Source: a virus. Taken from it: a stretch of 64,000 nt of DNA. Below the pieces are notes generated by a model that saw only the letters and a program-made list of their open reading frames with translations, made no database searches and was not told where the DNA came from. A program made the position numbers and the translations under genes. Position 1 is the first letter of the stretch, and each line of letters starts with the position of its first letter. Below are positions 1 through 64,000 of this stretch, in pieces. The stretch is from the UHGV virus genome UHGV-0113858; one strand, 5' to 3'.

Positions 1-296
1 GTTGTACTGATGATCGCCGCATCATCATTTCTCCGGCGATAACCGCCATCCTCCACGACTACACGCCTTTTAGGCGGTGAAGGTGGCGTTGATGGGGACA
101 TTTTCAATCTCCGCTCATTGTTTTGTCTTGCTTGACGAAGGGCCTCGTTAAGCGTCTCATTAAGCGCTTCAGAAGATATTGTGGTCACCTTGGTTGTTTG
201 GCTAACAAAAGTGCTGTTTCCCTTCCCTATAGATACGACCGTTGTTGTACTGAATAATCCCAATAACCATTTGAAAAATTTTCGGATTTTATTCAT
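1..296 (-). CDS. partial CDS running off the left edge; N-terminus looks like a signal peptide/lipoprotein
   Basis: The minus-strand ATG at 296 overlaps the stop of 289..618. The N-terminus reads MNKIRKFFKWLLGLFSTTTVVSIGKG, which is hydrophobic. The frame stays open to position 1. It is absent from the ORF track because it is incomplete. Confidence 0.4.
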   Translation of the reverse strand, partial: MNKIRKFFKWLLGLFSTTTVVSIGKGNSTFVSQTTKVTTISSEALNETLNEALRQARQNNERRLKMSPSTPPSPPKRRVVVEDGGYRRRNDDAAIIST

Positions 297-618
297 CCCG
301 ATCTACCTCTTCAAGAATTTCTCTCAGCGGAGGAACAGTAACCCCATTCTCCAACAAGAGGTTAGCAAGCTTCCGGTAAACATATCGAGTTTCTTTTCCC
401 GATAGGTGCCACAGTTTGATCGCCCGAACATGTTCGGTCTCTTCAGAGTACATATACTCATAACCGATCACCTTTGCTTGTTGTCGCGTTACACCAAGTA
501 GTTCTGCGAAAACAGAGTGAGGATCAGCTTGTGGCTTACCATAGGCCTCTGCCCAAGCATCTGGGACAAGGCTACGAACACCAAGTTCATCGACTAGCAT
601 AAAATTCCTCCAATACAT
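289..618 (-). CDS. hypothetical protein (109 aa)
   Basis: ORF track; it sits in a co-directional minus-strand gene block and overlaps its neighbour. Confidence 0.45.
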   Translation of the reverse strand: MYWRNFMLVDELGVRSLVPDAWAEAYGKPQADPHSVFAELLGVTRQQAKVIGYEYMYSEETEHVRAIKLWHLSGKETRYVYRKLANLLLENGVTVPPLREILEEVDRDE

Positions 619-874
619 CCCAAATTGCTACACTTGGCCCACCAGACATAAGACTCCAAATGACCATATCCTGGTATCCTTGACGACAAACGTCCGTTTG
701 TCTGAACGCTTTGTGGAAAGATGTTGGATCGCCCCAGTCAACCGGGAGATCATCCACGTTCTCCTTGAAGTATGCAAGCATCAGTTGCTCTTCAAGAGTG
801 GGTTTCGAACCGACACGGGCCTCATACATCTCTACAAACTTAGCCCCGGTGCGTTCTTCACGAGTTAAAGCCAT
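587..874 (-). CDS. hypothetical protein (95 aa)
   Basis: ORF track; overlaps the downstream gene by 32 nt in the same orientation. Confidence 0.45.
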   Translation of the reverse strand: MALTREERTGAKFVEMYEARVGSKPTLEEQLMLAYFKENVDDLPVDWGDPTSFHKAFRQTDVCRQGYQDMVIWSLMSGGPSVAIWDVLEEFYASR

Positions 875-1236
875 TCTCCAGTCTCCATTTGTTTCGGTGT
901 CAGAGTCTTTACCTGATTATCATCAACAGGTGCAAATCCAACAACAGGTTTATAACAGCGCTCTTTCTTTGCATCAAACACATAGAATGATGCCACAGCC
1001 TCTGGCTTTGCGCAAGTAGTATAATGGCGCTGGTACATTCCATAACCACCTAAGTAAGTCACTGCCCAGAACATTACCCCAAACATTACGGCTGAAAACA
1101 CATAGGAGGCCACTTTTCCCTTCCAAGTAAGCCCTCCCGACAATAACCATCCTATGTAGGAAAACATAGCAAGCGGGATCAGGCTAGATACCCAATTGTG
1201 ATTCATTGTAAACCATTCCCAGAACCCAATCATCAA
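865..1236 (-). CDS. integral membrane protein (123 aa, about 3 TM segments)
   Basis: Hydrophobic segments such as LIPLAMFSYIGWLL and VFSAVMFGVMFWAVTYLG; tightly packed with its neighbours. Confidence 0.5.
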   Translation of the reverse strand: MMIGFWEWFTMNHNWVSSLIPLAMFSYIGWLLSGGLTWKGKVASYVFSAVMFGVMFWAVTYLGGYGMYQRHYTTCAKPEAVASFYVFDAKKERCYKPVVGFAPVDDNQVKTLTPKQMETGEWL

Positions 1237-1812
1237 CTACCCTCCAAAAGATGAGCGACTGCTAACAGAGCTACCAAAACCACCACGAGAAGATGTGGTG
1301 CTACGAGAAACTATTGTACGGGGAGACTGTACTGTTGGCTTTGCCGCAGAGCTTGTCACCTTGAACGTTTGACCAGGTCGTGCATTGTAGCTGCGGAACT
1401 TGTTGTCCATATACTGACCTGAACGATCCTGATACAGTGGTGCTGAATGATAACCGGAATTCATGCTATTGCCCATCATGTACCCCATCATCAACGGCAT
1501 CCACGAAGAACCACCATCTGAGCTGCTTGGGTTGTGTCTGCACTGGTCACCGAACTCCGCGTAGCAGTCAGAATAAGTCGCATAGCGTGGTGCAGTTTCA
1601 TTTGCAACCTTTTCTGCTTCTTGTCTTGCTGCCCGACACTGATCCGGTTTGTGAGTATCTGCAATACACTCGTCAACATTTTTGTACATCTTCATGTCAA
1701 TGTTTTCTTGCTCACAACCTGCAACTGTGATTGCCACCACGAATGGCAGGGCATAACGCCCCACCTTGCGGAAAGCATTCTTATTGATATGCTTTGTTCT
1801 TTTCACACTCAC
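1237..1812 (-). CDS. YgiB-like (DUF1190) lipoprotein
   Basis: N-terminus MSVKRTKHINKNAFRK...VAITVAGC carries a lipobox. The internal WMPLMMGYMMG and C-terminal RGGFG match my recollection of E. coli YgiB/DUF1190. Confidence 0.55.
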   Translation of the reverse strand: MSVKRTKHINKNAFRKVGRYALPFVVAITVAGCEQENIDMKMYKNVDECIADTHKPDQCRAARQEAEKVANETAPRYATYSDCYAEFGDQCRHNPSSSDGGSSWMPLMMGYMMGNSMNSGYHSAPLYQDRSGQYMDNKFRSYNARPGQTFKVTSSAAKPTVQSPRTIVSRSTTSSRGGFGSSVSSRSSFGG

Positions 1813-2066
1813 TCCACCCCTGAACTTATGCCGAAAGATACTATGCCGAGAACTAATCCCAAAAACCCACCAAGTATTACAGAGGTTTGGGCGTACTCGC
1901 CAAAGCCAGGTGTTCCGAATACTTCCCCCGCACTGATACCAACATAGTATCCGAGAGAGATAGATATTGCAAGCACAAAGAAGAACACCACTACACTGAT
2001 GGTTGTGGGAATGATTAAATCACGCATGTGTAGTTTCCTTTTCTGTTTTACGCCATTTGTAAGCAC
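1809..2066 (-). CDS. small membrane protein (85 aa)
   Basis: Two hydrophobic helices; the start overlaps the PnuC stop. Confidence 0.4.
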   Translation of the reverse strand: MLTNGVKQKRKLHMRDLIIPTTISVVVFFFVLAISISLGYYVGISAGEVFGTPGFGEYAQTSVILGGFLGLVLGIVSFGISSGVE

Positions 2067-2742
2067 CGTACACAGAGTTTAACAGGAAAGTTACCCACAT
2101 TGCAAGGACTGCCCATCCTTGTATTTCATGATGCATTGCTGTCTGAATCCACAGAGCCACAGCAACCACGTTAACAATAATCCAGACATACCATTGTTCT
2201 GCATAACGAACCATCATCAGGTAGGTTGCCAGAACCGACAGGATTGCTGTAGCAGAATCGAGACCCGGCATATTCCCTTTCAGCAGGCTAACGAACTCGG
2301 CGTATAATCCGATCGTCACCAATGTCCCGATACCAACAATCCAGCGCTGTTTTGTGGTCAGATACTTCTTGATGACATCCGCACGTTCACCATCCGCAGA
2401 GACGGTTAACTTACGCGCCCAGATTATCCCACCAATGACCTGCATGGGTGTGAACAACAGGGTGTACATGATCGTTTCTCCGTAGAGTTTGTACGTGAAC
2501 GACACATAAGCATACAACACCGTTGCCACAAAACCCCAGTAATAACTGGAGAGCTTACCTTTTGCCACCAGGATAGCCCCGATGATCCCGGTAACAGAAG
2601 AGATGAACTCTACTAACCCACCGCCCATAGTCAAGGAGACAATGGCGATCGATGCCGAGCAGATGAGGAGCCAAAGATATTCAAGTTTTGACCAGCCATA
2701 AAAGTCAGTCCATGCTGTCTTAATGTACAGATTTGTATTCAT
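2020..2742 (-). CDS. pnuC: PnuC-family nicotinamide riboside transporter
   Basis: 240 aa, polytopic and Trp-rich, with the general PnuC layout (WxxxYG..W, LTxKQRW-like). It lies in the same block as the NadR-like gene. Confidence 0.7.
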   Translation of the reverse strand: MNTNLYIKTAWTDFYGWSKLEYLWLLICSASIAIVSLTMGGGLVEFISSVTGIIGAILVAKGKLSSYYWGFVATVLYAYVSFTYKLYGETIMYTLLFTPMQVIGGIIWARKLTVSADGERADVIKKYLTTKQRWIVGIGTLVTIGLYAEFVSLLKGNMPGLDSATAILSVLATYLMMVRYAEQWYVWIIVNVVAVALWIQTAMHHEIQGWAVLAMWVTFLLNSVYGAYKWRKTEKETTHA

Positions 2743-2744
2743 GG

Positions 2745-3002
2745 TTATTCTCCTGTTAATCGTTTAAGAAGCGCTTCGATTTTAGGATTCGCCGCGCCGT
2801 CACCGTATAACTTATACTTCAGATCCAACACTGCGTCAAGCAGTTCTGGTGCTGCTGCGATAAGATTTGCATCTTCAATACTATTAATCTCTGAACACAC
2901 GTCGCTGTAAGATCGCCACCCGGAACCTACCTCAAGAGAGCCTGAGACAATGACCTTTATTTCATCGTCATCATGAAATACTTCCCATGTATCTTTAGCC
3001 AT
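2745..3002 (-). CDS. hypothetical protein (85 aa)
   Basis: ORF track; ATG start directly after the pnuC stop. Confidence 0.45.
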   Translation of the reverse strand: MAKDTWEVFHDDDEIKVIVSGSLEVGSGWRSYSDVCSEINSIEDANLIAAAPELLDAVLDLKYKLYGDGAANPKIEALLKRLTGE

Positions 3003-3294
3003 TTTTGCGCCCCTTTTTCTTTTTATTTTTCATTTCTGACCGAACTTTAGTTTGCCAAGCCATTGCTTCGTCAACAGCATTCGGTCCGTCAAAAACTTGG
3101 TTCTTCTCATCTGACTTGAACACAAAATTAGTACCTTTGTTATCCATTGCCTGGAAAACCCAGCCTGTCAGTGTCTCCTCGATGATCTTACCGCCGATCA
3201 GCAGACCATTACTTTTTGCATGAATTGCCATTTTTAACCCTCCATTACAACTGGTAAGACAGACCTGATCCCATCTCGCCATGCTAACCAACAC
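2995..3294 (-). CDS. hypothetical protein (99 aa, Lys-rich C-terminus)
   Basis: ORF track; co-directional and overlapping. Confidence 0.4.
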   Translation of the reverse strand: MLVSMARWDQVCLTSCNGGLKMAIHAKSNGLLIGGKIIEETLTGWVFQAMDNKGTNFVFKSDEKNQVFDGPNAVDEAMAWQTKVRSEMKNKKKKGRKNG

Positions 3295-3375
3295 ATCACT
3301 TGTAGGTTTTCACGCTCCTCTGCATCTGGAAAAAGATGCGCGGGTGCGTTTTTATCAAACCAGCCCATAAATTCT

Positions 3376-3714
3376 TTAGACATTTTGACTCCTCTGTTTT
3401 GCCCATTCGATTGCCGCAAGTATCACATCACAGTGACATGCTACCTCTTTGTTCGGCTGTTTACAGAAGCATACAAGGTCTTTACCATCCAAGTCAAGAA
3501 GATCTTGAATAGTAATTTTCCCAGCACGGATCTGTTGCCATAACCATACGCGATAGCGCTCAATCGTTGCCCCGCGAGGCTCATCCTTCGACAACTTATA
3601 TGGGTTAGCGAATTTAGATTGCTTCAGGCCCAAGTGGGGCATTGCTCGCCCCATGTACTCAGCATTTTCAGGGATCACTTTACCGATGTGGTAAAAGTTG
3701 AGAACTTTAGCCAT
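3376..3714 (-). CDS. DUF4326-like phage protein
   Basis: Motifs ANPY..YRVWLWQQ..LLDLDGKDLVCFCKQ..CHCDV. The probable start is the internal Met MAKVLNFYH, which gives a 1-nt overlap with the upstream stop. Confidence 0.45.
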   Translation of the reverse strand: MAKVLNFYHIGKVIPENAEYMGRAMPHLGLKQSKFANPYKLSKDEPRGATIERYRVWLWQQIRAGKITIQDLLDLDGKDLVCFCKQPNKEVACHCDVILAAIEWAKQRSQNV

Positions 3715-4133
3715 TATACAGATACACGGCTGTGCAGCTCGCGAGACATAGCCACCAACCATTGTGTGATGCCATAACCCTCGTACTCATCAGTAAGACT
3801 GGAGTCTGTCAGCAACCAAATGATGGCGTTCCGCAAGTGGTCATCTGACATATGGGTCAGCCTGACAACCTTCCCGGATTCTGTTTTCCACACCATGATA
3901 CGTTTTGGTGGGCGAATATCCTCAAGACCCGCAGGGGTGATCATCATACCGGAACACCCGCAGCCACAAGCTATCACTTTACCATGCCCGATAAGAGAAG
4001 AGAGAGCCTCTGTAGTGGCAGGCTCGCCAAATTTATCAGCTACCTCTTTGTGGTACGTCCATCCCTGCTTTTCCTCCAAAGACTTCTCTAAGAAGTGGAG
4101 AATTTCCAGATTAGTTTGATCCATCGTTATCAC
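3714..4133 (-). CDS. hypothetical protein (139 aa)
   Basis: ORF track; overlaps neighbours by 4 nt. Confidence 0.5.
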   Translation of the reverse strand: MITMDQTNLEILHFLEKSLEEKQGWTYHKEVADKFGEPATTEALSSLIGHGKVIACGCGCSGMMITPAGLEDIRPPKRIMVWKTESGKVVRLTHMSDDHLRNAIIWLLTDSSLTDEYEGYGITQWLVAMSRELHSRVSV

Positions 4134-4476
4134 CTTTTAGGTACGCCACAATCCAATCCGCCGCCTCCTCGTACTCCTCATAGCCGAAGAATTTACGGCG
4201 AGCAAAATATGTATCGTCATCAGGCACATTCGTCTGGTAGTTGAAGTTACCAGGCTGACCCCAGTACACATTGATCTGATCACTGTTCCGGCACTCAGAA
4301 AAAGAGACTTGCTTTGAAAGGTCATTATCACATTTGTGATTCCATTTGGTTATGGAGAACCCTTGCTCACGACAGTTGGCATAAGCTTGAAGACCTTCCG
4401 CTAATTCAGGTGCCTTTTCCAAAATAATCTTCAGAACACCAAAAGCCTGCTTCATGCTTGAATTAGTTACGTTCAT
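4111..4476 (-). CDS. hypothetical protein (121 aa)
   Basis: ORF track. Confidence 0.5.
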   Translation of the reverse strand: MNVTNSSMKQAFGVLKIILEKAPELAEGLQAYANCREQGFSITKWNHKCDNDLSKQVSFSECRNSDQINVYWGQPGNFNYQTNVPDDDTYFARRKFFGYEEYEEAADWIVAYLKGDNDGSN

Positions 4477-4605
4477 CTTGTTCTCCTTTTTGTGCGGATA
4501 TTTTTACCATGAGTCTAGCCCATGCCTCTGAATCGCTCTTACGAACGATGCTAACACTGTACGGCATACTGTCGGTGTCCCGAATGAAACGCTCACTTTG
4601 AGATT

Positions 4606-4743
4606 TCAAATTGCATCAGGATGGTATACCATCAACATCAGGCTTCCTGTTGCCCCACGGTATTGACAAATCTCTACAGATTCCTCACCGTTCCACTGGC
4701 GAACCAATACTAAATCGCCAACCTCAAGTTTAGGAAACCCCAT
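4606..4743 (-). CDS. small protein (45 aa), translationally coupled to nadR
   Basis: A strong AAGGAG SD sits 6 nt upstream of an ATG that overlaps the NadR stop. It is below the ORF-track size cut-off; coordinates are approximate. Confidence 0.3.
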   Translation of the reverse strand: MGFPKLEVGDLVLVRQWNGEESVEICQYRGATGSLMLMVYHPDAI

Positions 4744-5818
4744 TCTGTTCTCCTTTGATATTCAGCAATTTACGGACAGCTTCGGCGGCTTTCTGAGTAC
4801 GTTCTTTGTAATCACTTCCTGAGATAACTACCACCTTGCTTGTATCGTAAGATGTCCTGATCATTGTGTCAAGCAAAGAATGTGTTTCTTTACGCTTTTC
4901 TGGCGTATCCTGCAAGCGAAGAGGATCAGCAACCCACGGAACCTCTGGTGTGAGGAACAGGAATAGGTCGTAGAAGTTGTAGCTCTCTTCACGGCTCAGT
5001 GTGCGGAACAGAAGATCGGAGTAGTCGATCTTTTCTGCACAAATGCCAGAGAAGTGAGTGATCAGGTTTGTGGTGTCAGAGAACATAACCCCACAACCAC
5101 CCCAGCCAGCTAACTCCATTTCCTTCAGGCGATGCTCCATTGCGATACGAAGATAGTCTCCACGAGACATTGCTAACTCACTGGAGTGGTATTCACGCTC
5201 ACAGATAAGCCTCCCGATCTCAGGAATCCAACCAGCACCGAAGGTATGCGCCAGATGTTTTGTCAGGGTTGTCTTGCCCGTACTCTCAACACCAATGATG
5301 GCAACCTTCTTCATGAAGCGCTTACGTGCAGGCCACGCTAGGTTGTAGAAGTTGTTGTACGGATCATTACGGATCATCGTGGCTGAGATAGGAACAGCTT
5401 TACGTTCTGCGTCGATAACTACATGCTTCGCTTCAGGGAAGAACTCACTGAAGTAAGACTCATACTCCGGCTCAGAAGAGAAAGCAAAATCGTACTTAAC
5501 GAACGGTTGCTTTTCACGGATCAGTTTTGCATAGGCAGCACTGCCTTCAGGGTATCCTGGGATATTCGACTCATCAACGTAGTCTACCTTCACGTTGTCA
5601 AGTCCCTCGTCGGCAATGACATCCAGCAGGTCACGATAACGATCAGCAAGTCCCAGCTTAGGACGAATCCACTCTGGTTGTGCGTCAACGAATTTCTGGT
5701 CATAGGACAGGAACAGATACAGAGCACTAACCTGAGAAGCCGCCTGGCGAATGAATTCAATATGTCCGTTGGTCAGCGGTGCAAACTTTCCGAAGATAAG
5801 GCCGCGAGTAATCGTCAT
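4730..5818 (-). CDS. nadR: NadR-like bifunctional NMN adenylyltransferase / ribosylnicotinamide kinase
   Basis: N-terminal nucleotidyltransferase motif GKFAPLTNGH (HxGH class). Central Walker A VAIIGVESTGKTTL fits the RNK domain. Length is 362 aa. Confidence 0.8.
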   Translation of the reverse strand: MTITRGLIFGKFAPLTNGHIEFIRQAASQVSALYLFLSYDQKFVDAQPEWIRPKLGLADRYRDLLDVIADEGLDNVKVDYVDESNIPGYPEGSAAYAKLIREKQPFVKYDFAFSSEPEYESYFSEFFPEAKHVVIDAERKAVPISATMIRNDPYNNFYNLAWPARKRFMKKVAIIGVESTGKTTLTKHLAHTFGAGWIPEIGRLICEREYHSSELAMSRGDYLRIAMEHRLKEMELAGWGGCGVMFSDTTNLITHFSGICAEKIDYSDLLFRTLSREESYNFYDLFLFLTPEVPWVADPLRLQDTPEKRKETHSLLDTMIRTSYDTSKVVVISGSDYKERTQKAAEAVRKLLNIKGEQNGVS

Positions 5819-5870
5819 TTGTTTTTCTCCATTGATTCAAGGGCAATGCTGTATAGAACTTGAGTCTTCT

Positions 5871-6062
5871 TCATTTGGCAAGTTCCACTTCAAGCTCTGC
5901 GATTTTAATTTTCAATTCAAGGGTGTCGCGTTTCAGTAGGGACTTTGCCAGTTCACTATCAACGGACTCGTTAATATCATTCGGGTTTGCTTCAGGATAA
6001 AACTCTGTTGCTTGTGCAGAGCAAGAAAGCGCGAGCAGGGCGGCTAGGATAATCTTTTTCAT
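5871..6062 (-). CDS. small coiled-coil lipoprotein (63 aa)
   Basis: MKKIILAALLALSC lipobox followed by a heptad-like coiled coil. Confidence 0.5.
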   Translation of the reverse strand: MKKIILAALLALSCSAQATEFYPEANPNDINESVDSELAKSLLKRDTLELKIKIAELEVELAK

Positions 6063-6095
6063 TTGAATCTCCTCTTGAGATTATTTAGTCAGAAT

Positions 6096-6302
6096 TTAGT
6101 AGCGAGACCACTTCACTCGACCACCGTCGCAGATCAGTTTGTTCTCAACGATAACACCATCAACCGAGTTAGCAAGGCGTTGCTCACCGTTAGGCTTGCA
6201 ATTATGGGTCACGTTATCTGCGATGTCAAGCGATATGTAGGCGACAACTGCAACAACAATCACAATAACCAACGGACGCACCCAAGGCATGAATCCACGC
6301 AT
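6096..6302 (-). CDS. small membrane-anchored protein (68 aa)
   Basis: N-terminal TM segment VIVIVVAVVAYI. Confidence 0.4.
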   Translation of the reverse strand: MRGFMPWVRPLVIVIVVAVVAYISLDIADNVTHNCKPNGEQRLANSVDGVIVENKLICDGGRVKWSRY

Positions 6303-6312
6303 TTATTTCTCC

Positions 6313-6507
6313 TTACCAGCCGGAAGTATCGACAATCACGCCACCCAAAAGAAGCAGGAAGAATTCAAGCATAAACATACCGAAACCTGCTCCCAAAATT
6401 TCTTTTGTTTGTTGCTCATGGTCTGCTGTAAATGAAAGCCCCAACGTTGTCAGCATGGTCAGGGCCATAAGGCCTAACACTGCATAAATAAAATGTGAAA
6501 GCTTCAT
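6313..6507 (-). CDS. small membrane protein (64 aa)
   Basis: The likely start is the internal MKLSHFIYAV, which forms an ATGA overlap with the upstream small ORF. Confidence 0.4.
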   Translation of the reverse strand: MKLSHFIYAVLGLMALTMLTTLGLSFTADHEQQTKEILGAGFGMFMLEFFLLLLGGVIVDTSGW

Positions 6508-6671
6508 AGGGCGATACTCCAGAGATGCACCGTAAAAGCAGCGTTGATGACTGCACAACCTACGTACACCGTGCGGTGTGTTTCATCTTTTGAAAAGACA
6601 GCGCCGAAGGCACAAGAAACACAGGCCACTGCTGCCAGAACTAAAAAGAAATAATTGATTGCCTCTAACAT
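6504..6671 (-). CDS. small membrane protein (55 aa)
   Basis: GGAGGGTG SD followed by ATG; product MLEAINYFFLVLAAVACVSCAF. Not in the ORF track (<60 aa). Confidence 0.35.
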   Translation of the reverse strand: MLEAINYFFLVLAAVACVSCAFGAVFSKDETHRTVYVGCAVINAAFTVHLWSIAL

Positions 6672-6740
6672 ACACCCTCCAGGTTATTTAGCTTCCATAA
6701 CAATAAAGCCCCTCAACCATGAAGTCAAGAGGCTTTTGAA

Positions 6741-7100
6741 TTATTTTTGCAGCTCCTTAATGTAGTCCCGCAAACCGCAAATCATATTATATTTTGCCGT
6801 TTCTTCTTCGGTGAGCGGTCTGACTTCTTCATCCACACCAACATTGTTGTGGTAGTCCCACCAGGCGTCTACATGGACAAGTACAAGAAACGGTTCATAT
6901 CCTCTTTTACGTGTTTCCCACACGGCCCGCTCACCAGTAAAATCTGCTGGTAAGCTATAGATGAAGTTCCTCAGCAGTTCTTTGGTGAGGACATCTGCGA
7001 GGTAGTCTGGTGTTTGTGCCTTGACAATATTCATGATCTCTTCATCAGAGATATCTACTTCCACATTCTGTACAATAGTTTGTTTGCCAGTTACTTTCAT
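6741..7100 (-). CDS. hypothetical protein (119 aa)
   Basis: ORF track. Confidence 0.5.
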   Translation of the reverse strand: MKVTGKQTIVQNVEVDISDEEIMNIVKAQTPDYLADVLTKELLRNFIYSLPADFTGERAVWETRKRGYEPFLVLVHVDAWWDYHNNVGVDEEVRPLTEEETAKYNMICGLRDYIKELQK

Positions 7101-7110
7101 TTATCCTCCA

Positions 7111-7134
7111 ACACAAAAAGGCCCCGAAGGGCCT
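7111..7134 (-). terminator. rho-independent terminator (minus strand)
   Basis: Stem GGCCC-TTCG-GGGCC followed by TTTTTGTGTT on the minus strand, downstream of 7146..7565. Confidence 0.6.
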
Positions 7135-7145
7135 TGGCGGGCAGA

Positions 7146-7565
7146 TTACAGAGATTCCAGCTCTTTCAGGATCTCTTCACGAGACATCGCTGCATCTTTC
7201 TCGTTATCCTTCTCTGCCAGCAGGTCCAGAAGTTTACGCTTACGCTCAACCTTCTCTTTCGCTGCCTGGCGATCCGCGATCTCCGCTTTACGCACCGAGA
7301 TGATGTACTTCAGGATATCCAGCTTCAGGTTTGCTTCGCCATTTACAGCACTGGCCTCGACAACGAAACTTTCTTCAGCAGATGCTTTCACATCACGGTT
7401 AGCCAGTTTGGAAACCGTATCCAGGCTGGTATTACCAGTCATCGGCAGATCCCACAGATCTTCTGTGGTCAGTAGACCTTTCGGGCTTGCAAAACGCAGT
7501 TTTTTACGGGTAGCCAGTTCGAACAGGGTAGCGGTATTTGCGATGGTAGTATTGATGATTGACAT
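7146..7565 (-). CDS. hypothetical protein (139 aa; charged C-terminal coiled coil)
   Basis: ORF track. Confidence 0.5.
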   Translation of the reverse strand: MSIINTTIANTATLFELATRKKLRFASPKGLLTTEDLWDLPMTGNTSLDTVSKLANRDVKASAEESFVVEASAVNGEANLKLDILKYIISVRKAEIADRQAAKEKVERKRKLLDLLAEKDNEKDAAMSREEILKELESL

Positions 7566-7581
7566 ATTTTTGTTCTCCTCT

Positions 7582-7794
7582 TTAGTTTTTCAGTAAGCTG
7601 CGTTCTTCAAGAATCTCAGCCAATTGTTGTTCAGTTGCCCGGTACGTAAAGGAGTGCAACATTTTCTTTGCAGTTATGTACGCACACCCGAACTCATTGC
7701 ATATCCTTTGGTAAGGATTTTCTGGAGGAGCGAACCCCTCCAGACATGCAACGAGTCTATCAGTTACCGGGGTTGGTTGCAACCCCGTTTTCAT
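7582..7794 (-). CDS. hypothetical protein (70 aa)
   Basis: ORF track. Confidence 0.4.
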   Translation of the reverse strand: MKTGLQPTPVTDRLVACLEGFAPPENPYQRICNEFGCAYITAKKMLHSFTYRATEQQLAEILEERSLLKN

Positions 7795-9824
7795 CAGAAT
7801 TTAATCTTCAGGGTGCGGTTGAAAGAACCAGTAACCTTCACAACCAACTCGTTACGCTGGGTAGACGAGAAGCCCAGGCCGCTCAGTTGGTCAGTGGAGT
7901 GTTCAGCTTTGAGCTTGGAACCCAACACTTCGAACACTTTACGATGCTCATGCAGCTCGTCACGCAGATACTCATTGTAGAAGCCACGAGTATCGTCAGG
8001 GTTAATGCAACCTTCCAGCATAAAGAAGTAGTGTTTGTTACCTTTGGTCTGACCATCCCAGAAGTTAGGAGAATTCAGCACCAGAGAAACTTTCTGGAAG
8101 GTCTCGGTAGAGACGCCCCATACTTCTTTAGATTGCTTAGTATGCCCGATGCTGTCTACAATTTCAACACCTTTCGCACGAGAATACTTAAAGGTTACAA
8201 CGGTCTGGCTCTTGCTATTACCCAAAGCTTGCGGGTATGCAAAGTTGAACACTTGGCCTTTGTACTCCATCTGTACTTCGAAGCCAACGCGATCAGTCAT
8301 GCGCTTATTATAGTTGTTAACAACAACCTTGTAAACACCTTCCGTGATATTACGCTCATTTTCCCACGTAACGTTCTCAACCGGATGGTGTGCGTCTGAC
8401 TTGCCATAGGCATTCATATCCACATCCAGCGTACCCGTTGAGCGACCACGTTTGTTACCGAAGTAAATTTGACCGCCACCAGGCTCGAATACATGCAGGT
8501 CGAGGTCATCACTGTTGTACCAGGACAACGAAACACGCAGGTCACCAGTCACGCTACCGCCAGCGGCTTTCACACGCTCCTTGATGGAGTCAGTTACTTC
8601 GCCATTATACGACCAGGAGAAGCCGTTATCCCATTTGAACAGGTTAGGAGCACCTGCGTTTGCCGGGGCAACCAGGCTCATCAGGTTCGGTGTCAGACGA
8701 CCTTCAACCAGCGCTTCGATAGTGTCCGCTTTCGGCAGAACGTTATTGATGAAATCCTCAATGCTGATCTCTTCTACTTTCGACAGTGACTTCGGCGCGT
8801 TTTTGGTTGACGCTGCCAGTTGCTCGAATACGTTCATCTGGGCCTTTGCAGAACGGTCAGCAAACAACACGTTGTTGATCGTCAGGTCAGAGGTCACCGC
8901 AAAGCGACGTGCCAGAGATTCAGTCAAGCCGAGGGCTTCAACCTTCTCTTGTGCTGCCTTGATCATGCCCGGAGTTACCAGAGCTGTAGTACGCTTGTAG
9001 TTGGTCCCTGAGACTTTGTCTTCAAAGGACTTCACTGCGGCTTCAAGATCAATACCTTCTGCCAGATCGCTCATCAGTGTACCGATGACATCATTACGGA
9101 AGCGGCCCAGTTTACCCAGCGTTTCACTTTGTTTCCAGCAGAAGTTCATTCGCTGATCTTCCGGCGTTTTGTCGTATGCACGTTTCGCCTTAATAAAGGC
9201 AGCAACAATGTGCTTTTTCTCATCACCACGGTACAGAGAGCCTTGGTTGATCAGGTCCATTACCGTTTCGGCAGAGTCCATATCGATATCTTTCAGAGAA
9301 CGTGCCAGCACAGTTGCGTTGTCACGGTACTCACCCAGGGCAGAAGGGATATCTTCACCACGTTTAACCAGTTCGCGAGGCAGGGCCTGATGGAAGTGGG
9401 TCCAGGTTTTGGTTTTCCCATTTTCCAGCAGAGCTACGTTGCTCTCAGTACCAACGCGGCCTTCGAAGTGGAAGAAGCGATCGCGGATCTCGGCGCTTTC
9501 AACACGCGCTTTCATCGCATCGGCAACAACTTGGTAGTAACCACCAACTTTAACGTCCCAAATAGAGACCAGCTTGCCGTTGTGAATCGCGACTACTCGG
9601 CCCAGAGTACGGATGTAGCTCTTGCAGCAGTTACAGTCATATTCACGGCGCTCTTTATACATCAGATTGGTGCCTTCCGGGAAAGAGTCGAGGTACAGGT
9701 AGTACAGTTCATCTTTCGGTACATCGACCGTGTAAAGCGCACCCAGCGCTTGCATGACAGCGAACTGAGCTTTCAGAGCTTTTACGAAGTCAGCGTAAGG
9801 TACGGTTTCATATTTTGCGGTCAT
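7794..9824 (-). CDS. large hypothetical protein (676 aa), function not recognised
   Basis: Long uninterrupted ORF. A minus-strand promoter-like element (TTGACA-17-TAAAGT) and an AGGAGA SD lie upstream. No P-loop, ligase, RNR or NAPRTase motif was found. Confidence 0.7.
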   Translation of the reverse strand: MTAKYETVPYADFVKALKAQFAVMQALGALYTVDVPKDELYYLYLDSFPEGTNLMYKERREYDCNCCKSYIRTLGRVVAIHNGKLVSIWDVKVGGYYQVVADAMKARVESAEIRDRFFHFEGRVGTESNVALLENGKTKTWTHFHQALPRELVKRGEDIPSALGEYRDNATVLARSLKDIDMDSAETVMDLINQGSLYRGDEKKHIVAAFIKAKRAYDKTPEDQRMNFCWKQSETLGKLGRFRNDVIGTLMSDLAEGIDLEAAVKSFEDKVSGTNYKRTTALVTPGMIKAAQEKVEALGLTESLARRFAVTSDLTINNVLFADRSAKAQMNVFEQLAASTKNAPKSLSKVEEISIEDFINNVLPKADTIEALVEGRLTPNLMSLVAPANAGAPNLFKWDNGFSWSYNGEVTDSIKERVKAAGGSVTGDLRVSLSWYNSDDLDLHVFEPGGGQIYFGNKRGRSTGTLDVDMNAYGKSDAHHPVENVTWENERNITEGVYKVVVNNYNKRMTDRVGFEVQMEYKGQVFNFAYPQALGNSKSQTVVTFKYSRAKGVEIVDSIGHTKQSKEVWGVSTETFQKVSLVLNSPNFWDGQTKGNKHYFFMLEGCINPDDTRGFYNEYLRDELHEHRKVFEVLGSKLKAEHSTDQLSGLGFSSTQRNELVVKVTGSFNRTLKIKF

Positions 9825-9867
9825 TTCGTTCTCCTATTTGTGAAGTTATTTTGAAGCGAGGTCTCTC

Positions 9868-9898
9868 GTCTTCATGTGATACACTTTAATGCTATTCG
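9868..9898 (-). promoter_or_regulatory. putative sigma70 promoter for the 676-aa gene
   Basis: Minus strand: TTGACA, 17-nt spacer, TAAAGT, followed by AATAGGAGAACGAA-ATG. Confidence 0.35.
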
Positions 9899-9919
9899 AA
9901 ACAGCTGTCAACACTATTT

Positions 9920-10147
9920 TTAAATTTCTTGCAAATATTCAATCATGGTCTCGAAGCTTTTATTCTTATAGCGTCTAGAAGCCAATGACCAGCCGGGGTA
10001 CTCATTGTCGGTATCGGTAGTGTACACCATCCACTCTCCTGCAACTTTCCTGAAAAAGCTGACATAGTACGCCCAATTGCCGCCAGGAGTAGGATGTCCT
10101 GGATACATAAAATAATGGGTTGCTTCTTTAGGTTTGTTCGGAAACAT
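9920..10147 (-). CDS. hypothetical protein (75 aa)
   Basis: ORF track. Confidence 0.4.
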   Translation of the reverse strand: MFPNKPKEATHYFMYPGHPTPGGNWAYYVSFFRKVAGEWMVYTTDTDNEYPGWSLASRRYKNKSFETMIEYLQEI

Positions 10148-10155
10148 GGTCTCTC

Positions 10156-10782
10156 CTATTGTGATAGCGGCTTAGTCTTGGCTGCACGTTTTCCTTTGTT
10201 ACGCTCTTTACGAGGTATGCCTGTATATGATGACCAAGACCTCCCGGTAAAGATGTTGCTGATGGTGATCTGCTTCACACCAAACATATCGGCAATTGCC
10301 TGCTGACTCATTTTACCACGAAGTCCCAGTATCCTATCAACATCCGATTCCTTAAGGACTGCGTGTTTGCAATTATCCCCAGATCTGTTCGAATAGTCTT
10401 GTGGACTATACTCATTGTTGTATGAAGGAGTACACCACTCAAGGTTGTCAACGTGATTATTAAGCGGGTTTCCATCCTTGTGGTTGACAAGAACAACTTT
10501 GTGACCACCTTTCAGGCACTCGTCTATTAATTCTTGACCCGGAGGCGCAAGAAAGGCCTCGGCTACAAGGCGGTGTACAAACGGCATCCATCCAGGGGCT
10601 AGTGTAACCTGCCGATAACCGTGACTGTCTAATTGTCCCCACAAATGTTTTTCTGGGAAAGTCTGCATCCAAGTGGTAAATTGATTCTTTGTCAGTACCT
10701 GGTACTCTTTACGCCTTACAAAGCCATAATTACTAACTTGGTACTTCCCCTCCGTAGAGGGGATGTCCTTCCATATCTCCAT
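10156..10782 (-). CDS. HNH homing endonuclease with C-terminal HTH
   Basis: The internal start MEIWKDIPSTEGKYQVSNYGFVRR is the typical HNH_3 N-terminus, with an AAGGAG SD. HNH core NHKDGNPLNNHVDNLEWCTPSYN. C-terminal HTH QQAIADMFGVKQITISNI. Confidence 0.7.
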   Translation of the reverse strand: MEIWKDIPSTEGKYQVSNYGFVRRKEYQVLTKNQFTTWMQTFPEKHLWGQLDSHGYRQVTLAPGWMPFVHRLVAEAFLAPPGQELIDECLKGGHKVVLVNHKDGNPLNNHVDNLEWCTPSYNNEYSPQDYSNRSGDNCKHAVLKESDVDRILGLRGKMSQQAIADMFGVKQITISNIFTGRSWSSYTGIPRKERNKGKRAAKTKPLSQ

Positions 10783-10808
10783 AAAACTCCTTATAAAACA
10801 GTATGTTA

Positions 10809-11504
10809 CTAGTGGCAATCGGCCCAGGATCGCCCAGTCAGATATGCCCCTGTGATATGTACAGGACTGCCCATGATACGAGCTGCCTTCTCTACACATC
10901 TTACGACCATTTCACCTACAGGGCAATACTGGATGTGAATTTTACCATCCTCTCCAAAAATACCCTCGTAGACTGTATTGCCTTCCGCATCCTTGACTTT
11001 ATCACCATTTTCATCTTTGACGGCCTTTCTCCACTCATGCCCGTCAAATACGCGGCCTTTTGCTTCCCATTCTTTTACGAAAGCTGTTGCCTCTTCCAGG
11101 GTGTCAAACTCCCACTTCTTCAAGTATTTCTTAGGAACCTGGAGCTGGTATTCATCATGGTAGTAAATCAGGCGACGAACGTCATCATCATACCAGCCAC
11201 GTTTGATCAGTTCCCAGTGAAGCAGGATACCAACCAGATCGAATAGAGATGCACCACCGTTTTGCTGGAAAGCATTCAGAAGAGAGTGCTTAGAACGGGT
11301 CCAAATCTTACGACCATCGAGACCAGGGATATAACGTTTACCCGTTGCTTCCCAGAAGTTTTCAAGCCATTCCTTACGACCTTTCAAACCAAAGTTACTA
11401 TCCCAGAAAGCATCGATTACCGCCTGTGCCTTGTCAAGGGAAATGTGAAGCATTGCTGCAATCTTAGCTGCCTGAGCACCATACATGATCCTAATGTTCG
11501 ACAT
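10809..11504 (-). CDS. family-A DNA polymerase, C-terminal fragment (motif B YG through motif C)
   Basis: MSNIRIMYGAQAAKIAAMLHIS...IPGLDGRKIW...QQNGGASLFDL aligns to the Pol I motif B-C region. An in-frame stop lies 3 codons upstream of its ATG. Confidence 0.75.
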   Translation of the reverse strand: MSNIRIMYGAQAAKIAAMLHISLDKAQAVIDAFWDSNFGLKGRKEWLENFWEATGKRYIPGLDGRKIWTRSKHSLLNAFQQNGGASLFDLVGILLHWELIKRGWYDDDVRRLIYYHDEYQLQVPKKYLKKWEFDTLEEATAFVKEWEAKGRVFDGHEWRKAVKDENGDKVKDAEGNTVYEGIFGEDGKIHIQYCPVGEMVVRCVEKAARIMGSPVHITGAYLTGRSWADCH

Positions 11505-11620
11505 GGGACGCTACCACCATGCCCGTTCTCTTATGAACTGCTGCATGTTTCCATGCAGAGCAGACTATATCTTCACCCACTTGGGGTGTCCACCGCTTCG
11601 GGCCGCTTGGCCCTACTCCG

Positions 11621-12022
11621 TTACCGGATAGTCGTTGGGATTTTACCTCTTGCCAAATACCACTCTTCACCACTACAGTAAAGATTGTTGCAAACAGCAT
11701 GTTCTACATTAGATGCACGGCATGATAATTCTATATTTTCCCAGCAATTATTCAATGTGTTTGCATCTAGGTGGTTGACCTCTTCCTCTTCAAGAAGGTC
11801 TCTACCGACCTTTGCCGCACAAATCAACCTGTGCAACAAATAGTGTTTGCCATTTTTCAAACAGATACGCTGATAAAATTTCTTTCCCTTACCTTTGTGT
11901 AGATAGGGCTTCAACTTTCTTAGTTTTCCACGATTGCTGGAGTATATATTACCTTCGTGGTCACAAAAGTATCCGTTTGATATTGGTATTTTAGCCAAGG
12001 TACTTATCTGCTGATTGTCCAT
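11621..12022 (-). CDS. HNH endonuclease inserted inside the DNA polymerase gene
   Basis: CDHEGNIYSS...HRLICAA...VNHLDANTLNNCWENIE; strong AGGAGG SD upstream. Confidence 0.7.
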   Translation of the reverse strand: MDNQQISTLAKIPISNGYFCDHEGNIYSSNRGKLRKLKPYLHKGKGKKFYQRICLKNGKHYLLHRLICAAKVGRDLLEEEEVNHLDANTLNNCWENIELSCRASNVEHAVCNNLYCSGEEWYLARGKIPTTIR

Positions 12023-12170
12023 TTCATCCTCCTAAAAGGAGAAATCATACATAAATTTTTCAAACTGTCAAGCCCATCCTCGCGGATCACTTTGTAGTAT
12101 TTATGTCTTTAGGATTTCCCAGCAATTCAATGGATGCACCTTATAAATTACTTCATAAGGGGGCTATCAA

Positions 12171-14210
12171 TTAACCGTAGGTTACCCCTTTACCACCGTT
12201 ACGCGTTACCAGAGTACCAGAAGCTTTGGTGTATGCCTCGGCGTTTCGTGCGTGGGCATCTCCACTTTCCATGATACGGAGGTATTCACCACCATCGAAC
12301 TGATATGCACCCCATGCCGCGATCATACCTTCGAGGTTAGAACCATCGATACCGACCTGGTAATATTCATCGGTAACACCCCAGAGGCCACGCATCTCTT
12401 TACCCAATAACACCTTAGGGTCTGGTTTAGGCATGTTTGCACAGATGGTGTGCTTACAGCGCCCGGTATTGGTGATGCCGGAGAAACGAGCTGGAAGTTT
12501 TCCATCAATCGCCAAACGAGGGTGATTCAACAGCCCTGTGTCGTTTTTGTCCTCGTCAATCGGGTCGAGAACAGAGCGACGGTTACGTAATGACAGCCAC
12601 TTAACAATCTGTTTAGCCAAGTGAACATCAATAACTTCAAGGTTAGGACACAGCTTGCCAAAGTTATCCTTCAACTGTGGTGAAGTCGGCAGTTGACGAG
12701 CTTTGCGTCGGAACTTCTTGAAGATCTCCTCGTAAACACGATCAGAACCATGACGATGGTCGAACTTGTTTTCCGAGATATTGAACTTTGCGTCACTATT
12801 ATTTAAGTGCTCAAGAATCAGAGATTTATACTCGGACTCTCCAAGTTCTTCGATGTACTTACGCACCAGACCATCAACCTCCGCATCATCGCGGGTCTTT
12901 TTGAACTGGTCTTTCGTCACATCTTTAACACGCCAGAGCGTTGGTTTCCATCCCGCATCGCGGATCAGGTACTTCTTGATGTCGTCCTGGTTCGAGATCT
13001 TCATCGGAACCATCAGGTCTGGCATCTTTCCAGCACGAAGATCGGCAATTGCCTTTTCCATTAGGTCTGGTGGCAATGGGACAAGGGTATTCTCTTTCTT
13101 TATCTGGCTTCTAATGAAGTCTGGCATCGCTGCCGGGTCTTCAACACCATTCTGGATACAGTATCTTTCCCCTGCTGCACTTACATCACCGTTACCTTTA
13201 AACGCCGTCTTCGGTGGACCTTTGAATTCCAGTGCTTCACGATTAACTGGATATCCCAGCTTGTATTCTAACCAATTCCACCCGTGATGGGAAATTCTTC
13301 CTGCACCATCAAAAGGATTAGCAGGGAATTTTGGCTGTTGAGACTTCGTCATCTCTTTGAGCGGGAGTTGAGGTTCTACTTCTTCCTCAATCTCTTTCAT
13401 CATTACATCAATACGGTCTCTCAGCTTTTCAGCTTCATGCTTATTGAATGGAACACCCTGAATTTCTTGCTCAATCATCAGGTAATCAGTCAACATACGG
13501 CGGCGTAGCGCGTTCTTCCAGTTGATCTGCCGCATCCCTTCCGGTTTATCTTTGTACATGAACTGCTTGTCATCAGGCCAGCGAGCACCTGTAGATTCAT
13601 CGATCAGGGATTGCCATACTAACTCGTTGATTAAAACGTCTTCCCAGACACGATTAACGTATTCCCACAAGGGTTGGTTACGCCAGTCATCGATCTGAAC
13701 TTTCTTGTTTGCTACACGGTAGCCCCAGGCCAACAGGCCATGAGGACCTACACGATCTCGCTTCCCGGTTACCGGGTTAAGAACAGAGTCAGGGCAACCG
13801 TTAGGTAATGGACGGTCAGGATAAAGCACACGGCTCATAGAGAGGGTGTCGTAGAGATTTACCTGTGTATCCCCAATCGTCCCCATGCACTTCGGGTCTT
13901 TGAACATATCATATTCAATGCCCGATAACTTCTTCCATAGACGCAGGTCATAGCCAAAAAGGTTGTGAATCGCAATGCCGCGAGGCTCCGTTTGCAACCA
14001 AGTGTACAGCTCGTCATAAGAAAGAATCCTAAGGTTAGCCTCTGTCTTGCTACGAGCGTAAGCTACTGCGCTTTCATATTCCGGGTGGTTTGGGTCAAGG
14101 AAGAGGACCCAATTGTTAACACCAAACTCTTTCAGTAGTGTGCAGTGGTACTTTGTAACTTCATCAAGCAGCCCATCTGCTTCATTATCCCCTATAAAAA
14201 GACCTCTCAT
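12171..14210 (-). CDS. family-A DNA polymerase, N-terminal fragment (3'-5' exonuclease plus polymerase up to motif B)
   Basis: The Exo I-like FIGDNEADGL lies near the N-terminus. The fragment ends ...TRNGGKGVTYG*, just where motif B (RxxxKxxxFGxxYG) would be. The remainder is encoded at 10809..11504. Confidence 0.8.
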   Translation of the reverse strand: MRGLFIGDNEADGLLDEVTKYHCTLLKEFGVNNWVLFLDPNHPEYESAVAYARSKTEANLRILSYDELYTWLQTEPRGIAIHNLFGYDLRLWKKLSGIEYDMFKDPKCMGTIGDTQVNLYDTLSMSRVLYPDRPLPNGCPDSVLNPVTGKRDRVGPHGLLAWGYRVANKKVQIDDWRNQPLWEYVNRVWEDVLINELVWQSLIDESTGARWPDDKQFMYKDKPEGMRQINWKNALRRRMLTDYLMIEQEIQGVPFNKHEAEKLRDRIDVMMKEIEEEVEPQLPLKEMTKSQQPKFPANPFDGAGRISHHGWNWLEYKLGYPVNREALEFKGPPKTAFKGNGDVSAAGERYCIQNGVEDPAAMPDFIRSQIKKENTLVPLPPDLMEKAIADLRAGKMPDLMVPMKISNQDDIKKYLIRDAGWKPTLWRVKDVTKDQFKKTRDDAEVDGLVRKYIEELGESEYKSLILEHLNNSDAKFNISENKFDHRHGSDRVYEEIFKKFRRKARQLPTSPQLKDNFGKLCPNLEVIDVHLAKQIVKWLSLRNRRSVLDPIDEDKNDTGLLNHPRLAIDGKLPARFSGITNTGRCKHTICANMPKPDPKVLLGKEMRGLWGVTDEYYQVGIDGSNLEGMIAAWGAYQFDGGEYLRIMESGDAHARNAEAYTKASGTLVTRNGGKGVTYG

Positions 14211-14716
14211 TCATCCCTCGCAAAAGTGTTATGGTACTTGGCTCTTTCTCTTTTAGCTACATCTGCCGCTTCTTCAAGACTGTCAAAATATCCGCAGTGG
14301 ATTTGTTTTCTGTTAACACAGATCTGCACCTGCCATTTACCAGCATGTTCTTTCCAGTAGACACACTTATGGCCGGAGGTGTTAGTGACCCTTTTCCTAC
14401 TATTATGCATGTTTTGGTTTGTTGTTGCGGGTCTCAGGTTTTCTACGTGGTTATTTTGAGGATTGCAGTCTTCGTGATCCACAACATCAGGAAGCCATCC
14501 ATGATGGTACAAGAAAATCACCCTGTGAGCGAGAAATCTTCCTAACGGGGTGCTTATCTCAATGTACCCTGTGTTCATCACGCTTCCAGCTTCCTTACCG
14601 CCATACTTGGTATTGAAGGTTTTGTTGAACCTGTTTGTTGCGGGCCTTAATCTGTGGTAAAGTTTACCATCTCTGTATTCAAACAACTTCCTAACGTACT
14701 CTTGCGAGAGTGTCAT
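14207..14716 (-). CDS. HNH endonuclease with AP2-like domain
   Basis: HEDCNPQNNHVENLRPATTNQN, plus the C-terminal YFDSLEEAADVAKRERAKY AP2-like motif. Confidence 0.7.
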   Translation of the reverse strand: MTLSQEYVRKLFEYRDGKLYHRLRPATNRFNKTFNTKYGGKEAGSVMNTGYIEISTPLGRFLAHRVIFLYHHGWLPDVVDHEDCNPQNNHVENLRPATTNQNMHNSRKRVTNTSGHKCVYWKEHAGKWQVQICVNRKQIHCGYFDSLEEAADVAKRERAKYHNTFARDE

Positions 14717-14772
14717 TGTTCCTCCTATTCAAGGTGGGCTAGACTGTACCGTCGCCCACCTCTCAGTTGGTA

Positions 14773-16833
14773 TTAAATTACATAAATTGCATGTTTTGCG
14801 TATTGCAATCCTATCGGGGCGAAAGGCGTATCATCGTCAGGACCAAGAGTAGGAACGGGGGTCCTGTCAAGATCGATGGTTGGCTTATACTCAGGTGCCG
14901 GAACATTTACCTTTCCAACCGGAGTTTCCAGAGAGAGTTGATGGATCAGGCTCTGAGGACGAAGCATAACTTCACCATTAAGCTTGAACATCCCATCTTC
15001 CCATTCCCAGCCGGAAGCATCGGAGAACTGCCCGTTGTCATCCATAACCATTGTATCAGCGATACCCAGTTTTTTGTGTGGGCGGTTCTTCAGCACCACG
15101 ATACGTACACGTCCACGGGAGCGGTCAGGAAGCTCTTCTGGTTCAACACCCAGAACCACCCATGAGAGTTGTTCAAGGGCCGCAGAACCGCGCAGGTCTT
15201 CTTTACGGACCGGATACCAGAACGGTAATAGATTCCCATCTTTATCTTTCGGAAGCTGAAGTTCTTTACGCTTCATGTGACTGATTGATAAGATGAAAAC
15301 ATCGTACTTCTTACAGAAAGCTGCCAGCTCGGTCATGATGTTATCAAGGTCTCGACGTTCGTTGTCGGACTTAAGACCAGAGATTACCATTGACAGGTGA
15401 TCGAGGATGATCCATTTACAACCATCAAGGAACACCATCTGCTTAAGTTTCTGAATAAGCTGGTCTGTCGGGATAGAACCGAAGTGATCAAAGATCTTAA
15501 TCTTATCTTCCCGAATCCAGCGTTGGTGAATCTCAAGGTGTTGCTCTTCGGTTAAGAACTGCTCCGGGTCAGCAACAAATGCCTTAGGGTCCACCTTCAG
15601 CTCTTCAGCATACAAGCTGTTTACAGACTCTTCTTCATCCTCTTCCAGACGGATGATGGCTACTTTCTCACTCTCGGTCCAGCCATCTAGGCGGGGAATT
15701 GACATATCACGAAGATAATCAATGATCGCGTATTCAATCTTACGAGAGATTGTAGACTTACCACCACCAGACGGTCCTGTCAATGTCCAAAGCTCACCAG
15801 TACGGGGACCACGGGTCAGGTTATATAGGCCGGGAAGCCCTGGTAATGGAACACCATCTTTTTTCTTCTTGCGAAGATTCTCAATGGTAATATCCTTAAG
15901 ACCGATAAGCTTATCAGGGACATAGCGATCGTCTGCTTTGGTAAACATTGCATAAAGCTCGCGTACCTTACCTGCATCATACATGTCACGAATGTCTTTA
16001 AAGCCATCCGGGTCATTACGCTCGTTAGGATATCGCACAACGTAAATGTTTTCTGACAGCAGGAAGCTAGCGACATCGTCGGTTGCTTCTTTACCTTTCT
16101 TTATTTTCTTTTCTTTTTCTAATGCTGTGGCTTCGTCGTTATCAAAGCCCAAGACTACCTTCTCATAACTGCGAATGAACTTCTCGTTGTTTGCGAAAGT
16201 ATCAACAGCGTTTGCAGTACCACAGTTTAATCCAACATAGGGTAGTGTCGGAAGACCTCCAATGTCCTCGTCGTTCTGAATATGACGGATACCTTTTAAG
16301 ATGCTATCCGCCCAGTCTTTAACGCCTTTACTGGCCTTTGGACTGGTGGACATAGCCTTAACCATCTCATACGCTGCCTGCCATGCGGCGCATACGTCAC
16401 CTTCACCTTCCACGATATTGATCTGCTTACGACCAACACCCATAGAGGCTTCATGCTGCCCGAAGAACTGAGATGATGCCTTCACAGCACCAACAGTTGA
16501 AAAGTGTCCTGTCTTTTCCTTCTGTAACGTCCAATCACGTTTCTTGAATCCCGTTAGTTTCCCATACTTATCATAATAGGGCAAGTATGTTGCTACCGGG
16601 GTGATACCATCCGCCGGGGATACCGCAGAACGGATCTTAAAATACTGTGCTGCTTCAAGAGAGAGACTCATTTCGGGAACAGCCATGATGCGGGTGCCAG
16701 ACAGCACTGATTCCAGGGTCTCTTCTGCTCGATTGTTACTATAACTCAACTTGCCTCCGCGATTACTTCCAAAACCTGCTCTTGGGTTTTCATTGCCACC
16801 TTTCCTATAGGCAGAAAAGTCAAAATTACTCAT
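14773..16833 (-). CDS. bifunctional primase-helicase (T7 gp4-like: TOPRIM plus SF4 helicase)
   Basis: TOPRIM-like VVLGFDNDEA. Walker A GPSGGGKST. Motif H2-like WIILDHLSMV. Length is 686 aa. Confidence 0.8.
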   Translation of the reverse strand: MSNFDFSAYRKGGNENPRAGFGSNRGGKLSYSNNRAEETLESVLSGTRIMAVPEMSLSLEAAQYFKIRSAVSPADGITPVATYLPYYDKYGKLTGFKKRDWTLQKEKTGHFSTVGAVKASSQFFGQHEASMGVGRKQINIVEGEGDVCAAWQAAYEMVKAMSTSPKASKGVKDWADSILKGIRHIQNDEDIGGLPTLPYVGLNCGTANAVDTFANNEKFIRSYEKVVLGFDNDEATALEKEKKIKKGKEATDDVASFLLSENIYVVRYPNERNDPDGFKDIRDMYDAGKVRELYAMFTKADDRYVPDKLIGLKDITIENLRKKKKDGVPLPGLPGLYNLTRGPRTGELWTLTGPSGGGKSTISRKIEYAIIDYLRDMSIPRLDGWTESEKVAIIRLEEDEEESVNSLYAEELKVDPKAFVADPEQFLTEEQHLEIHQRWIREDKIKIFDHFGSIPTDQLIQKLKQMVFLDGCKWIILDHLSMVISGLKSDNERRDLDNIMTELAAFCKKYDVFILSISHMKRKELQLPKDKDGNLLPFWYPVRKEDLRGSAALEQLSWVVLGVEPEELPDRSRGRVRIVVLKNRPHKKLGIADTMVMDDNGQFSDASGWEWEDGMFKLNGEVMLRPQSLIHQLSLETPVGKVNVPAPEYKPTIDLDRTPVPTLGPDDDTPFAPIGLQYAKHAIYVI

Positions 16834-17381
16834 ATTCCTCCATAGCTGTCGTTACAATACTGTTTTTCCCAATCTTCCCTTTGCTTGACAGCATCGTCGA
16901 AATCTTTGAAATTTTTCATCAGCACCTTCCCATCAACAGTGATTCGTGCTCTCCACGGTTTTGTCGGATACCCTCTGTCCAATGAAACCCCTCTCCGAGA
17001 AGAATACTTGTTGGAAATATTGGCAGTCTTGCCACCACCCTTACGAGTATTCGTTCCTCTCCTTAGTAATTGGAGATTTTCAATCCTATCGTCGGCGACT
17101 CCGCTGGTCTCCCTTACAGACTTAATGTGATCAACCTGAAGGCCATTGGGGACTGGACCGTGATGGAGCATCCAGACAATGACGTGGCGATAGCATCTGT
17201 GCCCCTGATAGCGAATTGTATAATAACCTTTCCCGGATTTGCTCCCAGCTTCATTACCAGCAATAGCCGCAGGATGATTATAATTCCTTCCAGAAAAGGT
17301 ATTCACTTTCCAAAACAGCTTTCCGTCACGATACTCTAAGATTTCTCCCCAATCCGGTCCATTTCCCATTATCCCTCTCAT
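16830..17381 (-). CDS. HNH endonuclease
   Basis: VDHIKSVRETSGVADDRIENLQLLRRGTNTRK. Confidence 0.65.
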   Translation of the reverse strand: MRGIMGNGPDWGEILEYRDGKLFWKVNTFSGRNYNHPAAIAGNEAGSKSGKGYYTIRYQGHRCYRHVIVWMLHHGPVPNGLQVDHIKSVRETSGVADDRIENLQLLRRGTNTRKGGGKTANISNKYSSRRGVSLDRGYPTKPWRARITVDGKVLMKNFKDFDDAVKQREDWEKQYCNDSYGGI

Positions 17382-18112
17382 TTATTTTTCTGGTAAAACG
17401 CCTCCGCAAAACCGCGAGGTGTACAACTACGAATATTTTTAGTCTTGGTGGATTTGCCACCACACTTCTTCCAGCCTGGATTGTCCTTGTACAATTCCTT
17501 CACAGGAAGCTTGTCAGGCTGTTTTGCGCCATTGCCCATCCAAATGCACGTCTTCTTGTTATACGCGTCCTGAGGAGGGTATACGTGCGGATATAGTGGG
17601 TGTATATCAGTGGTTGGGAGATACCCGCCGTAATCCTTAGGATCAAACATGTAATCAGGTTTTCGATACATTGAAGAGAGAACACCGACAGGGTTTTCAA
17701 AGGCCCACGGAACATTATATAAATCTCCAACCTTCTCTACCAATAGGCAAAGTTCCATTGCTTCTTTCTGGAAGTTAGGGTTTGCTGCTCTTTTCTTAGC
17801 CCAATGACGTGAACCTGCATTGGTCAGGTGAGTACATTCCGGGAAACCAAAGACGATGTGAACATTGTCACCAACCATTTCTTTGATCTCTTGAGCTTGT
17901 TGAACGGTCTTGTCGTGGAAGAACCACATCCCGACTTTAACAAGGTCACCCTCGCGGGTGACTCCTGGTGAATGTTGACCATCAAAAGTCCAAACTTCAT
18001 AGCCAGCCTCTAACCAAGGACGAGCCATGACCGAAGTGTAATCATAAAGAATGATCACTTTCTTCTTCAAACGGCCTCCGTTAGTGGAAACTGACTCCTT
18101 GGTGATCGACAT
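17378..18112 (-). CDS. C5-cytosine methyltransferase-fold protein with degenerate SAM loop
   Basis: GFPECTHLTNAG matches motif IV (PC). FENPVGVL matches motif VI (ENV). N-terminal ILYDYTSVMARPWLEAGYEVW aligns to motif I, but FxGxGG is replaced. Confidence 0.55.
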   Translation of the reverse strand: MSITKESVSTNGGRLKKKVIILYDYTSVMARPWLEAGYEVWTFDGQHSPGVTREGDLVKVGMWFFHDKTVQQAQEIKEMVGDNVHIVFGFPECTHLTNAGSRHWAKKRAANPNFQKEAMELCLLVEKVGDLYNVPWAFENPVGVLSSMYRKPDYMFDPKDYGGYLPTTDIHPLYPHVYPPQDAYNKKTCIWMGNGAKQPDKLPVKELYKDNPGWKKCGGKSTKTKNIRSCTPRGFAEAFYQKNK

Positions 18113-18326
18113 TTGTTACCGTACCCGTCATAGAAATTGGGATAATTTTAACTAGAGTGTAGGTCAGATATCTAGCGCTTTCAGATTGCCCTGCGATAGT
18201 ATATCCTTCATCAAGATGTTCTGCCAACACTTTAGCCACGTAATTTGGACCACTGTGGTTATTGAATTCGAATTCGACGACTTTAACTTCGTGTTTCATT
18301 AAAACTCCTCCTCTTCCTGGAAGCAA
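18081..18326 (-). CDS. hypothetical protein (81 aa)
   Basis: ORF track; overlaps neighbours. Confidence 0.3.
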   Translation of the reverse strand: MLPGRGGVLMKHEVKVVEFEFNNHSGPNYVAKVLAEHLDEGYTIAGQSESARYLTYTLVKIIPISMTGTVTNVDHQGVSFH

Positions 18327-18583
18327 CCTACAATTTCAAGATTGCGAATATACTCGCGTAAATGATGGTATAGGACATCATCTGGAATGTCAACGTAGAT
18401 CTGTTTGCCTCCAGAGAATACAGCATAATACTCCAAATCTTGGAAACCGTTGTAATCTACATCGCTTTCACGACTGTTACGGTCGCCTTCCATCACAGAA
18501 TAAAGTGCTTCGACGGTGACGACACCCGCAGTAGGGTGGTCATAACTGAATTCGATCTCTACAGGAAGTGCGGCTTTACTCAT
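18299..18583 (-). CDS. hypothetical acidic protein (94 aa)
   Basis: ORF track. Confidence 0.4.
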   Translation of the reverse strand: MSKAALPVEIEFSYDHPTAGVVTVEALYSVMEGDRNSRESDVDYNGFQDLEYYAVFSGGKQIYVDIPDDVLYHHLREYIRNLEIVGCFQEEEEF

Positions 18584-18812
18584 TAAGTCCTCTCGCTTCT
18601 AAATTAATTACGAACGCGCCTTCTCCACGGCGAAGCTCGGTATCATCACGCCAGTCACGGAACATTCCCCCGGCGCGACCATGAAAATATATGCACTTAT
18701 CGGTTATCCGGGTAATCTCCCCGAATTCCCACTTTTTTGCTCCAGCATTGCCTTGAGAGAAGGCGATCTTGTCGCCAACTCTTGCCTCATTCCCAAAACA
18801 ATCTTTGATCAT
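18576..18812 (-). CDS. hypothetical protein (78 aa)
   Basis: ORF track. Confidence 0.4.
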   Translation of the reverse strand: MIKDCFGNEARVGDKIAFSQGNAGAKKWEFGEITRITDKCIYFHGRAGGMFRDWRDDTELRRGEGAFVINLEARGLNE

Positions 18813-19306
18813 TTAGACTCCAGTTCGGCCTTTAATTCAATATTCTGGTCAATCAGTGCCTCGATAAACTGAATTGCATGGACTGCTGCACTATGACAAC
18901 CGTCATCAAACAACTTCCGGCTTACATCATTACGTAAAGCGGCTGCATCACCATGCAGGCGAGTTTCCATATAAGTGCTTATGGTATTCCACGCGTTAGC
19001 ACCAGAACTTAGATATTCCAAAACTGCCAGCACATTCTGAGGGCAGGCAGTCGCAATGTATGTTGCATCCATATCATTGCGCCAAGCCGAAAGATTACCT
19101 GTGTTCTCATGGCGCACAACCGGGCCCATATTCCCGTCTGTCACAAACACTGTTTCCATGCCAGCATCTTCCGTTGAAAATGCAACCATAGCATGACCAT
19201 GTGAATCTATCCACCACTTACCTGGTGTTGCTTGTCTTGCGATGCGCTCCAAATCATCAATAAGCTTACAAATATTTTCACGATGTTTCATCTTCTGCGC
19301 CTTCAT
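18809..19306 (-). CDS. Ead/Ea22-like protein
   Basis: ATPGKWWIDSHGHAMVAFS...ATACPQNVLAVLEYL resembles the lambda ea22 C-terminal family. Confidence 0.45.
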   Translation of the reverse strand: MKAQKMKHRENICKLIDDLERIARQATPGKWWIDSHGHAMVAFSTEDAGMETVFVTDGNMGPVVRHENTGNLSAWRNDMDATYIATACPQNVLAVLEYLSSGANAWNTISTYMETRLHGDAAALRNDVSRKLFDDGCHSAAVHAIQFIEALIDQNIELKAELESK

Positions 19307-19616
19307 AACGAGTTAGGGTCAATTTAGTAACAGTCAGGCTCACACCTTCTGAAGTTTCTACCACAAAAGTATTGTGGACACCATCTAAAACTACGACGAT
19401 GAAGTCACCAACCGCAGGCGGCAGATCCGCAAGTTTCAGGGCAACCACTGCCTCTGCGTATTCACCATCATTGATGACTCGTATAGCGATATCATGTCCA
19501 GGACCTTGTTCTGTGAAGTCAAATACCCGAACTTCATTTTCTGTGGTTTCATCCTCTTTGGCAAAGAGCCAGTTAATTAGACGTTTGAACATTCTTCGCC
19601 CTCTTGACAATTTCAT
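19278..19616 (-). CDS. hypothetical protein (112 aa)
   Basis: ORF track. Confidence 0.4.
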   Translation of the reverse strand: MKLSRGRRMFKRLINWLFAKEDETTENEVRVFDFTEQGPGHDIAIRVINDGEYAEAVVALKLADLPPAVGDFIVVVLDGVHNTFVVETSEGVSLTVTKLTLTRYEGAEDETS

Positions 19617-19758
19617 GAATTATATCTTGGAGTCTTTCCCACGCTTCCAGTTCAGCTTGCTGCATCTCATCGTGATAATCTTGAGCGATATCACGGAGTT
19701 TCATTAGCTTTTCTGTTGTTACCTTACTCAGGTCAGTGAAGTCTTCAACCTGCATTTT
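19573..19758 (-). CDS. small protein (about 61 aa)
   Basis: The probable start is the internal MQVEDFTDL. The longer track ORF overlaps the upstream gene by 122 nt. Confidence 0.3.
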   Translation of the reverse strand, partial: KMQVEDFTDLSKVTTEKLMKLRDIAQDYHDEMQQAELEAWERLQDIIHEIVKRAKNVQTSN

Positions 19759-20203
19759 TGTTCTCCTCATAGAACTTAATCCACTTCTTAGTTGATTTGA
19801 TACCACCTTCCAAAGACTTGTCCCTCTGAACCGCCACCTGCTCAACAATACGGTTCTGTAGAGCAAAACTCATGCGATCCCCCAACCTACGGAATGGATT
19901 CCCCTTGTACCCATTGCCATTATGGATGCTAACTGCATCCTGTAACGAGATAAAGAATGGGCGACAAAGCTTTTTACATCGAGGGAATGCAAGCTGGTAG
20001 CCAAAGCGACCATCTTTAACTTCTGGGAAGTTAGAAAGACGACGAGGGACATACCCATAAGCAGACATCATCTCGTCAAGAGAGGCCATTTGGATGTGGG
20101 TAGTGTCCATAGCTTTTTCAGAGCGAGGAACCTGCCATTGATTCCATACTTCAAGTTCTTTGCGGAACTTGTCTACCAGCTCCAGACGAGAATATGATGC
20201 CAT
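19745..20203 (-). CDS. hypothetical protein (152 aa)
   Basis: ORF track. Confidence 0.5.
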   Translation of the reverse strand: MASYSRLELVDKFRKELEVWNQWQVPRSEKAMDTTHIQMASLDEMMSAYGYVPRRLSNFPEVKDGRFGYQLAFPRCKKLCRPFFISLQDAVSIHNGNGYKGNPFRRLGDRMSFALQNRIVEQVAVQRDKSLEGGIKSTKKWIKFYEENKNAG

Positions 20204-20212
20204 TATTTTCTC

Positions 20213-21523
20213 CTAAAATTTTCCTGGGAATGTGTCTTTGTAGAATTTAACAATTCTTTGGTCTACGATAATATCACGTTCTTTAACCGGACGCAACAAT
20301 CTTAAACCTTTTGTAGAAGTGGCCCTGCTAAAGGCAACATAGGCCATCCCAGGAGCAAAAGCTCCATAACCAAAGTCTATATTAACCTCTGGCAAAGTCA
20401 AGCCTTGAGCTTTGTGAATGGTCACTGCATAACCAAGGCGAATGGGTAAGTTTGTGTATGTTCCAACAACAATCTTTTCCAATTCCTCTTCAGTCTTACC
20501 ATTCTTGATAACCTTTCTTGGGAAGTATTCAACATTTTCCCAGACATTCTTTTCGATCTCTACAACCTTGCCATCTTCCAGTTCTACATCTACCGAAAAC
20601 TTCCTTAGGGCCTTGATGATACCCCGTGTTCCGTTTACAAATTTAGGACCGTCTTCATCTGGATTCTGATCATTAACGGTGATCATGACACGAGTCCCTA
20701 CCTTGAGGTGTAGACTCTCAGCAACTGGACGCTGGGCAAAATCTCCTGTTTTGGAGGCTTTGTAAATAACCTCTTCACCCTGTATCTGATCGTAATGCTT
20801 TTTGTTGATACGCTCCGCTGCGGCATTAGTTGAAGTTAGGGTAATCGCATTCAGTGCTGCACCTTTTGAATAGCACTGATTGTTGAGGAATTTAACTATT
20901 TCATCAATACGCTCGCCTTTCCTCATATGATTCAATAGCGATGAAAAATGCACGCTGTTTTGACGATAAATCTTGTCAAGAAGTACAGGGTATGGATTTA
21001 TCTCTCTCCAAGTGTCTGAGAAACACGACAATTCTGTGCTGTGGAGTTCGAAGTAAGCGTTTTCTTCAGAATCTGTCAGAACTGGAGGATTCTGAAAGAA
21101 ATCACCAAACATGATGACCTGAAGACCGCCGAAAGCTTTCTTAGGCTCCCTTCTCGCAACACGTAGTTTCTGATCCATTTCCCACAATTTGTCGGCTCGC
21201 ACCATAGATATTTCATCAATAATGATACGCTCAAGAGATTTGCTTTTTAAAAGTTTTTTAGGTTTAGTTTTTACTGTCTTACCATCATCTTCTGTGGCTA
21301 TCCCCATTGATAACCCGAAAGCTCGATGAGTTGTCATTCCATCAACATTAAGTGAAGCGACCCCTGTCGGGGCCACTGTTAATGTTGAACTTGGATACAG
21401 GGATTGGATTGTTTTGATCAGATGGCTCTTGCCACTGCCCCCCGGCCCAGTAATGAAAACGTTTTTGCCTTCAATGATAGCACCTAAGGCCTCTTCCGTT
21501 CCCACTCCAAAATCCTCTCTCAA
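20213..21523 (-). CDS. dda: Dda/RecD-like SF1B DNA helicase
   Basis: Walker A FITGPGGSGKSH, then downstream SF1 motifs; 436 aa. Confidence 0.8.
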   Translation of the reverse strand: MREDFGVGTEEALGAIIEGKNVFITGPGGSGKSHLIKTIQSLYPSSTLTVAPTGVASLNVDGMTTHRAFGLSMGIATEDDGKTVKTKPKKLLKSKSLERIIIDEISMVRADKLWEMDQKLRVARREPKKAFGGLQVIMFGDFFQNPPVLTDSEENAYFELHSTELSCFSDTWREINPYPVLLDKIYRQNSVHFSSLLNHMRKGERIDEIVKFLNNQCYSKGAALNAITLTSTNAAAERINKKHYDQIQGEEVIYKASKTGDFAQRPVAESLHLKVGTRVMITVNDQNPDEDGPKFVNGTRGIIKALRKFSVDVELEDGKVVEIEKNVWENVEYFPRKVIKNGKTEEELEKIVVGTYTNLPIRLGYAVTIHKAQGLTLPEVNIDFGYGAFAPGMAYVAFSRATSTKGLRLLRPVKERDIIVDQRIVKFYKDTFPGKF

Positions 21524-21524
21524 G

Positions 21525-22208
21525 TTACCCTCCTAATAAATTTTTTGTCTCGATACCGTATTGCAAGTCTCGCCTTATGTTTTTTACTATCATAAGCAAT
21601 CTTTCGGAGACTCTGTGGTCGCAAACACCACTGTGCGAATATCTGTCATGAATGTCTATTATATCCAAGATCTTAGCATTTTGCCACGCTTGATGTGCTT
21701 TGAACGGGTCATCAAAATACCCCAGATGCTGGCCTCTTCTTCTTGATTGAAATTTTTTAACCACAGAATGCCAAGAAACCCCAATGGGGAAATCCCCCCT
21801 AGCTGAATCCCGCAACAGAAAAAATTTATTCAGATAAGAAGGTACAAGCACAGATGTATTCCAACTGTAAATTTTTGACCCAGGTACAAGAATGTCCTTA
21901 TCTAAATTAAAATTATACACCTTGTCAACTATTCTTTTCCCACTTTCCTCGAGCCAAGCAACGTGTTGATCTTGACATTCAACCCACTCTCTGAAATTAG
22001 AGAACGTTTTCCACGCCTCTTCCACAACAACCCCGGAGTAGGTCGGTTTTTTATTCAGGGCTTTGTCTGAGTAACATCTTTCCAACATTTTACGCCACAG
22101 GGTGTAGTACGGGCACCTCCACGCCTGTGTGCGCTTACCACCAACAAGAGTGTACCGGGTTGTGGGATAAGGGGCATCATTAATGCCCTGTCCGTGGACT
22201 AAGGACAT
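21525..22208 (-). CDS. homing endonuclease with AP2 domain (paralog of 26122..26685)
   Basis: WRCPYYTLWRKMLERCY...HLGYFDDPFKAHQAWQNAKI, collinear with the 26122 ORF. Confidence 0.65.
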   Translation of the reverse strand: MSLVHGQGINDAPYPTTRYTLVGGKRTQAWRCPYYTLWRKMLERCYSDKALNKKPTYSGVVVEEAWKTFSNFREWVECQDQHVAWLEESGKRIVDKVYNFNLDKDILVPGSKIYSWNTSVLVPSYLNKFFLLRDSARGDFPIGVSWHSVVKKFQSRRRGQHLGYFDDPFKAHQAWQNAKILDIIDIHDRYSHSGVCDHRVSERLLMIVKNIRRDLQYGIETKNLLGG

Positions 22209-23443
22209 TAATCCTCCTTATCGAGATAAATTTCGTCCAGGATAGCACCCCTTACACCCACAACAATAACATCAGGAGCACCTGCTGGCTTTTCTTTTCC
22301 TGTCAATACCTCATAGCGGCAGCAGCGGCATTTCTTGTTATTGTAGTTATATGGTACGCTAACAATGTCTGCCGGGTCAACAGATACCTCAACCACATTA
22401 CCATAATCACGGGCATATTCCTTGGAGGCGATATGTAAACCCTGGCTACAAGCTTTGGTTGGGTCATCTTCAACCATGTTTCTTGGCATAGTGACTGTGG
22501 TGTTAGCCCAGTTAGGGACCAAGCCTGTGAACCAGTCACGAGGACCATTCTCAGTGCGTTTAAGACCCTTGTAGGCCAAGATGTTGCCATTCTCCAGAAT
22601 CTCGAACTTGTTATGCTCCAAGAAGTCGTACAGCATTTCAACCGATTTGTAAGAAGGATTGAGCATCAGCTTCCGCATGAACTCGACATAACGGTTATCG
22701 AACTTCCCCGTCTCGATATCGGAAACAATACGGCGAGCAATACCGCTTTCTTGTTTGATACCGTGCCAGTACAGAATTCCGTCTAGCAGCTTCATATCCG
22801 GTCCAAAGTCGATTGCCACTTCAGCTTTTGCAGCGATCCCCGCTTCAATAAGCGCTACGGCTTCGTCGATCTTGTTGTTTAACAGCAACATACCGACGTC
22901 GTTAAAGATTTCGCTGTTACTGCCCAGAGTATGAATGGTTCCATCTGGAAGTGTGATGGAAACGTTGCCTGGTGTCATGATGACAATGGGATCAGCTTTC
23001 GTGTCATCAACAACCGAAATCTTAATAGGCACAGGTGTAGGTTCTGGAAGCTGAGGAACAGTAACGCTCACTTCTACATCAGAAACTACGAACACCACTT
23101 CCCAGCGCTTACCACGCTTGCCAAGGTCCTTTACAACCCCCTCCTCTTTGTCATGTCCTGCTGTTGTCTTTGCATGATCGATAATCTTCGCATTCTGTAC
23201 AGTCTTAGAGAATGCTCGGGCTTCTCCCCGACTCGCAAAGAACATAGAAGCAGTTGGCGCAGGGTAAGTTTCCATATCGAAGGAAATCGTTTTTTCCGGG
23301 GAAGCACCAATACTGTCTTTGGGGACAACCATCCAACGCCCCTCTGCCAGCACCGCTGGGGATACACCACGGTCCACAACCTTCATACCACGACTTGCAG
23401 CACAAACACGAGCATCTGCACGGGATTTAAAAAGATCACTCAT
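22208..23443 (-). CDS. rIIB: rIIB-like protein
   Basis: C-terminal region ...CSQGLHIASKEYARDYG...IVSVPYNYNNKKCRCCRYEV aligns with T4 rIIB (CSRGLHVCSK...VVSIPIDYND). It lies immediately downstream of rIIA with an ATGA overlap. Confidence 0.7.
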   Translation of the reverse strand: MSDLFKSRADARVCAASRGMKVVDRGVSPAVLAEGRWMVVPKDSIGASPEKTISFDMETYPAPTASMFFASRGEARAFSKTVQNAKIIDHAKTTAGHDKEEGVVKDLGKRGKRWEVVFVVSDVEVSVTVPQLPEPTPVPIKISVVDDTKADPIVIMTPGNVSITLPDGTIHTLGSNSEIFNDVGMLLLNNKIDEAVALIEAGIAAKAEVAIDFGPDMKLLDGILYWHGIKQESGIARRIVSDIETGKFDNRYVEFMRKLMLNPSYKSVEMLYDFLEHNKFEILENGNILAYKGLKRTENGPRDWFTGLVPNWANTTVTMPRNMVEDDPTKACSQGLHIASKEYARDYGNVVEVSVDPADIVSVPYNYNNKKCRCCRYEVLTGKEKPAGAPDVIVVGVRGAILDEIYLDKED

Positions 23444-25431
23444 TATTTCTCTCCTTTGCTATCAATAAATTTACGATACTCAGCCACCTCTGGTGAGTTA
23501 AAATGTTCCATCGGGATGTGCTTCAGCAACGGGTAACGTTCTTTTACCTTGTTAATCAGGCTTTTCCCAACACGAATCCGTCCACTAACGATTCTTTCCG
23601 CAGTTTTTTCTGCTCGATAATACCCTTTAATATTGTAAAGGGTGTTAGCCATATTAACCTTTTGCTTGTACTCAGGGTCTTTAACTATCTCAACACCCAA
23701 GACTTTCAAGTCTTTAACAAGAGAAGAATACTCCGAGCGCTTAGTTAACTGGTTAAGATGATACTCTAACAGATTTGAACTTGCAACCTTATAAAGGTCG
23801 TCCTGTGTGATCATCCTAACATCATCATCCAACCAACTAACCCGATTTAAAGGTACGATGTACAATTTATCATCAATACCAAGATCCGACAAGAAGGTCT
23901 CTGGTTGATGACGGTTAGAAAGGTACGCCGTAGACCCAAGATCACAAGTCCCACGCGCCTGACCACCAGAATAAATCATGGCATATTTGATATCATCAAA
24001 TTCCGCACGGGAGATACGTGTTTTCCTAATAGATCCACTCTGCTCAATGATCCATACCGGATGCCCTGGTTCATACAGGCTATAGCCGCCATACTTTTTA
24101 TCCGATTTAGATGCTGGGCGTTTTTCAAGATCAGACAACTTGTGGATCATACCGGAAAAGAATGGGTTTTCAGACATTTCCAACACTTTTGCATTATCTG
24201 TCAGATAAACCGCCTTCCCAGATACGTCGAACAACTGATTACATTTGCTCCTAACCAGCTTATTGTCGTCGTTGTATACAAGATGGTAACCATTCATCAT
24301 CTCCGCATATGAATAGTCTTTGTCAGTTCTACGCTTCTCCCCGTGGCCGTTGTAAGTTACACATTCCTTCACGCTCACAGTGTCAACATAATCTCTGAAC
24401 AATTCTGCAATGTATTTTGCGCCGTATTTTGTAGCAAACCACCCGCCAACTCGCTTCATATACTCCAGAACATCCGCAAGTTTTGGAAGCTTGCGGAGTT
24501 CATGGTAAATTTCTTCACCACGGCGATCAAGGGCCGTCTGAACGAATGTCTTAAGGCGCTCTTCGAAGCCACGGTCATTCTTGCCCTCGATAGTCCATTC
24601 ACGTCCCGGATTGACATCGCAATCCCCGATTGGGATGGACACCATTATCAGGGGCCATTCAGGGTTATTGCTCAGAAACTTTGATTTGTACGGCTGTTGT
24701 CCCATAACCACAACGCTATCAGCATTGTTAGATACCGACGAATACATTTCCAGCATCCAACCAGATTCTTCATCTTTGAACGTATACTGCACCGGGTAGG
24801 TACGGTCTCGAATAGATGAAGTCACAAATGGGTCATTGATCTCGTAAGGGAACTTAGCATAACGCAGGCAACTGATAATTGCACGGCGGTATTTCTCAGT
24901 CTCTGCCGGGTCAACGTTGAATTTGATTTCAACACCATTTTCTTCTATGGTTTTTGACTCGTGGAGAGGCACAACCTCAGGTATCCCTTGGTCTTTATGA
25001 ACAGAGTACACAGTTTTAGTACCATCTTTGATGGAGATGACACTGAACATGTCCGTAACGGTGAACGGGGCCTTGGAACCAATACCTTTCGCACCGATCA
25101 GATCGTTGGATTCACGTTTGGTGGACGACCCCAGCATCATGAAGGTCTGGGTAACCATGTCAAAGTCCATCCCAATACCACCATCCTTGACAGAATACCA
25201 CGGTTCTAGGTCAGTTGGGGAGTGGATGATAATCGGTTTATCCCGGCATCCGGCTTCTGTGTGTGCATCTACCGCATTGAACAGGGGTTCACGACAGGCA
25301 GCAAGGATCTTGTCCTCATAAATACCATCGATCAAGATACTGAAAGTTTCAGCATTAATCGCGATACCAGCCTGATAGCGTTTGACGTTGGTACTAACTT
25401 CTACCTTCTTCTCATTACGCTCGATTATCAT
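23443..25431 (-). CDS. rIIA: rIIA-like protein (N-terminal GHKL ATPase fold)
   Basis: N-box NAVDAH, G1 DGGIGM, G2 ESNDLIGAKGIGSKAPF. These match T4 rIIA (NMIDAH...ESNDFIGGFGLGSKSPF). Length is 662 aa. Confidence 0.75.
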   Translation of the reverse strand: MIIERNEKKVEVSTNVKRYQAGIAINAETFSILIDGIYEDKILAACREPLFNAVDAHTEAGCRDKPIIIHSPTDLEPWYSVKDGGIGMDFDMVTQTFMMLGSSTKRESNDLIGAKGIGSKAPFTVTDMFSVISIKDGTKTVYSVHKDQGIPEVVPLHESKTIEENGVEIKFNVDPAETEKYRRAIISCLRYAKFPYEINDPFVTSSIRDRTYPVQYTFKDEESGWMLEMYSSVSNNADSVVVMGQQPYKSKFLSNNPEWPLIMVSIPIGDCDVNPGREWTIEGKNDRGFEERLKTFVQTALDRRGEEIYHELRKLPKLADVLEYMKRVGGWFATKYGAKYIAELFRDYVDTVSVKECVTYNGHGEKRRTDKDYSYAEMMNGYHLVYNDDNKLVRSKCNQLFDVSGKAVYLTDNAKVLEMSENPFFSGMIHKLSDLEKRPASKSDKKYGGYSLYEPGHPVWIIEQSGSIRKTRISRAEFDDIKYAMIYSGGQARGTCDLGSTAYLSNRHQPETFLSDLGIDDKLYIVPLNRVSWLDDDVRMITQDDLYKVASSNLLEYHLNQLTKRSEYSSLVKDLKVLGVEIVKDPEYKQKVNMANTLYNIKGYYRAEKTAERIVSGRIRVGKSLINKVKERYPLLKHIPMEHFNSPEVAEYRKFIDSKGEK

Positions 25432-25440
25432 CTACTTCTC

Positions 25441-25596
25441 CTACTTTTTGCAGTTATTTATATTTAGTCTAAAGGCCGCTGTAGCCATACCTATTGCGTA
25501 TGCTCCGCAAATTTGTTCCCAATACATGGGCTGTGACAGTGACAATATCACACACAGAGGGGTAATGCAAACAAATATTACTAAGAATTTCTTCAT
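25441..25596 (-). CDS. small membrane/secreted peptide (51 aa)
   Basis: GGGGG SD; product MKKFLVIFVCITPLCVILSL; not in the track. Confidence 0.3.
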   Translation of the reverse strand: MKKFLVIFVCITPLCVILSLSQPMYWEQICGAYAIGMATAAFRLNINNCKK

Positions 25597-25600
25597 GAGT

Positions 25601-25996
25601 TCATGCCCCCTGAGAATCTTCTTTCTCTTTATAATATATATGGTTATCGATCCTGACTGTGCGTAGCATGGCCTTTGTCCAGTAGGGTTTTACTTTTCGT
25701 GAATGGTAGTGAGTGGCCCCGTGTGTTATGTCCAGAGCATCGTAAACGATCCTGTTCTGTTTATGAATCTTGATCAGAACTTTAGCAAACTCTTGTGCCT
25801 TATCCCAGCGATCCTTTTCATAGACTTTAAACGTTGTTCCTGAAGATGTCCAGGAGAATTGTCCGGGCTGGTAGACAATCTTCTTTACTGTTCCAGGATA
25901 CTTATCGTTATCCTTACGATTCAAAGTTACGAATGCGATCGACATTAACCCGGAATCACTTTCTCCACGGGCCTCTCGATACATATTACATGCCAA
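25601..25996 (-). CDS. SleB-like cell wall hydrolase (Hydrolase_2 family)
   Basis: YREARGESDSGLMSIAFVTLNR...VYQPGQFSW. The track start is a TTG. The in-frame upstream codons encode a hydrophobic segment (LTILIALLTTLSTGPVIA) with no canonical start. Confidence 0.6.
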   Translation of the reverse strand: MACNMYREARGESDSGLMSIAFVTLNRKDNDKYPGTVKKIVYQPGQFSWTSSGTTFKVYEKDRWDKAQEFAKVLIKIHKQNRIVYDALDITHGATHYHSRKVKPYWTKAMLRTVRIDNHIYYKEKEDSQGA

Positions 25997-26121
25997 GATG
26001 TTTACCGCTGTATCATCTTTTTTGCACAGATGAATTACCTTGGGCTTCTTTGCAGCACTTTTAAGAGGCTCCGCGATGACTGGGCCTGTTGAGAGTGTTG
26101 TTAGTAGTGCTATTAAAATAG

Positions 26122-26685
26122 TTAGATATTTGATGTTAACCTCCCATTTTTGATGTCTTCTTTTAGTACGTTTGCCTTTCTACAAAGGCCATCTTTAAGT
26201 CTTTGGTCCTCAACTGTAGCAATGATGTTATTTATTTGCAATATCTTTCTTTTTTGCCATGCCTGATGGGCAAGAATTTGGTCATCATATCTTCCTAAAT
26301 AGATACTTTTACCGTTCTCTCGAATTGTTGCACAAAACTTACCTTTGTAAAAAGATACCCCTAGCGCATAATCGCCCCTTGCAGAATCCCTAGACAAAAA
26401 GAAGTTATTCAAAGATTGAGTAACAAAAACACAGGTCTCTGGGGAATATAATTTACCATTACCAAGGATATCCTTGTCAAGAGCCTTATTTTCCCAATCT
26501 TGAGACATCATCCATGCTTTGAAATTGCTGAATACGAGCCATTCAGAGCATACGGACACCCCGTTATAAGAGGGATGGTTCTCCAAGTATTGTGGGTCAT
26601 AGCATCTTGTCAGCATCCACAACCATCTTGAATAGTATGGGCACCTCCAGTTTGGGTTTCTTGTAGCCACAGGTGTGGTTACATC
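26122..26685 (-). CDS. homing endonuclease with AP2 domain (paralog of 21525..22208)
   Basis: WRCPYYSRWLWMLTRCY...IYLGRYDDQILAHQAWQKRKI. The start was chosen downstream of the 26741-26759 terminator. Confidence 0.6.
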   Translation of the reverse strand, partial: DVTTPVATRNPNWRCPYYSRWLWMLTRCYDPQYLENHPSYNGVSVCSEWLVFSNFKAWMMSQDWENKALDKDILGNGKLYSPETCVFVTQSLNNFFLSRDSARGDYALGVSFYKGKFCATIRENGKSIYLGRYDDQILAHQAWQKRKILQINNIIATVEDQRLKDGLCRKANVLKEDIKNGRLTSNI

Positions 26686-26740
26686 CATTATTCCAACACT
26701 AAAAACCTTTTTTCTTAATTTCAAATTTACACTCCAAATT

Positions 26741-26759
26741 AAAAAGCCCCATGCGGGGC
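26741..26759 (-). terminator. rho-independent terminator (minus strand)
   Basis: Minus strand reads GCCCC-GCAT-GGGGC followed by TTTTTAATTT, after the bactofilin-like gene. Confidence 0.5.
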
Positions 26760-26770
26760 TGTATTGCATA

Positions 26771-27133
26771 TCAACGATGGGAGACATCTCCTGTGACTGT
26801 TCTAACATTACCTTCAATGGTTTCTGCTACAACGTCTCCCGAGACGGTGGTCACATCTGCAAGTGACCCTGTTTCGATACGGACATCACCAGAAACAGTC
26901 TTAACATTACCTGCTGTGCCATACACCTTCACATCCCCAGATGTGGTGTTTATGCTCCCGGTATTTCCGTGGATGACCACGATAATGTTTTTATCAGAAG
27001 TGGTATAGACTTCTTTTCCGTTGATGAGGATTTTATCCCCATTTGCAGAAATACTCAAGTCTCTACCAATAATGTCACCATTAACGACGGTATCCCCGTT
27101 GATCGTGATGGTATTACCATCCACTTTAACCAT
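26771..27133 (-). CDS. bactofilin-like (DUF583) beta-helical repeat protein
   Basis: Repeats of the type IEGNVRTVTGDVS, VSGDVRIETG and GDVKVYGTAGNV match the bactofilin fold. The start was chosen at MVKVDG, preceded by an AAGGAG SD. Confidence 0.5.
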   Translation of the reverse strand: MVKVDGNTITINGDTVVNGDIIGRDLSISANGDKILINGKEVYTTSDKNIIVVIHGNTGSINTTSGDVKVYGTAGNVKTVSGDVRIETGSLADVTTVSGDVVAETIEGNVRTVTGDVSHR

Positions 27134-27186
27134 AGATTGCTCCTTTGCATGTTTTAATTTCACTGCTAAGTATTCACGCAGACCCA

Positions 27187-27429
27187 TTAAACCGCCTCCA
27201 AGTCCGACTCTGGATGGAATAACCACCCGATATGGTCTATAGAATATGCCCATTCGGCCTTGTTGTACTCATCCCCTTCTGAAAAGTACATGGTTGAAAT
27301 AGGGCCTATCTTACCGCTCCAAGTATCTTTGACTATCTGCCCGACTTTAAACTTCGGTTCTGGTCTCACCATTCTTAATGACCCTCGCTTTTTGGACATG
27401 ATAGACAAACTGTTTGTTCTCTTTAACAA
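27187..27429 (-). CDS. small hypothetical protein (start uncertain)
   Basis: ORF track; overlaps 27347..27535 in another frame, so one of the two may be spurious. Confidence 0.3.
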   Translation of the reverse strand: MLKRTNSLSIMSKKRGSLRMVRPEPKFKVGQIVKDTWSGKIGPISTMYFSEGDEYNKAEWAYSIDHIGWLFHPESDLEAV

Positions 27430-27535
27430 ACTTTTTGCCCTGTTCTTCGTCTTCGAAAATCAAGGTATCACACTCGGTGAAAGAATGTCCAGGTCTTTTT
27501 TCAACAGACCGCGTTGTGGCTACAATGAGGGCCAT
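27347..27535 (-). CDS. small hypothetical protein (62 aa)
   Basis: ATGA overlap with the RNA ligase stop. Confidence 0.3.
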   Translation of the reverse strand: MALIVATTRSVEKRPGHSFTECDTLIFEDEEQGKKFVKENKQFVYHVQKARVIKNGETRTEV

Positions 27536-28626
27536 TAGCCCTCCTCACTCAGACGAGTCATGTACCATGCACGAGCTTTGTTGCTGATAAACTTGCCAAC
27601 ATCTTTCATGGTCATGGAGCTGGCTTCCAGAACATCACCCTCTTCCTTGTTGATGTCTCGGTTAATCCATCCAATGAATTCACCAATCTTAGTCTGGTCA
27701 AGACCGACTTCGCTAACACCCTGCTCAAGACGTGCTTCCGTCACAGCGTACTCAACGAACTCACGCATACTTGCGAGGCGTTCTGGGTCGATTGCCGCCA
27801 GGGTCTTAACTTTGGATACAGAATGTTTATCACCCTTAACTTTAAACCACAGGCCAGAGATTTTAGAAAGCTCAGGATCTTTTGGAGACCAGACAATGCC
27901 TTCACCGATACCTTCTACGCCAAAGAACTTACCTGCCGGGCATTTGTTTTCCACTTCACGAGTCAGTTCTGCCAGGTCATTCTGGACAAGTTCCGGCTCA
28001 TTGAATGGGATATTAGCCATCCAGTAACCGAAGTCAAGGATACTGTAGATACGAGCATCCGGCAATCCAATTCCAAACTGGAACGTTGGCGGTAGCCAGT
28101 TGAGGGTATCCGTTGCCTCATCCCGGCCCACAGCCACACGGAAGATAGCAAAGAATGGCTCTACCTCAGTGATGGCAACACCTTTCTGAATGCCACGACC
28201 AGCCCATTCACCAGCAATTTCAACCGGGAACTGGAACTCAACGTCATTGACTTCACACAGATATTTAACCTGAGAAAGCAACTCTGCGGTGTCTTTTCGA
28301 GACATGAAGGCCGCGAAGCCATTGTTATCGTCACCTACAGTCACGACACGCTCTTTGGACTGGAAGACAACTTCATCCTCAGAGTGGAATACCACACTGC
28401 CATTAGTGCCGTGAAGCTTAACCGTACCGATGTACGGGATCAGGTACGCTTCCGGTGGCAACACCTTCCGCTTGATATTACCCTCTTCATCAATACCGTC
28501 GAACGTCAGTTTATCATGCATGGTGCGGATAACCTGACGGAACTGTGCGGTGCTTGGGTATTTAATTGGTTTTGTCAATTTTATTCTCCTCAAATAATTT
28601 GCTAATGTGTCCGCCAGAAAGTTCAA
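27535..28626 (-). CDS. Rnl2-family RNA ligase
   Basis: Motif I KLHGTN, with the nucleotidyl-lysine context as in T4 Rnl2 (KIHGTN); 363 aa. Confidence 0.75.
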   Translation of the reverse strand: MNFLADTLANYLRRIKLTKPIKYPSTAQFRQVIRTMHDKLTFDGIDEEGNIKRKVLPPEAYLIPYIGTVKLHGTNGSVVFHSEDEVVFQSKERVVTVGDDNNGFAAFMSRKDTAELLSQVKYLCEVNDVEFQFPVEIAGEWAGRGIQKGVAITEVEPFFAIFRVAVGRDEATDTLNWLPPTFQFGIGLPDARIYSILDFGYWMANIPFNEPELVQNDLAELTREVENKCPAGKFFGVEGIGEGIVWSPKDPELSKISGLWFKVKGDKHSVSKVKTLAAIDPERLASMREFVEYAVTEARLEQGVSEVGLDQTKIGEFIGWINRDINKEEGDVLEASSMTMKDVGKFISNKARAWYMTRLSEEG

Positions 28627-28795
28627 GAACTACATATCTTTGTTGGTCATCAAAATACTGCTTCCCACTCCATGTTGCGTGGACAAGATTCCACGCATTC
28701 TTGGCAGCGCCAGAGCTAATCCATCCAATCTTGGCTTTGTGGTTCCAGAGGCATCTGTCAACAGTGTCATAGATGACAAAAACCGATTTACTCAT
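28562..28795 (-). CDS. hypothetical protein (about 77 aa)
   Basis: Internal start MSKSVFVIYD with a GGAGG SD, in ATGA overlap with the upstream stop. Confidence 0.35.
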   Translation of the reverse strand: MSKSVFVIYDTVDRCLWNHKAKIGWISSGAAKNAWNLVHATWSGKQYFDDQQRYVVLELSGGHISKLFEENKIDKTN

Positions 28796-29111
28796 CAGGA
28801 CCCTCCAGCTTCCAGCCACGACTATTCAGCCATTCGTCAATCTGAATACCCGTGCCGTCACCACTTGGTTTCTCTACCCCAAGTAGTAGTATGGCAAAGC
28901 TCTGACCACGAGGGGCGTTATAGGTTAACACCGTATTACCCACATAAAGGTCGATCTTTTTGGTATGTGCTACCATACCGTCTCTCAATTTAACCACGAT
29001 AATCCAGTCCCCCCTGTGGATAATCCACATTTTGTCATTTCCCGAATGGCAGCGATCTGTTCTGATGTCAGAGGGCCGTCGTCTGGAGGGTAGTAACCAG
29101 GGATTTCCCAT
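28788..29111 (-). CDS. hypothetical protein (start uncertain)
   Basis: ORF track; the 5' end overlaps the macro-domain gene, so the true start is probably internal. Confidence 0.3.
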   Translation of the reverse strand: MGNPWLLPSRRRPSDIRTDRCHSGNDKMWIIHRGDWIIVVKLRDGMVAHTKKIDLYVGNTVLTYNAPRGQSFAILLLGVEKPSGDGTGIQIDEWLNSRGWKLEGPDE

Positions 29112-29596
29112 TCTTTCAAGACATAAACTGTCACATCACAATCAAAGAAGATTGATTTGATCATTGCCTCGATGACGTTCCAGTCACCGCCTGCAAGGCC
29201 AGCACCGATTTTAGGGAACCCGATTCGATAGGTGTCCATAGGGCCGTCTGTATAGCTCTGTAAGAGCTTTTTCATCTCAACCATCGAATCGTACAGGGCA
29301 TTGTAATCAAGGTCCCTGAGGCCCTGTTTACGGCGATTATAGCCGTATTGCGAATACAGATTAAATCCTGCGAGAGATCCATCATTCAAAAAGGCCATTG
29401 TACAGGTTCCCAGCTTGGTCTTATCGCCCTTCTCAGTTTTCAGATCGGCAGCGTACATCTTAGGGAATGCTTCTTTGATCAACGGGGCGATTCCGCTCCC
29501 CATTGTGCAATAGCAATTACAGCCATGTCCAAAGACATTAATCTCACCACTTTTTGCAGCATCGATCAGGTCACCAACTTTGTATTTGAAGCTCAT
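28985..29596 (-). CDS. macro-domain protein (ADP-ribose binding/hydrolase)
   Basis: INVFGHGCNCYCTMGSGIAPLI resembles the macro VNAAN..GGGV motif. IGFPKIGAGLAGGDW resembles the macro IxFPxISTGxxG motif. Confidence 0.65.
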   Translation of the reverse strand: MSFKYKVGDLIDAAKSGEINVFGHGCNCYCTMGSGIAPLIKEAFPKMYAADLKTEKGDKTKLGTCTMAFLNDGSLAGFNLYSQYGYNRRKQGLRDLDYNALYDSMVEMKKLLQSYTDGPMDTYRIGFPKIGAGLAGGDWNVIEAMIKSIFFDCDVTVYVLKEWEIPGYYPPDDGPLTSEQIAAIREMTKCGLSTGGTGLSWLN

Positions 29597-29766
29597 CGCA
29601 CTTCCTCACATTCGTATGGATAGATATCGAGGTCTTGGCCTTTCCACTCACAACGGTAATAATCAATAAATGTCCCATTATACACTTCCTCCAGAACATC
29701 CAGAATATCACCTTTTTGGGGGGCGCGCCCTTGTTCGCTGTAACTTGCGGTCATTTTAACTTTCAT
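29593..29766 (-). CDS. micro-protein (54 aa, Cys-rich)
   Basis: GAGGAG SD; ATGA overlap with the macro gene; not in the track. Confidence 0.35.
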   Translation of the reverse strand: MKVKMTASYSEQGRAPQKGDILDVLEEVYNGTFIDYYRCEWKGQDLDIYPYECEEVR

Positions 29767-29939
29767 TTACAACTCCTCTCTTTAAACTCTTTCATGGATT
29801 CAATAGCATCCGAACGATTTTTCGCGCAGACAACAAACACCCGATAACGTCGATAGGTGTATCCTGCCATAACACAGTCGGCAGTGTCAAGCCACCAACA
29901 CTCGTTTAGTTCAGAAACTGGGAATTTGAATTTTGCCAT
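29763..29939 (-). CDS. micro-protein (58 aa)
   Basis: GAGGAAAT SD; ATGA overlap with the next gene; not in the track. Confidence 0.35.
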   Translation of the reverse strand: MAKFKFPVSELNECWWLDTADCVMAGYTYRRYRVFVVCAKNRSDAIESMKEFKERSCK

Positions 29940-30247
29940 TATTTCCTCTTCTTCTTTTTCTTCTTTAGTTTGTTGTGACCACGCCCCTTAAAGATCTTAA
30001 ACTTAGCATAGTCAACATCATCATTATCAATCATAATGATATTGTTTGCAGGACGGGCAGATATCGCGTCCAAAGAAATGGTTTCTGCATCCCACAAAGA
30101 CGCTAGTGTTGAGTACCCTACAGGGTTACCGCAGCCAAGAACAACAATCTTTCTATCGCCAACCATTTCTTTGAGGGCTTCACGGACCTTTTCCAGTTCT
30201 TCTTTCTGGTCTTCTGTTAACTCTGGCCCAATGTTCTGAAGATTCAT
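29939..30247 (-). CDS. hypothetical protein with poly-Lys tail (102 aa)
   Basis: ORF track. Confidence 0.4.
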   Translation of the reverse strand: MNLQNIGPELTEDQKEELEKVREALKEMVGDRKIVVLGCGNPVGYSTLASLWDAETISLDAISARPANNIIMIDNDDVDYAKFKIFKGRGHNKLKKKKKKRK

Positions 30248-30250
30248 TCA

Positions 30251-30583
30251 TCACCCCTGTTGTACAAAAAGATGAGGGTAGACCTCATAGACCTCTTTTT
30301 CAAGCCCTCCGAGAGCCTTGCAACGGCGAACACGGTCCTCATTCCAACCGAATTCCCTCACTTCATCAGCCAAACGTTGGACACGATCATATGCAGGGCG
30401 GAAAGTTTCACGGTCCCCATACACCATGCAGTGCGTAAAGAAACAGATCATCGCCTCGATATCGAACCAGTGTGGCTGATATGCCTGCACTAGGTCATTA
30501 GCACCTCCGACATTTTTGAAATGCGCTTCAGTGATCGGTACAGAAGAAGGGATCTCGTCAGAATTCGAAAAGTTTTTTACCAT
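30251..30583 (-). CDS. hypothetical protein (110 aa)
   Basis: ORF track. Confidence 0.45.
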   Translation of the reverse strand: MVKNFSNSDEIPSSVPITEAHFKNVGGANDLVQAYQPHWFDIEAMICFFTHCMVYGDRETFRPAYDRVQRLADEVREFGWNEDRVRRCKALGGLEKEVYEVYPHLFVQQG

Positions 30584-30876
30584 AATTCCCCCTTCATGAG
30601 GACAATCCGGTTACGATGTGCATAATCACGGAAGGCCCCAAGATTATCTTTATCGTGTTTAGCAATCTTCTCAAGAACTTCCATTGCAGTTATGCCAGAT
30701 GTCCAGCCTGACTGACAGAAGCCATTGTCTGTACGAAGATAACACTCTTTTCCAGCCTGTCCATATCGTGCCTGGTTTTCAATATCACTGATGTCAAGGT
30801 CACTGATCCTAACAAGGCGCTCTTCCCCAGTAAAATCGGGAATGTAGATATAACCAAAACCTGGTGAACGTCTCAT
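30577..30876 (-). CDS. hypothetical protein (99 aa)
   Basis: ORF track. Confidence 0.45.
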   Translation of the reverse strand: MRRSPGFGYIYIPDFTGEERLVRISDLDISDIENQARYGQAGKECYLRTDNGFCQSGWTSGITAMEVLEKIAKHDKDNLGAFRDYAHRNRIVLMKGELW

Positions 30877-31021
30877 ACTTTAACCTCCACGTAATAAGGT
30901 AATCGCTTGATCAAGTCCTCAGGGGCACCGTTTTCTGTCCAAGTGAGGCCTTGGTCACCAGACACATAGCCTTTACCGTTAACAAACTTGCGCCAGATGT
31001 TACGAAACTGGTTTTTGTAGA

Positions 31022-31213
31022 TCATTCGATCACACTCCAGCCTTCATCCTGCCATGATTCACCACGATACCAGCCTGCCATAGGGCAACCGTCTTCTGCG
31101 TAGATACGCCCATCAACCATTTCGAACCATTCATCAGAAGTGAAATATTGGTTACGGATACGTTTACCTTCACGCATAGCCTGCTGTGCTTCTTTCCAGT
31201 TTAATTTCGGCAT
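31022..31213 (-). CDS. DUF2829-like small protein (Tad2-like candidate)
   Basis: Chosen start MPKLNWKEAQQAMREGKRIRNQYFTSDEWFEM, with a GAGGAT SD. The pattern resembles the DUF2829 N-terminus (M.F.EAL.ALK.GKKV.R..W). Confidence 0.45.
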   Translation of the reverse strand: MPKLNWKEAQQAMREGKRIRNQYFTSDEWFEMVDGRIYAEDGCPMAGWYRGESWQDEGWSVIE

Positions 31214-31274
31214 GAGTATATCCTCGTTTTGTTTGATGCATAAAGCATAACAGCCCCCGGAGGGGCTGTCAATA

Positions 31275-32471
31275 TTATTTTCCTTCAATAAGCTTAATAT
31301 CTTCAGCGTAGTTGACCTGGAAGTCTGCCATAATTTTCATTATGATAGGCTTTGCCTTCAACAAACGTGCAGGAAGCTTGTCACGGTTGCTCGCAGTGGT
31401 CAACAAAGCCTTACCAAACGCATTTTCCTTAATGAACGACAGGAAGATAGAGCTTACGAAGTCTCGGTTCTGGTCCATAAAGTGGTCGTAAAGATACTGA
31501 AGGAAGTTTCCAGAGAATTCAATAATCTGGTCATCCGTGTAATTGGTATCTGCAATAGCCTTACGCAACCAAATGGCGCCTTCTGAACCCAAAATCCACA
31601 GACTGTCTGATGGAAGGTCTCCAGGATCTTTGGCAGTGCCGTTCATAACGTCTTCGATCGGAACCATATTACGGATCTTGGTGTGGTATGCCCACAGTTC
31701 AGCCATTAAAGGTGTGCCAATGAAGCCCTGAAGGGCCACTTTAGCTAGGTTGGCAGGCAGCAAATTAGCATCGTAATCGTACAATACATCACTGGCGTAA
31801 GTTAAAGTACGCGGTGTGGCGAAAGAAGGACACCCGATATCCAGCATTTCTTCATAGTTTTCAATAGCACTGTTCTTACGAGACAGAAAACCAATGATTG
31901 ACGAATGAATACCGTTCTGCATGGCATAGTCTTCGATGAACACCGATGCGCTATAGGTTAGCTCTACCAGCATCATACGGTTAGCCAAAGGGGCTTCCAG
32001 TGCAGTCACGGCAGTACCATCCCCAGCACGGTTACCCGCAGCAACCAGTACAGCCCCTTCCGGGAACTGATAGGTCCCGATTCGACGGTCCAGCATTATT
32101 TGGAATGCCAGTTTCTGAAGGTAAGGCTCTGCGTGGAGAAGTTCGTCAAGGAACACAATACCTTTCCAGTTAGGATCACGAGGCCAGAAATCCGGCAAGG
32201 CGTACACTGTGCGAGTAACACCATTGTCATCGGTGTATGGAATCTGCACCCCGGTGAGGTCGGTGTTATCTTTATCAGCCAAGCGAAAGTCTACCAGGTT
32301 ATCACCAGGCCCGAAAAGAGAATCCGCAATTTGCTTCACAGCCTGACTTTTACCAATACCTGCCCCGCCGAAGATCATCAGTGAACGTTTGTGACGCTGG
32401 CAAAATTGTACCAGTGGTGGAAGGTCACGTAAAGTGATCCAGTTACCAGAAAAGATGTTGCGACTTGACAT
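31275..32471 (-). CDS. MoxR-like AAA+ ATPase
   Basis: Walker A IFGGAGIGKSQAV; Walker B VFLDELLHAE; downstream VLVAAGNRAGDGT...LANRM sensor region. The start was chosen at MSSRNIF with an AGGAGA SD. Confidence 0.8.
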   Translation of the reverse strand: MSSRNIFSGNWITLRDLPPLVQFCQRHKRSLMIFGGAGIGKSQAVKQIADSLFGPGDNLVDFRLADKDNTDLTGVQIPYTDDNGVTRTVYALPDFWPRDPNWKGIVFLDELLHAEPYLQKLAFQIMLDRRIGTYQFPEGAVLVAAGNRAGDGTAVTALEAPLANRMMLVELTYSASVFIEDYAMQNGIHSSIIGFLSRKNSAIENYEEMLDIGCPSFATPRTLTYASDVLYDYDANLLPANLAKVALQGFIGTPLMAELWAYHTKIRNMVPIEDVMNGTAKDPGDLPSDSLWILGSEGAIWLRKAIADTNYTDDQIIEFSGNFLQYLYDHFMDQNRDFVSSIFLSFIKENAFGKALLTTASNRDKLPARLLKAKPIIMKIMADFQVNYAEDIKLIEGK

Positions 32472-32534
32472 TATTTGTCTCCTGTAAATTAAATTCGGGA
32501 GCAGGATACATTTGATCCTCCCCCATTGCAATGA

Positions 32535-32906
32535 TTATTTATCCACCCATACGCGATTTTCATCACACCAATCATAAAAATCATTCATGATGTCGTTGAA
32601 TTCCCGCAAGGGTGTATAATGGCGAATAGGATCAGCATCATACCCCTCATTTTCACATTCTGCAATAGAGGTTAGCCAATCTTGGTATGTTGGAACATCC
32701 CGGAAATAGCCAATTATATCACACAACTCGGTATCGCAGAGGTCGCTATCATAGTTTGATTCATGAGGGAATTTCCGTTCAAGACGACGGGCTATCTCTT
32801 TAGCAAGCTCATGTACCGTCTTATCTGTCCAGTCTTCTCTACCGCATTCACCATTTCTTTTAGACCAGATGTCACGTAGGTCCAGAGCTGTTTTCCAGTT
32901 AGACAT
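32535..32906 (-). CDS. hypothetical acidic protein (123 aa)
   Basis: ORF track. Confidence 0.5.
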   Translation of the reverse strand: MSNWKTALDLRDIWSKRNGECGREDWTDKTVHELAKEIARRLERKFPHESNYDSDLCDTELCDIIGYFRDVPTYQDWLTSIAECENEGYDADPIRHYTPLREFNDIMNDFYDWCDENRVWVDK

Positions 32907-33429
32907 TAGTTATTTTCCTCAATTCAAATTCATCACCGTACCCGATCATATGCCCTTTAGCTGTGATCACCTTTTCTCCGAACACACTGCCAGTGCATTT
33001 ACCAATGAAAACTTCTGGCATATCTTCTTCTGAAAGAAGAATATCCACAGTAAATTTACCATGATAGTGCCTTGCGTTGTAATGCGGACCTTCATCATCT
33101 GTTTTATACCAGTATTTACCATTCCAGCGGTATTTGTTATGCCTGTACCATACGTATGACCCCCAGGCGTCTTGTGCTATATGGTCCACTTTGGTAGTAA
33201 TAAGTCGGCCTGTATTACGAAGTAGCTCGTCATATTGCTTTTCGTAAACTTCCACACGATTTTTCATACTGTTGTAATAGTTCTGGTAACGATCAGCTCT
33301 GTTGACCATAACCCTGAGAAGGTTCTCAATAGGCGTACCTTTCTCAAGATGTTCTTCATAAAGTTGTTGGCTTGTCTTGCTTCCCATATCAAATCTCCTT
33401 AATAGATTCGAGGTCAAGATAGTCATCAC
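32899..33429 (-). CDS. hypothetical protein (176 aa)
   Basis: ORF track. Confidence 0.5.
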   Translation of the reverse strand: MMTILTSNLLRRFDMGSKTSQQLYEEHLEKGTPIENLLRVMVNRADRYQNYYNSMKNRVEVYEKQYDELLRNTGRLITTKVDHIAQDAWGSYVWYRHNKYRWNGKYWYKTDDEGPHYNARHYHGKFTVDILLSEEDMPEVFIGKCTGSVFGEKVITAKGHMIGYGDEFELRKITNV

Positions 33430-33724
33430 CGCCCACAGCTTTCCCGTCAGTCTTACGATACTTCACTATCTTTCCGGTCTCCGAATGCTGGTAAGACATC
33501 CAGTAACGAGATGTTTCGCGAAGTTTCTCAGTCCACGCCCAGCCGAGACGAGGCTTCTTGACTGTTCCTTTGTGGGTATAACCTTGGTTTCTGGACATTC
33601 TTTGCTCCTGTATAGAGTCACTTTCCATGATGGAATTCCCAGCAGGAATTCCATCTTTTTCTGAGTATACTTGTTTGTGCGAAGCAGTGTCAAGATGTTC
33701 ATGACAAATACCATTTAAAGCCAC
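33389..33724 (-). CDS. hypothetical protein (start uncertain)
   Basis: ORF track; an alternative internal start at MESDSIQ is possible. Confidence 0.35.
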   Translation of the reverse strand: MALNGICHEHLDTASHKQVYSEKDGIPAGNSIMESDSIQEQRMSRNQGYTHKGTVKKPRLGWAWTEKLRETSRYWMSYQHSETGKIVKYRKTDGKAVGGDDYLDLESIKEI

Positions 33725-33884
33725 AGTTCGGGCAACAAGGTTCCTTAATCCGAAGCTGGTCGGGAGCCTTTACAGGAGCATCTTTAAGGTTATAATTAGA
33801 AAAACATCTCGCACATACTACAACCTTGTCAGGAATTTCCATTTCGAACCAAGGAAGGCCATTTAATTTTTTCGTAATGATCAT
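33699..33884 (-). CDS. zinc-ribbon small protein (61 aa)
   Basis: CARC...CCPNC four-cysteine arrangement. Confidence 0.4.
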   Translation of the reverse strand: MIITKKLNGLPWFEMEIPDKVVVCARCFSNYNLKDAPVKAPDQLRIKEPCCPNCGFKWYLS

Positions 33885-34390
33885 AATGTAGCCAACATGT
33901 TGATCGCTTCGTGGTGTTCTTTCATCTTTGTCAGACGAAGATACATGTCATGATACTTACGAACACGTAACAAATCCTTATCTGTCAGACCTTTCAGACG
34001 ACGAACATCGGAGTTATGGCGCAGGTCTGCAAGCTTCACACGTACCGCATCATAGTTTTGGGCCAGGCGGTTAAAATACTCTTCCGGTGTCTGATTAGGG
34101 GTTTTCGTCAGAAGAACCACAGCATCCTTCACACGGTTCGAGAAGCCTAGCAGAACCAGATCCGCAGCGGTAACATCGGTGTCTTCAACCACATCATGAA
34201 GCGCGGCGATAGCCATAAGCTGAAAATCATCAGTCTTCAGATAGTGCATTACCTTCAGCGGGTGAAGGATGTATGGGTTACCACCCTTATCTTTCTGATT
34301 CAGGTGGGCTTCTGCTGCAATTTTGATCGCCAGCGCCAATTCCTGGGCCGGACTTAAAGCTTGAATACAACTCTTGTCTGTTGATACCAT
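33881..34390 (-). CDS. HD-domain (p)ppGpp hydrolase-like (small alarmone hydrolase)
   Basis: H..HPL...L...AALHDVVEDT matches the RelA/SpoT HD hydrolase core; 169 aa. Confidence 0.6.
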   Translation of the reverse strand: MVSTDKSCIQALSPAQELALAIKIAAEAHLNQKDKGGNPYILHPLKVMHYLKTDDFQLMAIAALHDVVEDTDVTAADLVLLGFSNRVKDAVVLLTKTPNQTPEEYFNRLAQNYDAVRVKLADLRHNSDVRRLKGLTDKDLLRVRKYHDMYLRLTKMKEHHEAINMLATL

Positions 34391-35352
34391 TTGACAGCTT
34401 CCTCTAGGTTAAAGGGTTTTATGTTCAGTCTATCGAAAGATTTTACGTTGTCAAGCCAAAATTCATCTTCATACCCTGCGATCGACATCATCATCAGTTC
34501 TTCCTCTGTCGGGGAGTCCCCCTCCATCATACTCTGTAGCTTGGGGTCATATTCCAAGTGGAACATTGTTTCTTTCGGGGAACAAACGAACATTGCCTTA
34601 CGTGCCTTATTAGCGATCTTTCTGTTCATGATGTTGATAACAGAATGATTTATTTGGCTACAAATACGATCTAATGCGGAAGGCTCAAGATAGTCAGAGT
34701 AAAGAACCAAATCACCACTGATGAGGCTTACATTTTTAAGGGTTAATCTCTCCCCATTATGGGCCATCCAAGATTGGATAGGGGCATTTTTTTGATAACC
34801 GGTGTATTCGACAACCAAACGAAGAGCAAGAGTATCCCTTGACATCCCCACCAAAAGCTGCTTTATACACTCAAGAAAATACTTAGTACGGTAGTTAAAA
34901 TTGCAGAACCCACCAAGAAATGCTTCACCGCAACCGTGACTATAAATATTGATGGAGATTGTTTCTACAAAGCGATGTTTCCAAGGATCATCACCCGTAA
35001 TATGTGATTTGTGGCCTATTTCCATACGTGAAACATTTAGCTTCTGATTCATATCAGAACCATACTCCCGGACATCACCGGAATGCCATTGCCAATAAAA
35101 AGGGCCACCATGAGCCGGGAGTTTATGGAGACATGACAAAAATATGTCCAATATGGGGTTTGAATCCTGTACCCCTTGGAGATAATCTCTAAAGCGGGTG
35201 ATGGGATTGTCAACAGATCTGTCCCTCTCAAAAGTTGAAAGAAATCTCTCTTGAGCAGCCTGCTTCCCTTGTAACAACTTGTCTATGAAATCCCGCTCCT
35301 CATTCCAAGTATAAGTATAGTTTGGTTTTACATTAATATCTACCTTGCTCAT
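34354..35352 (-). CDS. hypothetical protein (about 332 aa)
   Basis: Start chosen at MSKVDINVK with an AGAGGG SD; this is the first gene of the minus-strand block. Confidence 0.55.
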   Translation of the reverse strand: MSKVDINVKPNYTYTWNEERDFIDKLLQGKQAAQERFLSTFERDRSVDNPITRFRDYLQGVQDSNPILDIFLSCLHKLPAHGGPFYWQWHSGDVREYGSDMNQKLNVSRMEIGHKSHITGDDPWKHRFVETISINIYSHGCGEAFLGGFCNFNYRTKYFLECIKQLLVGMSRDTLALRLVVEYTGYQKNAPIQSWMAHNGERLTLKNVSLISGDLVLYSDYLEPSALDRICSQINHSVINIMNRKIANKARKAMFVCSPKETMFHLEYDPKLQSMMEGDSPTEEELMMMSIAGYEDEFWLDNVKSFDRLNIKPFNLEEAVKWYQQTRVVFKL

Positions 35353-35418
35353 AATCTCACTTACCCTCTTATACAAATAATGAACAAAGATACACCGCCA
35401 CTTTTTAGAAATCAAGGG

Positions 35419-35447
35419 TTGACAACTCTTTTCAGAATGGTGATAAT
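35419..35447 (+). promoter_or_regulatory. sigma70-type promoter at the strand switch
   Basis: TTGACA (35419-24), 17-nt spacer, GATAAT (35442-47), then GGAG SD and ATG at 35486. Confidence 0.55.
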
Positions 35448-35485
35448 CACCTTACTAAGAACGGGTAAGACCCAAGGAGTTAGAA

Positions 35486-36397
35486 ATGTTTGATATTAAA
35501 AAGAAATTTACCAACAGCGAGATTAAAAGTCTAGAAGAACGGTATCATAAAAAGGTAGAGCGCACAAAGAAACGGGGTTTAGAATTCTCCTTGACCCTTG
35601 ATGACTGGTTCATGATGGGAGAAAAGCTTTTGGGCATCGGCCCGTGCGACTACACCAATATGAACTTTAGCACGAGGTCGGTACATGGCGAAAAAGACCC
35701 ATTGTATCCGACAGTTGAGCGCATTGACGATAAGAAAGGTTATGTTCGTGGAAATGTATGCGTTGTCTTGCAAAGAGCCAATGAATTGAAAGATCGTTTG
35801 GTTGACAAGAAAACAGCCATCACTATAATTGATCCGCTAGACCGTGAGATTGTGCAGGCTATGATACTGAATATGTCTAAAGACCATCTCGAAAAACTGA
35901 AAACTAAATATATCCCACAACAGGAGACAAAAATGGACATGAAAGAACACATGGCAGAAGTAGAAAAGAATCATAACACCGACTATAAAGAGCTTGCTGA
36001 ACACGAACACAAACAACCGCCTGCGGCAGAAGAAACCACTGCGCCTGTGGAAGTGGAGGCTGAACCGAAAGAAGCTATCAGTGTTGCACTGCCAGAAGAT
36101 GTAGCTGTTGCGCTTGCTTATGCAAATTACTGCAATACTTTTGCGAATGTCGGTATGAAAGTAAGTGTGACATATGCTCAGTTCAAGGCAAAATATATTC
36201 GCAGCACCTGTGCAATGACAGGAGAGAAGCTTACTGGTGAGCCTAAATCCATTCTGATTCTGGATCTTAACATTGGCTTTGCCAAAGATAATTTCATCAT
36301 CGTCTCCAAGAAAATGGAAACGGCTATGACTCAACTGATGATCCAGACGGGCCTTAGCCTGCCAAAAGTTACAGCGATGCTGAACAAGGTGGTGTAA
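35486..36397 (+). CDS. protein with two degenerate His-Me finger (endonuclease VII-like) modules and an acidic linker
   Basis: N-module GPCDYT...VERIDDKKGYVRGNVCVVLQRAN resembles the endonuclease VII motif (HxDHDHxTGxVRGLLCxxCN), but the His residues are lost. C-module CAMTGEKL...ILDLNIGFAKDNFIIV is similar. Confidence 0.5.
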   Translation: MFDIKKKFTNSEIKSLEERYHKKVERTKKRGLEFSLTLDDWFMMGEKLLGIGPCDYTNMNFSTRSVHGEKDPLYPTVERIDDKKGYVRGNVCVVLQRANELKDRLVDKKTAITIIDPLDREIVQAMILNMSKDHLEKLKTKYIPQQETKMDMKEHMAEVEKNHNTDYKELAEHEHKQPPAAEETTAPVEVEAEPKEAISVALPEDVAVALAYANYCNTFANVGMKVSVTYAQFKAKYIRSTCAMTGEKLTGEPKSILILDLNIGFAKDNFIIVSKKMETAMTQLMIQTGLSLPKVTAMLNKVV

Positions 36398-36598
36398 ATG
36401 GACAAGCTCCTTGAGCGGTTCGCACTGGACCGCCTTGGACATTTCGACTACTCCGAAGTTGTATACTCAAAAGAGCTATCTAAGAAGAAAAGAGAGTTCA
36501 AAATACGATACAATAAAGGTGAAAAGTATGTCGAAGTAACCTACCAAGGCGATAATACAGGCGGCATTGAGGTTGTTGAAATAAAGGAGAACACCTAA
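36398..36598 (+). CDS. hypothetical protein (66 aa)
   Basis: ORF track; the start abuts the upstream stop. Confidence 0.45.
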   Translation: MDKLLERFALDRLGHFDYSEVVYSKELSKKKREFKIRYNKGEKYVEVTYQGDNTGGIEVVEIKENT

Positions 36599-36858
36599 TG
36601 TACGAAGATATCTTGGGCAGGCCAGCATCCCCGCCAGAGCAAAAAATGCTGAATGCTGGCTTCAGGCCGGGTCTTAGTTTCGGGGATCTGGTAGAGACTT
36701 TCACAGAGAACGCGATTCGAGGAACTATTGATGGGATCGTCTTGTTTGCTGTTCCTCACCTTCCGGGAGCGCCTGGACCACAACTAGCGTGGGGTTTCAG
36801 GATTGAAGGGATAGATGAATTTTTACCCCAAATTGCATTGCAAAGGGTGATGAATTAA
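36598..36858 (+). CDS. hypothetical protein (86 aa)
   Basis: ORF track. Confidence 0.45.
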   Translation: MYEDILGRPASPPEQKMLNAGFRPGLSFGDLVETFTENAIRGTIDGIVLFAVPHLPGAPGPQLAWGFRIEGIDEFLPQIALQRVMN

Positions 36859-36868
36859 CCTATAATAA

Positions 36869-36897
36869 GGCCATCGTAACTGATGGCCTTTTTTCTT
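36869..36897 (+). terminator. rho-independent terminator
   Basis: GGCCATC-GTAACT-GATGGCC followed by TTTTTTCTT. Confidence 0.7.
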
Positions 36898-36907
36898 GGA
36901 GATAAGA

Positions 36908-38335
36908 ATGTATACAGATGAAAAAGAAAGCATTATGGAACTGGCTGATGAAGCACTGAAGAAAGTTCAGTCTGCCCGCATCGCTTTACTTACTAATCGA
37001 CCATTCTACGGGACGCTATTAAGCGGTATGCCGCTGATAGTTGACTGTGCATGGCTTCCAACCGCAGCGACTGATCATCGCAACCTATACTTTAACCCAG
37101 AGTTCATTATGGGTATGCCTGTTGATCGCAAGAAAAAGGTTTTTGCTCGTATTGACAAGCACCCGATGATGACACAACAGCAAAAAGATGAATATAAAGA
37201 ATATGTTGATGTCTTCTATCGTCAAAAAACCATGAAGGAAATTGTATTTATTCTAATGCATGAGGTCCGCCATGTTACCAACGACCACATGTCTCGTGGG
37301 AAAACATTTGACCGTAGACGTTTCAATATCGCAGCCGATCACTATATCAACACCGACCTGGTCAAGGAGTTGGGCCAGAAAGCCGAGAGTTTGAAATGGT
37401 TCACTCATCGGCAAGTCTTTGATAAGACAAAAGAATTTGGATTCCTTGCTTACTGCTATTGTGACTATCAGTACGAGGGGAAAACGGCTGAAGAGATTTA
37501 TGCTCTGTTGCCGGATGAGGTTGGTGATGGTAAAGGTAAGCCGCTGGGGGCGCACATCGGGGATTATGATAAAGACCTGGACATCCTGGGGTATACGGAC
37601 CCACACCCACAGAAGTCTGCTGATCAGGAAGATGAGGATATGTCTTGGTCTGAGGACATGATTGACGCTGCTATGAAAGCCGCAGGTGGTGAAGGACCGA
37701 AAGAAGCCAGAGAATTAATCGCACAAAAAGGTAAACCGAAGATTAATTACCTGCAAATAATTAAGCAACGAATGATTTCTCGTGTTAAATCTGATCGTAC
37801 TTACCGGGTCTTAGGTCGTCGATCAGGGGGGATGACAAAAGTCCTTCGTGATCACGGCGCTCTAACTAAGAGACAGTTCATGGTTATGCCTGGCAGAAAA
37901 AGAACAGAGACTGTTGATATTGTAATCGGTTTTGACGTTTCAGGTTCTATCTCTCGTCAAACAATGACGCGTATTTTCAATGAGATAATCGCTTTGAGCA
38001 CCCTGTACCAATGTTTCCGTATCACATTGTTCTGTTGGTCAACCCAAGTTGGCAACGTCAACGTGTACACACAGGACAATATAAAGGAAATTCTGGATTA
38101 CAGAGTTACATCAACTGGTGGAACAACTGCCGCATGTGCATTTGAGTACATCGATGAGTTTATTCCTAAGGCAAAAGAGGTTATAATCTTCACAGATGGT
38201 TACATAGAGGACCTGAGACATCGTGGCGCAAGCTGGGGGCGTAAGTACAACACTCTCTGGGTTATCTGCGGTGGGCGCAAGGGTTGGTTAGCTCCTTTTG
38301 GGAAGGCGGTAGATTTGGATGAGCACTTTAAATAA
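36908..38335 (+). CDS. DUF2201-type protein: N-terminal HExxH metallopeptidase-like domain plus C-terminal VWA domain (MoxR partner)
   Basis: FILMHEVRHVTNDH carries HExxH. VWA MIDAS motif DIVIGFDVSGSISRQTM (DxSGS). The start was chosen at MYTDEKES after a GGAGATAAGA SD; the track ATG at 36896 lies inside the terminator. Confidence 0.75.
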   Translation: MYTDEKESIMELADEALKKVQSARIALLTNRPFYGTLLSGMPLIVDCAWLPTAATDHRNLYFNPEFIMGMPVDRKKKVFARIDKHPMMTQQQKDEYKEYVDVFYRQKTMKEIVFILMHEVRHVTNDHMSRGKTFDRRRFNIAADHYINTDLVKELGQKAESLKWFTHRQVFDKTKEFGFLAYCYCDYQYEGKTAEEIYALLPDEVGDGKGKPLGAHIGDYDKDLDILGYTDPHPQKSADQEDEDMSWSEDMIDAAMKAAGGEGPKEARELIAQKGKPKINYLQIIKQRMISRVKSDRTYRVLGRRSGGMTKVLRDHGALTKRQFMVMPGRKRTETVDIVIGFDVSGSISRQTMTRIFNEIIALSTLYQCFRITLFCWSTQVGNVNVYTQDNIKEILDYRVTSTGGTTAACAFEYIDEFIPKAKEVIIFTDGYIEDLRHRGASWGRKYNTLWVICGGRKGWLAPFGKAVDLDEHFK

Positions 38336-38726
38336 GAAAGTTGTCCACAATTTGGATTTTGAGATTTACTTGATGGGGCTTGGTTGTTGTCTCATTGTGA
38401 ACTTTGAAGTACAAAATGGTCATGATCTGACTGGCTATAGGTATGACATTTTCTGTAACAGGAAGATTGTCGAGGTATATGGTGCCGGAGAAGGTGGTGA
38501 GAGGGAGATTATCATTTCCAGGGATTTCACGGATGATCCCCTCCACATCACAGAAGAAGAGCTTAGTCTGGTCGAAGTTATGATGACACACTTGTCGCCA
38601 TTCGAGAGAAGTTTGCACAAACTTGGATGTGATCTGGCTGTTCTTCACCATAATGATGCATCTCAAGAGTATGCCCAAGAGGTTGTTAAAAATCACTTGA
38701 ATAATTATCTGGAGGTAGAAACATGA
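38319..38726 (+). CDS. hypothetical protein (135 aa)
   Basis: ORF track. Confidence 0.45.
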   Translation: MSTLNKKVVHNLDFEIYLMGLGCCLIVNFEVQNGHDLTGYRYDIFCNRKIVEVYGAGEGGEREIIISRDFTDDPLHITEEELSLVEVMMTHLSPFERSLHKLGCDLAVLHHNDASQEYAQEVVKNHLNNYLEVET

Positions 38727-39019
38727 GAATCTCTAAGAGTTTCAGTGTTTTATGCTCTTATGGGATGATATCCAATCTGAAGTTATCTTCAACGGATATC
38801 CGCATTTACCTGTACTTGAAATTCAGGTGGCAGTTCTTTCACAGCAAAGGCTCAGAGTTTTGTGAATCAACCACCACTATCTCTGAAGAGGTTGGTGTTT
38901 CTGAAAGGACTGTTCGTCGGTCTATGGAGAAATTAGAAGAGTTGGGATACCTAGAGGTAGTCAACCGACCAGGAAAAACCAGCCTGTATATCACCAAAGA
39001 TGAGGTGGCTATTAAGTAA
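38723..39019 (+). CDS. winged-helix/HTH DNA-binding protein (98 aa)
   Basis: ISEEVGVSERTVRRSMEKLEELGYLEV is a helix-turn-helix. Confidence 0.5.
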   Translation: MRISKSFSVLCSYGMISNLKLSSTDIRIYLYLKFRWQFFHSKGSEFCESTTTISEEVGVSERTVRRSMEKLEELGYLEVVNRPGKTSLYITKDEVAIK

Positions 39020-39290
39020 CCAACCCCGGACACTGGTGACCGGACACCCCGGACATGGATGACCTACGACATAATAAAGAATAAAACAATAAAGATAATA
39101 AAACATAAAACATAGATCTTTATAAAAAGATCTTGATCTATGGTTTAGTTAGTGTATAGTTAGTTTCAAGAGGAAGTGATGAATCACTTCAGTCATCCAT
39201 AAGTGGATTAGCCATAAGCTAACCCGTTTACGGGTGTTAGATGTGTGTGGAAGTGCAATGTGTTCGGAGCCACGGGCGACAGGAGCTTCT
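39020..39290. repeat. non-coding repeat-rich region (CCGGACA x3, AATAAA-type A/T repeats, 8-bp stem hairpin AGATCTTT/AAAGATCT, TAGTTAGT repeats)
   Basis: Read directly; there is no ORF, and it lies immediately downstream of the HTH gene. Confidence 0.5.
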
Positions 39291-39292
39291 AA

Positions 39293-39544
39293 ATGCGACG
39301 ATTAACTGGGGGCGGCGCGAGCCGTACTGAGATGGAAGTTATAAAACTACGAAAAACGTGGAATAACCTTGTTGGTGGAAGACGAGGTACGGTAAAAATG
39401 CATTTGGTAGCCAGCTTTATTGACCAAGGTCAACACGTTGCAACATATCGTTGGTGGTCAAGAAAATATGGCTGGCAATATGAGACCAAACCTGCATACC
39501 TTTATGCACAGACATGGCGGCTAATGGAAAAATGGAATGACTAA
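39293..39544 (+). CDS. hypothetical protein (start uncertain; possibly the internal MHLVASF after a GAGGTACGGTAAAA SD)
   Basis: ORF track. Confidence 0.35.
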   Translation: MRRLTGGGASRTEMEVIKLRKTWNNLVGGRRGTVKMHLVASFIDQGQHVATYRWWSRKYGWQYETKPAYLYAQTWRLMEKWND

Positions 39545-39610
39545 ACAACAAGCTTGGACACTTGACAAGGGCATAGAAGCACTAGATTCAACCCTAAACA
39601 AGGATAAAAA

Positions 39611-39871
39611 ATGAAAACGATCCGTATCCGTCAACACCGTGGTGGCCTGTTGGAAAGCAAACAAACAGAGAAAGAAATTCCTGCCACCAAAGAAGCTGTG
39701 CTTGAATACGTTGTAGATTCTGGTATGATTATGACTATGCTTCCTCTGGGAGCTGATGATGTTGTAGTTGTGCCTTACTATGAAGATGGTAAGGACAGGA
39801 TTTATATGGTGAAGATATTCTCTATGCCCTTCGGCTTCATCGAAACTGTTGGAAATTTAACACTTAACTAA
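39611..39871 (+). CDS. hypothetical protein (86 aa)
   Basis: AAGGATAAAAA SD. Confidence 0.45.
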   Translation: MKTIRIRQHRGGLLESKQTEKEIPATKEAVLEYVVDSGMIMTMLPLGADDVVVVPYYEDGKDRIYMVKIFSMPFGFIETVGNLTLN

Positions 39872-39896
39872 AGTTATCTTAAGAGGAGATTACAAA

Positions 39897-40541
39897 ATGG
39901 GTTCATGGCCTTTTCTGATTTATGTGATTGATGTTCTGACCACAGACGGTAATTATGGTGGTTGGGTTGCTCTGATGCTTATCTCTGCTCTCGCATACGC
40001 CGCCTGCTATTGCGGTCAGAAGATTTATGAAGACCTTGAGAAGAATGGTACAGCCTTAGGGTATCAGTTCTTCGAAGGTGAAAATCTGGTTCTTAACCAA
40101 GACTGGAGTGGATATAAGGCCGGGGATACGATTGAAATCGTTACGGTATGGAACAGTGATAATACGCTTCGAGTTCGCTTGCCGAATGGAAGGGTCTCCA
40201 GCAACGATATTAAGCAGTCCACAATTTACAAAGTAACCCGGAAGGAAGGCCAATCAACAACACCTGTTGTGGTAAAGGATGTTACCAAAGGCCCACGTAA
40301 GATCGCAGTCTTTGGCATGGTGATCTGCTTCATTGGTATCCTGTATGCTAACTTTATGCCTCAGAAAGAAACTGCGTATAAAATGCTGGCAGCGTATGTA
40401 GGTCAGAATGTGGTTGAGTCACCACGTACACAACAACTGGCTGATAGCACCATTAAGTATCTTGATGCTCAAATCAAGAAATATACTGAAGAGTTGGATG
40501 CAGCCGCCAAAACAAAAGAAGAGAAAAAGGAGTCTAAATGA
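39897..40541 (+). CDS. two-TM membrane protein (214 aa)
   Basis: TM1 WVALMLISALAYAACY and TM2 IAVFGMVICFIGILYANF, with a Lys/Glu-rich C-terminus. Confidence 0.55.
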   Translation: MGSWPFLIYVIDVLTTDGNYGGWVALMLISALAYAACYCGQKIYEDLEKNGTALGYQFFEGENLVLNQDWSGYKAGDTIEIVTVWNSDNTLRVRLPNGRVSSNDIKQSTIYKVTRKEGQSTTPVVVKDVTKGPRKIAVFGMVICFIGILYANFMPQKETAYKMLAAYVGQNVVESPRTQQLADSTIKYLDAQIKKYTEELDAAAKTKEEKKESK

Positions 40542-40873
40542 CAGGAATCACTGAACGCGTACTCCAGTCCTCGGTTCGGGCGCAAGCCCGTTCTGTCCCC
40601 TCTGTCATGATGAATTTGGTAGAGGAAGTCGGGGAACTGGCACGAGCACTTAATCGTCCTTATCGCTGTGACGAGCCATCAATTGCAGAAATTGCAGATG
40701 TTATCAACTGTGCAGTCGACCTTGCATACATGTTGGAGATTCAAGAATATCTCAGCCCTCGCGTGTATGACCCCAAAGATATTGCAGAGACCGTGAAGCG
40801 TCGTCTTGAATACTTTGTTGACAAGAAGTGCGATAAGTGGGACAGTATCGTAAAGAAGCTGGAGGAAAAGTGA
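40538..40873 (+). CDS. MazG-like nucleotide pyrophosphohydrolase
   Basis: NLVEEVGELARAL (EExGEL core) and a second helix, IAEIADVINCAVDLAYMLEI. Confidence 0.6.
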   Translation: MTGITERVLQSSVRAQARSVPSVMMNLVEEVGELARALNRPYRCDEPSIAEIADVINCAVDLAYMLEIQEYLSPRVYDPKDIAETVKRRLEYFVDKKCDKWDSIVKKLEEK

Positions 40874-41073
40874 AAACTGACTTTCTTGGCAATAATCTTG
40901 CAATTGGTGATAAGGTTGCATTCACAGAGGGTGGCTACAAAAACATGTTACTTGGAGAGGTTATTGGGTTCACAAAGACCACAATCAAGATAAAGCATCT
41001 TTCAAAGCCCCGCTTTGATCATCGTGAGTTTTGTAACCGCGAGCCAGCTTATGTAGTATTGGTGGGTAAATGA
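40870..41073 (+). CDS. hypothetical protein (67 aa, GTG start)
   Basis: GGAGGAAAA SD followed by GTG, which overlaps the MazG stop. Confidence 0.4.
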   Translation: MKTDFLGNNLAIGDKVAFTEGGYKNMLLGEVIGFTKTTIKIKHLSKPRFDHREFCNREPAYVVLVGK

Positions 41074-41414
41074 AACCATTTGAAAGTAAGCGAATAGCCC
41101 TTGACTTCGATGATACCTTTACCCTCGACCCTGAACGCTGGGCTGAGTTTGTCCACCTGTTCTGTTCTCGTGGTTCTGGTTGGTCAGTGAAGTTTGTTAC
41201 CTTCAGGTATGAAACGGATCGCAATGAAGACATCGAATACTGGTCTGAGAAACTTGGCATTGACATCATCTACTGTGGTGGTGTACAAAAGGCTACGGCT
41301 TGTGCTAAAGCGGGTTGGGTTCCTGATATCTGGATAGATGACTTCCCAGTGCTGATCCCAATGAAACAGCAACTCCAGGGTATGATCCTTGGTATTGAAA
41401 AGAATGGAGGATAA
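41070..41414 (+). CDS. small HAD-like protein (DxDxT motif)
   Basis: IALDFDDTFT at the N-terminus; 114 aa. Confidence 0.45.
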   Translation: MKPFESKRIALDFDDTFTLDPERWAEFVHLFCSRGSGWSVKFVTFRYETDRNEDIEYWSEKLGIDIIYCGGVQKATACAKAGWVPDIWIDDFPVLIPMKQQLQGMILGIEKNGG

Positions 41415-41417
41415 TTT

Positions 41418-41747
41418 ATGAAATTCGAAGAATGGTTATCGCAACAAGATGGCATTATCGAGGTGGATTGCGGCTGTGTTACCATGGAAGCTTTTTATCA
41501 CTGGCTACGTATGGCTTATGTAGCTGGGAACTCTCCGGCAATTCCAGAGGGGTACGTGATGGTGCCGAAGGTTCCAAGTCAAGCCCACCTGAACAGCATA
41601 GCTATGCGCTACCGTCACGATTTCTATTTGCTTAACGATGCGCAGAAAGATATCGCCCTTGCTACCGCCAGGCAGATGTATGAGGAATGTAGTGGGCAGG
41701 GATTCTATACGCTGCCAGCCGTCCCGCAGGAGGTGAGGCATGGCTAA
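41418..41747 (+). CDS. hypothetical protein (109 aa)
   Basis: GGAGGATAATTT SD. Confidence 0.45.
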   Translation: MKFEEWLSQQDGIIEVDCGCVTMEAFYHWLRMAYVAGNSPAIPEGYVMVPKVPSQAHLNSIAMRYRHDFYLLNDAQKDIALATARQMYEECSGQGFYTLPAVPQEVRHG

Positions 41748-42150
41748 GTTAGGAAAGCGTGGATATCCAGCACTATACCTGAAGGGCAGTAATGCTTGGT
41801 ATACCGGGTATGCCCATGACTGGAAAATGGAAGATAAGGTGGATGTTTCCGATCGTCATGAAATTCGCGAGCTGAAACTCCAGTACACTGGATTCAGTCG
41901 TGGTCGTTCTGCTGCGAATATTGAAATGGTCGATCAAGACGGGAACAAGTTCCTGATGTCAATGTCTGGGTTTGATTTGTTGATGAAAATAGCCGATGCA
42001 CCAGCAAGTGTCAAAAGAGCAGAAAAGCTTCGCGGATATGATATCCTCCGTAGCACCCATCATGGTGGTTCCGGTGTCTGGTACGTTGGTTCATTTTGTC
42101 AAACAAAACAAGGTCAGAACTATTTTATTGAACCTGTGGAGGTGAGATGA
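41740..42150 (+). CDS. hypothetical protein (136 aa)
   Basis: ORF track. Confidence 0.5.
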   Translation: MAKLGKRGYPALYLKGSNAWYTGYAHDWKMEDKVDVSDRHEIRELKLQYTGFSRGRSAANIEMVDQDGNKFLMSMSGFDLLMKIADAPASVKRAEKLRGYDILRSTHHGGSGVWYVGSFCQTKQGQNYFIEPVEVR

Positions 42151-42308
42151 TGAGCTTAGAAAAACGATCTAAATATTTGGTTTTCAAGTTCTGGGAGATC
42201 CTGTATGATGTCTGCTACTTTGTATTTGGTAATCTTCCGGTTACTTACGATGTCAAACACAAGATGAATATGGCGTATATGCGCTACCAAATGAAACGTG
42301 ACTGAAAA
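42150..42308 (+). CDS. micro-protein (52 aa)
   Basis: GGAGGTGAG SD then ATGATG; not in the track. Confidence 0.3.
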
Positions 42309-42432
42309 AACAGATGCTATGATACCCCGTATGATGCGTAGAAACGCCGTGGCGGGGTTTTTAGCACATAAGGTAGGCAAACGTACTGCCTTTTCATAAA
42401 ACCCCTCAGGATTGATTACAGGACGCTACACG

Positions 42433-43248
42433 ATGACTACTATCTTAAACACTCTCGAACTTATCCCCCATAACAAGGTTAGTTATGATTTTCCTAACGT
42501 GCGCGGCGACCTTGAAAGGCTTTACCTTGATGCAGTATATGCCCTTGGTGGTGTAGAATTCTCTACTGACGAGACTGATGAGAGGACTTTCAATCAGGCC
42601 AAGGCCAGCGTGGAAAGTGTGCTTGATGACCTTAAGCAATACGCTACAGGTTCAGAGGTTGAAGGGCTTCTCGATTATGCAAAAGACACTGAACGTGCCT
42701 TTGTTGAAAGAGGTGAGTATGTACTCAATGCCATGCGGCGCATGAACAAGTTCAGTAAGGATATCTTAGATATCGACAATACTTGGAACAGAGAAGACAT
42801 TGCAAATGGTGTTGCCTGGATCGCAGAGCAACTGGGTGAGATGTTTGATGGAGGATCCCATATACGGTACATGATGCAGAATCGAGGATGGCGAGACCTG
42901 TATCTTGATTACCTCGTGAACCTTGTCGGTAACCCGGTAGTAGAGGTGCTTGCACATTATTCTTCTGCTCATGATTTGGTGTATGGTGTCGATGGTCGTA
43001 TCAAGATTGCTGATAATACCGTTACACTTATGAATGGCCCTACTTCCTTGGTCCTTTCTCCTATTCCCGGTGATATGCGTATTGTTTACACAGTCCCAGG
43101 AAAGACAGAACGGTTCCTGATTTCTGTATTGAGCACATTTTTCATTGACATTTGTAATCCGACTCCAGATGAGGTTCAAATGTATGAAATTTCTACAGGC
43201 ACAACCTATGATATTATTAAATGGAAGGATATTTTCAATCCAAGATAA
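42433..43248 (+). CDS. hypothetical protein (about 271 aa)
   Basis: Start chosen at MTTILNTLE; this is the last gene before the repeat region. Confidence 0.55.
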   Translation: MTTILNTLELIPHNKVSYDFPNVRGDLERLYLDAVYALGGVEFSTDETDERTFNQAKASVESVLDDLKQYATGSEVEGLLDYAKDTERAFVERGEYVLNAMRRMNKFSKDILDIDNTWNREDIANGVAWIAEQLGEMFDGGSHIRYMMQNRGWRDLYLDYLVNLVGNPVVEVLAHYSSAHDLVYGVDGRIKIADNTVTLMNGPTSLVLSPIPGDMRIVYTVPGKTERFLISVLSTFFIDICNPTPDEVQMYEISTGTTYDIIKWKDIFNPR

Positions 43249-43523
43249 GATTCAAAACTGTGGGATATTTGTACGATATTTAATATCCCAAAGATATTTT
43301 AAAATTCGAAATGGTTTTCAAAATCGTTTTTGAAACGGATTTCATCTTACCTGCAAATTTTTAAATAAAGAGTTTTGGGAGTAGATTATCTCAAACCTTT
43401 GTGGAAGCTATGTCGAAAAATGATGCACAAGTGTATGATTGCTATAGGTATCTTGGCATCAAGATTGGACATTTATCTCAAATAGGCGAAAAAGATATCT
43501 CAAATTTTCAGGTAGAAAACTCT

Positions 43524-43740
43524 GGGTTCTCGATCGACTTTTCGTTTTCAAAAACGTATTTGCTCTCACTATCAAAAAATTTTTCTCTATATCAACCGGG
43601 TTCTCGATCGGTTTTTCAAAATCGAGATCGTAATTGTTTTTTCTCTAGAAAAAATTTTTCGGCCCGGTTCTCGATCGAGATCTCAATTTCCAGATCGTAT
43701 TTGTTTTCTTACGCGAAAAAATTTTTTAGGGGTATCGCTC
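43524..43740. repeat. three tandem copies of a degenerate 70-bp unit (GGTTCTCGATCG ... CGTATTTGTTTTCT ... AAAAAATTTTT)
   Basis: GGGTTCTCGATCG occurs at 43524, 43598 and 43665. Each unit carries an A6T5 tract. ATCTCAAA repeats lie upstream. Confidence 0.6.
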
Positions 43741-43787
43741 AGTATCTCACATGAAAAATCAGAAGTCAATATTTAAATTTTTTGTTG

Positions 43788-43835
43788 AATGAGAAGCATT
43801 CTTATTTAGTTATTTGAATGATAATCATTCTCATT
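43788..43835. promoter_or_regulatory. two adjacent Fur-box-like palindromes
   Basis: AATGAGAAGCATTCTTATT and AATGATAATCATTCTCATT; compare the Fur box GATAATGATAATCATTATC. Confidence 0.4.
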
Positions 43836-44065
43836 TGCTGAATGACAGGCACCCCCGGTGTTTTGTACTCCGGTTTCAATGTTCCCGCTATGTGTATAAT
43901 ATAGGATACACGGCCCCATGTTGCAAGCGTCTTTACAATTCTTTACAAATAGACTTTAGGCGAGCTACCGGCGATCCACCTTCCAACCAGGTCTCCGCGC
44001 CTGGTATGTTAGCCCCGCCTTTCCGCCGTGGGGTGGCGTCTCTTCTCCTGTCTGATAAATATAAC

Positions 44066-44108
44066 CCAAGCCGGGGCCGTTTGCAAGCCCCGCGATAAAA
44101 TATTTTTA
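44066..44108. repeat. about 43-bp hairpin-containing element (copy A)
   Basis: CCAAGCCGGGGCCGTTTGCAAGCCCCGCGATAAAATATTTTTA; related copy at 44334..44374. Confidence 0.45.
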
Positions 44109-44291
44109 CTCCCAGGAGTCCGCGATCACTTCTCCATTTTCCGCAACAATTCTCACCCTGGTAAATCCTGAATTATACATTTTCAACGCAAAGGGTAAAG
44201 GCACGATCCTAACCTGGGGCGCTGCGCTTTCCGTCTCCCAGGTGGAAAGGGTAACCATTGTTTCACTCGTTATTACTTTTGCGTTTTCCAT
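44106..44291 (-). CDS. small protein (61 aa) on the minus strand inside the plus block
   Basis: It carries the same AAAGGTAAAC SD as the plus-strand cassette genes, and is flanked by the direct repeat copies A and B. Confidence 0.35.
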   Translation of the reverse strand: MENAKVITSETMVTLSTWETESAAPQVRIVPLPFALKMYNSGFTRVRIVAENGEVIADSWE

Positions 44292-44333
44292 TTCGTTTAC
44301 CTTTATTTGTTGGCGTCCTTATATAGTACACTA

Positions 44334-44374
44334 ACCAGGCCGGGGCGCAAGCCCACACGAACAAAAATATTTTT
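44334..44374. repeat. about 41-bp hairpin-containing element (copy B)
   Basis: CCAGGCCGGGGCGCAAGCCCACACGAACAAAAATATTTTTA. Confidence 0.45.
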
Positions 44375-44395
44375 AATTTATTTTCATCCAGGGTA

Positions 44396-44424
44396 TTGAC
44401 GCGGGGATCACTATCACTTAATAT
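44396..44424 (+). promoter_or_regulatory. sigma70 promoter with about 150-nt structured leader
   Basis: TTGACG, 17-nt spacer, TAATAT. The leader contains CCGGGG...CCCCCGG hairpins. Confidence 0.5.
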
Positions 44425-44579
44425 TCATTTCACCGGGGCGGGGTGAATCCAAGGCCCCCGGTTGAAATAGTGGGGCGTGGAGTAAAGCGCAAGCGATGAG
44501 GATTCAATCTGGCCCGGAAAGGTGAGGATCTCCAAAATCCAGGGCAAAACAAAATTACATCTACTGAAGAGGCTACAAC

Positions 44580-44747
44580 ATGAAAAACATTTCTTTTACT
44601 ACCCGTGACCAGGCCCGCGCTTTTACCCGTAATGTTAACAGCAAGGTAACCACGGCGGCGCGTTTACGTCAACCTGTTAAAGATGGCGCCGGGCAATGGG
44701 TTATCCCTGGAATTAACCACGGTAAAACCTTATCCCTGGCTAAATAA
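44580..44747 (+). CDS. small basic protein (55 aa)
   Basis: GAAGAGGCTACAAC SD; product MKNISFTTRDQARAF...; not in the track. Confidence 0.4.
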   Translation: MKNISFTTRDQARAFTRNVNSKVTTAARLRQPVKDGAGQWVIPGINHGKTLSLAK

Positions 44748-44840
44748 AATATTTTATCCTGGGCGCTTGCTTTCAGTTAGCGCCTTTGATAAAGTGTTTT
44801 CTCAGGCGGCAAGGGCCGCGATAAATCGAGGTAAAAAGCA

Positions 44841-45626
44841 ATGTCTACGTTTAAACTTAATAATGGTCTGGTTGTCAACTCAGAATCCGAGATCGTGCAT
44901 AGTGTACCGGGTAAAAAATCCACAGCAAAAAAGGGTTATGTATTATATAAAGGCCCGTCAGTTCTGGATAAGGCCCCGATCGTGGTCATTGCTACAATGT
45001 CAACCGCTAACGATAAAACCGGCGATATGATCCAGACCTGGATCATGCGGGAAGATGTTAGCCCACTGGAAGCGAGCGCTAAAAAACTTGATTCATCTGT
45101 TTGCGGTATGTGTCCCCATCGTACCAGCTTAAACGGCGCTTGTTATGTGACGTTACACCAGGCCCCGCTGGCAGTCTGGAAGTCTTACAAAAAAGGCAAC
45201 TATAAAGATCTTGATTCTCGCGATCTGGTACATTTTGCGGGGCGTTATATCCGTTTAGGTTCCTACGGTGATCCGGCGGCGGTCCCTTTTGAGGTATGGC
45301 AAAACATGGTCAACCATACGCAAGGAAACACGGGATACACTCACCAGATCCACCATAAGAATTTTGATCATCGTATCGCTACCATTTGCCAGATCTCAGC
45401 CGATACGGAGAAACAAGCGATCACAGCATGGGGCCAGGGTTATAAAACTTTCCGCGTGAAAACTCCCAACATGCGCCGCTTGGAAGGTGAGATCACTTGC
45501 GTTAATACAACTCACAATATCAGCTGTTTAGATTGCGGATTGTGCGACGGTAAACGCGCCAACGTCGTGATCGACGTTCACGGCAGATCCGCAAAAAGAT
45601 TCGATAAATTCGAACGTATCATTTGA
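44841..45626 (+). CDS. Cys-rich hypothetical protein (261 aa)
   Basis: CGAGGTAAAAAGCA SD; motifs CGMCPH and CLDCGLCDG. Confidence 0.6.
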   Translation: MSTFKLNNGLVVNSESEIVHSVPGKKSTAKKGYVLYKGPSVLDKAPIVVIATMSTANDKTGDMIQTWIMREDVSPLEASAKKLDSSVCGMCPHRTSLNGACYVTLHQAPLAVWKSYKKGNYKDLDSRDLVHFAGRYIRLGSYGDPAAVPFEVWQNMVNHTQGNTGYTHQIHHKNFDHRIATICQISADTEKQAITAWGQGYKTFRVKTPNMRRLEGEITCVNTTHNISCLDCGLCDGKRANVVIDVHGRSAKRFDKFERII

Positions 45627-45651
45627 CAACCGCCACACGATAACAGATAAT
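45623..45651 (+). promoter_or_regulatory. sigma70 promoter
   Basis: TTGACA, 17-nt spacer, GATAAT, followed by 5' hairpin GCCGGGGAATTCTCCCCGGC. Confidence 0.5.
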
Positions 45652-45699
45652 ACAAATCAGCCGGGGAATTCTCCCCGGCCCTAGCAAGGGTAAAATATC

Positions 45700-45969
45700 A
45701 TGGCAATGAATCTCAGGTCTTTAAAGCTTATGCGCGATTTTAACAAGTGTTTTCACCAGGTCGCCCAGTATGGCGAGTGTATCAGCATATCAAAAGAGGC
45801 CTACAACGTGGATCACTTCCATCACGGCCCTGATTGCCTGATCTCAGTCCTTGTTAAAAAATTTAACTATCTTGGGCATGAATTCACCTTTAAGATCTCA
45901 GATCTTGATAATAAATATTATCTAGCTGGCGATATATGCGCCGCTGGCTGGAAAGATTTAAGAAAATAA
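45700..45969 (+). CDS. hypothetical protein (89 aa)
   Basis: AAGGGTAAAATATC SD. Confidence 0.5.
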   Translation: MAMNLRSLKLMRDFNKCFHQVAQYGECISISKEAYNVDHFHHGPDCLISVLVKKFNYLGHEFTFKISDLDNKYYLAGDICAAGWKDLRK

Positions 45970-45972
45970 TAT

Positions 45973-46002
45973 TTGACACCAGGCCCGGAAAGGGCCTATA
46001 AT
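45973..46002 (+). promoter_or_regulatory. consensus sigma70 promoter with hairpin in the spacer
   Basis: TTGACA, 18-nt spacer CCAGGCCCGGAAAGGGCC, TATAAT. Confidence 0.6.
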
Positions 46003-46045
46003 TACCAGGCACCAACAAACTAAACACTAAACGAGGTAAAATATC

Positions 46046-46558
46046 ATGGGCTGGACTGGCATTTATTCTAATCTTAATAACAAAAAATTTGTTGAAAATT
46101 ATCTGACTGATAACCGCGTGATCGAAACTTCTGTTGTAGGCAATGAAGTTTATCAACTTGCAAGGGCGAGGGATGAAAGTCTTTACATTCGTGTAACAAT
46201 TCTTTCCCGTAAAGATGGTATGGTTTTTTATAAGGATATGGATGAATCTTGCGGCCCGTGTTATTACAACTGTCCTGAAAAATTCCTTAAGCTATCCACG
46301 CAAAAAGATGAATTTTCCGTTAATTGGCGCGCCGCTTGCCGTCAACATGCTAAATACAAAAAAGAGCAGAAAGCATTGATTGATCGGATCAAGATCCTGA
46401 AAAATGGTGATCGCGTGGAAATGATATCCGGGCGCGTGGTAGTCTTTGAGTTCCCCCATAACCGCGCCCGATTTGCTGGACGTCTGGCGGACGTTGCACC
46501 AGGTAAACAAAATTCTCTTTTTGCATGGTCTTATAAAGACGTTGCAAAGATTCTTTAA
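46046..46558 (+). CDS. hypothetical protein (170 aa)
   Basis: ACGAGGTAAAATATC SD. Confidence 0.55.
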   Translation: MGWTGIYSNLNNKKFVENYLTDNRVIETSVVGNEVYQLARARDESLYIRVTILSRKDGMVFYKDMDESCGPCYYNCPEKFLKLSTQKDEFSVNWRAACRQHAKYKKEQKALIDRIKILKNGDRVEMISGRVVVFEFPHNRARFAGRLADVAPGKQNSLFAWSYKDVAKIL

Positions 46559-46617
46559 ACCGCTATACTGATTAAAGCCGGGGAATTGTCCCCGGCATAA
46601 CCTAAAAGGTAAACAAA

Positions 46618-46995
46618 ATGGCCTACATGAATAAAGAGAAGAAAGCGAAAATTGTTGAAGCAGTGAAAGCTGTATTGCCAAAAGGCTGGAAAGCAACATT
46701 TGCGATCCGTCACTATTCAACTATTGTTTGCACTATCCGATCCGCGCCGCTGGATCTCAAAGATGCCTTTCATCGTACCCGTGATGATTGGGATTTTCTA
46801 ACGATTAATACCTATCACGCTGAAAAGCAATGTAAGAATAAAGATATCGCCGATAAATTAGAAAAAATCATTGCAGCGTTAAATCTTGATAATTACGATA
46901 ACAGCGATATAATGACAGATTATTTTGATGTCGGTCATTATGTAGATCTTAAGTTCGGATCATGGGATAAGCCATTTAAAAACAGCGCTGCGTAA
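46618..46995 (+). CDS. hypothetical protein (125 aa)
   Basis: Promoter TTGCAA-16-TATACT, 5' hairpin GCCGGGGAATTGTCCCCGGC, AAAAGGTAAACAAA SD. Confidence 0.55.
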   Translation: MAYMNKEKKAKIVEAVKAVLPKGWKATFAIRHYSTIVCTIRSAPLDLKDAFHRTRDDWDFLTINTYHAEKQCKNKDIADKLEKIIAALNLDNYDNSDIMTDYFDVGHYVDLKFGSWDKPFKNSAA

Positions 46996-46996
46996 T

Positions 46997-47359
46997 ATGA
47001 AAGAATTGTTGATTCTACTCATATTTTGTTATTATGCAAAAATACACGCCAGATCCTGGCGTGTTATAAAATGGTTTTACTACTGGTACAGGGTTAAAAC
47101 AATGTTCCACTATATAGAATATCGCTTCCAGGGGGAGGATTACCACACCAGGCGATCCGGGCCGTTGAATGATCTGGAGGGTAGCGGCCTGATATGTGAG
47201 ATTAAACACCGGGGCGGCGTGGTCCTGGTACATAAAGAGGGATCCTTCGACTACATCGAAGAGCTGATCGAATATCGCAAAAAACAGATCGCGGAATGGC
47301 GATCGGAAACATACAACCACAGGGGATCAAGATATGACAGCAAAAAGCCGCAACTTTGA
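46997..47359 (+). CDS. hypothetical protein (120 aa)
   Basis: TAATATG overlap with the upstream stop. Confidence 0.5.
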   Translation: MKELLILLIFCYYAKIHARSWRVIKWFYYWYRVKTMFHYIEYRFQGEDYHTRRSGPLNDLEGSGLICEIKHRGGVVLVHKEGSFDYIEELIEYRKKQIAEWRSETYNHRGSRYDSKKPQL

Positions 47360-47549
47360 GAAGATGACAAGCCAGCGCGATCGCCTTGCTTTTGGTGAGA
47401 CTAACGAGCGGCGCGAGCGTAACAATAAACGGCATAAGCCGGAACGGATCGCGGTTCAATGGTCGCCGGACCAGTATGATCCGAAGTTGAATAAACGCCT
47501 TGCGGATCGTAAACGTAATTTGCAGCGATACGCCGTAGCAGGTGAATAA
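47334..47549 (+). CDS. basic hypothetical protein (71 aa)
   Basis: ORF track. Confidence 0.4.
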   Translation: MTAKSRNFEKMTSQRDRLAFGETNERRERNNKRHKPERIAVQWSPDQYDPKLNKRLADRKRNLQRYAVAGE

Positions 47550-47553
47550 CCAG

Positions 47554-47580
47554 GCCGGGGATAATTCCCCGGCTTTTTTA
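47554..47580 (+). terminator. rho-independent terminator
   Basis: GCCGGGG-ATAATT-CCCCGGC followed by TTTTTT. Confidence 0.7.
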
Positions 47581-47608
47581 TGCAAAATAGTGAATATGGC
47601 GAGATCTC
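47578..47608. repeat. 31-bp box TTATGCAAAATAGTGAATATGGCGAGATCTC (copy 1)
   Basis: Identical to the copy at 51312..51342. Each copy precedes a 250-300 bp gene-free stretch. Confidence 0.6.
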
Positions 47609-47882
47609 AGCGCAGCAATGCACTTACCAGGGTTACACATTGAAGCGCTTAGAATCGATTTGAGGGCGTTTTAGATGGTATCCGATAACCGCGCCCCGCT
47701 CAAAACGCCGAAAATTTAGTTACCGGTTGAAACTAATTGCATAACAGCGATTTTCTATGCACATCACTGCATATGAGAACAGTTCTCAACAATTCTTAAA
47801 AATATTTGTTGCATCCTGGCGGCGTTATGCTATCCTTTAATCAGTGGCGGAATTCACCGCCACACTGAAAAAGGTAAACACT

Positions 47883-48059
47883 ATGGAAAAGCAAAACATG
47901 TATAAAACGGCCTATAGTTCTGAATTTTGTTGTTATGTTGGGATTAATCGCGCTTGGAAAGATTCAAATGGTAAATGGATTTTTGAGTGCTCAAATGTGG
48001 CAAAGGGCCTGGATAACTTCCTTTTTCGTGAGTCAGAACTAGAAAAATTTTGTCTTTAA
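47883..48059 (+). CDS. small protein (about 58 aa)
   Basis: Start at MEKQNMYK after an AAAAGGTAAACACT SD. The longer track ORF begins upstream at a weaker site. Confidence 0.45.
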   Translation: MEKQNMYKTAYSSEFCCYVGINRAWKDSNGKWIFECSNVAKGLDNFLFRESELEKFCL

Positions 48060-48062
48060 TTG

Positions 48063-48091
48063 TTGACAAGCCAAGTCAAAAGGCCTATTAT
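48063..48091 (+). promoter_or_regulatory. sigma70 promoter
   Basis: TTGACA, 17-nt spacer, TATTAT, then 5' hairpin GGCGGGAATAGGTCCCGCC. Confidence 0.55.
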
Positions 48092-48139
48092 TCTCAATAA
48101 GGCGGGAATAGGTCCCGCCACCAGCTGGAAGGTAAAGAT

Positions 48140-48391
48140 ATGACAATTGTAAATGAAATCAAAAAACCTGGTATCGTTATTCGTGATATCTCCTCGGATT
48201 TTGGGGACGGAACTTATGACGTGTTGATCACGGATGAAAAAGGTAATTGCAGGTACTCACCCGAAGTTTTTAACACGGCAGAAAGCGCCGAAAAATATGC
48301 TCTTGCTGTTAATGATTTTTCTTGGTGGGATCAATACTTTAACAGTAAAGAGGCGGCCAGTGTCTGGGAATTGGTTAAACGCGTAAAATAA
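48140..48391 (+). CDS. hypothetical protein (83 aa)
   Basis: GGAAGGTAAAGAT SD. Confidence 0.5.
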   Translation: MTIVNEIKKPGIVIRDISSDFGDGTYDVLITDEKGNCRYSPEVFNTAESAEKYALAVNDFSWWDQYFNSKEAASVWELVKRVK

Positions 48392-48394
48392 CAG

Positions 48395-48424
48395 TTGACA
48401 CTGGTTAATGTGTGGGATTATACT
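48395..48424 (+). promoter_or_regulatory. sigma70 promoter
   Basis: TTGACA, 17-18 nt spacer, TTATAC/TATACT. Confidence 0.45.
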
Positions 48425-48469
48425 TCCTACACATTGACAAGTGAAACAATTAACCAAAAGGTAAACAAC

Positions 48470-48754
48470 ATGCAAAACGTAAAATCTAACATCGCCGATC
48501 TTGAATCAAAATTCCTGGGTAAAATGGTGTATCATAACTATGGTCAAATCGCTTTTGGCGTGGTAACCGGAATCGATGATCGCGATCCCAATAAATTACG
48601 TTTACGCGTGAAGTTTACCCGCAACAATACTCCGGCGCATATCAAAAAATATGACAACCGCGCGGATCGTGTTCGTTGCTTACTCCCTCAATCTGTTACC
48701 GTGTCCCGTGTTCAATATGGGATCTATAATCAGACAAACCAGATCAACAAATAA
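48470..48754 (+). CDS. hypothetical protein (about 94 aa)
   Basis: Start at MQNVKSNI after a CAAAAGGTAAACAAC SD. Confidence 0.5.
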   Translation: MQNVKSNIADLESKFLGKMVYHNYGQIAFGVVTGIDDRDPNKLRLRVKFTRNNTPAHIKKYDNRADRVRCLLPQSVTVSRVQYGIYNQTNQINK

Positions 48755-48792
48755 TCATTAACGGGGCTTTGCGCCCCATTAAGGCGGCTAAC

Positions 48793-49011
48793 ATGTTCGG
48801 ATTTATTATATTGGCTTGTCATATTTCTGTTAGTTCGATGGCATTACAATGTGATTGGAATGTTAAAAAAACATTCCCCACGGAACAGGCTTGCAACGTG
48901 TACGAAAACGAATACACGTTAGGCAAAGGCGAGCAGATTGGGATCTGCGATGAGTTAGATCCCGGCGTTAAAGAAGGCGATAAGCGCCCTATTCTCACCC
49001 TCAAAAAGTAA
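48793..49011 (+). CDS. small secreted Cys-containing protein
   Basis: 5' hairpin GGGGCTTTGCGCCCC; signal-like MFGFIILACHISVSSMA. Confidence 0.45.
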   Translation: MFGFIILACHISVSSMALQCDWNVKKTFPTEQACNVYENEYTLGKGEQIGICDELDPGVKEGDKRPILTLKK

Positions 49012-49021
49012 GGTAACGATC

Positions 49022-49225
49022 ATGTTTGAAGTATTCGCGGGTATGTGCTTTTATGGTGCGCTGGCTTTAAAACAGTGTGATGATTATGTAGTAGAAAGCT
49101 ATGATGATCAATTGACTTGCGAGATCGTCGCCGTTGACTATCAGCGCCAGGGGCGCTGGATTAATCCGGCCTGCATACCATCGCCGGAAGTCGAACCGAT
49201 GCCGGAAAGCAAAAATAATTATTGA
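49022..49225 (+). CDS. small secreted Cys-containing protein (67 aa)
   Basis: AAGGTAACGATC SD; N-terminus MFEVFAGMCFYGALALKQC. Confidence 0.45.
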   Translation: MFEVFAGMCFYGALALKQCDDYVVESYDDQLTCEIVAVDYQRQGRWINPACIPSPEVEPMPESKNNY

Positions 49226-49250
49226 TCCCCCGGCCCGGTTAGGTTATATT
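49222..49250 (+). promoter_or_regulatory. sigma70 promoter with GC-rich spacer
   Basis: TTGATC, 17-nt spacer CCCCGGCCCGGTTAGGT, TATATT. Confidence 0.5.
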
Positions 49251-49296
49251 ACTTGGACCGGGCAAGATTGGCCCACTAACAAAAAGGTAAAATAGT

Positions 49297-49620
49297 ATGG
49301 AAAAGGCAAACAAATTTTTCTTTCTGGAAAATGTTAACGATAATGTTAATTGCGACTTTAATCGCCAGGGTGAAAAAACCATGTTAGTATTTTGTCATGA
49401 GAATGACAGCGAACAAACTGACCGTTTAACTGTCCTGATCCGCACTGAAAAATCCATTCAATCCCATAGCGGGAAACTTGAAAACCGTCATTTTATCGCC
49501 TACACGCTTGAAAGAAGCGGAGTAACAATAAAACAGGCTGACAGCCTGCCTATAACTACCCCGGATCTAGTCTGGATGTTTACAACTGCTATTGTTAACG
49601 ATGTTTTCCGTGCTGACTAA
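49297..49620 (+). CDS. hypothetical protein (107 aa)
   Basis: AAAAAGGTAAAATAGT SD. Confidence 0.5.
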   Translation: MEKANKFFFLENVNDNVNCDFNRQGEKTMLVFCHENDSEQTDRLTVLIRTEKSIQSHSGKLENRHFIAYTLERSGVTIKQADSLPITTPDLVWMFTTAIVNDVFRAD

Positions 49621-49727
49621 TTGAGAAAATTAATCTGAAAAGTCGCTTGCAAACGTGAGCGACTTTTATTATATTTAATGCACAGGGCGGCAATGGTGCG
49701 ACGGCCCAAAAATCGAGGTAAAACAGA

Positions 49728-50498
49728 ATGACCACTAAAATCACCGTTACTTATTACATCGACTCCGGTAAGCTGAATGCAATGTATACATTGCGCCGCC
49801 GTAATTTTGGTGGTGGCGTTTTTGCAGATTCTTACATTTGCAATCTTTCAACCGATCCCCAAAAAGCAGAAAATAAAGCAAAGGAATATTTTGATCGAGT
49901 AACCGCGCGGATCGCCAATACAGAAAACTTTGAGCAAGTTTTTGCAGGCTATGCGGATTTTGAGCTGGGGCAACGTCGCGGTAAATTGTCGATCGTCGAT
50001 ACCGCCCGGATCGAAGAAATCGAAGCGGGGCGCTTTCCGTTTGGCAAGCATTGCGGTAAAACGTTTGCCGATGTTAAAGAATCCTATGTTTTATTTTTTG
50101 CCGATATGGCAAACAAGCCAGACAACGGCCCGGTAATGGAAGCATTAAGCGCGGCATGTTTGGGTTATGCTCTTGATCATGGTTACATTGCAGCCCGTGA
50201 CCAAAAACGCGCCGAGCGTAAAGCCGAGGATTTAAAAAGCAATTGGATCGGCAACATTGGCGATCGCCTGGTTTTTGAGGGTGAGATTATTTTCTCTTAT
50301 CTGAAAATTGATGAATGGAGTTTATCATCTTACTATATTATAAAAATTCGCCAGGGTGACGATCTGGTTACCTACATCGGATCAAAAGAGTTAGGCCCGG
50401 TTGGAGCGGTTATTAAGTTTAAAGCTACCGTCAAAAAACATGATACCTATCAGGACGTCAAAACGACCGTTGTAAACCGTCCCGCCATTCTGGCATAG
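49728..50498 (+). CDS. hypothetical protein (256 aa)
   Basis: TCGAGGTAAAACAGA SD. Confidence 0.6.
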   Translation: MTTKITVTYYIDSGKLNAMYTLRRRNFGGGVFADSYICNLSTDPQKAENKAKEYFDRVTARIANTENFEQVFAGYADFELGQRRGKLSIVDTARIEEIEAGRFPFGKHCGKTFADVKESYVLFFADMANKPDNGPVMEALSAACLGYALDHGYIAARDQKRAERKAEDLKSNWIGNIGDRLVFEGEIIFSYLKIDEWSLSSYYIIKIRQGDDLVTYIGSKELGPVGAVIKFKATVKKHDTYQDVKTTVVNRPAILA

Positions 50499-50547
50499 TG
50501 TACACCAGGCCCCGGATCGCCGGGGCAACTTTTACTGGTAAATGCAA

Positions 50548-50700
50548 ATGATACGTTTTCTCAATATGCGATCTGGTAAAATTTACCGCTGGATTGAAAA
50601 CCGCGTTTTAGTTGAAACGCCAAAAGGCTGGCGACGTGTAGATCACTTGCGCCCCGCCGATCTGGCTTGCTTTCCTTTCATGGGGATTAAAAAATGATTA
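50548..50700 (+). CDS. micro-protein (50 aa)
   Basis: GGTAAATGCAA SD; ATGA overlap with the next gene; not in the track. Confidence 0.3.
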
Positions 50701-51161
50701 GTGTACGAATGTTTTATTACGATGAATTATCAGACCAGGCAAAAGCCGCCGCCCGCGCTAACGTTGTGATCCCCGAGGTGGAAGCACTGATCCGTAATGT
50801 TGGCAACGCTCGCCAGGCCTGGAAGGAAAACATTCACCGGGCAATTAATGACCCTTATCACGTGCGCCGGATCTACAATGGACAAATGGCGCTTTACAAA
50901 ATCCGGCACCAGGGCGAGGCTTATTTGATACCCTACATCCGGCAAAACTGCACAATTTATCTGGCCGATGGATCATATGTTTACTATGATTGCAACAAAA
51001 AACGGATCGCTATTGTTAACAGTGGTTATCATGGATTATTACCCGACGATCTCCAGGTGGCGGCGCGTGATGAATATGTGAGGGTAAACGAGCGAGGCCC
51101 GGCATACTTTAGAAAATTATATTCCGACATTGCAAAGGCGAAGAGATCCGGCCCAGCATGA
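50694..51161 (+). CDS. hypothetical protein (155 aa)
   Basis: ORF track. Confidence 0.55.
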   Translation: MISVRMFYYDELSDQAKAAARANVVIPEVEALIRNVGNARQAWKENIHRAINDPYHVRRIYNGQMALYKIRHQGEAYLIPYIRQNCTIYLADGSYVYYDCNKKRIAIVNSGYHGLLPDDLQVAARDEYVRVNERGPAYFRKLYSDIAKAKRSGPA

Positions 51162-51311
51162 TAGGAAAAATCTTTACAATTCCAGGGCTTGTTTTCGGTC
51201 CTGGTTTTTGTTATTCTGTTTTTGAAGCGGCAACGATGGACACCGGAGGAAAGTCACCGGAGGTGCCCGCTATTATGGTAATGAGAATTACTCTCAACAA
51301 CACCTAAAATC

Positions 51312-51342
51312 TTATGCAAAATAGTGAATATGGCGAGATCTC
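51312..51342. repeat. 31-bp box TTATGCAAAATAGTGAATATGGCGAGATCTC (copy 2)
   Basis: Exact repeat of 47578..47608. Confidence 0.6.
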
Positions 51343-51529
51343 CGCTAAAATGGACTAGGGTACAGCCTGGACGAAAAACCGCTTAAAACTCGTTACAGGA
51401 CGTTTAAAGGCCATATAAAAACAGCTTGACACGGGAAAACGGCTAAAAAGTAATTTCACCATGAAATCAATTGCATAGCGATGCATAAAGATGCAAAAAG
51501 TGAATAATGTAAAGATACGTAAAAGTCTA

Positions 51530-51558
51530 TTGACAGCGACCCCCGCTTATATTATTAT
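51530..51558 (+). promoter_or_regulatory. sigma70 promoter
   Basis: TTGACA, 17-nt spacer, TATTAT. A second weaker TTGACA lies at 51426. Confidence 0.5.
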
Positions 51559-51606
51559 TTATCTCGTAGGGCAAACAAACGAAAACAACTTAACGAGGTA
51601 AACATC

Positions 51607-51978
51607 ATGCGCTTAACTAACTTTGACCGTTACTACATCCGCGACGAACAAGCCAGCGCTTTCGGGTATGATCGTTCTATGTGTATGCAGCAGCACAAAG
51701 AAGGCGCACGTTTACACGTTGAAACCGTTGCTTTTGAAAATTATTTCATGGCTACTTTTACCGATGGTTTGCAAATGTCTATTGAGTTTAAAAATGGCGT
51801 TATGACCCTCGCAACCGAAGACAAATTTCGTAAAAAAGATCTCCGCGCTCATCCTTGTTTTGCAACTAATAAAGAATTATTGATCCGTGTTTATATCCGC
51901 CACGTTGTAGGCCGCATCGCTAACGAACAGCAGATCGCCGCCCTTGTTGATCTGGCCCTGAATCTCGATTTAAACTAA
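51607..51978 (+). CDS. hypothetical protein (123 aa)
   Basis: ACGAGGTAAACATC SD. Confidence 0.5.
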   Translation: MRLTNFDRYYIRDEQASAFGYDRSMCMQQHKEGARLHVETVAFENYFMATFTDGLQMSIEFKNGVMTLATEDKFRKKDLRAHPCFATNKELLIRVYIRHVVGRIANEQQIAALVDLALNLDLN

Positions 51979-52007
51979 TTGACAACGGGGCCGAAAGGCC
52001 CCATAAT
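51979..52007 (+). promoter_or_regulatory. sigma70 promoter with hairpin in the spacer
   Basis: TTGACA, 17-nt spacer ACGGGGCCGAAAGGCCC(C), CATAAT. Confidence 0.55.
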
Positions 52008-52040
52008 ACAGACTCACTAAACAAAACGAGGTAAACGGAA

Positions 52041-52355
52041 ATGACTAAATCTAAATTCTTTGAAATGCTGGATAAATATCTATCAAGCCATAACGAGTGG
52101 GCCAAACTTGGAAACGGTGGCGATTCATACAACGCTCGCCAGCTTAAACCCTACGTTTTCCACGAAGATCCGGCAAAACTGAAAGCATATCAAGAAAAAG
52201 ATCCGTCATATCCCTGGACCGCTCACGCATCAGGTTTTACCCTAGCTGATTGTTGGCATGTTGAAGTAATGCAACATAAAACCGCCGAGGCGGCAGAAAA
52301 GCAAGCCAAGATTTTTACCCGCTGGATCGCTGAATATAAAGAGCTTAACAAATAA
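52041..52355 (+). CDS. hypothetical protein (104 aa)
   Basis: ACGAGGTAAACGGAA SD. Confidence 0.5.
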   Translation: MTKSKFFEMLDKYLSSHNEWAKLGNGGDSYNARQLKPYVFHEDPAKLKAYQEKDPSYPWTAHASGFTLADCWHVEVMQHKTAEAAEKQAKIFTRWIAEYKELNK

Positions 52356-52403
52356 TTAAACCGGGGCGCTAGCCGCCCCGTTATCCTTTGAGGTAAAGCA
52401 ATT

Positions 52404-52634
52404 ATGATTAATATTAGTGTTGACAAGTTAGCCGAAATCATCCAGAAAGCAGGCGATGAAAAATATGGCGTAAACGATTGTTATTTCATTGGGCAGTATG
52501 AGGACGGGCGCTATTATGGTGTGTTGTCTAACAAGGTGAAAAGCCGTAGCAGCGCCGCACAATTGCGCCGCCCGGAGTTTTTAGAACAAAAGGGCCTTAA
52601 AGTAATAAAAGTAATTAAACGCAAAAAAGGTTAA
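52404..52634 (+). CDS. hypothetical protein (76 aa)
   Basis: TGAGGTAAAGCAATT SD. Confidence 0.45.
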   Translation: MINISVDKLAEIIQKAGDEKYGVNDCYFIGQYEDGRYYGVLSNKVKSRSSAAQLRRPEFLEQKGLKVIKVIKRKKG

Positions 52635-52846
52635 TGATCATGAGAACTGTAAAAGCGAAGGAATTAAAAGGCGGAATGGTCATTGAGTTACCGGACATTG
52701 CACCAGGCTTTAAGCCGGGTAGCGTCCTCATCACACAAATAGAAATCGAAGCGCCCCACATTGTGGAAGTATCTTTCTATTACAAAAAGCGCTATATGGC
52801 CGACCTTTATCACCCTGAGGCGGAATTTAAACTAATCGGTGAATGA
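52634..52846 (+). CDS. hypothetical protein (70 aa)
   Basis: ATGA overlap with the upstream gene. Confidence 0.45.
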   Translation: MIMRTVKAKELKGGMVIELPDIAPGFKPGSVLITQIEIEAPHIVEVSFYYKKRYMADLYHPEAEFKLIGE

Positions 52847-52959
52847 GGCTGTAAAGAAAAGGCAACTAATTAAAAAGCGCTTGCCTGGCCAGATGTTTTC
52901 GACTATTATTTATTTCAGGGCGGGAAGATAATCAACCCGCAAAACCGAAGGTAAATAAA

Positions 52960-53130
52960 ATGTCAAATATCCGCTACAATATCAAAAGCACTTCAAAAAC
53001 CGGTTATGTGTCTTATGTTCGCCAGGGGTCTACAACTGCTTGGACCTTTGAAGAATGTATGAAAATTGTTACTACGCTTTCAGGTGATGATCGCTATATG
53101 GGCGTTTTATTTGAGATTGAATTAGCTTAA
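52960..53130 (+). CDS. small protein (56 aa)
   Basis: CCGAAGGTAAATAAA SD; not in the track. Confidence 0.4.
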   Translation: MSNIRYNIKSTSKTGYVSYVRQGSTTAWTFEECMKIVTTLSGDDRYMGVLFEIELA

Positions 53131-53146
53131 TTAGCAAAATAACACC

Positions 53147-53172
53147 GGGGCGCTATTGCAGCGCCCTTTTTC
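53147..53172 (+). terminator. rho-independent terminator
   Basis: GGGCGCT-ATTGC-AGCGCCC followed by TTTTTCGTCT. Confidence 0.7.
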
Positions 53173-53215
53173 GTCTGTTATTCTTCTATCTCCTTCATTA
53201 AACGAGTAACACCAA

Positions 53216-53479
53216 ATGACAAACATGATTTACACTGTAAGCAAAACAAGCCTTTTACGCGCTACCCTGCTGGCTTGCCTTATTGCTTTAGTGTCTAATA
53301 CGTGTTTTAACTCGCTGGCTTGCCTGGTAACGACTGAGACAATGGCGCAAGGTTTTAACACCATGATCGACGTTTTACAATTGACGTTTTACACTCTGAT
53401 TAAACTTAATCGCTTTAATCGTTTAGACCGTTATGATCTCCCTTTCTTGATCGCTGGCCTGCTGGCTATCGCGCTGTAA
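53216..53479 (+). CDS. small membrane protein (87 aa)
   Basis: Hydrophobic (LLRATLLACLIALVSN, LPFLIAGLLAIAL); weak SD. Confidence 0.35.
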   Translation: MTNMIYTVSKTSLLRATLLACLIALVSNTCFNSLACLVTTETMAQGFNTMIDVLQLTFYTLIKLNRFNRLDRYDLPFLIAGLLAIAL

Positions 53480-53849
53480 GTCTCCACTACTCCCCAAAAA
53501 TAATGCCGGGCAACTCCCGCTTTTGTGTTTTTATACTTTAGGTTTTATCAATCAATAATCAAAAAGTGATAGATGACTAAAACCTGCATAATCGAGATCT
53601 CCAGACGGTAACCCACTAACCAGGGTAAGAGATAAAGCCCCTCAAAATGGCACATATTGCGCTTAAAATGGTATGGCCCTACCTAACAACCCCAACAATT
53701 AATAACGCATGTTATTAACTGAATAAAACATGCATTTTTAAGCATTATGTATGCATAGTGTGAGAATCGCTATCAAATGACAACTTTTATCATCTAGCCT
53801 ATTGTGTGAACTGGTTTTATTGAGCATAAAAATAAAATCTTGTCAAATA

Positions 53850-54200
53850 AAAATCGTTCGCGTAATCGTGGGGAGTGGCGCGAGCGTAGCGAGCGACACA
53901 ATAACACGGGAGTAACTCAAATGATAATCTCCCCGTCGCTAAAGCGATTAGCAACTAAAGTTGCTAACCCGTGGAACGGGCTATTATCATTTTCGTTCGC
54001 GTTATCGTGGCTCGTAGACGCCTAAGAGCGAATGAAAATTGTTATCATTAAGATGATTACATACGTAATCATTAACAGCCTAATTTTATCACATCGCCAC
54101 GATAACACCGATCACGCCCTGCGTGATCGCTCCCGTGTTATTGTGTCGATAGATATCGATTAGCGTAAACGCTAACCCGTTTCGGGCATTGATTGTGTCG
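53850..54200. repeat. structured non-coding module: 19-bp inverted repeat plus two copies of a twin-hairpin motif
   Basis: The 19-bp inverted repeat CGACACAATAACACGGGAG lies at 53894-53912 and 54129-54147. The duplicated motif consists of two adjacent hairpins, TTAGC(AAC/G)-TAAA-(GTT/C)GCTAA then CCCGT(gga/tt)ACGGG, at about 53950-53990 and about 54158-54186. A second inverted repeat GCGTTATCGTGGC/GCCACGATAAC is also present. Confidence 0.55.
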
Positions 54201-54453
54201 GTATGTGATGATAACACATGGTTACTATATGCGATCAAATCGCATTAAATCGTGAATAATGGTTGACAAACCAGAATTATTGATAATGAAAACATGTTGT
54301 TTTTGAGCATAGTTTGCCTGAAGTGTCAATATAAATTTATCATAGGGAATAGCTATCAATCCCTTGCGTAGCAATAAAGAAAATAGTTACCTATTGTAAC
54401 TATTTCAATGCTTTAGCATTGCCGGGTATCCGGTCCGTAACGGTGTTGATGGG

Positions 54454-54614
54454 AATGATTATCATTGCGGAAATGCTCAAAGTATAGCTGTGTGTTAAAC
54501 ACAATTCTCTCTCCTTGTCAAGCTTTTATTTATAAATTTACAAAATATTTATATTTGCGGAATGATTCTCATTTCGAAATTGAATTCGAAATCGAAATAA
54601 TAATGATTCTCATT
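54454..54614. promoter_or_regulatory. cluster of Fur-box-like palindromes with CGAAAT repeats
   Basis: AATGATTATCATT at 54454; AATGATTCTCATT at 54561 and 54602; these flank TTCGAAATTGAATTCGAAATCGAAAT. Confidence 0.4.
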
Positions 54615-55209
54615 CGTCGTCTCATTCACAAAACAACCCTAAAACATGAATAATCACACATGAAACTATCACCACAGTAACAGTCACACCATGTAATGAC
54701 CTGAAGCGGCTGGCCTATGCGTCGCACTGGTAACATTGGGGCATTATTAGCTTGCTATGTGTTGTTATCTAGTGCGTATAACGTGTTTTATGTTAAATGG
54801 CGTAATTCATATAAATATAAACAAGTCAATAGCAAATCGTGCTCTAAGCTGGCAAACCATATGCTTGCTATGTATCACACACAATTATTATTAGTTTCGG
54901 CAAGTAACTATCATGTCTGAGGAGGCCCCGAGGAACCGGGAACCGGATCGACCTTGCCCATGATATTTTGTAAAGATCCGTAAAAATAGTTGACGCCCGG
55001 AGCTGTCCGTCTAGCACCTCAGACAGTGCGAATGCTCCAAAACACCCAGACAGATATTTTTCGGCAAGTGATATTTTCGGCAGGGGGCATGTTTTGATTT
55101 CCCCACGGGGGAAGGGGTGGTTATACGGGGAAAACAGGGGCCTGTTTACGGTATCGACATATCGGGGAGTCCCTTCAGATTGTGTGTTAATGAAATGAGT
55201 ACGTAGTAC

Positions 55210-55228
55210 AATGAGAATCATTCTCATT
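55210..55228. promoter_or_regulatory. Fur-box-like perfect palindrome
   Basis: AATGAGAATCATTCTCATT, 19-bp dyad. Confidence 0.4.
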
Positions 55229-55332
55229 TACAGACAACCGGGCAGGTCCGGTGATTGTTTCGTGCAGCCTCAGCACCTGTTGCTGTGTGCAGGATAACAG
55301 GGTTGCCTATTCAGGTCAACCCCTTCGTGCGG

Positions 55333-55620
55333 TCACCACTGATGAAATCTTTTGTGCTCCCATCTCGCCCGGCTGATGATACACCACATAGCCTGTTCAT
55401 CATAGAAACCAAGCGCTTTAAGCTCTTGCTTCACATCGCTCAACTGTGCGTATAAATAAAGCTTTTTACTACCTTGACGCAGGAGGATAGCTGGTACAAG
55501 TGTCTTTGCATAGTCCAACAACACCTCTATTCTCTGCCTTTTCCCTTCAGATTTCTTGCGTGGGCAATTCCTGATGTGTGCCAGTTTTGCTGGCGCTTTT
55601 ACTACTTTGTTGAAAGCCAT
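55333..55620 (-). CDS. basic hypothetical protein (95 aa)
   Basis: ORF track; AAGGAA SD. Confidence 0.5.
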   Translation of the reverse strand: MAFNKVVKAPAKLAHIRNCPRKKSEGKRQRIEVLLDYAKTLVPAILLRQGSKKLYLYAQLSDVKQELKALGFYDEQAMWCIISRARWEHKRFHQW

Positions 55621-55800
55621 AGAGGTTCCTTAAAGAATGGTTGTGATGATCAGACATTGTTGTGTGGTTCTCATCATTGCATGGGTGGCCTGGCCCGTTG
55701 GAGGGTCGTTATTGTCATCATCGTCATCTACGAATAAGGTAAGGACCACCACCACGATGGCAACAATCCCCAACACCCAAAGAACTATAAGTCCCATCAT
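55621..55800 (-). CDS. small membrane protein with acidic stretch (59 aa)
   Basis: AAGGATGA SD; product MMGLIVLWVLGIVAIVVVVLTLFVDDDDDNND; not in the track. Confidence 0.4.
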
Positions 55801-55913
55801 TCATCCTTCTTAGCCACTGGCCCAATAGATACGTACAACATCATCCCATAAGGGATAAGGATCAGGAGCACTGTAATCAGCATCCCTAGTAATAAGAAAC
55901 CCATGTCGTCCAT
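55797..55913 (-). CDS. micro membrane protein (38 aa)
   Basis: GAGGAGAATTTT SD; product MDDMGFLLLGMLITVLLILIPYG. Confidence 0.35.
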   Translation of the reverse strand: MDDMGFLLLGMLITVLLILIPYGMMLYVSIGPVAKKDE

Positions 55914-55942
55914 AAAATTCTCCTCGTGTAATTGATAGAGGG

Positions 55943-55971
55943 AGTATAATCGCCGAGCCTGTTTACGTCAA
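55943..55971 (-). promoter_or_regulatory. sigma70 promoter (minus strand)
   Basis: Minus strand: TTGACG, 17-nt spacer, TATACT. Confidence 0.5.
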
Positions 55972-55993
55972 GGTAAATTGATGCTCCACTTTA

Positions 55994-56024
55994 GATAAAA
56001 GAAAAGGAGCCTCTTCAGACTCCC
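55994..56024 (-). terminator. rho-independent terminator (minus strand)
   Basis: Minus strand: GGAGTC-TGAAGA-GGCTCC followed by TTTTCTTTTATC. Confidence 0.5.
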
Positions 56025-56036
56025 TTGTGGTGTGGG

Positions 56037-56465
56037 TCAGATATTCTTGACTGCGATCAGGTTTGGGACATACGTACATGTTGGGGAGTAAGGGGTGTCC
56101 TTCCTGCGAAGCTGTGTCTTGCACAGAGAAGCATGTGATTGTGTGTCCACAGGCTCTCGGTCATAGAACGGATATCCGCTGCACATGTACGGGCGATCCT
56201 CGTAAATTGAGCACTTGTTGTCTTTCAGCTTTGTGCAGGTAAAGTAGCTGGTGAAGTGATTTGTTCCTTTACCAACTTCCTCACGACCTGTAACAACAAG
56301 AGGATTCCGTTTGTAGGCCTCATCCCTGGAGATTGGTTTCATCATCTCCCCGTGGATAGCAGATATTCTTCCGGCCCTGATTTTTTCGTGGAAGTCTTCG
56401 TGGGTGATGTTGTCTATGGCGATAACTTCACAACAGGCACTGCAATTATGGCAATGTTTTATCAT
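56037..56465 (-). CDS. YkgJ/UPF0153-like Cys-cluster protein (CxxCxxCC)
   Basis: HCHNCSACCE, plus downstream Cys residues (CTKL, KCSIY, MCSGYPFY). Confidence 0.5.
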   Translation of the reverse strand: MIKHCHNCSACCEVIAIDNITHEDFHEKIRAGRISAIHGEMMKPISRDEAYKRNPLVVTGREEVGKGTNHFTSYFTCTKLKDNKCSIYEDRPYMCSGYPFYDREPVDTQSHASLCKTQLRRKDTPYSPTCTYVPNLIAVKNI

Positions 56466-56783
56466 TTATAACCTCATCCAGGTTTGATAGTCAGCTTCTG
56501 TGTGGTGCTCATCCCGTGCAACCTTTTGTGGTGGAGCAGGGTTCTTTGCAGCAGCTTCCATGATTCCCCGTGGGTCGGGGTCTTCAATCAGGTGTTTGTG
56601 TTCATCACAGGCGTAATGCTTGTACCAGTCACGCAGTCCCCACGGTGGTTGGTATTTCGTCATAACTGTGCAGCGCCTGCGGATGCCAATGGCTTTGCAG
56701 AATTTGCAGTAGGTTATAGGTTTGCACTTCTTCAGCGGGATAGCTTTCATTATCACCCCGCAAATGGATGGTGCAGAATACAC
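56466..56783 (-). CDS. Cys-rich zinc-ribbon-like protein
   Basis: KKCKPITYCKFCKAIGIRRRC...YACDEH. Confidence 0.45.
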   Translation of the reverse strand: MYSAPSICGVIMKAIPLKKCKPITYCKFCKAIGIRRRCTVMTKYQPPWGLRDWYKHYACDEHKHLIEDPDPRGIMEAAAKNPAPPQKVARDEHHTEADYQTWMRL

Positions 56784-56947
56784 ACAGCGAAGTTAAATAG
56801 TGTCAGCAACTGAAGTGGCAGCATCCACCACCGACGTCCTTCGGGAAAGAATTGCACCATACTTCTCCAACCAACACATTCGAAAACCGCTGCGACGGAG
56901 ATGAATAACCAAAGAAACCAGAGTATTGCCAATAGTGCTGTCATCAA
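56753..56947 (-). CDS. small membrane protein (64 aa)
   Basis: LLAILWFLWLFISVAAVF. Confidence 0.4.
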   Translation of the reverse strand: MMTALLAILWFLWLFISVAAVFECVGWRSMVQFFPEGRRWWMLPLQLLTLFNFAVCILHHPFAG

Positions 56948-57147
56948 TAATATTCCCCCTCATCACCCATATACCACGAGTCCGGGCTATCGTCTAAAGC
57001 AGCCTCTCCCCAGTCACGGCTCTTTTTCCCTTTGGTCTGTTCCTTTCCAAAAAGAGCAGTCCCGTCAAGAAGATGGCCCATAGCTTTCTCGCCCTTTTTG
57101 ACGATCCTCCCACGGGCATTCCATTCTTCAAATGTTCTGTAGGCCAT
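56944..57147 (-). CDS. hypothetical protein (67 aa)
   Basis: ORF track. Confidence 0.4.
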   Translation of the reverse strand: MAYRTFEEWNARGRIVKKGEKAMGHLLDGTALFGKEQTKGKKSRDWGEAALDDSPDSWYMGDEGEYY

Positions 57148-57156
57148 AATTTTCCA

Positions 57157-57435
57157 TCACCAAAGAATTACATAGTTATGCTTCAAGCATCTCTTCATAC
57201 CATAAAGGTCGGCCTGAATGCACATGATGACCAACTCACGATCGAAAGATGTCATGCCGTCTTCATGGCAACTCTTTACATAGTTTTCGATCCAAACTTC
57301 ATCTGTTAACAGCGCCTCTGTGGTAGCAATTTCTTGCTTTATCCACTCACGCTCTTCAGGTGTTATTGGGGTCCCCATCCTTGCATCCGTAAAGATATTC
57401 ATGGTGTCATCTCCCACCAAACATTGAACATCCAT
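57157..57435 (-). CDS. hypothetical protein (92 aa)
   Basis: ORF track. Confidence 0.4.
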   Translation of the reverse strand: MDVQCLVGDDTMNIFTDARMGTPITPEEREWIKQEIATTEALLTDEVWIENYVKSCHEDGMTSFDRELVIMCIQADLYGMKRCLKHNYVILW

Positions 57436-57632
57436 GCTGAAAGAAATGCATGGGCAATCATCATGAGACCAGGGAAAACAAACGGATCTTCTTTTTTACG
57501 AAGCAGGAGTGTTAATCCCTGCAACCCACAGCAAACCGTGTTCAAAATGAACAAGAAAAACGTAAATACTAAGACAAACATATCCTTACTCCCAAAGACC
57601 AAAGTGATTAAGTACCGCGATGATGAGAACAA
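57399..57632 (-). CDS. small membrane protein
   Basis: Hydrophobic; the start is possibly internal. Confidence 0.35.
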   Translation of the reverse strand: MFSSSRYLITLVFGSKDMFVLVFTFFLFILNTVCCGLQGLTLLLRKKEDPFVFPGLMMIAHAFLSAWMFNVWWEMTP

Positions 57633-57741
57633 TGGCTACGACTTTCAGGATAAAAGGCAGACATCCGAGGTTCTCATAAACACCGCTTCTTTCCGCATTG
57701 AAGTGATCGCGGACGATCGCCCTCATTATCCAGAAATTCAT
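57586..57741 (-). CDS. micro membrane protein (about 51 aa)
   Basis: AAGAGGAGGAGCT SD then ATG; C-terminal TM segment; not in the track. Confidence 0.4.
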   Translation of the reverse strand: MNFWIMRAIVRDHFNAERSGVYENLGCLPFILKVVAIVLIIAVLNHFGLWE

Positions 57742-57793
57742 AGCTCCTCCTCTTGATTAGATACCCTGAGGATATATTACTATCCATGAGGTG

Positions 57794-58039
57794 TCAAGGC
57801 TCTTTTCCAAAAAGAATACGATCATGACCAACAATAGCCTTCGTCTTTTCCTTCAGAGCGAACCGCTTTGTCCAGTCAGCCATGTCCTGAATGTACCAAC
57901 AAGCCTCTGCCGCTGCACGAATATTCGCTACATATTCGAGTGCGCCCTGATACCCACGAGAAACACCCTCCGCCCACCGGATACCGGGGCGCGTTGTATC
58001 AAGATGCTCTAATGCCTTCTTAACATTTTCCATCATCAA
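57794..58039 (-). CDS. hypothetical protein (81 aa)
   Basis: ORF track. Confidence 0.45.
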   Translation of the reverse strand: MMMENVKKALEHLDTTRPGIRWAEGVSRGYQGALEYVANIRAAAEACWYIQDMADWTKRFALKEKTKAIVGHDRILFGKEP

Positions 58040-58334
58040 CCTCCAGGAGATATTTTTGTCTACGTCGCACTCTCACATCATGCATACCTGTACTGCCGAG
58101 AAGATTTGCGATCTTCCATGATTTTACTTCAGGAAATTCCTTTTTTACCACACCCTGAAGATGTTTGTTTATTTTTCTACGGGTCTCCACTGCACGTTTA
58201 TAACCTTTAGTTTTGAACAGGTTACACCAGGTGTCTCTGGTATTTGCATCGATGCTGAAACTTCTCATCACTAATTGAAAGATCCGTTTACGGTGACCCG
58301 TACATGTCTCATCGAGGACATAATAATTTTTCAC
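58020..58334 (-). CDS. basic hypothetical protein (104 aa)
   Basis: ORF track. Confidence 0.45.
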   Translation of the reverse strand: MKNYYVLDETCTGHRKRIFQLVMRSFSIDANTRDTWCNLFKTKGYKRAVETRRKINKHLQGVVKKEFPEVKSWKIANLLGSTGMHDVRVRRRQKYLLEVDDGKC

Positions 58335-58421
58335 AAGAACTCCTTCACAAAAAGATCGACGGCAAAATCCAGGCCCCGGCGTAGCGGGGGTACTGGATTT
58401 GGACGGCGCGGCGCTTCGCGC

Positions 58422-58970
58422 CTATACACGATCACCAAACAGTTTTTCAAAGCTAGCCATTCTTTCTTTCACCCGTTCAGGGTCTGCGGACAAGAAGTGG
58501 CGACTATCGCCCCTGATAAGTGTTCCCGTGTAGCCGATACTTTTATTAAAGGCTGTGGCGATATCTTCCACAGCATATCCTCTCTTGTGCAGTTCCCTTA
58601 TGACCGCGACATCCTCGTCACTGAGTGCTTGATTTCCCGCCTTGATGTTCTTAGCAGTACCTTCGGGACCATTTTTACCCTTCACCATCCCCGTAACCTC
58701 ATAAAAGTATTCCGGGATTCTTGAAGGAACCAGCACAGGGTCTCTTAATCGGACGGCCTTTATAACCTTGTGGTATGAGATTCCCATCATTTCGGCTACT
58801 TTCGTCAAAGGCCATTTGGTGTACTTCTTGATGGCTTTCAGAAAGATAACCTCCTCGTTTGAGAGCGATCTCCCATTGGGGGTCCCACTCGGGTCCCACC
58901 ATTGGTAATCTCTTGCCATCTGCTGTAAAGACTGCGTTCCCATAGCCATATTTTTGCTTTCTATCTTCAT
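58422..58970 (-). CDS. protein with two HTH-like segments (182 aa)
   Basis: LTKVAEMMGISYHKVIKAV and VEDIATAFNKSIGYTGTLIRG. Confidence 0.5.
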   Translation of the reverse strand: MKIESKNMAMGTQSLQQMARDYQWWDPSGTPNGRSLSNEEVIFLKAIKKYTKWPLTKVAEMMGISYHKVIKAVRLRDPVLVPSRIPEYFYEVTGMVKGKNGPEGTAKNIKAGNQALSDEDVAVIRELHKRGYAVEDIATAFNKSIGYTGTLIRGDSRHFLSADPERVKERMASFEKLFGDRV

Positions 58971-59129
58971 TCACCGCCACTCCATCTTTACGCAACCGTA
59001 GCCTTTGTCCTTACATTTTACCATCTGCCGAATGGCCTCGTCAAAGCTTTCGCCCTGCCAGAATACATAATATTTATACTCACCTTCGTAGGCGTTTGTC
59101 CAGTATTGGACAGTAAAAGTGCTTCCCAT
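58971..59129 (-). CDS. micro-protein (52 aa)
   Basis: TTAGGAGGCTAA SD; stop adjacent to the next start; not in the track. Confidence 0.4.
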   Translation of the reverse strand: MGSTFTVQYWTNAYEGEYKYYVFWQGESFDEAIRQMVKCKDKGYGCVKMEWR

Positions 59130-59148
59130 TTAGCCTCCTAATGATTTT

Positions 59149-59314
59149 CTAATAGCCGCCAAAAACGATCCAGGAAAAGGTTAGCCCAGAATGCGAATGC
59201 TATTCCAAACAACAACATCCCCAAGAACTCGCGAAATTCTGTTGTCAGCACCAGGCCAGTCCCCATGATAATGGTCATGATAACACAGCCCAAGGTTTTC
59301 CAGATCTCAATCAT
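59149..59314 (-). CDS. micro membrane protein (55 aa)
   Basis: ATGA overlap with the upstream stop; product MIEIWKTLGCVIMTIIMGTGLVL. Confidence 0.35.
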
Positions 59315-59559
59315 AAAGCGCCATCCCAGATCTCAAAAGATTCACCACCAAGCCTGAGGAGATCATGCTCATGAATCGGACAACAACGAAATCCTTCCAG
59401 CAGGCACATTTTGTCTAAATTGTAAACAAGATATAAACTGCCTCCCTTAGACATGTAAATGTAAATGCCCTGTAACCACTTAGGGTCCCTGAAGTAAATT
59501 CCATTGCTCCGAGATTTCTTCAGAGCAGACTTTATCAAAACCAAATCATCGTAAATCAT
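59311..59559 (-). CDS. hypothetical protein (82 aa)
   Basis: ORF track. Confidence 0.45.
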   Translation of the reverse strand: MIYDDLVLIKSALKKSRSNGIYFRDPKWLQGIYIYMSKGGSLYLVYNLDKMCLLEGFRCCPIHEHDLLRLGGESFEIWDGAL

Positions 59560-59571
59560 ATTTTATCCTCA

Positions 59572-59820
59572 TTAAGGCTTGGAAGGAGGGGCTGGTGGTG
59601 GACCTGGTCGCAACATCTTAGCAGAGACTGCGGCGATAATCTCTTCCCGTGTGGGATAGTAAATGCACTCATCCTCTTTTTCCTGGACGTGCTCTGCAAT
59701 CTTTGCCATTGCACTTTCTTTCGTCAAAGAGGAATTCCAAATGGTTAGCCACAGGAATCCAAAGAATTTTTCCTGCACCCACCAACGTCCACCTTGACAT
59801 TTTAGCCTAAATTTATTCAT
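59572..59820 (-). CDS. hypothetical protein with Pro-rich tail (about 82 aa)
   Basis: Start at MNKFRLK, in ATGA overlap with the upstream micro-ORF. Confidence 0.4.
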   Translation of the reverse strand: MNKFRLKCQGGRWWVQEKFFGFLWLTIWNSSLTKESAMAKIAEHVQEKEDECIYYPTREEIIAAVSAKMLRPGPPPAPPSKP

Positions 59821-59955
59821 CGTAAGAAATCCCCTTAACATAACGCCAAGTTTTACGGCAATAGGCGAGCCACTTGGCAAGTTCGTCTTCACCAACACCA
59901 GATTTGCACAAATACCAGCCGTTGTCAACACTCACCCGCCCATAGATGCAGAAGT
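59797..59955 (-). CDS. micro-protein (52 aa)
   Basis: AAAGGAGAAATC SD then ATG, downstream of a TTGACA-16-CATAAT promoter; not in the track. Confidence 0.4.
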
Positions 59956-60035
59956 TTTTCATACGCCTCCCCATGATTTCTCCTTTGAAATTGTTTATCT
60001 TGGCATTATGACAGAAAAAGAGGTCGTGTCAACAG

Positions 60036-60064
60036 TTGATTGATACCAAATTTGTTGGTATACT
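60036..60064 (+). promoter_or_regulatory. sigma70 promoter (extended -10) in a divergent promoter region
   Basis: TTGATT, 17-nt spacer, TGgTATACT. The palindrome TCAACAGTTGA overlaps both divergent promoters. Confidence 0.55.
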
Positions 60065-60087
60065 CCCCATACAGATTTTAGAGGAGA

Positions 60088-61584
60088 TTGATTTTGAACT
60101 ACAGTGATTTTGGGGTTACTTGTGCAGAAGAGCTTGAACAGGATGAGTGGTCACTGAGCAGACCAACATTCGAAACACCGAAGGGTGGGGTGTTGACAGT
60201 GATTGGTCACAACGGAAAAAAGAGTAATATGAAAAGGTATATAGTCTACTGTAATAACTGCGCGTCAGATCCCCTCCTCTTTGGAGAGGCAGTATTTTCA
60301 TGCGGCAAAGAGTCATTAACTGGCGGGTCCTTTCCATGTGGGTGCTCTAAGAGACCCAAGTGGAATCAGAGACAACAGGTAGTAAGGGTGGAAAGGTTAC
60401 TTGAAGGAACCAAGTTATCATTCATCGGATTTGCCGAAAAATACTCTAATGCCTCCACAAGATTACTCGTCTCATGTGGAAAGTGTTCACATGACCGTTT
60501 TGTAAAAGAGGGTTTTTGCAAAGGAGTTTTCATAACAACTTATGATGGGATAAAGGCGGGGACGTTACCCTGCCGATGCTCTCCCTGTTACAAATGGAGT
60601 CATCAACAACAGGATGCAAGAATGAAATTTCTTGCAGAGGAGAATGGGCTAACCATTATTAAAAAGCTCGGTAGCGCACGTAATTACAACGATACCAAGT
60701 TTCTTCTTTCAGATAAGGATGGAAATCAGTGGTCTTGTTCCATACAATCCGCATTTTTCAGGAAAACACCTTTAGCATATCCGGGAAAAAATATAAAAAT
60801 GAGGTCAGAAAACTCACGGGCCACGGAAAGGGATTGGGAAGAGAGGTTCCTCTCGACAGGTAAATTTGTTAAAGGAACAACTTTTAAAAGATTGGCAAAG
60901 AGGAATCATCAAGGGGTCTTTTCTTTTTGGGAGGTGTTTTGCCCTGTCTGCGCCGATGATGATTATTCACGCGCTGGCCTGTGCAATGGAACATTTATAA
61001 GCAACTCTACAAACCTGTCCAAAGGGCAGGTTCCGTGTAGGTGCAATACCAAAAAACACAACTGGACAGAGGAACAACAGATTTTCCGCATATCTCCTGA
61101 GCTAAAGGCCAGGGGGTGGGAATTTTTAGGGTGGGTAGATGGTTACAGAGGTAGTAAATCAAAATTTTATTACAAGTGCCCTCATCATCCACACCACAAA
61201 TGTGAGACTAACATCTCCTCATTCCTGTCATTGGGCAGGGGTTGCCCATTGTGCTCTGGGAAATCACAAAAACAGGCCTATCTCCATGCTGTGCAGGATG
61301 GAGAGATTATATGGGCGGTTAAGTTCGGAATCTCCAATGATTGGGAAAAGAGATTGTATATGCAGAATTATCTAAACGCGATTAAATTGGAGAACTTGGG
61401 GGTGTGGGAGTTCTCTTCAGTTAAAACTTGCAAATTAGCAGAGAAGGAGTGTAAAATGTCTTTACAAACAGGGGTTGTGTCTAAGAACGTGATGCCTGAC
61501 GGGTGGAGTGAGACAACTCTCAGCCTTAATATTGAAAAAGTCATCGCCATTTATGAAAAACATGGTGGAAAAAGAATCAAATAG
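60088..61584 (+). CDS. multi zinc-ribbon repeat protein with C-terminal T5orf172 (GIY-YIG-related) domain
   Basis: Repeated CxxC...PCxC...W modules. C-terminal IIWAVKFGISNDWEKRLYMQNYL has a T5orf172-like pattern. TTG start after an AGAGGAG SD. Confidence 0.5.
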   Translation: MILNYSDFGVTCAEELEQDEWSLSRPTFETPKGGVLTVIGHNGKKSNMKRYIVYCNNCASDPLLFGEAVFSCGKESLTGGSFPCGCSKRPKWNQRQQVVRVERLLEGTKLSFIGFAEKYSNASTRLLVSCGKCSHDRFVKEGFCKGVFITTYDGIKAGTLPCRCSPCYKWSHQQQDARMKFLAEENGLTIIKKLGSARNYNDTKFLLSDKDGNQWSCSIQSAFFRKTPLAYPGKNIKMRSENSRATERDWEERFLSTGKFVKGTTFKRLAKRNHQGVFSFWEVFCPVCADDDYSRAGLCNGTFISNSTNLSKGQVPCRCNTKKHNWTEEQQIFRISPELKARGWEFLGWVDGYRGSKSKFYYKCPHHPHHKCETNISSFLSLGRGCPLCSGKSQKQAYLHAVQDGEIIWAVKFGISNDWEKRLYMQNYLNAIKLENLGVWEFSSVKTCKLAEKECKMSLQTGVVSKNVMPDGWSETTLSLNIEKVIAIYEKHGGKRIK

Positions 61585-61592
61585 GAGATAAA

Positions 61593-61832
61593 ATGTCAGA
61601 ACAAGTTCTTGAACAAGATAAGTACAAAATTTACGAAGTCGTCCTCATCGATGGTCAATACGAGGCAACGATTCGGGATATCTTTACCCGGACTGTCCGC
61701 AAGGACGAGGATACCGTTGAGGTTTATGTGTCTTATCGTCTTCACGAGAAGGATTGGTGGTGGCAGGAAATTCTCCCTCACCGTGTACAAAAGTTGAATG
61801 GCGAACTTAACTTTGGAGATAAAAAATGCTGA
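61593..61832 (+). CDS. hypothetical protein (79 aa)
   Basis: GGAGATAAA SD. Confidence 0.45.
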   Translation: MSEQVLEQDKYKIYEVVLIDGQYEATIRDIFTRTVRKDEDTVEVYVSYRLHEKDWWWQEILPHRVQKLNGELNFGDKKC

Positions 61833-62122
61833 AATTAGAAGATAGTGGTATGCCTGATCGTAACGAGCCAGACCATAAGGTTTGTGTTGATTCCATCTGC
61901 CTGCTGTATGGATTCTCGGAGGATAATATCCTTAATGGAAAACGCTGTCTTGTGCTGGAGAAGACCATCCTCGGTGTAAATGGATATTACCCTCGTAACG
62001 AATCCTGGTTTCTTTGTCACGTTGATGGACTCCCATATCTGCATGATATCCGATCTGATCACTTGATGCACCTGGACGATTCAGATCATCTCGTGATAGA
62101 AAAGCTATCCAAAGGTCAATAA
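61826..62122 (+). CDS. hypothetical protein (98 aa)
   Basis: ORF track. Confidence 0.45.
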   Translation: MLKLEDSGMPDRNEPDHKVCVDSICLLYGFSEDNILNGKRCLVLEKTILGVNGYYPRNESWFLCHVDGLPYLHDIRSDHLMHLDDSDHLVIEKLSKGQ

Positions 62123-62153
62123 AAAAAACCCGGCGATTGCCGGGTTTTTTTTT
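62121..62153. terminator. bidirectional rho-independent terminator
   Basis: AAAAAAAA-CCCGGC-GATT-GCCGGG-TTTTTTTTT between convergent genes. Confidence 0.8.
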
Positions 62154-62526
62154 ATACATCTTTCAACCATTCATTCCTTTCGGTATAAATCATACGGTTT
62201 TTCTTCTTTCTGTTGAGGGTAGCAGGTATCACTTGGATATTATCACCACAGTTAAGGCCGGACACTTTAGTTGCCCTGAGCGGAAGCATATGGTCTGGTT
62301 CCCACTTTATTCCAGTATCTTCACAGCGAACAGAACACAAGTGGTCAGCCTCATCTCTGACAAACTCATCCCACTCACTATGGAGGGTAGCACGTTTCTC
62401 TGCTTCAATACGAGCAAGACGGATACGAAGTTGTTCTGCTTTACCTTCCGGTGTGGAACGCCGCTGACGATCAATCTCACGACGACGGGCGGCATACTGA
62501 CGATAATACTCCTGACGATCTCTCAT
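62152..62526 (-). CDS. small HNH endonuclease
   Basis: WEPDHMLPL...NCGDNIQVIPATLNRKK. Confidence 0.55.
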   Translation of the reverse strand: MRDRQEYYRQYAARRREIDRQRRSTPEGKAEQLRIRLARIEAEKRATLHSEWDEFVRDEADHLCSVRCEDTGIKWEPDHMLPLRATKVSGLNCGDNIQVIPATLNRKKKNRMIYTERNEWLKDV

Positions 62527-62538
62527 AAGAATCTCCTC

Positions 62539-63018
62539 TTAATGCAAGGTCAGAAATACCGTTAACAGGCCGTAGAGAACTGCCGCCAGAAGAAACCAGC
62601 GGTTATTGGAATTTCTGAACCAGTCTTTTACTCGGTATTTTACACCTAGCGTTTTCTTGTGTTCACTGATAATCCTATCCAACGATCTATAGAGATCACG
62701 AATAGAGGCTTCGAACCCTTCATAACTATCAAAGGCCTCTTCCAGATGTTCTGGATCTAGCTTCCCCATGTCTCCAACACGAAAAGTGTAAGTTGTTGGT
62801 CTTATGGTATTTGAACCTCTAGTGACGTCCAGACGACCAACTTTGATAGAAAAAAGGATGCCGTTTTTGGCATCCCTTATGACGAGAACTCGTTCTTCTG
62901 TCACAGGCTCCCTTACGAGAGCGATGCAACCTTTTGAGTTTTCTATAAAACCCTTTTCCAGCAGAGTATGCCAGTGCTCTCGAAGGATAGGGTGTTCACG
63001 TACAATCTTTTGAAACAT
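62539..63018 (-). CDS. hypothetical protein with C-terminal TM anchor (159 aa)
   Basis: C-terminal WFLLAAVLYGLLTVFLTL. Confidence 0.5.
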   Translation of the reverse strand: MFQKIVREHPILREHWHTLLEKGFIENSKGCIALVREPVTEERVLVIRDAKNGILFSIKVGRLDVTRGSNTIRPTTYTFRVGDMGKLDPEHLEEAFDSYEGFEASIRDLYRSLDRIISEHKKTLGVKYRVKDWFRNSNNRWFLLAAVLYGLLTVFLTLH

Positions 63019-63090
63019 ACTAACCTCCTATCTTAATGATAGATCCATTTTATCATGAAAAACAGGGTTATCATATAAGATAGGGACGAT

Positions 63091-63321
63091 TCAGCACTTA
63101 AAACTGCACTTGGGACAAGGACAAGATATGCCGTGGAAGCATAAACCAGTGCCATCTTTTCTAACACCAGTGCCACCACAATTCGGACAAGAGTCATGCA
63201 AGCACTTCATAGTCCCGGTATCACCTGAAGAATGCCATACAACTTTCTCGATGCCTTGCTGGGCATAGTATCTTTCTCTCATAATCTTTGCCTGTTCTGG
63301 AGTGAGAAGACCATAACTCAT
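63091..63321 (-). CDS. zinc-finger small protein (76 aa)
   Basis: CLHDSCPNCGGTG...CFHGISCPCPKCSFKC. Confidence 0.45.
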   Translation of the reverse strand: MSYGLLTPEQAKIMRERYYAQQGIEKVVWHSSGDTGTMKCLHDSCPNCGGTGVRKDGTGLCFHGISCPCPKCSFKC

Positions 63322-63480
63322 ACTGTATACCCCTTACATTGTAGCCAAACAAAGAAATCCTCCATCCAATCTTCCTGATCTCTGGTGTCGGGCCAGTTCT
63401 CAGGTTCTTCGGAGAGATTCCTGTGCATTTTATATTCTGATTGCCATTCTGAAATCAGTTCTACCATTCTACCCATAAAC

Positions 63481-63693
63481 TCAAGCTGTCGCATTTCTTC
63501 TCCTCATAACATAGTGGATTAAGGCCCCGAAGGGCCATGCAAAACCGATGGCAAAACAAATTTCAGACCAATCCCGATCCGTCTTGGCCTTATAGATTTG
63601 CTTCAGGACTGTATCCTTTTCCATCCTGATTGAGTATACCACGGCTATGATTGAATATGCAACACCAAATATCCCTACCAGCGCTTCAATCAT
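63481..63693 (-). CDS. small membrane protein (70 aa)
   Basis: Two hydrophobic helices. Confidence 0.4.
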   Translation of the reverse strand: MIEALVGIFGVAYSIIAVVYSIRMEKDTVLKQIYKAKTDRDWSEICFAIGFAWPFGALIHYVMRRRNATA

Positions 63694-64000
63694 ACCATTT
63701 TACTCCAGCACATATCCTGAGCCGTCATGAGAACCCTGGCAAACAGGTCAAGATCCGCCATTTTAGGAAGCTGTGTCTTTTTGTACAAATCTTCCCGGAT
63801 ATAATGGTCCTTCTCGTCAGCCCATGAGAGCAGTTCGTCAAGAGTCCACTTACCAGCCCGGATATCGAGAAGTTCCTGAGCATCAGGACGCTTCACAAGC
63901 ACCTTCCCATCAGAAAGAATCTCTTCTGCCATACGCATCAGGCGTACAAGGTGCATCGCGTGTTTGGTATCATAACCAAAGTCAACTTCGAGCTGATGAC
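63690..64000 (-). CDS. CDS whose frame stays open to the right window edge (probably a partial gene; the track shows only the internal-Met portion 63690..63956)
   Basis: No in-frame stop occurs between 63957 and 64000. Upstream codons read ...HQLEVDFGYDTKHAMHLVRLM. Confidence 0.35.
   Translation of the reverse strand, partial: HQLEVDFGYDTKHAMHLVRLMRMAEEILSDGKVLVKRPDAQELLDIRAGKWTLDELLSWADEKDHYIREDLYKKTQLPKMADLDLFARVLMTAQDMCWSKMV

Follow-up and report, generated by a model that had tools for sequence, protein, structure and literature searches.

A polymerase gene interrupted in motif B

The DNA analysed here (hereafter the window) is a stretch of 64,000 nucleotides from a Mydovirus-like phage of the Vequintavirinae, UHGV-0113858, whose family-A DNA polymerase gene, on the minus strand, appears as two fragments with an HNH endonuclease gene between them. 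The locus raises the question of whether the polymerase gene is broken, yields two separate polypeptides, or is restored by splicing. The evidence given below shows that the gene is not broken and that the interruption is an ordinary group I intron with its own homing-endonuclease gene. Judging by the sequence and by a homolog that occupies the same site, we estimate at roughly 93% the probability that a mobile, self-splicing group I intron (subgroup IA2; 12173..11490, minus strand) interrupts the gene.

ORF calling recovered both fragments described in the sequence-only reading: an upstream ORF of 679 aa (12171..14210, minus strand) with the C-terminus ...TRNGGKGVTYG before its stop, and a downstream ORF of 231 aa (10809..11504, minus strand) with the N-terminus MSNIRIMYGAQAAK. 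With the junction taken from the intron-less alleles of KB57 and Mydo, the 5' exon spans 12174..14210 (minus strand, codons 1-679) and the 3' exon 10809..11489 (minus strand, codons 680-905 and the stop), the latter starting with ATC ATG TAT GGT (IMYG). Joining the exons gives a polymerase of 905 aa in one reading frame, with the junction sequence ...ACCTACGGT|ATCATGTATGG... and the junction-spanning peptide GVTYGIMYGAQAAK. The joined protein scores 34.6 bits against Pfam DNA_pol_A (cut-off 34.3), which neither fragment reaches on its own. It also aligns to T7 DNA polymerase (E = 3e-20) contiguously over the junction and without a gap there (TRNGGKGVTYG|IMYGAQ against TRDNAKTFIYGFLYGAG in T7), which places the interruption inside motif B, as had been proposed. 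Both exons are intact and are 98.6-100% identical to those of relatives.

Two details of the sequence-only reading have to be corrected. The insert, given there as 667 bp, is an intervening sequence of 684 nt, made up of the 666-nt gap between the ORF calls, the TAA stop and 15 nt encoding 'MSNIR'. The supposed junction duplication (KGVTYG/IRIMYG) consists of consecutive parts of motif B (K-xxx-YG and xx-YG), which intron-less homologs read as KGVTYGIMYG, and the 'IR' of IRIMYG is intron sequence. The latter error has no effect on the conclusion that the insert is a group I intron.

Boundaries and class of the intron

Across the site, intron-less KB57 and Mydo read ...ACCTACGGC|ATCATGTATGGT, that is KGVTYG|IMYG continuing as IMYGAQ, and the insertion-site sequence is GGTAACCTACGGC|ATCATGTATGG. 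This comparison, which had been suggested as a check, places the insertion exactly at KGVTYG|IMYG. The intron boundaries (11490..12173, minus strand) are exact because the intron-less alleles fix the junction independently of any ribozyme feature, and precise excision yields the KB57/Mydo protein at the junction. The 5' exon ends in ...ACC TAC GGT, and its final T (12174) supplies the U of the U-G pair at the splice site, lying opposite G10 of the intron in the guide sequence. All intron-containing alleles have GGT where intron-less ones have GGC, so that a T stands at position -1 in every intron-plus allele. The intron begins with UAA, an in-frame stop on unspliced RNA, and ends with a terminal G at 11490.

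The only Rfam hit of the 64-kb window is a match to RF00028 at 12182..11541, which covers the model at full length (1-253) and scores 66.2 bits (gathering score 50), far above chance expectation (E = 1.1e-15). A regular-expression scan of the window for the P4 3'-strand motif and the P9.1 motif gave no second intron copy. Introns of subgroup IA2 have two extra helices, P7.1 and P7.2, which are inserted between P7 and the 3' strand of P3 and connected by G-U-A (PMC3428280). In the window intron, P7.1 (CCGGUAACGG) and P7.2 (GGGCCAAGCGGCCC) at 11627..11600 both covary, and the intron is assigned to IA2 because they are joined by AGUA.

An intein, an element for programmed frameshifting or bypass and an assembly artefact were also considered as explanations. 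The insert opens with an in-frame TAA, the HNH ORF lies in another frame (151 nt offset), and HNH_3 was the only domain found, with no Hint domain. Many phages sequenced independently moreover share both the architecture and the insertion site. The sequence itself thus excludes these explanations, whose joint probability we regard as negligible.

A covarying ribozyme core

Reading and folding of the sequence, together with comparison with related introns, located helices P1 to P10, many of them covarying; folding of the flanks of the HNH gene had likewise been suggested. All helices given here are on the minus strand. P1 with the internal guide sequence (12162..12176) is formed by exon GGU and intron UA pairing with intron UAGCC, with U12174 opposite G; its exon portion amounts to 3 bp only. 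P10 can form between intron UGAU (12169..12166) and AUCA (11489..11486), with which the 3' exon begins. Related introns at two other polymerase sites carry guide sequences that match their own exons, namely ACGUU/GGCGU in Berlin, and CCAU/GUGG with P10 GAUG/CAUU in intron 2. The P2 hairpin CCUUAU...AUAAGG (12139..12160) was obtained by folding, and CB7 substitutes GUA/UAC for UAU/AUA in it. The P3 5' strand UCCAUUG (12128..12134) pairs over a long range with 11589..11595; among 51 distinct family members a mean of 6.41 of the 7 positions are paired, versus 4.03 with mismatched partners. The P4-P5 domain (12009..12124, MFE fold z = -2.93) contains P4 (UGCUGG/UCAGCA), P5 (UCC/GGA) and an extended P5 built of P5a (ACAUAAAU/AUUUAUGU), a hairpin with a GCGA loop and another that contains the Shine-Dalgarno (SD) sequence of the HNH ORF; compensatory changes occur in 11 of its 21 predicted pairs (alignment A2).

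The 5' strands of P6 (AU), P6a (UACCU) and P6b (AAUACCA) at 11984..12007 pair with the corresponding 3' strands (UGGUAUU of P6b, AGGUA of P6a, AU of P6) at 11640..11662 and so enclose most of the HNH ORF. Rfam's own placement of P6, as a local hairpin inside the ORF with the remainder as an insertion, was rejected in favour of this long-range pairing, which emerges when the intron is compared with K54_rec2, phiTE intron 2 and relatives that lack the ORF. The P6a enclosure is seen in three sequence-distinct versions, with 11 bp in K54_rec2 and 9 bp in phiTE intron 2.

The 3' part of the catalytic core, from J6/7 through P8 (11563..11637, alignment A1), comprises J6/7 CAAC, P7 GACUAU/AUAGUC, P7.1 CCG-GUAA-CGG, the linker AGUA, P7.2 GGGCC-AAGC-GGCCC, the P3 3' strand CGGUGGA and P8 CACCC/GGGUG. 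It is followed by P9 (11558..11541), P9.1 (11538..11525) and P9.2 (11524..11500) in the 3' end region (11490..11558), where GAACAUUAGG leads from P9.2 to the terminal G. Across the 64 related introns of alignment A1, 22 of 30 predicted pairs show compensatory changes (in P7.1, P7.2, P8, P9 and P9.2); over the related phage introns as a whole such changes occur in P3, P5, P7.1, P7.2, P8, P9 and P9.2, while P4 and P7 are invariant and hence uninformative for covariation. All core helices of the window intron are intact, and the P3-P8 core with its P3/P7 pseudoknot is that of a group I intron and is supported by covariation. With regard to sampling, Rfam at the gathering threshold detected only 2 of the expected introns at eight related loci because large ORF insertions depress the scores; related introns were therefore collected by anchored regular expressions and alignments.

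Against this background we considered whether an invading HNH gene might have split the polymerase into two separately translated polypeptides that assemble non-covalently, with no splicing. Non-splicing HNH insertions are known: CB7_245, an HNH-containing intron of CB7, did not splice, and nrdA of Aeromonas phage Aeh1 is split by mobE (both as given in PMC7344957). The downstream fragment has, as pointed out earlier, an ATG of its own (11504) with GGTGG 9 nt upstream. Both elements are present, but they are part of helix P9.2, and the introns of SSE121, phiTE and CB7 lack the ATG and read CCCTGTTGAAC at this position, so the two elements do not qualify as a conserved start codon and ribosome-binding site. 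The insert is also a complete group I ribozyme with covarying helices, a break here would sever the motif-B helix between YG and xxYG, and the homolog at the same site splices (PMC7344957). Since its supposed translation signals are unconserved intron structure, the two-polypeptide alternative is unsupported, and we consider it very improbable. The proposal of a group I intron with an HNH gene in motif B, on the other hand, is borne out by the Rfam match, the intron-less alleles, the U and G ends with P1 and P10, the covariation and the splicing of the CB7 homolog.

The HNH gene and its expression signals

The SD-preceded HNH ORF had been recognised correctly. It encodes a homing endonuclease of 133 aa (11621..12022, minus strand) whose residues 61-105 match Pfam HNH_3 with 36.1 bits (cut-off 24.8), and AGGAGG lies upstream; a sequence search of the protein against the PDB gave no relative of solved structure. 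The ORF is 99.2% identical to that of the SSE121 intron (one amino-acid difference) and 54% identical to the intron-2 ORFs of phiTE and CB7. Its AUG lies within a conserved AAUGGAC element, the GGA of which is the P5 3' strand, and from there it runs through the P4 3' strand, P6, J6/7 and the P7 5' strand. The last codons (TTIR and the stop) coincide with the P7 5' strand and the P7.1 loop, in which the UAA stop is located. As the ORF shares bases with the P5 and P7 strands, its translation and the folding of the ribozyme are mutually exclusive on any one RNA molecule. A 13-nt copy of the P3-P4 strand also lies within the ORF.

Folding pairs the SD of the ORF (AGGAGG, 12033..12028) with an anti-SD (CUCCU, 12041..12037) in a hairpin at 12028..12041 (minus strand), and such an SD-masking hairpin is also found in phiTE intron 2, CB7 intron 2 and SPA01. 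Inside the P5 extension there is a sigma-70-type promoter-like site, TTGACA-16-TATGAT (12044..12071, minus strand, 11/12 matches), with a putative promoter function; a transcript from it would be expected to start near 12037, at or past the anti-SD. It is the best such site in 5 kb. The window contains 15 sites with at least 11/12 matches versus 1.35 expected. The total number of promoter-like sites in the 5-kb region (7) is not above that in shuffles (8.1); the intron site stands out by its quality and conservation only. The site is present only in ORF-carrying family members, an association that rests on few independent cases because the ORF-bearing cassettes are mutually related.

A chimeric and mobile intron

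The window intron is a recombinant in which a Mydovirus ribozyme scaffold surrounds a central cassette consisting of the extended P5, the near-consensus sigma-70 promoter, the hairpin-masked SD and the HNH ORF. Nucleotides 1-61 and 537-684 of the intron and both exon flanks are identical to those of Klebsiella mydoviruses (K54_rec2, DP, KP12, KpS11 and others). The cassette shares 99.8% identity with its counterpart in Salmonella phage SSE121, with one mismatch to the SSE121 intron over nt 22-572, whereas the exons of SSE121 are only 79-87% identical. Over all 684 nt, intron 1 of SSE121 and GEC_vB_MG (Salmonella, Seunavirus), which has the same site and the same HNH ORF, is 97.8% identical to the window intron; the 14 differences from SSE121 cluster in nt 573-674, where the window is identical to the Klebsiella mydovirus intron. 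The exons of GEC_vB_MG fall in the same 79-87% range, and the records of both Salmonella phages carry no intron annotation.

The exon flanks match K54_rec2 for 400 nt upstream and for 333 nt downstream, up to the start of its second intron, and the exchange was hence confined to the intron interior; no SSE121-like co-conversion tracts were found in the exons beside the intron. A search of IMG/VR for the exact chimeric intron gave no match. About 20 of 32 mydovirus-like records are without the intron, and this presence/absence polymorphism, together with a similarity of the element that does not track that of the host genes, is what is expected of a mobile intron.

A chimeric origin could also mean that the intron, though derived from group I, is decayed or inefficient, leaving the polymerase gene impaired or helper-dependent. 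The cassette has been swapped in from another lineage, the HNH ORF overlaps core strands, and P1 has its three exon base pairs only. We nevertheless judge this to be a highly unlikely state of affairs, as the core helices and the exons are intact, many viable Klebsiella phages have introns with 100% identical outer ribozyme parts, and the same combination of cassette and scaffold occurs in the sequenced phages SSE121 and GEC_vB_MG.

A further reading, which we hold tentatively and at slightly under an even chance, is that the intron centre is an autonomous expression cassette that moves among ribozyme scaffolds and insertion sites by recombination in core sequences. The recombination points may then be the conserved core sequences AAUUGCUGG and CAACGACUAUCC, and the HNH ORF may take its start codon from the ribozyme, namely the conserved AUG of the element that includes the P5 3' strand. 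The 13-nt P3-P4 copy in the ORF may have been left behind by such exchanges as a scar, or may regulate them. If this reading is true, the window preserves an exchange between Salmonella and Klebsiella phage lineages that took place very recently.

Proposed mechanism

A functional group I intron would act by the standard mechanism. Ribosomes on the pre-mRNA would halt at the UAA with which the intron opens, and the intron would fold into P1-P10, including P7.1 and P7.2. Free guanosine held in P7 would attack 3' of U12174; P10 would then position the 3' exon, the terminal G (11490) would be displaced, and the exons would be ligated as GGU|AUC. This would restore motif B (KGVTYG|IMYG) and give a single 905-aa family-A polymerase. 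Guanosine-dependent self-splicing is predicted from the sequence and from the CB7 homolog, which splices in vivo at the same site and whose central cassette differs. A ribozyme-like sequence is no guarantee of splicing, as the HNH-containing CB7_245 intron exemplifies, and the overlap of the HNH ORF with the P4 3' strand, P6 and the P7 5' strand could lower splicing efficiency.

The SD of the HNH ORF would be masked by its hairpin in full-length pre-mRNA, while the sigma-70 promoter in the P5 extension would give a shorter transcript, starting in the masking strand or beyond, on which the SD is free. In co-infecting relatives without the intron, the endonuclease would presumably nick or cleave the polymerase allele, and repair would copy the intron in (homing). 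Cutting by the HNH enzyme at the motif-B site is putative; the closest relatives of its cassette sit in a different intron (phiTE, CB7), at a motif-C site with the sequence TACTACCAT|GATGAATAC.

These findings bear on annotation, since for these phages gene callers and GenBank records list two or three 'DNA polymerase' fragments plus an 'HNH endonuclease' or 'hypothetical protein' where one spliced 905-aa polymerase is correct. With the exact splice junction, dozens of Vequintavirinae genomes that serve in phage-therapy work can be annotated accordingly. The locus is also a clear natural case of modular endonuclease-cassette exchange between group I introns of different phage genera, and a promoter and masked SD embedded in ribozyme helices suggest how expression of the endonuclease is kept separate from splicing. 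All findings leave the current view of mobile group I introns standing.

Comparison with known systems

A related system with direct evidence of splicing is polymerase intron 1 of CB7 and phiTE (Certrevirus, Vequintavirinae; HNH proteins CB7_52 and phiTE_009), which has the identical insertion site (TACGGT|...|ATCATGTA) and has been found by RT-PCR to splice in vivo in Pectobacterium phage CB7 (PMC7344957). It shares the scaffold of the window intron, the ends being 84-89% identical and P1, P10, P7.1 and P7.2 the same, but differs in having a short P5 and an unrelated Cys-rich HNH ORF of 149 aa. The window cassette, with its extended P5, promoter and 133-aa HNH_3 protein, resembles CB7/phiTE intron 2 and not intron 1. 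Intron 1 of the Klebsiella mydoviruses differs from the window intron in carrying another, unrelated HNH gene that lies wholly in the P6 loop except for its last codons.

IA2 introns of T7-like phages likewise occur in family-A polymerase genes, start with UAA and have an HNH ORF in P6a that extends into P7 (PMC3428280). The reported insertion sites, all different from that of the window intron, are in E. coli numbering 881 for phiI and W31 and 674 for SPO1, SP82, Bastille and Pf-WMP3 (PMC3428280). The introns of phiI, W31, Yersinia phage Berlin and Pf-WMP3 (I-PfoP3I) share both subgroup and layout with the window intron. The Berlin intron is 80% identical to it in the 3' half, while its insertion site differs, lying in motif B some 10 nt further upstream (KTF^IYG).

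With respect to expression control, the window intron shows, as read from its sequence, the same layout as the T4 td intron with I-TevI. Gott and co-workers reportedly observed in 1988 that the td intron ORF is silent on read-through pre-mRNA, in which base pairing occupies its ribosome-binding site, and that its expression starts from a promoter within the intron. The T4 td intron uses middle and late promoters and encodes a GIY-YIG enzyme, whereas the window intron has a sigma-70 consensus promoter and an HNH enzyme.

Position of the intron in the polymerase gene

Three ORFs described in the sequence-only reading were recovered on the minus strand: an N-fragment of the family-A DNA polymerase (12171..14210, 679 aa, ending ...TRNGGKGVTYG before TAA), a C-fragment (10809..11504, 231 aa, N-terminus MSNIRIMYGAQAAK) and an HNH ORF (11621..12022, 133 aa) with AGGAGG upstream and a Pfam HNH_3 match (36.1 bits, cut-off 24.8). 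The N-fragment had no Pfam match, and the C-fragment matched DNA_pol_A weakly (19.3 bits, under the 34.3 cut-off). In the close relatives KB57 and Mydo, mydoviruses in which the gene is uninterrupted, the sequence reads ...GGTAACCTACGGC|ATCATGTATGGT... (KGVTYG|IMYGAQ), whereas the window has ...ACCTACGGT, then 684 nt, then ATCATGTATGGT; this comparison places the insertion exactly and defines the intron as 12173..11490 (-). The last base of the 5' exon is U (12174) and the last intron base is G (11490). The exon ends in GGT in all intron-containing alleles examined and in GGC in both intron-less alleles, and the former fits the U-G pair required at the 5' splice site for group I splicing.

The joined exons encode a 905-aa protein that now reaches the DNA_pol_A cut-off (34.6 bits). 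It aligns to T7 DNA polymerase without gaps over the junction (TRNGGKGVTYGIMYGAQ vs TRDNAKTFIYGFLYGAG, E = 3e-20), so the break lies inside motif B, between K-xxx-YG and xx-YG, as had been proposed; in T7 polymerase numbering we take the junction to be G527|F528. The junction duplication proposed earlier (KGVTYG / IRIMYG) proved not to exist, 'MSNIR' being translated intron sequence.

This region shares 96-98% identity with Mydovirus phages (Vequintavirinae) of Klebsiella and Proteus; their records give the polymerase either in one piece or in two or three, with 'HNH endonuclease' genes between. Immediately upstream of the polymerase, a free-standing gene at 14207-14716 (-) encodes an HNH_3 and AP2-domain endonuclease; its stop codon shares bases with the start of the polymerase (ATGA), and its product is 100% identical to a protein of the Klebsiella mydovirus K54_rec2. 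At this position Mydo has a gene annotated as putative HNH endonuclease and KB57 an unnamed gene instead. A second free-standing endonuclease gene (10156-10782 (-); NUMOD4, HNH_3 and HTH) has its own AAGGAG and starts 26 nt past the polymerase stop; KB57 and Mydo lack it, and its K54_rec2 counterpart is 80.6% identical. With the one inside the intron, three different HNH genes thus interrupt or flank the polymerase gene.

Structure of the ribozyme

Rfam family RF00028 matched end to end at 12182..11541 (-) (66.2 bits, gathering score 50, E = 1.1e-15) and was the sole Rfam family at or above gathering score in the whole 64-kb window. Together with the exact junction and the presence of all defining ribozyme features, this bears out the group I intron favoured in the sequence-only reading, and elements P1 to P10, including P7.1 and P7.2, could be located. 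P1 pairs exon GGU and intron UA with intron UAGCC, and P10 pairs intron UGAU with exon AUCA. In related ribozymes that occupy two further sites of the polymerase gene, the guide sequence again matches the respective exon (ACGUU/GGCGU in Yersinia phage Berlin; CCAU/GUGG, with P10 GAUG/CAUU, in intron 2, at the motif-C site). P2 (CCUUAU/AUAAGG) has a compensated variant in Pectobacterium phage CB7. For P3 (UCCAUUG/CGGUGGA), the 5' halves were found by the conserved AAUUGCUGG motif only, to avoid bias, and the 7 nt upstream of it were checked for pairing with the 7 nt after P7.2; mean pairing was 6.41/7, compared with 4.03 for mismatched partners (n=51 distinct pairs, public viral contigs). An RNAalifold consensus of 64 related 3' halves gave 30 pairs, 22 of them with compensatory changes, and backed P7.1, P7.2, P8, P9 and P9.2, while P7 was invariant because the sequences had been selected on it. 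The P4-P5 domain (fold z = -2.93) showed compensatory changes in 11 of 21 pairs among 11 relatives. P6 is a long-range pairing around most of the HNH ORF (AU/AU, UACCU/AGGUA and AAUACCA/UGGUAUU), and its architecture is kept with unrelated sequences in K54_rec2 (AAAGGCUUCCC/GGGAAGCCUUU) and intron 2 of the Certrevirus phiTE (ACAACUUAC/GUAAGUUGU). P7.1 and P7.2 linked by AGUA assign the intron to subgroup IA2, by the criterion quoted in PMC3428280.

A genuinely split polymerase would consist of two polypeptides made without splicing, the C-fragment being translated from its own ATG, and HNH insertions without splicing are indeed known, with one in CB7 and Aeh1 cited (PMC7344957). However, this ATG (11504) and the GGTGG earlier regarded as a possible SD both belong to helix P9.2 (GGGCAUGG...CCAUGUC), and the same intron in Salmonella phage SSE121, phiTE and CB7 has CCCTGTTGAAC at that point and lacks the ATG. 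As every defining ribozyme feature is also present, we consider a split gene highly improbable; the insertion is a typical mobile intron of group I, subgroup IA2, that carries an HNH homing-endonuclease gene and interrupts a conserved phage polymerase motif.

The 13-nt AATTGCTGGGAAA (J3/4, P4 5' strand and J4/5; 12115-12127 (-)) is repeated exactly at 11737-11749 (-) within the HNH ORF, where it encodes NNCWEN and follows CATTGAAT, as it does in the real core but with an offset of one codon. About 0.004 such 13-mer repeats are expected in 684 nt. The repeat, present in SSE121 and absent in phiTE intron 2, may have been left by recombination or may offer an alternative partner for pairing.

The IA2 phage-intron family is large in metagenomic viral contigs (at least 120 loci). 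Eight IMG/VR loci hold ORF-less relatives in which the P5 extension is long and P6 is a short hairpin, and five IMG/VR contigs carry two introns of this ribozyme family close together.

Expression of the HNH ORF

The AUG of the HNH ORF sits in AAUGGACAAUCAGCAG, an element kept even in ORF-less relatives, where GGA is the P5 3' strand and UCAGCA the P4 3' strand; for this reason M(D/G)NQQ is the shared N-terminus of the ORFs in the window, in phiTE intron 2 and in Pseudomonas phage SPA01. The C-terminus ...TTIR* is encoded by J6/7, the P7 5' strand and the UAA of the P7.1 loop. The unrelated HNH protein found in K54_rec2 and in phiTE intron 1 has TTIR at its end as well; the Av-05 HNH protein has TT, then SRKA instead. 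Since the ORF runs through ribozyme core strands, its translation and ribozyme folding would be mutually exclusive on a single RNA molecule.

In the predicted fold, the SD pairs with CUCCU and so forms the 3' side of a hairpin. Within the P5 extension lies TTGACA-16-TATGAT, which matches at 11/12 positions and is the top sigma-70-like site within the surrounding 5 kb. The whole window has 15 sites of at least 11/12 against 1.35 expected (first-order Markov model, 64 kb), so the phage seems to use sigma-70 promoters, which suggests that it may rely heavily on host sigma-70 RNA polymerase. Such sites lie, for example, at 33769, 35419, 35802, 45623, 45973, 46886, 48063, 48395, 51530 and 51979 (+) and at 60032, 33693, 8335 and 6229 (-). 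The keywords of the CB7 paper include 'sigma70 promoter' (PMC7344957).

A promoter of at least 11/12 together with an SD was found in only 4 of 15 extended-P5 relatives, precisely the ORF carriers (window, phiTE intron 2, CB7 intron 2 and SPA01), whereas the ORF-less ones had promoter scores of 7-9 and no SD. The -35 element originates in a compensated helix change (CAAAG...CUUG vs CAACG...CGUG). Transcription initiated ~7 nt past the -10 element would start level with or after the anti-SD, so that the SD would no longer be masked; the shorter RNA from the predicted start folds at -5.1 kcal/mol (z = +0.4). This points to an intron-internal promoter that may bypass SD masking, and the predicted layout parallels that of T4 I-TevI. 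The unrelated phage SPA01 (Pakpunavirus; L007, 2001-2847) has a cassette of the same design in a group I intron located in another, unannotated gene; its P5 is extended, its promoter is perfect (TTGACA-16-TATAAT), a hairpin masks the SD and the ORF starts with MDNQQ.

Chimeric origin

Intron nt 1-61 and 537-684 match intron 1 (the motif-B intron) of Klebsiella mydoviruses at 100% identity; in these phages the intron has an unrelated 149-aa HNH at that place, and the exon flanks of the window are identical to these phages over 400 nt upstream and 333 nt downstream. Compared with SSE121, a single mismatch was found in nt 22-572, 12 differences in nt 573-674 (11 substitutions and one deletion) and two more at nt 20-21; the polymerase exons share only 79-87% identity. 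The next relatives of the cassette (extended P5, promoter, SD and HNH ORF) are the motif-C introns of phiTE and CB7, with 92% identity over nt 44-166 and 54% for the protein. From these alignments, the simplest reading would be a recent swap of the intron interior by recombination in the shared core (nt 22-61 and 537-572). The exact chimera had no match in IMG/VR or the phage collection, and the motif-B intron is absent from ~20 of 32 mydovirus-like records.

At motif C (YYH|DEYQ), the window has at 11157|11156 (-) the empty site of a second group I intron, carried there by K54_rec2, SSE121, phiTE, CB7 and Av-05. The 771-nt copies of K54_rec2 (Klebsiella) and SSE121 (Salmonella) are 100% identical; the exons of both are put at only 79-87% identity to those of the window. 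An identical intron despite divergent exons is probably a further sign of recent cross-genus transfer. Such exchange and the cassette design are of modest specialist interest.

Comparison with known systems

Family-A polymerase genes of phages are a well-known location of HNH-bearing group I introns, for example in SPO1, SP82, Bastille, Pf-WMP3, phiL7, phiI and W31, at sites 674, 676 and 881 (E. coli numbering) (PMC3428280). Berlin has a close relative of the window's ribozyme ~10 nt upstream within motif B, and its polymerase is annotated as a joined CDS. In CB7, a Certrevirus of the same subfamily as the window's phage, RT-PCR showed that both HNH-containing polymerase introns are spliced during infection (Buttimer et al. 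2020, PMC7344957). CB7 intron 1 occupies a site identical to that of the window (ACATACGGT|TAATTGATAGCC...CATCAGG|ATCATGTACGG) and has a common scaffold with it (5' end 84% identical, 3' end 89%). The class is already known, with a direct same-site homolog that is spliced, and the window adds a new, chimeric member to it.

Follow-up and report, generated by a model that had tools for sequence, protein, structure and literature searches.

A gene-free gap of 857 bp in a Klebsiella rV5-like phage, Mydovirus (Vequintavirinae), constitutes a genuine control region and is the strongest candidate at hand for an origin of replication, because it is far better conserved than the adjoining genes across two subfamilies. 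The gap spans positions 43249-44105 of the 64,000-nt stretch of phage DNA that was analysed (the window), is non-coding, and contains three large repeat units, several further repeated short motifs and promoter-like sites that point leftward (Table 1). Comparison with phages of other genera (4MG, SSE121, TH18 and CR3) gave nucleotide identities of 59-87% across the gap, against values down to 34-55% for the flanking genes in the same relatives. It is the most strongly conserved non-coding DNA that we found in the 64-kb window, and since it is common to two subfamilies whose neighbouring proteins are about 30% identical, it must do something important. A literature search found no description of the locus or of an origin in these phages. 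Our tentative reading, drawn from sequence comparison, is that the whole gap may act as one composite cis-acting DNA control region, most likely a replication origin.

At this locus a long plus-strand operon that lacks strong internal promoters gives way to a promoter-driven array of small early genes, which bears out the junction described in a first-pass annotation of this DNA. The right end of the element, at 44105, lies about 350 bp beyond the point where that annotation had drawn it. The right half of the gap, which had been overlooked, is the better conserved part and holds palindromes, a structured core and leftward promoters. Searches for tRNA and tmRNA found none.

Table 1. Features of the gap and its right-hand border, in order of position.
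Feature	Position	Strand	Composition or evidence
Three phased GATATTT boxes (GGGATATTT, CGATATTT, AGATATTTT)	43258..43303		Inverted-repeat search
12-mer repeats TTCAAAATCGTT, 2.2 copies	43305..43343		TRF; also form imperfect hairpin 43308-43343
Three TATCTCAAA boxes	43387..43504 (43387, 43474, 43496)	+	Motif count in window
117-aa open frame	43401..43754	+	GTG start; not a gene
Repeat unit 1	43522..43585	+	Box A GGTTCTCGATCG, T-rich spacer, box B AACGTATTTG, A6T5 tract
Repeat unit 2	43596..43659	+	Box A, inverted repeat TCTCGAT/ATCGAGA, box B GATCGTAATTG, A6T5 tract
Repeat unit 3	43663..43726	+	Box A, GAGATCTC palindrome, box B GATCGTATTTG, A6T5 tract
P1, promoter-like	43741..43769	-	TTGACT, 17-nt spacer, TGaGATACT (extended -10), A/T-rich upstream stretch
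Fur-box-like palindromes TGAATGAGAAGCATTC, TGAATGATAATCATTC and half-site GAATGAC	43786..43846		Repeat search
Short hairpin CCGG...CCGG, loop motif GGTG(A/T)TTGTCTC	43850..43890		Comparison with relatives
P2, promoter-like	43898..43926	-	TTGCAA, 17-nt spacer, TATATT; points left
Tandem TCTTTACAA boxes, 10 bp apart	43930..43948	+	TRF; conserved in both subfamilies
GC-rich core	43957..44048		Highly conserved; hairpin H1 and candidate helices
P3, promoter-like	44058..44086	-	TTGCAA, 17-nt spacer, TATATT, upstream A/T-rich stretch
Small gene, 61 aa, DUF7170	44106..44291	-	Pfam PF23776, E 2e-25

The tandem array noticed earlier is real. A repeat search of the window recovered three copies that are 69-78% identical, and TRF reported a period-67 array at 43599-43726 (score 165, 78% matches). 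The units are 64-75 bp long, and their starts are 74 and then 67 bp apart rather than 70 bp as had been proposed. Each unit carries two GATCG-type boxes about 20 bp apart, and box B (GATCGTATT; a CGTAWTTG box) lies about 20 bp downstream of box A. As the first-pass annotation stated, box A is present in every unit; exactly three copies occur in the 64-kb window and three in the complete 142,987-bp KB57 genome, all of them at this locus. In KB57 the gap corresponds to 125.4-126.3 kb. The palindrome TCGATCGA, which had been attributed to each unit, is complete in units 1 and 3, but unit 2 has TCGATCGG instead, and the CGTATTTG segment of the other units reads CGTAATTG in unit 2. The A6T5 tracts were also recovered, with 9 matches of the GAAAAAATTTTT type against 1.1 expected, six of the nine inside the three units.

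An open reading frame that spans the repeats had been dismissed as low-complexity, and although the frame exists it is non-coding, a result on which a codon-position test, the indels and the competing frames agree. Stop-free frames of 91-129 codons are also seen in several relatives, and some records list a hypothetical protein with a PHROG of its own (phrog_25933), which might be taken to mean that the frame encodes a real repeat protein and that the DNA repeats merely reflect its coding. However, the three codon positions share the substitutions evenly (36/36/30 against 4MG, 40/33/38 against SSE121 and 46/43/41 against TH18), indels of 1, 2 and 4 nt shift the frame in relatives, and across the region several frames are simultaneously open on both strands. 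The repeat offsets of 74 and 67 bp place the DNA copies in three different reading frames of the ORF, and because each copy falls in a different frame it is the nucleotide sequence that is conserved. In addition to its GTG start, the frame has no ribosome-binding site annotated in Mydo, whose other genes have one, gave no Pfam match, and is unannotated in 4MG and in RefSeq KB57. On the even codon-position substitutions and the frameshifts we reject a repeat protein from this frame, a reading that we consider scarcely credible. The ORF annotated in several database records with its own PHROG family is spurious.

The three-unit array, with spacings of about 75 and then about 67 bp, recurs across Vequintavirinae genera and in Stephanstirmvirinae. 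Its units start approximately 440, 365 and 297 bp from the GC-rich core, and these distances also recur in both subfamilies. Most lineages have CTCGATCG as box A, Henunavirus and W70 have CTTGAGAGG, and the Stephanstirmvirinae unit is an unrelated AATTATTTAAAGTTTTT; all box A copies within one lineage change together. Lineage-specific units at a fixed geometry are what would be expected if iterons co-evolved with a binding protein encoded by the phage. The earlier description of the array as iteron-like therefore holds for its single-copy occurrence, for purifying selection much stronger than that on the neighbouring genes, for the kept number and spacing of units and for their concerted change within lineages, but the units are far longer than 17-22 bp. 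These comparisons support the view that the repeats behave like iterons, that is, as arrays of putative protein-binding sites.

Since the gap is AT-rich and lies at the end of a plus-strand operon, it might instead be an ordinary intergenic spacer between converging transcription units, its repeats being neutral slippage products. This is very improbable and is already contradicted by the conservation data. Not only does conservation greatly exceed that of the neighbouring genes, but the geometry is kept across two subfamilies, and the array predates the genus splits, as unit 2 shares 85% identity with its counterpart in 4MG and only 68-76% with its own neighbours.

The DNA to the left of the array contains further repeated boxes. 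GATATTT boxes are found at 11-12 bp spacing in 4MG, CR3, CB7, TH18, Mydo and rV5. Both of the hairpins reported by the first-pass annotation exist (arms 43258-43269/43282-43293, 92% complementary, and 43308-43323/43328-43343, 81% complementary), but the first is a by-product of the three phased GATATTT boxes: two of the three are inverted in the present phage, giving a 12-bp-arm hairpin at 43258-43293, and relatives retain them as direct repeats without a hairpin. The 12-mer repeats have homologues (AAATCGTTTTCA / GAAATGGTTTT) in Mydo, SSE121 and 4MG. The TATCTCAAA triplet described as preceding the units was confirmed, there being no other copies in the window, and it is confined to the same locus in the complete KB57 genome; three boxes of this type stand at similar offsets in 4MG, Erwinia phage pEp_SNUABM_01 and Phapecoctavirus anhysbys.

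It is in this part of the gap that nearest-neighbour duplex stability is lowest in the window at the 200-400 bp scale (43176-43375 and 43119-43518), the value for 43176-43375 being about 4 SD above the mean. GC content in the gap is 0.31-0.35, also the lowest in the window. The array is thus accompanied by an adjacent AT-rich element of the unwinding type, as is found at iteron origins, and six GATC (Dam) sites lie within 162 bp of it. Sites for host replication factors are few: the gap has one consensus DnaA box (TTATACACA; 43891-43899, minus strand), which the -10 element of P2 overlaps, and no IHF consensus sites or oriC-type 13-mers were found in it. Plus-strand genes have an average GC skew of about +0.13 on the left side of the locus and about +0.05 on the right. 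A bacterial origin would by rule show the reverse, and the skew gives an origin no support. Cumulative GC skew over the whole KB57 genome follows gene orientation only, and in the rV5 genome paper skew analysis likewise tracked only transcription direction (PMC3606486).

In the right half of the gap, the leftward promoters are well conserved. P3 corresponds to a strong minus-strand sigma-70 site in 15/15 lineages (scores of 9.5-12.5 of 12.5), whereas the best plus-strand site of the same interval reaches only 5.5-8.5. Its leftward transcript is predicted to begin near 44051, and its equivalent in TH18 is TTGACA-17-TATAAT. The minus-strand hexamers of P2, whose predicted start is near 43891, are conserved in most lineages with variable spacers, and in every lineage the minus-strand score is at least that of the best plus-strand site of the interval. 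P1 points left into the repeats, with a start predicted near 43734; equivalents are present in 4MG, NINP13076, TH18 and ChuuTotoro, and absent from Certrevirus and Stephanstirmvirinae.

The Fur-box-like palindromes sit between P2 and P1, off the promoter hexamers, with start-to-start spacings of 29 and 24 bp here and a TRF period of 29 in relatives; arrays of 1-5 copies with period 29 are found in both subfamilies. The site at 43814 matches the 19-bp E. coli Fur consensus at 15/19 positions, and the window contains 14 Fur-like sites matching at 14/19 or more, compared with 3.2 expected. The loop motif of the neighbouring short hairpin is kept in nearly all relatives, with flanking arms that vary, and the module of palindrome and loop motif has a second copy at 55207-55260. 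A weaker copy of the tandem TCTTTACAA boxes is found at 54968-54986.

The core has a mean column identity of 83% (24 distinct sequences from two subfamilies). Its hairpin H1 pairs 43984-43991 with 44000-44008 and encloses a loop whose length varies. At pair 29-51, 13 sequences have AU and 11 have GC, with none unpaired, and 92% of H1 cells pair overall compared with 38-47% when the partners are slid. The other candidate helices, CCCC/GGGG (44013-44016 with 44030-44033) and CGCC/GGCG (44024-44027 with 44035-44038), are nearly invariant, the former becoming CCAA/TTGG in the Erwinia phage. A small protein encoded by the core was considered and excluded, because, of the loop indels seen (1, 2, 4, 5, 6 and 8 nt), those of 1, 2, 4, 5 and 8 nt shift the frame; a 37-codon minus-strand frame in the core is not retained in 4MG.

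Such features raise the main alternative, a non-coding RNA or transcription-control locus with no replication role. Here P3, P2 and P1 would yield a structured core RNA plus a repeat-containing RNA of about 480 nt from P1, and the repeats and boxes would be RNA motifs, or operators on transcripts, serving for example host takeover or counter-defence. The conserved minus-strand hexamers with variable spacers, the small syntenic gene just upstream in the same direction, the compensatory changes and variable loop of H1, the CCAA/TTGG exchange and the recurrence of the palindrome, hairpin and promoter module at 55.2 kb are all in its favour. Nevertheless, the folding energy of the core does not exceed what shuffled sequence gives (z -1.1 and -0.5), RNAalifold gave no strong consensus on either strand, and most of the core is conserved as primary sequence rather than as covarying pairs. 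Rfam returned no family at the gathering threshold across the whole window, and in E-value mode no match at E <=10 with a meaningful score for 43200-44400. Certrevirus and Stephanstirmvirinae keep the three-unit array without P1, the inverted repeats within the units do not keep their register, and the concerted change of box A fits a DNA-binding protein better than an RNA fold. We regard a purely RNA-based or transcriptional function as a serious possibility, though an unlikely one.

As a binding protein for the array, the first-pass annotation had suggested the HTH protein (98 aa) encoded at 38723..39019, 4.2 kb upstream. This protein does resemble initiator DNA-binding domains (HTH_36; phrog_8102, E 1e-34, a replication-initiator-type winged-helix domain), but it does not co-vary with the repeats: two variants that are about 37% identical occur in phages with identical repeat units, and the protein was undetected in Certrevirus, rV5 and Stephanstirmvirinae, though the array is kept there. 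Its role as the array-binding protein is poorly supported. The 278-aa protein adjoining the gap upstream (42412..43248) is 26-37% identical between genera; it has no recognisable domain, a PDB profile search was empty, only close homologues were found, and its AlphaFold model (pLDDT 40) was unusable. On the other side, the DUF7170 gene reads leftward toward the gap, and a small minus-strand gene is found there in most relatives. The AlphaFold model of the 61-aa product (pLDDT 85) had no PDB fold match at E <= 0.001.

A phage-protein-bound site need not be an origin, and could instead be architectural: centromere-like or partition-related, packaging-related, genome-organising or silencing. A resemblance to plasmid centromeres such as F sopC, whose units are 43 bp, lies in the large tandem repeats and their internal palindromes, and the fixed geometry together with the A-tracts suggests a wrapped nucleoprotein complex. 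However, partition has no obvious use for a strictly lytic phage, and no ParB/SopB-like gene was seen adjoining the locus. A packaging role is opposed by the position of the terminase gene, about 68 kb from the locus in KB57, and by the genomes of the rV5-like group, which are circularly permuted and are not known to have fixed ends near the locus. Taken together, an architectural role appears decidedly unlikely. The title of one supplementary figure indicates that CB7, a related phage, had its genomic DNA tested with BAL-31 (PMC7344957). A search for captured copies of the locus in satellites, plasmids and host genomes found 0 in 5,426 E. coli genomes. The single 'plasmid' match was a 137.6-kb record, a size that would suit an rV5-like phage. 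The pseudo-ToxI locus of phiTE was rejected as a counterpart, as it lies at a different position (escape locus 106,714-106,772 (PMC3475682); homologue of the present region 39,675-39,819) and its 36-nt ToxI unit is unrelated in sequence.

Returning to the origin reading, a phage-encoded sequence-specific protein would bind the three large units through box A, box B and the A6T5 bending tract, forming a nucleoprotein complex in which the units stand in a fixed geometry, about 75 and 67 bp apart. Strands would then open in the flanking AT-rich DNA that holds the GATATTT, 12-mer and TATCTCAAA boxes and has the least stable duplex. Host RNA polymerase may start at the leftward sigma-70 promoters, using P3 and P2 throughout the group and in some genera P1 as well, and transcription running toward and through the array could provide transcriptional activation, an RNA primer or both, in the manner of T4 oriE/oriF, the T7 primary origin and lambda ori, possibly gated by the Fur-box-like palindromes between P2 and P1. 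We infer protein binding, transcription from P1-P3, strand opening and initiation at the gap from its constraint, the kept geometry, the single-copy array, the unstable duplex, the conserved leftward hexamers, the clustered GATC sites and the initiator-like gene upstream, which together support an origin. The reading is weakened because the skew is unsupportive, the units are 64-75 bp, the locus is not adjacent to the polymerase/helicase module, HTH_36 does not co-vary, DnaA and IHF sites are few, and the anatomy also fits a regulatory or ncRNA locus.

Known systems offer partial parallels. T4 is likewise a large lytic enterobacterial myovirus that makes early use of host sigma-70 RNA polymerase. 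Its oriE combines an iteron cluster with early-promoter transcripts and needs RepEB, and its oriF and oriG have a promoter upstream of a DNA-unwinding element and use an R-loop primer. The candidate shares with the T4 origins promoters that read into an AT-rich, easily melted stretch, and direct repeats. In contrast, the oriE iterons are about 12 nt, compared with composites of 64-75 bp here, with no sequence similarity, and no repEA/repEB homologue was recognised adjoining the present locus. Resemblance to lambda ori and to the iteron plasmids (pSC101, R6K, P1 oriR) lies in the single-copy direct repeats, the internal dyad TCGATCGA, the bending tracts, the adjoining AT-rich region, the clustered GATC sites and an encoded initiator-type winged-helix protein; dependence on nearby transcription, as at lambda ori, is by analogy a candidate property here. 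Iteron plasmids differ in having 4-7 iterons of 17-22 bp, usually in or beside the initiator gene, compared with three units of about 67-75 bp, an initiator-like gene at a distance that does not co-vary, and a near absence of DnaA and IHF sites. As at the T7 primary origin and in ColE1 RNA II, promoters stand upstream of an AT-rich region and a transcript would enter the initiation site, P3 being about 325-530 nt from the array, which is similar to the RNA II promoter-to-origin distance. The transcribed core differs from both in lacking marked G-richness; a G-rich, R-loop-prone transcript was rejected, as the GC skew of the leftward core RNA, +0.16, is unremarkable.

The palindromes match the 19-bp consensus of Enterobacteriaceae Fur boxes, GATAATGATAATCATTATC, at 14-16/19 positions, and their sequence is the same across subfamilies, as expected for a host-factor site. 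Fur operators usually overlap -35/-10 elements, whereas none of the palindromes overlaps those of a recognisable promoter, and the binding protein could be phage-encoded instead of Fur. It is a speculative and rather improbable extension that Fur, the host iron sensor, gates leftward transcription, from promoters that are universally conserved, via a structured core RNA into the three large lineage-specific units, forming a previously undescribed composite origin/control module of Vequintavirinae and Stephanstirmvirinae. If this were true, the iron status of the host would be linked to phage DNA replication or to a key early switch, and the core of about 90 nt would be a new conserved RNA or DNA structural element. 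Among coliphages and Klebsiella phages, the rV5-like and phAPEC8-like phages have some of the broadest host ranges, and their use in therapy is widely considered. An rV5-type origin has so far not been located, and the locus provides a precise candidate of about 600-850 bp together with a parts list: three candidate binding units, leftward promoters, palindromes and a structured core.

The window is part of the genome of an rV5-like Klebsiella phage (Vequintavirinae, genus Mydovirus), and 42400-45700 is 96–97% identical to phages KpS11, KB57 and Mydo. An 857 bp non-coding gap in this region (43249-44105, GC 0.361) is the most AT-rich stretch of the window at 1-kb resolution, and here duplex stability is the lowest in the window and GATC sites form a moderate cluster. 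Its left-to-right anatomy, drawn from the window sequence and comparison with relatives, is listed in the table.

Features of the non-coding gap, its surroundings and a second motif-bearing stretch.
Feature	Position	Strand	Description
HTH_36 protein gene	38723-39019		98 aa
Left neighbour gene	42412..43248	plus	278-aa protein
GATATTT boxes			spaced about one helical turn
12-mer repeats
Three TATCTCAAA boxes	43387-43504		also three in 4MG, an Erwinia Henunavirus and a Phapecoctavirus
117-aa ORF	43401..43754		over the repeats
Three large units	43522-43585, 43596-43659, 43663-43726		box A, T-rich spacer, box B, A6T5 tract
P1	43741-43769	minus	promoter-like; TTGACT, 17-nt spacer, TGaGATACT
2.5 Fur-box-like palindromes (AATGAGAATCATT-type)	43786-43846		start-to-start 29 and 24 bp
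Short hairpin			encloses conserved loop motif GGTG(A/T)TTGTCTC
DnaA box TTATACACA	43891-43899	minus	overlaps P2 -10
P2	43898-43926	minus	promoter-like
Two TCTTTACAA boxes
Core	43957-44048		GC-rich, ~90 bp
P3	44058-44086	minus	promoter-like
Right neighbour gene	44106..44291	minus	small; DUF7170
Other AATGAGAATCATT-type palindromes	51277, 54028-54052, 54445-54470, 54561-54614, 55207-55231
Three palindromes, second stretch	54454, 54561, 54602
119-aa ORF	54868..55227
TTGTAAAGA pair	54968-54986
Two GATATTT boxes	~55054, ~55070
Palindrome and GGTGATTGT hairpin module	55207-55330		copy, followed by P2-like minus-strand promoter

TRF reported an array of period 67 at 43599-43726 (score 165), and a repeat search recovered three copies, 69–78% identical and spaced by 74 and 67 bp. 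The tandem 70-bp repeats of the first-pass annotation are therefore present as three units, with a period of 74 and then 67 bp; the TCGATCGA palindrome it placed in each is complete in two and incomplete in the remaining one. Both of its short hairpins were recovered by the repeat search, the first being a by-product of three phased GATATTT boxes that are direct repeats in relatives. GGTTCTCGATCG has exactly three copies in the window, all within the array, and TATCTCAAA is confined to its three boxes; the complete KB57 genome (142,987 bp) has three copies of each, at this locus only. A6T5-type tracts are strongly over-represented in the window, with six of nine matches inside the units. Since box A is absent elsewhere in the genome, it is no general promoter element.

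Substitutions in the 117-aa ORF relative to four relatives are spread evenly over codon positions (36/36/30, 40/33/38, 46/43/41 and 51/44/56), the alignments hold indels of 1, 2 and 4 nt, several frames are open simultaneously on both strands, and the offsets of 74 and 67 bp put every DNA repeat in a different reading frame. It is annotated in Mydo, without a ribosome-binding site, and is absent from the annotations of 4MG and RefSeq KB57. The even substitutions and frameshifting indels bear out the earlier view that this ORF mirrors the DNA repeat, and it is not a gene. Several GenBank entries nevertheless list it as a hypothetical protein (e.g. Mydo CPT_Mydo_054), and it has its own PHROG family (phrog_25933), so the annotation error is propagating.

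A sensitive search matched the gap's right part to hundreds of phage records from Vequintavirinae and Stephanstirmvirinae, at 72–85% identity. When the window was compared with phages 4MG, SSE121, TH18 and CR3 in 100-bp steps, nucleotide identity was 34–55% in the upstream gene, climbed to 59–87% across 43512-44111, apart from one bin (43712-43811; 49% with TH18, 44% with CR3), and dropped again within the downstream gene. Between genera the upstream protein is just 26–37% identical. Judged from sequence comparison, strong selection acts on the gap as DNA.

Box A was compared among Mydovirus, Seunavirus, Certrevirus, TH18-like phages, a Serratia phage and rV5, and its copies lie 63–78 bp apart in all Vequintavirinae genera examined. 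There are three copies, ~75 and then 67 bp apart, in Mydovirus, Seunavirus and TH18, three in Certrevirus (78, then 63 bp) and in the Serratia phage (66, then 65 bp), and two clear copies 65 bp apart plus a weaker third in rV5. In an unbiased lag scan the two highest-ranking lags were 65–67 and 74–76 bp for most lineages, among them three Stephanstirmvirinae whose unit sequence is entirely different (AATTATTTAAAGTTTTT...). In Henunavirus and phage W70 every box A copy is CTTGAGAGG, not CTCGATCG, with the T-rich spacer retained; Henunavirus also retains the A6T5 tracts. Unit 2 shares 85% identity with the corresponding unit of 4MG and only 68–76% with its own neighbours, indicating that the array predates the genera and is not being homogenised. 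At three to four times the length of classical iterons, the units fall outside the iteron size range.

The HTH_36 protein, earlier proposed to bind the repeats, aligns with the DNA-binding N-terminal portion of families annotated 'replication initiation protein' (phrog_8102, E 1e-34, profile positions 12-112 of 337). Among Mydovirus genomes that are otherwise 95–97% identical it occurs as two variants sharing only ~37% identity, a pattern that suggests cassette exchange. Because the units are identical yet the variants so divergent, and because Certrevirus, rV5 and Stephanstirmvirinae yielded no detected copy of the protein, it is a weak candidate.

All 15 lineages compared have a strong sigma-70 site on the minus strand at P3, at best a perfect TTGACA-17-TATAAT, with a variable spacer sequence and a much lower plus-strand score in the same interval. 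P2 behaves similarly in most lineages, and P1 was found in some genera only. Mean column identity of the core is 83% (24 distinct sequences). In the central hairpin of the core 92% of cells are paired, against 38–47% in slid controls; one pair is AU in 13 sequences and GC in 11, a clean switch. The loop of this hairpin varies by 1–8 nt, which rules out coding. Also in the core, CCCC/GGGG becomes CCAA/TTGG in the Erwinia phage. Otherwise it is the primary sequence of the core that is conserved; its folding is no better than that of shuffled sequence, RNAalifold gave no convincing consensus on either strand, and Rfam returned no family match.

The plus strand at 44034-44050 carries a CGCC...GGCG hairpin and then a stretch rich in pyrimidines or T (4MG, TTTTCTCTTC; Erwinia phage, TTTTGTTACTG), which could serve as a plus-strand terminator set back to back with the start of P3. 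The DnaA box matches the consensus and is identical in phages CR3 and CB7, with versions one base shorter in 4MG and the Erwinia phage (TTATCACA). Further right, 44320-44425 resembles a divergent promoter region, with a P3-like module on the minus strand (A/T-rich stretch, GGGC-TTGCGC, GC-rich spacer, TATATA/ACTATA) upstream of the right neighbour gene, which encodes 61 aa. The plus strand has TTGACG-17-TAATAT (44396-44424), after which come a GC-rich leader (~150 nt) and gene 44580..44747.

The AATGAGAATCATT-type palindromes match the enterobacterial Fur box at 14–16 of 19 positions and are enriched in the window (14 sites, 3.2 expected), clustering in two non-coding regions; the number of Fur-box-like copies in relatives is 1–5, at a 29-bp period. 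The palindrome sequence does not change between phage subfamilies, a pattern that would be more in keeping with recognition by a host factor than by a phage protein evolving along with its site. A second stretch poor in annotated genes, 54000-55330, lies at the distal end of the plus-strand early array. It has several motifs in common with the gap but neither the three-unit array nor the core, and the 119-aa ORF overlapping part of it may be spurious. Elsewhere, a group I intron (Rfam RF00028, 66 bits, E 1.4e-14) occupies 11541-12182 on the minus strand, between minus-strand ORFs 10809..11504 and 12171..14210, and encloses ORF 11621..12022.

We conclude that the locus is a composite cis-acting region. 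A replication origin is the leading candidate for its function, which we hold tentatively, at a little under even confidence, and it fits the single-copy iteron-like array, the minimum in duplex stability, the GATC cluster, the promoters aimed at the AT-rich array and the nearby initiator-type winged-helix gene. The same anatomy fits an RNA or regulatory locus, in the form of an operator-controlled non-coding unit transcribed leftward, which in our estimate is somewhat less likely than the origin; other architectural DNA sites are improbable, and all further readings marginal. Skew gives the origin no help and if anything points the opposite way. Skew analysis of rV5 revealed transcription effects only (PMC3606486). 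Plus-strand blocks transcribed in the same direction have a GC skew of ~+0.13 to the left (36000-43000) and ~+0.05 to the right (46000-53000), a drop that could stem from a difference in gene class or in expression and not from replication. Several other lines were dead ends: a pseudo-ToxI idea, models and fold searches for the proteins on either side of the gap, a hunt for captured copies among plasmids and E. coli genomes, and scans for R-loop composition and host-factor sites.

The systems closest to this candidate origin are T4 oriE and oriF/oriG, lambda ori and iteron plasmids, and the promoter-primed origins of T7 and ColE1, and on paper it would work as these do. An array kept in number, spacing and position, with its recognition sequence swapped lineage-wide, is what would be expected of iterons bound by a co-evolving phage protein.

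Follow-up and report, generated by a model that had tools for sequence, protein, structure and literature searches.

The locus studied here raises a simple question: why does a lytic phage carry palindromes resembling Fur boxes at the borders of its early genes, with no iron genes near the arrays? The window, that is, the whole stretch of 64,000 nucleotides from virus genome UHGV-0113858, comes from a Klebsiella Mydovirus (Vequintavirinae). Its early array (44400-53480, plus strand) includes about 30 small genes, which read toward the right genome end and have their own sigma-70-like promoters and terminators. A preliminary description had named five places with Fur-like sites in the two non-coding regions flanking this array, and had proposed Fur-dependent control of early expression or a phage repressor with a Fur-like site.

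Dyads at both borders of the early-gene block

The 19-bp dyads (AATGAKAATSATTMTCATT) were confined to two non-coding regions, except for two weak sites found by matrix scan inside the early array (47772-47790 and 51280-51298). When AATGANAATCATTNTCATT was searched with up to three mismatches, there were 13 strand-matches in the whole window against 0.63 expected, and none of 100 shuffles reached this number. Using dinucleotide shuffles of the two AT-rich non-coding regions only, we found 4 strand-matches in 43250-44400 (0.018 expected) and 8 in 53480-55330 (0.026 expected), and 0 of 500 shuffles reached 4 or 8, respectively. Thus, the dyads do bracket the early array, as had been claimed. They are 19-bp inverted repeats with the 7-1-7 core of the Fur consensus (TGATAATnATTATCA). 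The sites at 43817 and 55210 have no mismatch to TGAKAATnATTMTCA, and the remaining sites, including those at 54448-54466 and 54596-54614, have one to three. In addition, the half-sites combine GAGAAT and GATAAT independently, which fits half-site recognition by a protein and not a selected hairpin.

All five named places contain such sequences, and only the one at 54561 is a half-site plus centre, not a full dyad. Furthermore, several sites had been missed, including 53776-53794, 54031-54049, a split dyad (53920-53928 / 53983-53991), and the two weak sites at 47772 and 51280.

The left cluster (43.8 kb) has GATC-rich iterons on one side and the likely first early promoter on the other. A repeat search found three direct repeats of about 64-74 nt at 43522-43726 (CCGGGTTCTCGATCG...GATCGTA...AAAAAATTTTT), directly left of the dyads, and equivalents were found in the CR3 and rV5-like loci. 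An ORF overlapping the iterons (43401-43754), which is annotated in some relatives and has no Pfam match, is probably spurious. The promoter scan also predicted a leftward sigma-70 promoter at 43741-43769 (minus strand, TTGACT-17-GATACT with TG), which would fire into the iterons, with the dyads upstream of it. PVP-SE1 and 4MG have a matching stretch, whose reverse complement we read in the alignment as TTGACA. The two tandem dyads reported earlier for 43788-43835 are present, 29 bp apart, namely 43788-43806 (AATGAGAAGCATTCTTATT, 25.1 bits) and 43817-43835 (AATGATAATCATTCTCATT, 28.9 bits). The latter is the last dyad and is conserved across every genus examined; it is an exact Fur-box 19-mer also present in bacterial iron promoters.

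Meanwhile, the last left dyad is followed by a GC-rich element conserved in a 12-phage alignment (43848-43900, plus strand), which reads GGCAsscCCGGTGwTTG and then GCTATGTGTATAAT (-10-like, 43895-43900). Dyad and element form a module that was found again at 55210-55262. Sequence comparison with the T5-like phage SPC35 showed that the TCTTTACAATTCTTTACAAAT element at 43930-43950 (plus strand) is almost identical to the element preceding the SPC35 pre-early operon. It is likely the first early promoter. A non-coding core of about 90 nt (43965-44054, plus strand) follows, with 72-85% identity across Mydo-, Seuna-, Certre-, and Phapecoctavirus and no Rfam match. It may be a leader or an RNA.

The right cluster is spread across a 1.8-kb non-coding region (53.8-55.2 kb). 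This region is more than an intergenic gap because the physical termini of the phage lie there. A direct terminal repeat of 514 bp occupies 54498-55011; it is annotated in phage DP as a repeat_region with an identical copy at each genome end. The termini of KPP-1 were determined by twofold coverage and a PhageTerm call (PMC9862379), and their coordinates map exactly onto the same positions.

The first right dyad (53776-53794, AATGACAACTTTTATCATC) has a weaker neighbour, TGAGAATCGCTATCA, at 53761-53775. The next (53920-53991) is interrupted in the middle, where a 53-bp hairpin (53930-53982) is inserted, and is unsplit in phages DP, KPP-1, and KB57 (AATGATAATCCTTATCATT). A third (54031-54049, AATGAAAATTGTTATCATT) was found in five of seven Mydoviruses. 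The dyad at 54448-54466 (GATGGGAATGATTATCATT) lies 32 bp to the left of the terminal repeat, and a Fur-like site is kept at this position in all seven Mydoviruses, although the versions differ and are partly shifted. Inside the repeat are the half-site plus centre (54561-54573, AATGATTCTCATT) and another dyad (54596-54614, AATAATAATGATTCTCATT). A promoter is predicted at 54625-54654, ahead of a 67-aa ORF (54717-54920), and its -35 directly adjoins one more half-site, TCTCATT (54620-54626). Beyond the repeat, the perfect dyad noted earlier is confirmed at 55210-55228 (AATGAGAATCATTCTCATT) and is joined by CCGGGCAGGTCCGGTGATTG in the plus-strand module. This dyad lies within a 31-bp indel that only the source phage and KpS11 have among the seven Mydoviruses.

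Taken together, Fur-box clusters sit on either side of the early-gene block at the genome terminus, and one of them surrounds the physical ends. Whole-genome scans of DP, one rV5-like phage, and one Phapecoctavirus found these two clusters again, 8-11 kb apart, and in the Seunaviruses the homologous terminal region has five to seven sites. Across the complete 145.6-kb genome of DP, a close relative, all sites of at least 14 bits fell in these two clusters, except one at 142151 (17.1 bits) inside the early array between them. Beyond the early block of DP, there was a single weak match (13.6 bits, 77343).

Identity with bacterial Fur operators

At least 120 bacterial genome stretches from many phyla contain exact copies of the phage 19-mers (AATGAKAATCATTCTCATT), against a handful expected by chance, which is our own estimate from the collection size rather than a computed control. 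Their neighbours include TonB receptors, iron ABC transporters, feoA, and fur itself. Among 150 ORFs immediately downstream, the top families were TonB-receptor Plug (13), Fe(III)-type solute-binding protein (8), and FUR (6), followed by ZnuA (5), Peripla_BP_2 (3), FeoA (3), and Lys/Orn oxygenase (3). The flanking ORFs were thus enriched for Plug, iron solute-binding protein, FUR, FeoA, and siderophore genes. Furthermore, a matrix built from the phage sites only was scanned against 26 kb of Escherichia coli K-12, and six of its seven matches fell in the fepA-fes, fepD-entS, and fepB-entC intergenic regions, which together make up 726 bp of the scanned DNA.

The resemblance to Fur boxes suggested by the preliminary description is therefore a real identity. 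Because exact bacterial 19-mers exist and the matrix made from phage sites recovers the ent/fep promoters that Fur regulates in E. coli, the dyads are, at the level of sequence, genuine Fur operators. The shape of the phage sites agrees with the single-dimer model of a Fur site of Chen et al. 2007 (PMC2189734), who also reported that Fur recognition is conserved among distant bacteria. Compared with the E. coli consensus GATAATGATAATCATTATC (7-1-7 / 9-1-9), half-site variants are mixed in the same way in bacterial boxes and phage dyads. However, bacterial chromosomal clusters overlap at 3 or 6 bp, whereas the phage arrays are tandem at 29-bp spacing. In addition, no iron gene lies near the phage arrays, and the phage dyads lie mostly off promoters. 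In the literature searched, these arrays were not identified with Fur.

Host Fur boxes on phage genomes have precedents, and stx1 is a prophage-borne case. Another is sitABCD on lambdoid phages (PMC6969025). These are likewise host Fur operators, but each is a single box serving a cargo gene of a temperate phage, while here arrays are found in regulatory and terminal DNA of a virulent phage.

Promoters, host Fur and phage-encoded regulators

Among the 12 best-scoring promoter-like sites in 43000-56500, which match 10-12 of 12 consensus positions and seven of which lie inside the early array, none overlaps a dyad. The dyads lie at the borders, most of them with no recognisable -35/-10 pair beneath. 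Therefore, global Fur control over the early genes is not supported, nor is Fur-dependent control of early expression as it had been worded.

We tentatively prefer, with a little less than even confidence, a narrower reading, in which the dyads would be high-affinity operators of host Fur in border arrays and Fur-Fe(II) would act on border elements, not on the whole array. Most likely host Fur-Fe(II) loads onto the border arrays, and we only infer what this loading would cause. Each 19-mer would be one 9-1-9 site (7-1-7 core) for one Fur dimer. On DNA entry into an iron-replete cell, Fur-Fe(II) would occupy the arrays and could serve as an iron-dependent repressor or roadblock on a few border elements, and iron starvation (apo-Fur) would relieve this effect. 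One such element may be the promoter-like pair TTGAAT-N18-C(A/T)GAAT, which encloses the last left dyad. This pair is decent in other genera but weak here, where TTGAAT (43814-43819) and CTGAAT (43838-43843) are 18 nt apart and the latter has no key A. The others may be two promoters, one within the terminal repeat and one directed leftward into the iterons. At the genome end, Fur might in addition have an architectural role, as a host factor, and it would be no switch for the early array as a whole. Against the Fur reading are the 29-bp tandem spacing, the scarcity of dyads with a convincing -35/-10 pair, the missing key A in the -10-like hexamer after the last left dyad, and the conservation of right-cluster sites, which is no better than that of their non-coding surroundings (69% versus 70% invariant columns in seven Mydoviruses). 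Some of these sites are split by insertion, replaced, or gained.

The arrays might instead be a sponge. With about ten strong sites in each genome and replication multiplying them, they would titrate Fur, and the resulting derepression of iron uptake in the host would serve the iron-dependent ribonucleotide reductase of the phage. The sites are strong, many, and mostly without a tie to promoters, relatives encode NrdA/NrdB, and the titration principle is established (a Fur titration assay is cited in PMC2189734). However, the fixed border positions are left unexplained, and the site number differs among close relatives. In T5, which reportedly destroys host DNA within minutes, derepressing host iron uptake would be pointless, and this also counts against a sponge. 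We regard it as very unlikely.

A phage protein could also bind the dyads. If a dimeric regulator with a specificity coincident with that of Fur were encoded by the phage, the dyads would be its operators for shutting off or insulating the early region. Palindromes of 19 bp regularly spaced by 29 bp near promoters do resemble phage operator arrays, and T5 has a pre-early DNA-binding protein, A2; no A2 homologue was found here. The regulators checked against the dyads were Fur homologues, of which none was found in the phage (best E = 0.8), and the small winged HTH encoded upstream at 38723-39019, proposed earlier as a candidate. The latter is of a generic winged-HTH type (HTH_36) and bears the RefSeq name 'replication initiation protein'. 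Only 68 records contained it, versus 362 for the left dyad region, and it occurs as two alleles, only 37% identical, in Mydoviruses with the same dyads. Among the matches listed, the sole Escherichia match was Seunavirus 4MG, and records of rV5-like phages, Certrevirus, and Phapecoctavirus were absent. This protein is not co-distributed with the dyads, and its candidacy as their cognate regulator is weakened. Moreover, bacterial Fur boxes are matched exactly, and every unrelated phage with such arrays would need the same protein. A phage regulator thus seems quite improbable to us.

The same HTH bears on a possible replication origin that would include the left cluster, composed of iterons, GATC clusters, and a promoter directed into the iterons, with the dyads as accessory sites. 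The three GATC-rich iterons and the leftward promoter would fit, and so would the RefSeq name, from which alone the initiator role is taken. However, the iterons are unchanged in phages carrying the divergent HTH allele, and DnaA boxes (TTWTNCACA) are not enriched in the window (7 versus 7.6 expected), with no cluster at either region. An origin would also leave the second cluster at the termini and the T5 location unaccounted for, and we give it little credence.

Similar arrays in T5 and unrelated phages

The T5 sequences known as 'direct repeat C copies 1-4 / palindromes E-I' (9468-9637) are Fur-box dyads, for example at 9577-9595 (AATGAGAATCATTATCATT) and 9612-9630 (AATGAGATTGATTCTCATT), and the literature searched does not name them as Fur boxes. 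They lie at the calculated shear point of first-step transfer (~9618), just left of the 7.9% nick. In the window (43522-43835), T5 (9468-9637), and SPC35 (8945-9073), tandem dyads lie in an extensive non-coding stretch that borders the terminal early block on its inner side. Starting from the genome end, the source phage and T5 share one order: terminus, end-directed early genes, dyad array, iterons, and remaining genome. Repeat Region 3 of T5, the injection stop region, also has the same dyad units in tandem (29-35 bp), iteron-like direct repeats on the far side, and a common promoter element, and TCTTTACAnTTCTTTACAAAT is shared by the source phage and the T5-like phage.

From this analogy, the arrays could be a cis-acting DNA-entry or genome-end element. 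They would mark the termini and the inner border of the first-entering segment (terminal repeat plus early array), with a role in pausing or resuming transfer, circularisation, or packaging, and Fur would be irrelevant or a mere architectural cofactor. The terminal repeat enclosed by the right cluster also favours this, and in two other phage contigs the arrays are 0.6-2 kb from the terminase large-subunit gene. However, T5 is a siphovirus (Demerecviridae) and the source phage a myovirus (Vequintavirinae). The early block of T5 lies inside a terminal repeat of about 10 kb, whereas here the early array is unique sequence adjoining a repeat of 514 bp. No homologues of A1, A2, dmp, or other annotated T5 pre-early proteins were found, and phmmer, with the pre-early proteins of SPC35 as queries, gave no match at E up to 1 in the full ORF sets of DP and the window. 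The T5 region has DnaA boxes as its other conserved part; in the window these are at chance level, with no pairs within IRC/IRD inverted repeats as in T5. The literature searched mentions no two-step DNA transfer for this phage group, and the second cluster at the termini is a feature of the source phage, unlike T5. We consider an entry element of this kind rather unlikely.

The same tandem arrays were present in 20 further unrelated viral contigs, and the four of them that were scanned have terminase, head-tail adaptor, or HNH endonuclease genes. For unrelated phages, a common host factor is simpler than a common phage protein, which is in line with host Fur. Nevertheless, the T5-like and Phapecoctavirus repeats share a 24-nt identity, so common descent or transfer may account for the shared arrays, and this weakens the argument from independent occurrence. 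Since arrays also lie in the unexplained "injection stop" region of T5, the iron sensing of the host may be built into the earliest stage of infection.

IHF sites in lambda cosB are host-protein sites at phage genome ends. Here too, sites for a host DNA-binding protein are clustered beside the packaging or termini region, but protein and motif are different, and a packaging role of Fur in the source phage would be hypothetical.

Fur-box-like dyads and their resemblance to host operators

Some 30 small genes, served by sigma-70-like promoters and terminators, make up the 44.4-53.5 kb array, which is called early by inference from gene layout. Genes from 35.5 to 53.5 kb are on the + strand, and those beyond 55.3 kb are oriented back toward the array. 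The 13 kb around the dyads are 93-96% identical to the Klebsiella/Proteus phages KB57, Mydo, DP and KPP-1, which belong to the Vequintavirinae genus Mydovirus. All of the Fur-like sites reported on both sides of this array in the preliminary description are present, with the qualification that 54561 is merely a half-site. We found 13 strand-matches to AATGANAATCATTNTCATT with at most three mismatches in the 64 kb window, against 0.63 expected. When the two AT-rich non-coding regions (43250-44400 and 53480-55330) were shuffled alone, 4 matches compared with 0.018 expected and 8 with 0.026, and none of 500 shuffles reached the observed numbers. Additional dyads were found at 53776 and 54031, an interrupted one at 53920/53983, split by an insertion, and weak ones at 47772 and 51280. 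In the complete DP genome, sites of at least 14 bits cluster at 134885/134914 and at 144576-145233, the last one occurring again at position 99. One more, at 142151, falls between these clusters, in the early array. The sole match outside the early block has 13.6 bits, at 77343.

A small hairpin element (GATTAGC...GCTAACCCGT) was found in three copies, at 39206-39227, 53946-53972 and 54158-54180. Two of the three lie inside insertions of about 53 bp whose presence varies among close Mydoviruses, and one such insertion interrupts a Fur-like dyad at its centre. The element looks like a miniature mobile insert.

The dyads have a 7-1-7 core, TGA(T/G)AATnATT(A/C)TCA; as complete 19-mers they take the 9-1-9 form of the single-dimer model (Chen et al. 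2007, PMC2189734). The likeness to Fur boxes was borne out in three ways. First, the exact 19-mers (AATGAKAATCATTCTCATT) were found in at least 120 stretches of bacterial genomes, among them Beta- and Gammaproteobacteria, Firmicutes and Cyanobacteria, where a handful would be expected by chance according to our own estimate from the collection size rather than a computed control. Many of the bacterial loci listed have the 19-mer directly after a TTGAC -35 element. Second, 150 directly downstream ORFs had as their top families the TonB-receptor Plug (13 members), followed by Fe(III)-type binding proteins (8), FUR (6), ZnuA (5), and Peripla_BP_2, FeoA and siderophore oxygenases (3 each). Third, a matrix built from phage sites only gave seven matches in 26 kb of E. 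coli K-12, six of them in the fepA-fes, fepD-entS and fepB-entC intergenic regions. In addition, the half-sites GAGAAT and GATAAT are freely mixed in the dyads (43817 is T/C), as would be expected of protein half-sites and not of a selected hairpin.

The most economical reading takes the dyads to be host Fur operators that border the terminal early block, and Fur probably binds them in vivo. The stronger phage sites should bind Fur-Fe(II) no less well than good operators of the chromosome do. Such sites might also act as a Fur sponge, which we regard as less likely.

Genome ends and conserved architecture

The right cluster lies at the genome ends. Deposited DP carries identical 514-bp repeats at its two ends, and KPP-1 has a 514-bp direct terminal repeat according to twofold coverage and PhageTerm (PMC9862379). 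Each corresponds exactly to window 54498-55011, and the dyads are therefore outside, inside and beyond the terminal repeat: 54448 is 32 bp outside, the 54561 half-site and 54596 are inside, and 55210 is 199 bp beyond. Four further dyads occupy the 700 bp to the left. Fur might have an architectural role at this genome end. Directly right of the cluster, a gene at 56037-56465 (- strand) encodes a CxxCxxCC/YkgJ-type cysteine-cluster protein, putatively zinc- or iron-binding, which is conserved in GAP31 and Ro1.

The order of the left region is fixed in Mydovirus, rV5-like Vequintavirus, Certrevirus and Phapecoctavirus. GATC-rich iterons are followed by one to four tandem dyads with 29-bp spacing and a GC element (CCGGTGwTTG). 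Next come a -10-like TATAAT and TCTTTACAnTTCTTTACAAAT, after which a conserved core of roughly 90 nt leads to the first early gene. The three iterons (43522-43726, about 70 nt) have counterparts in CR3 and rV5-like phages; they overlap an ORF annotated in Mydo and DP (43401-43754), which is probably not a gene. The iterons are a possible replication origin, and an accessory role of the adjoining dyads in origin function is a further, less likely, explanation. In two phage subfamilies the non-coding core (43965-44054) keeps 72-85% identity, much more than the sequence around it. Neither the left nor the right region matched Rfam at the gathering threshold, and relaxing the limit to E = 1 yielded one insignificant match (E = 0.91). 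Covariation signals for the core hairpin ACCAGG...CCTGGT are mixed: there is one possible compensatory change, a T-C mismatch in four sequences, and the columns are mostly invariant. The core may serve as a leader, encode a small RNA or bind a protein. The sole minus-strand gene between the core and the first early gene (44106-44291) encodes 61 aa with Pfam DUF7170.

Whole-genome scans showed that the two-cluster layout recurs in other groups, with 8-11 kb between the clusters: 12224-12389 and 624-758 in an rV5-like phage, 140303-140390 and 148314/149068/1 in a Phapecoctavirus. Seunaviruses have five to seven sites in the homologous terminal non-coding region. The bracket is therefore an old, maintained feature. 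Individual sites of the right cluster turn over. Phylogenetic footprinting across seven Mydoviruses gave no support, the right-cluster sites being not better conserved than their surroundings (69% versus 70% invariant columns). A 53-bp insertion interrupts one site, some others have been replaced, and the perfect dyad at 55210 is a 31-bp indel found in two of the seven. Immediately outside the terminal repeat, all seven retain a Fur-like site of some kind.

Promoters and candidate phage-encoded binders

Fur control of early expression, as a global statement, is unsupported because of where the dyads lie relative to promoters. The 12 best-scoring promoter-like sites in 43000-56500, seven of which are within the array, are all free of overlap with a dyad. 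The last left dyad is flanked by TTGAAT and C(A/T)GAAT with 18-nt spacing; in other genera this would be the classical Fur-over-promoter arrangement, and the -10 after it is weak in the window phage. The dyads are upstream of a good predicted leftward promoter (43769-43741), which reads into the iterons. For the promoter predicted at 54625-54654 in the terminal repeat, a half-site lies at the -35 and a dyad is centred about 56 nt upstream of the likely start. No transcriptome or start-site data for this phage group were found in the literature searched. Host Fur may act at such border elements by iron-gated repression or as a roadblock, which we rate below its binding in vivo. Taken as a whole, the reading of host Fur on border dyads with iron-gated border effects would stand slightly on the doubtful side of even.

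Within the array, an identical 27-nt element (GCAAAATAGTGAATATGGCGAGATCTC) occupies the two largest intergenic gaps (47582-47608 and 51316-51342), and a related stretch, CGAGATCTC, is found at about 53593.

The dyads might instead be bound by a phage protein, and the 98-aa winged HTH protein (HTH_36; 38723-39019, + strand) had been suggested as an example. Its distribution makes it a poor candidate: it occurs in 68 phage records, against 362 for the left dyad region (217 of them Escherichia phages), and Seunavirus 4MG is the only Escherichia phage among the matches listed. So do its two alleles, only 37% identical in otherwise 95%-identical Mydoviruses with identical dyads; the allele pair suggests cassette exchange. 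In addition, a phmmer search of all 3014 ORFs of DP and the window found no Fur homologue (best E = 0.8). The query, E. coli Fur, was validated by six strong matches among the bacterial neighbours. We consider a phage-encoded binder less likely than host Fur.

A group I intron was detected at 11541-12182 (- strand; Rfam RF00028, 66 bits, E = 1.4e-14). It is probably within the DNA polymerase gene, because that gene is split around an HNH endonuclease in DP.

Comparison with T5-like and other phages

The main rival explanation is that the arrays have a T5-like entry or terminus function, which partly overlaps the Fur reading. The dyads of T5 are the annotated direct repeat C copies 1-4 and palindromes E-I (9468-9637), with AATGAGAATCATTATCATT as palindrome G and AATGAGATTGATTCTCATT as palindrome I. 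Their location is that of the calculated shear point (~9618), and the 7.9% nick adjoins them. The T5-like phage SPC35 has its array (8945-9073) in the left terminal repeat, whose annotation is first-step-transfer DNA. The window phage shares with T5 the order terminus, early genes, dyads, iterons and rest of genome. It also shares the TCTTTACAnTTCTTTACAAAT element with T5-like phages: the copy at 43930-43950 nearly exactly matches SPC35 at ~10835-10875, ahead of the pre-early operon, and conservation of its "spacer" hints at something beyond a simple sigma-70 promoter. However, no homologues of A1, A2 and dmp were found in the window or in DP, DnaA boxes are not enriched in the window, and the terminal repeat is short. 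Homology of the early proteins to T5 pre-early proteins was considered and rejected, since none was found.

Davison, comparing 25 T5-like phages, stressed the conservation and unknown role of the repeats and proposed that DnaA boxes give the stop signal; the comparison mentions neither Fur nor iron. Within the literature searched, no paper connects the T5 repeats with Fur or iron, and these repeats were annotated but unexplained. Fur boxes on prophages are already known, for cargo genes (PMC6969025), and the genome papers on rV5 and Certrevirus go no further than sigma-70 promoters and a "non-coding" box. The reading of arrays at early-region borders and termini of virulent phages as Fur operators appears to be new within this literature.

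At least two strong sites are present in 69 of the first 120 viral contigs with an exact dyad, and 26 of the 120 hold at least three within 400 bp. Six of the 26 are T5-like, and 20 further array-bearing contigs are without nucleotide similarity to the T5-like group or the window phage group. Four of these 20 were scanned and are real phages, and in two the array is 0.6-2 kb from the terminase large-subunit gene, whose vicinity is a frequent location of genome ends.

A broader proposal, which we regard as unlikely, would be that Fur-box arrays are widespread unrecognised host-factor sites marking the first-entering or terminal segment of virulent phages (Vequintavirinae, Stephanstirmvirinae, T5-like and other uncultured phages), that the T5 injection stop palindromes are Fur operators, and that Fur, and with it iron status, gates DNA transfer or the passage from the earliest genes to the remaining programme. 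If Fur does load on the arrays, many phages of Klebsiella, E. coli, Salmonella and Cronobacter that are candidates for therapy would sense host iron at infection onset, and iron is scarce at the body sites for which such phages are intended. Such loading would also offer a cheap and concrete approach to the question, more than 50 years old, of what halts T5 DNA at 7.9%, and a metal sensor would join the short list of host DNA-binding proteins used in phage regulatory or terminal DNA.

Four to ten tandem Fur-like dyads with 28-43 bp spacing were observed in the uncultured IMG/VR contigs L147 (2215-2733), L130 (5708-5927), L178 (5780-5888) and L215 (255-344), which are unrelated to the window phage or T5. 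L147, with 10 sites in 520 bp, has no match to any isolate phage; the arrays of L178 and L130 are near terminase genes.
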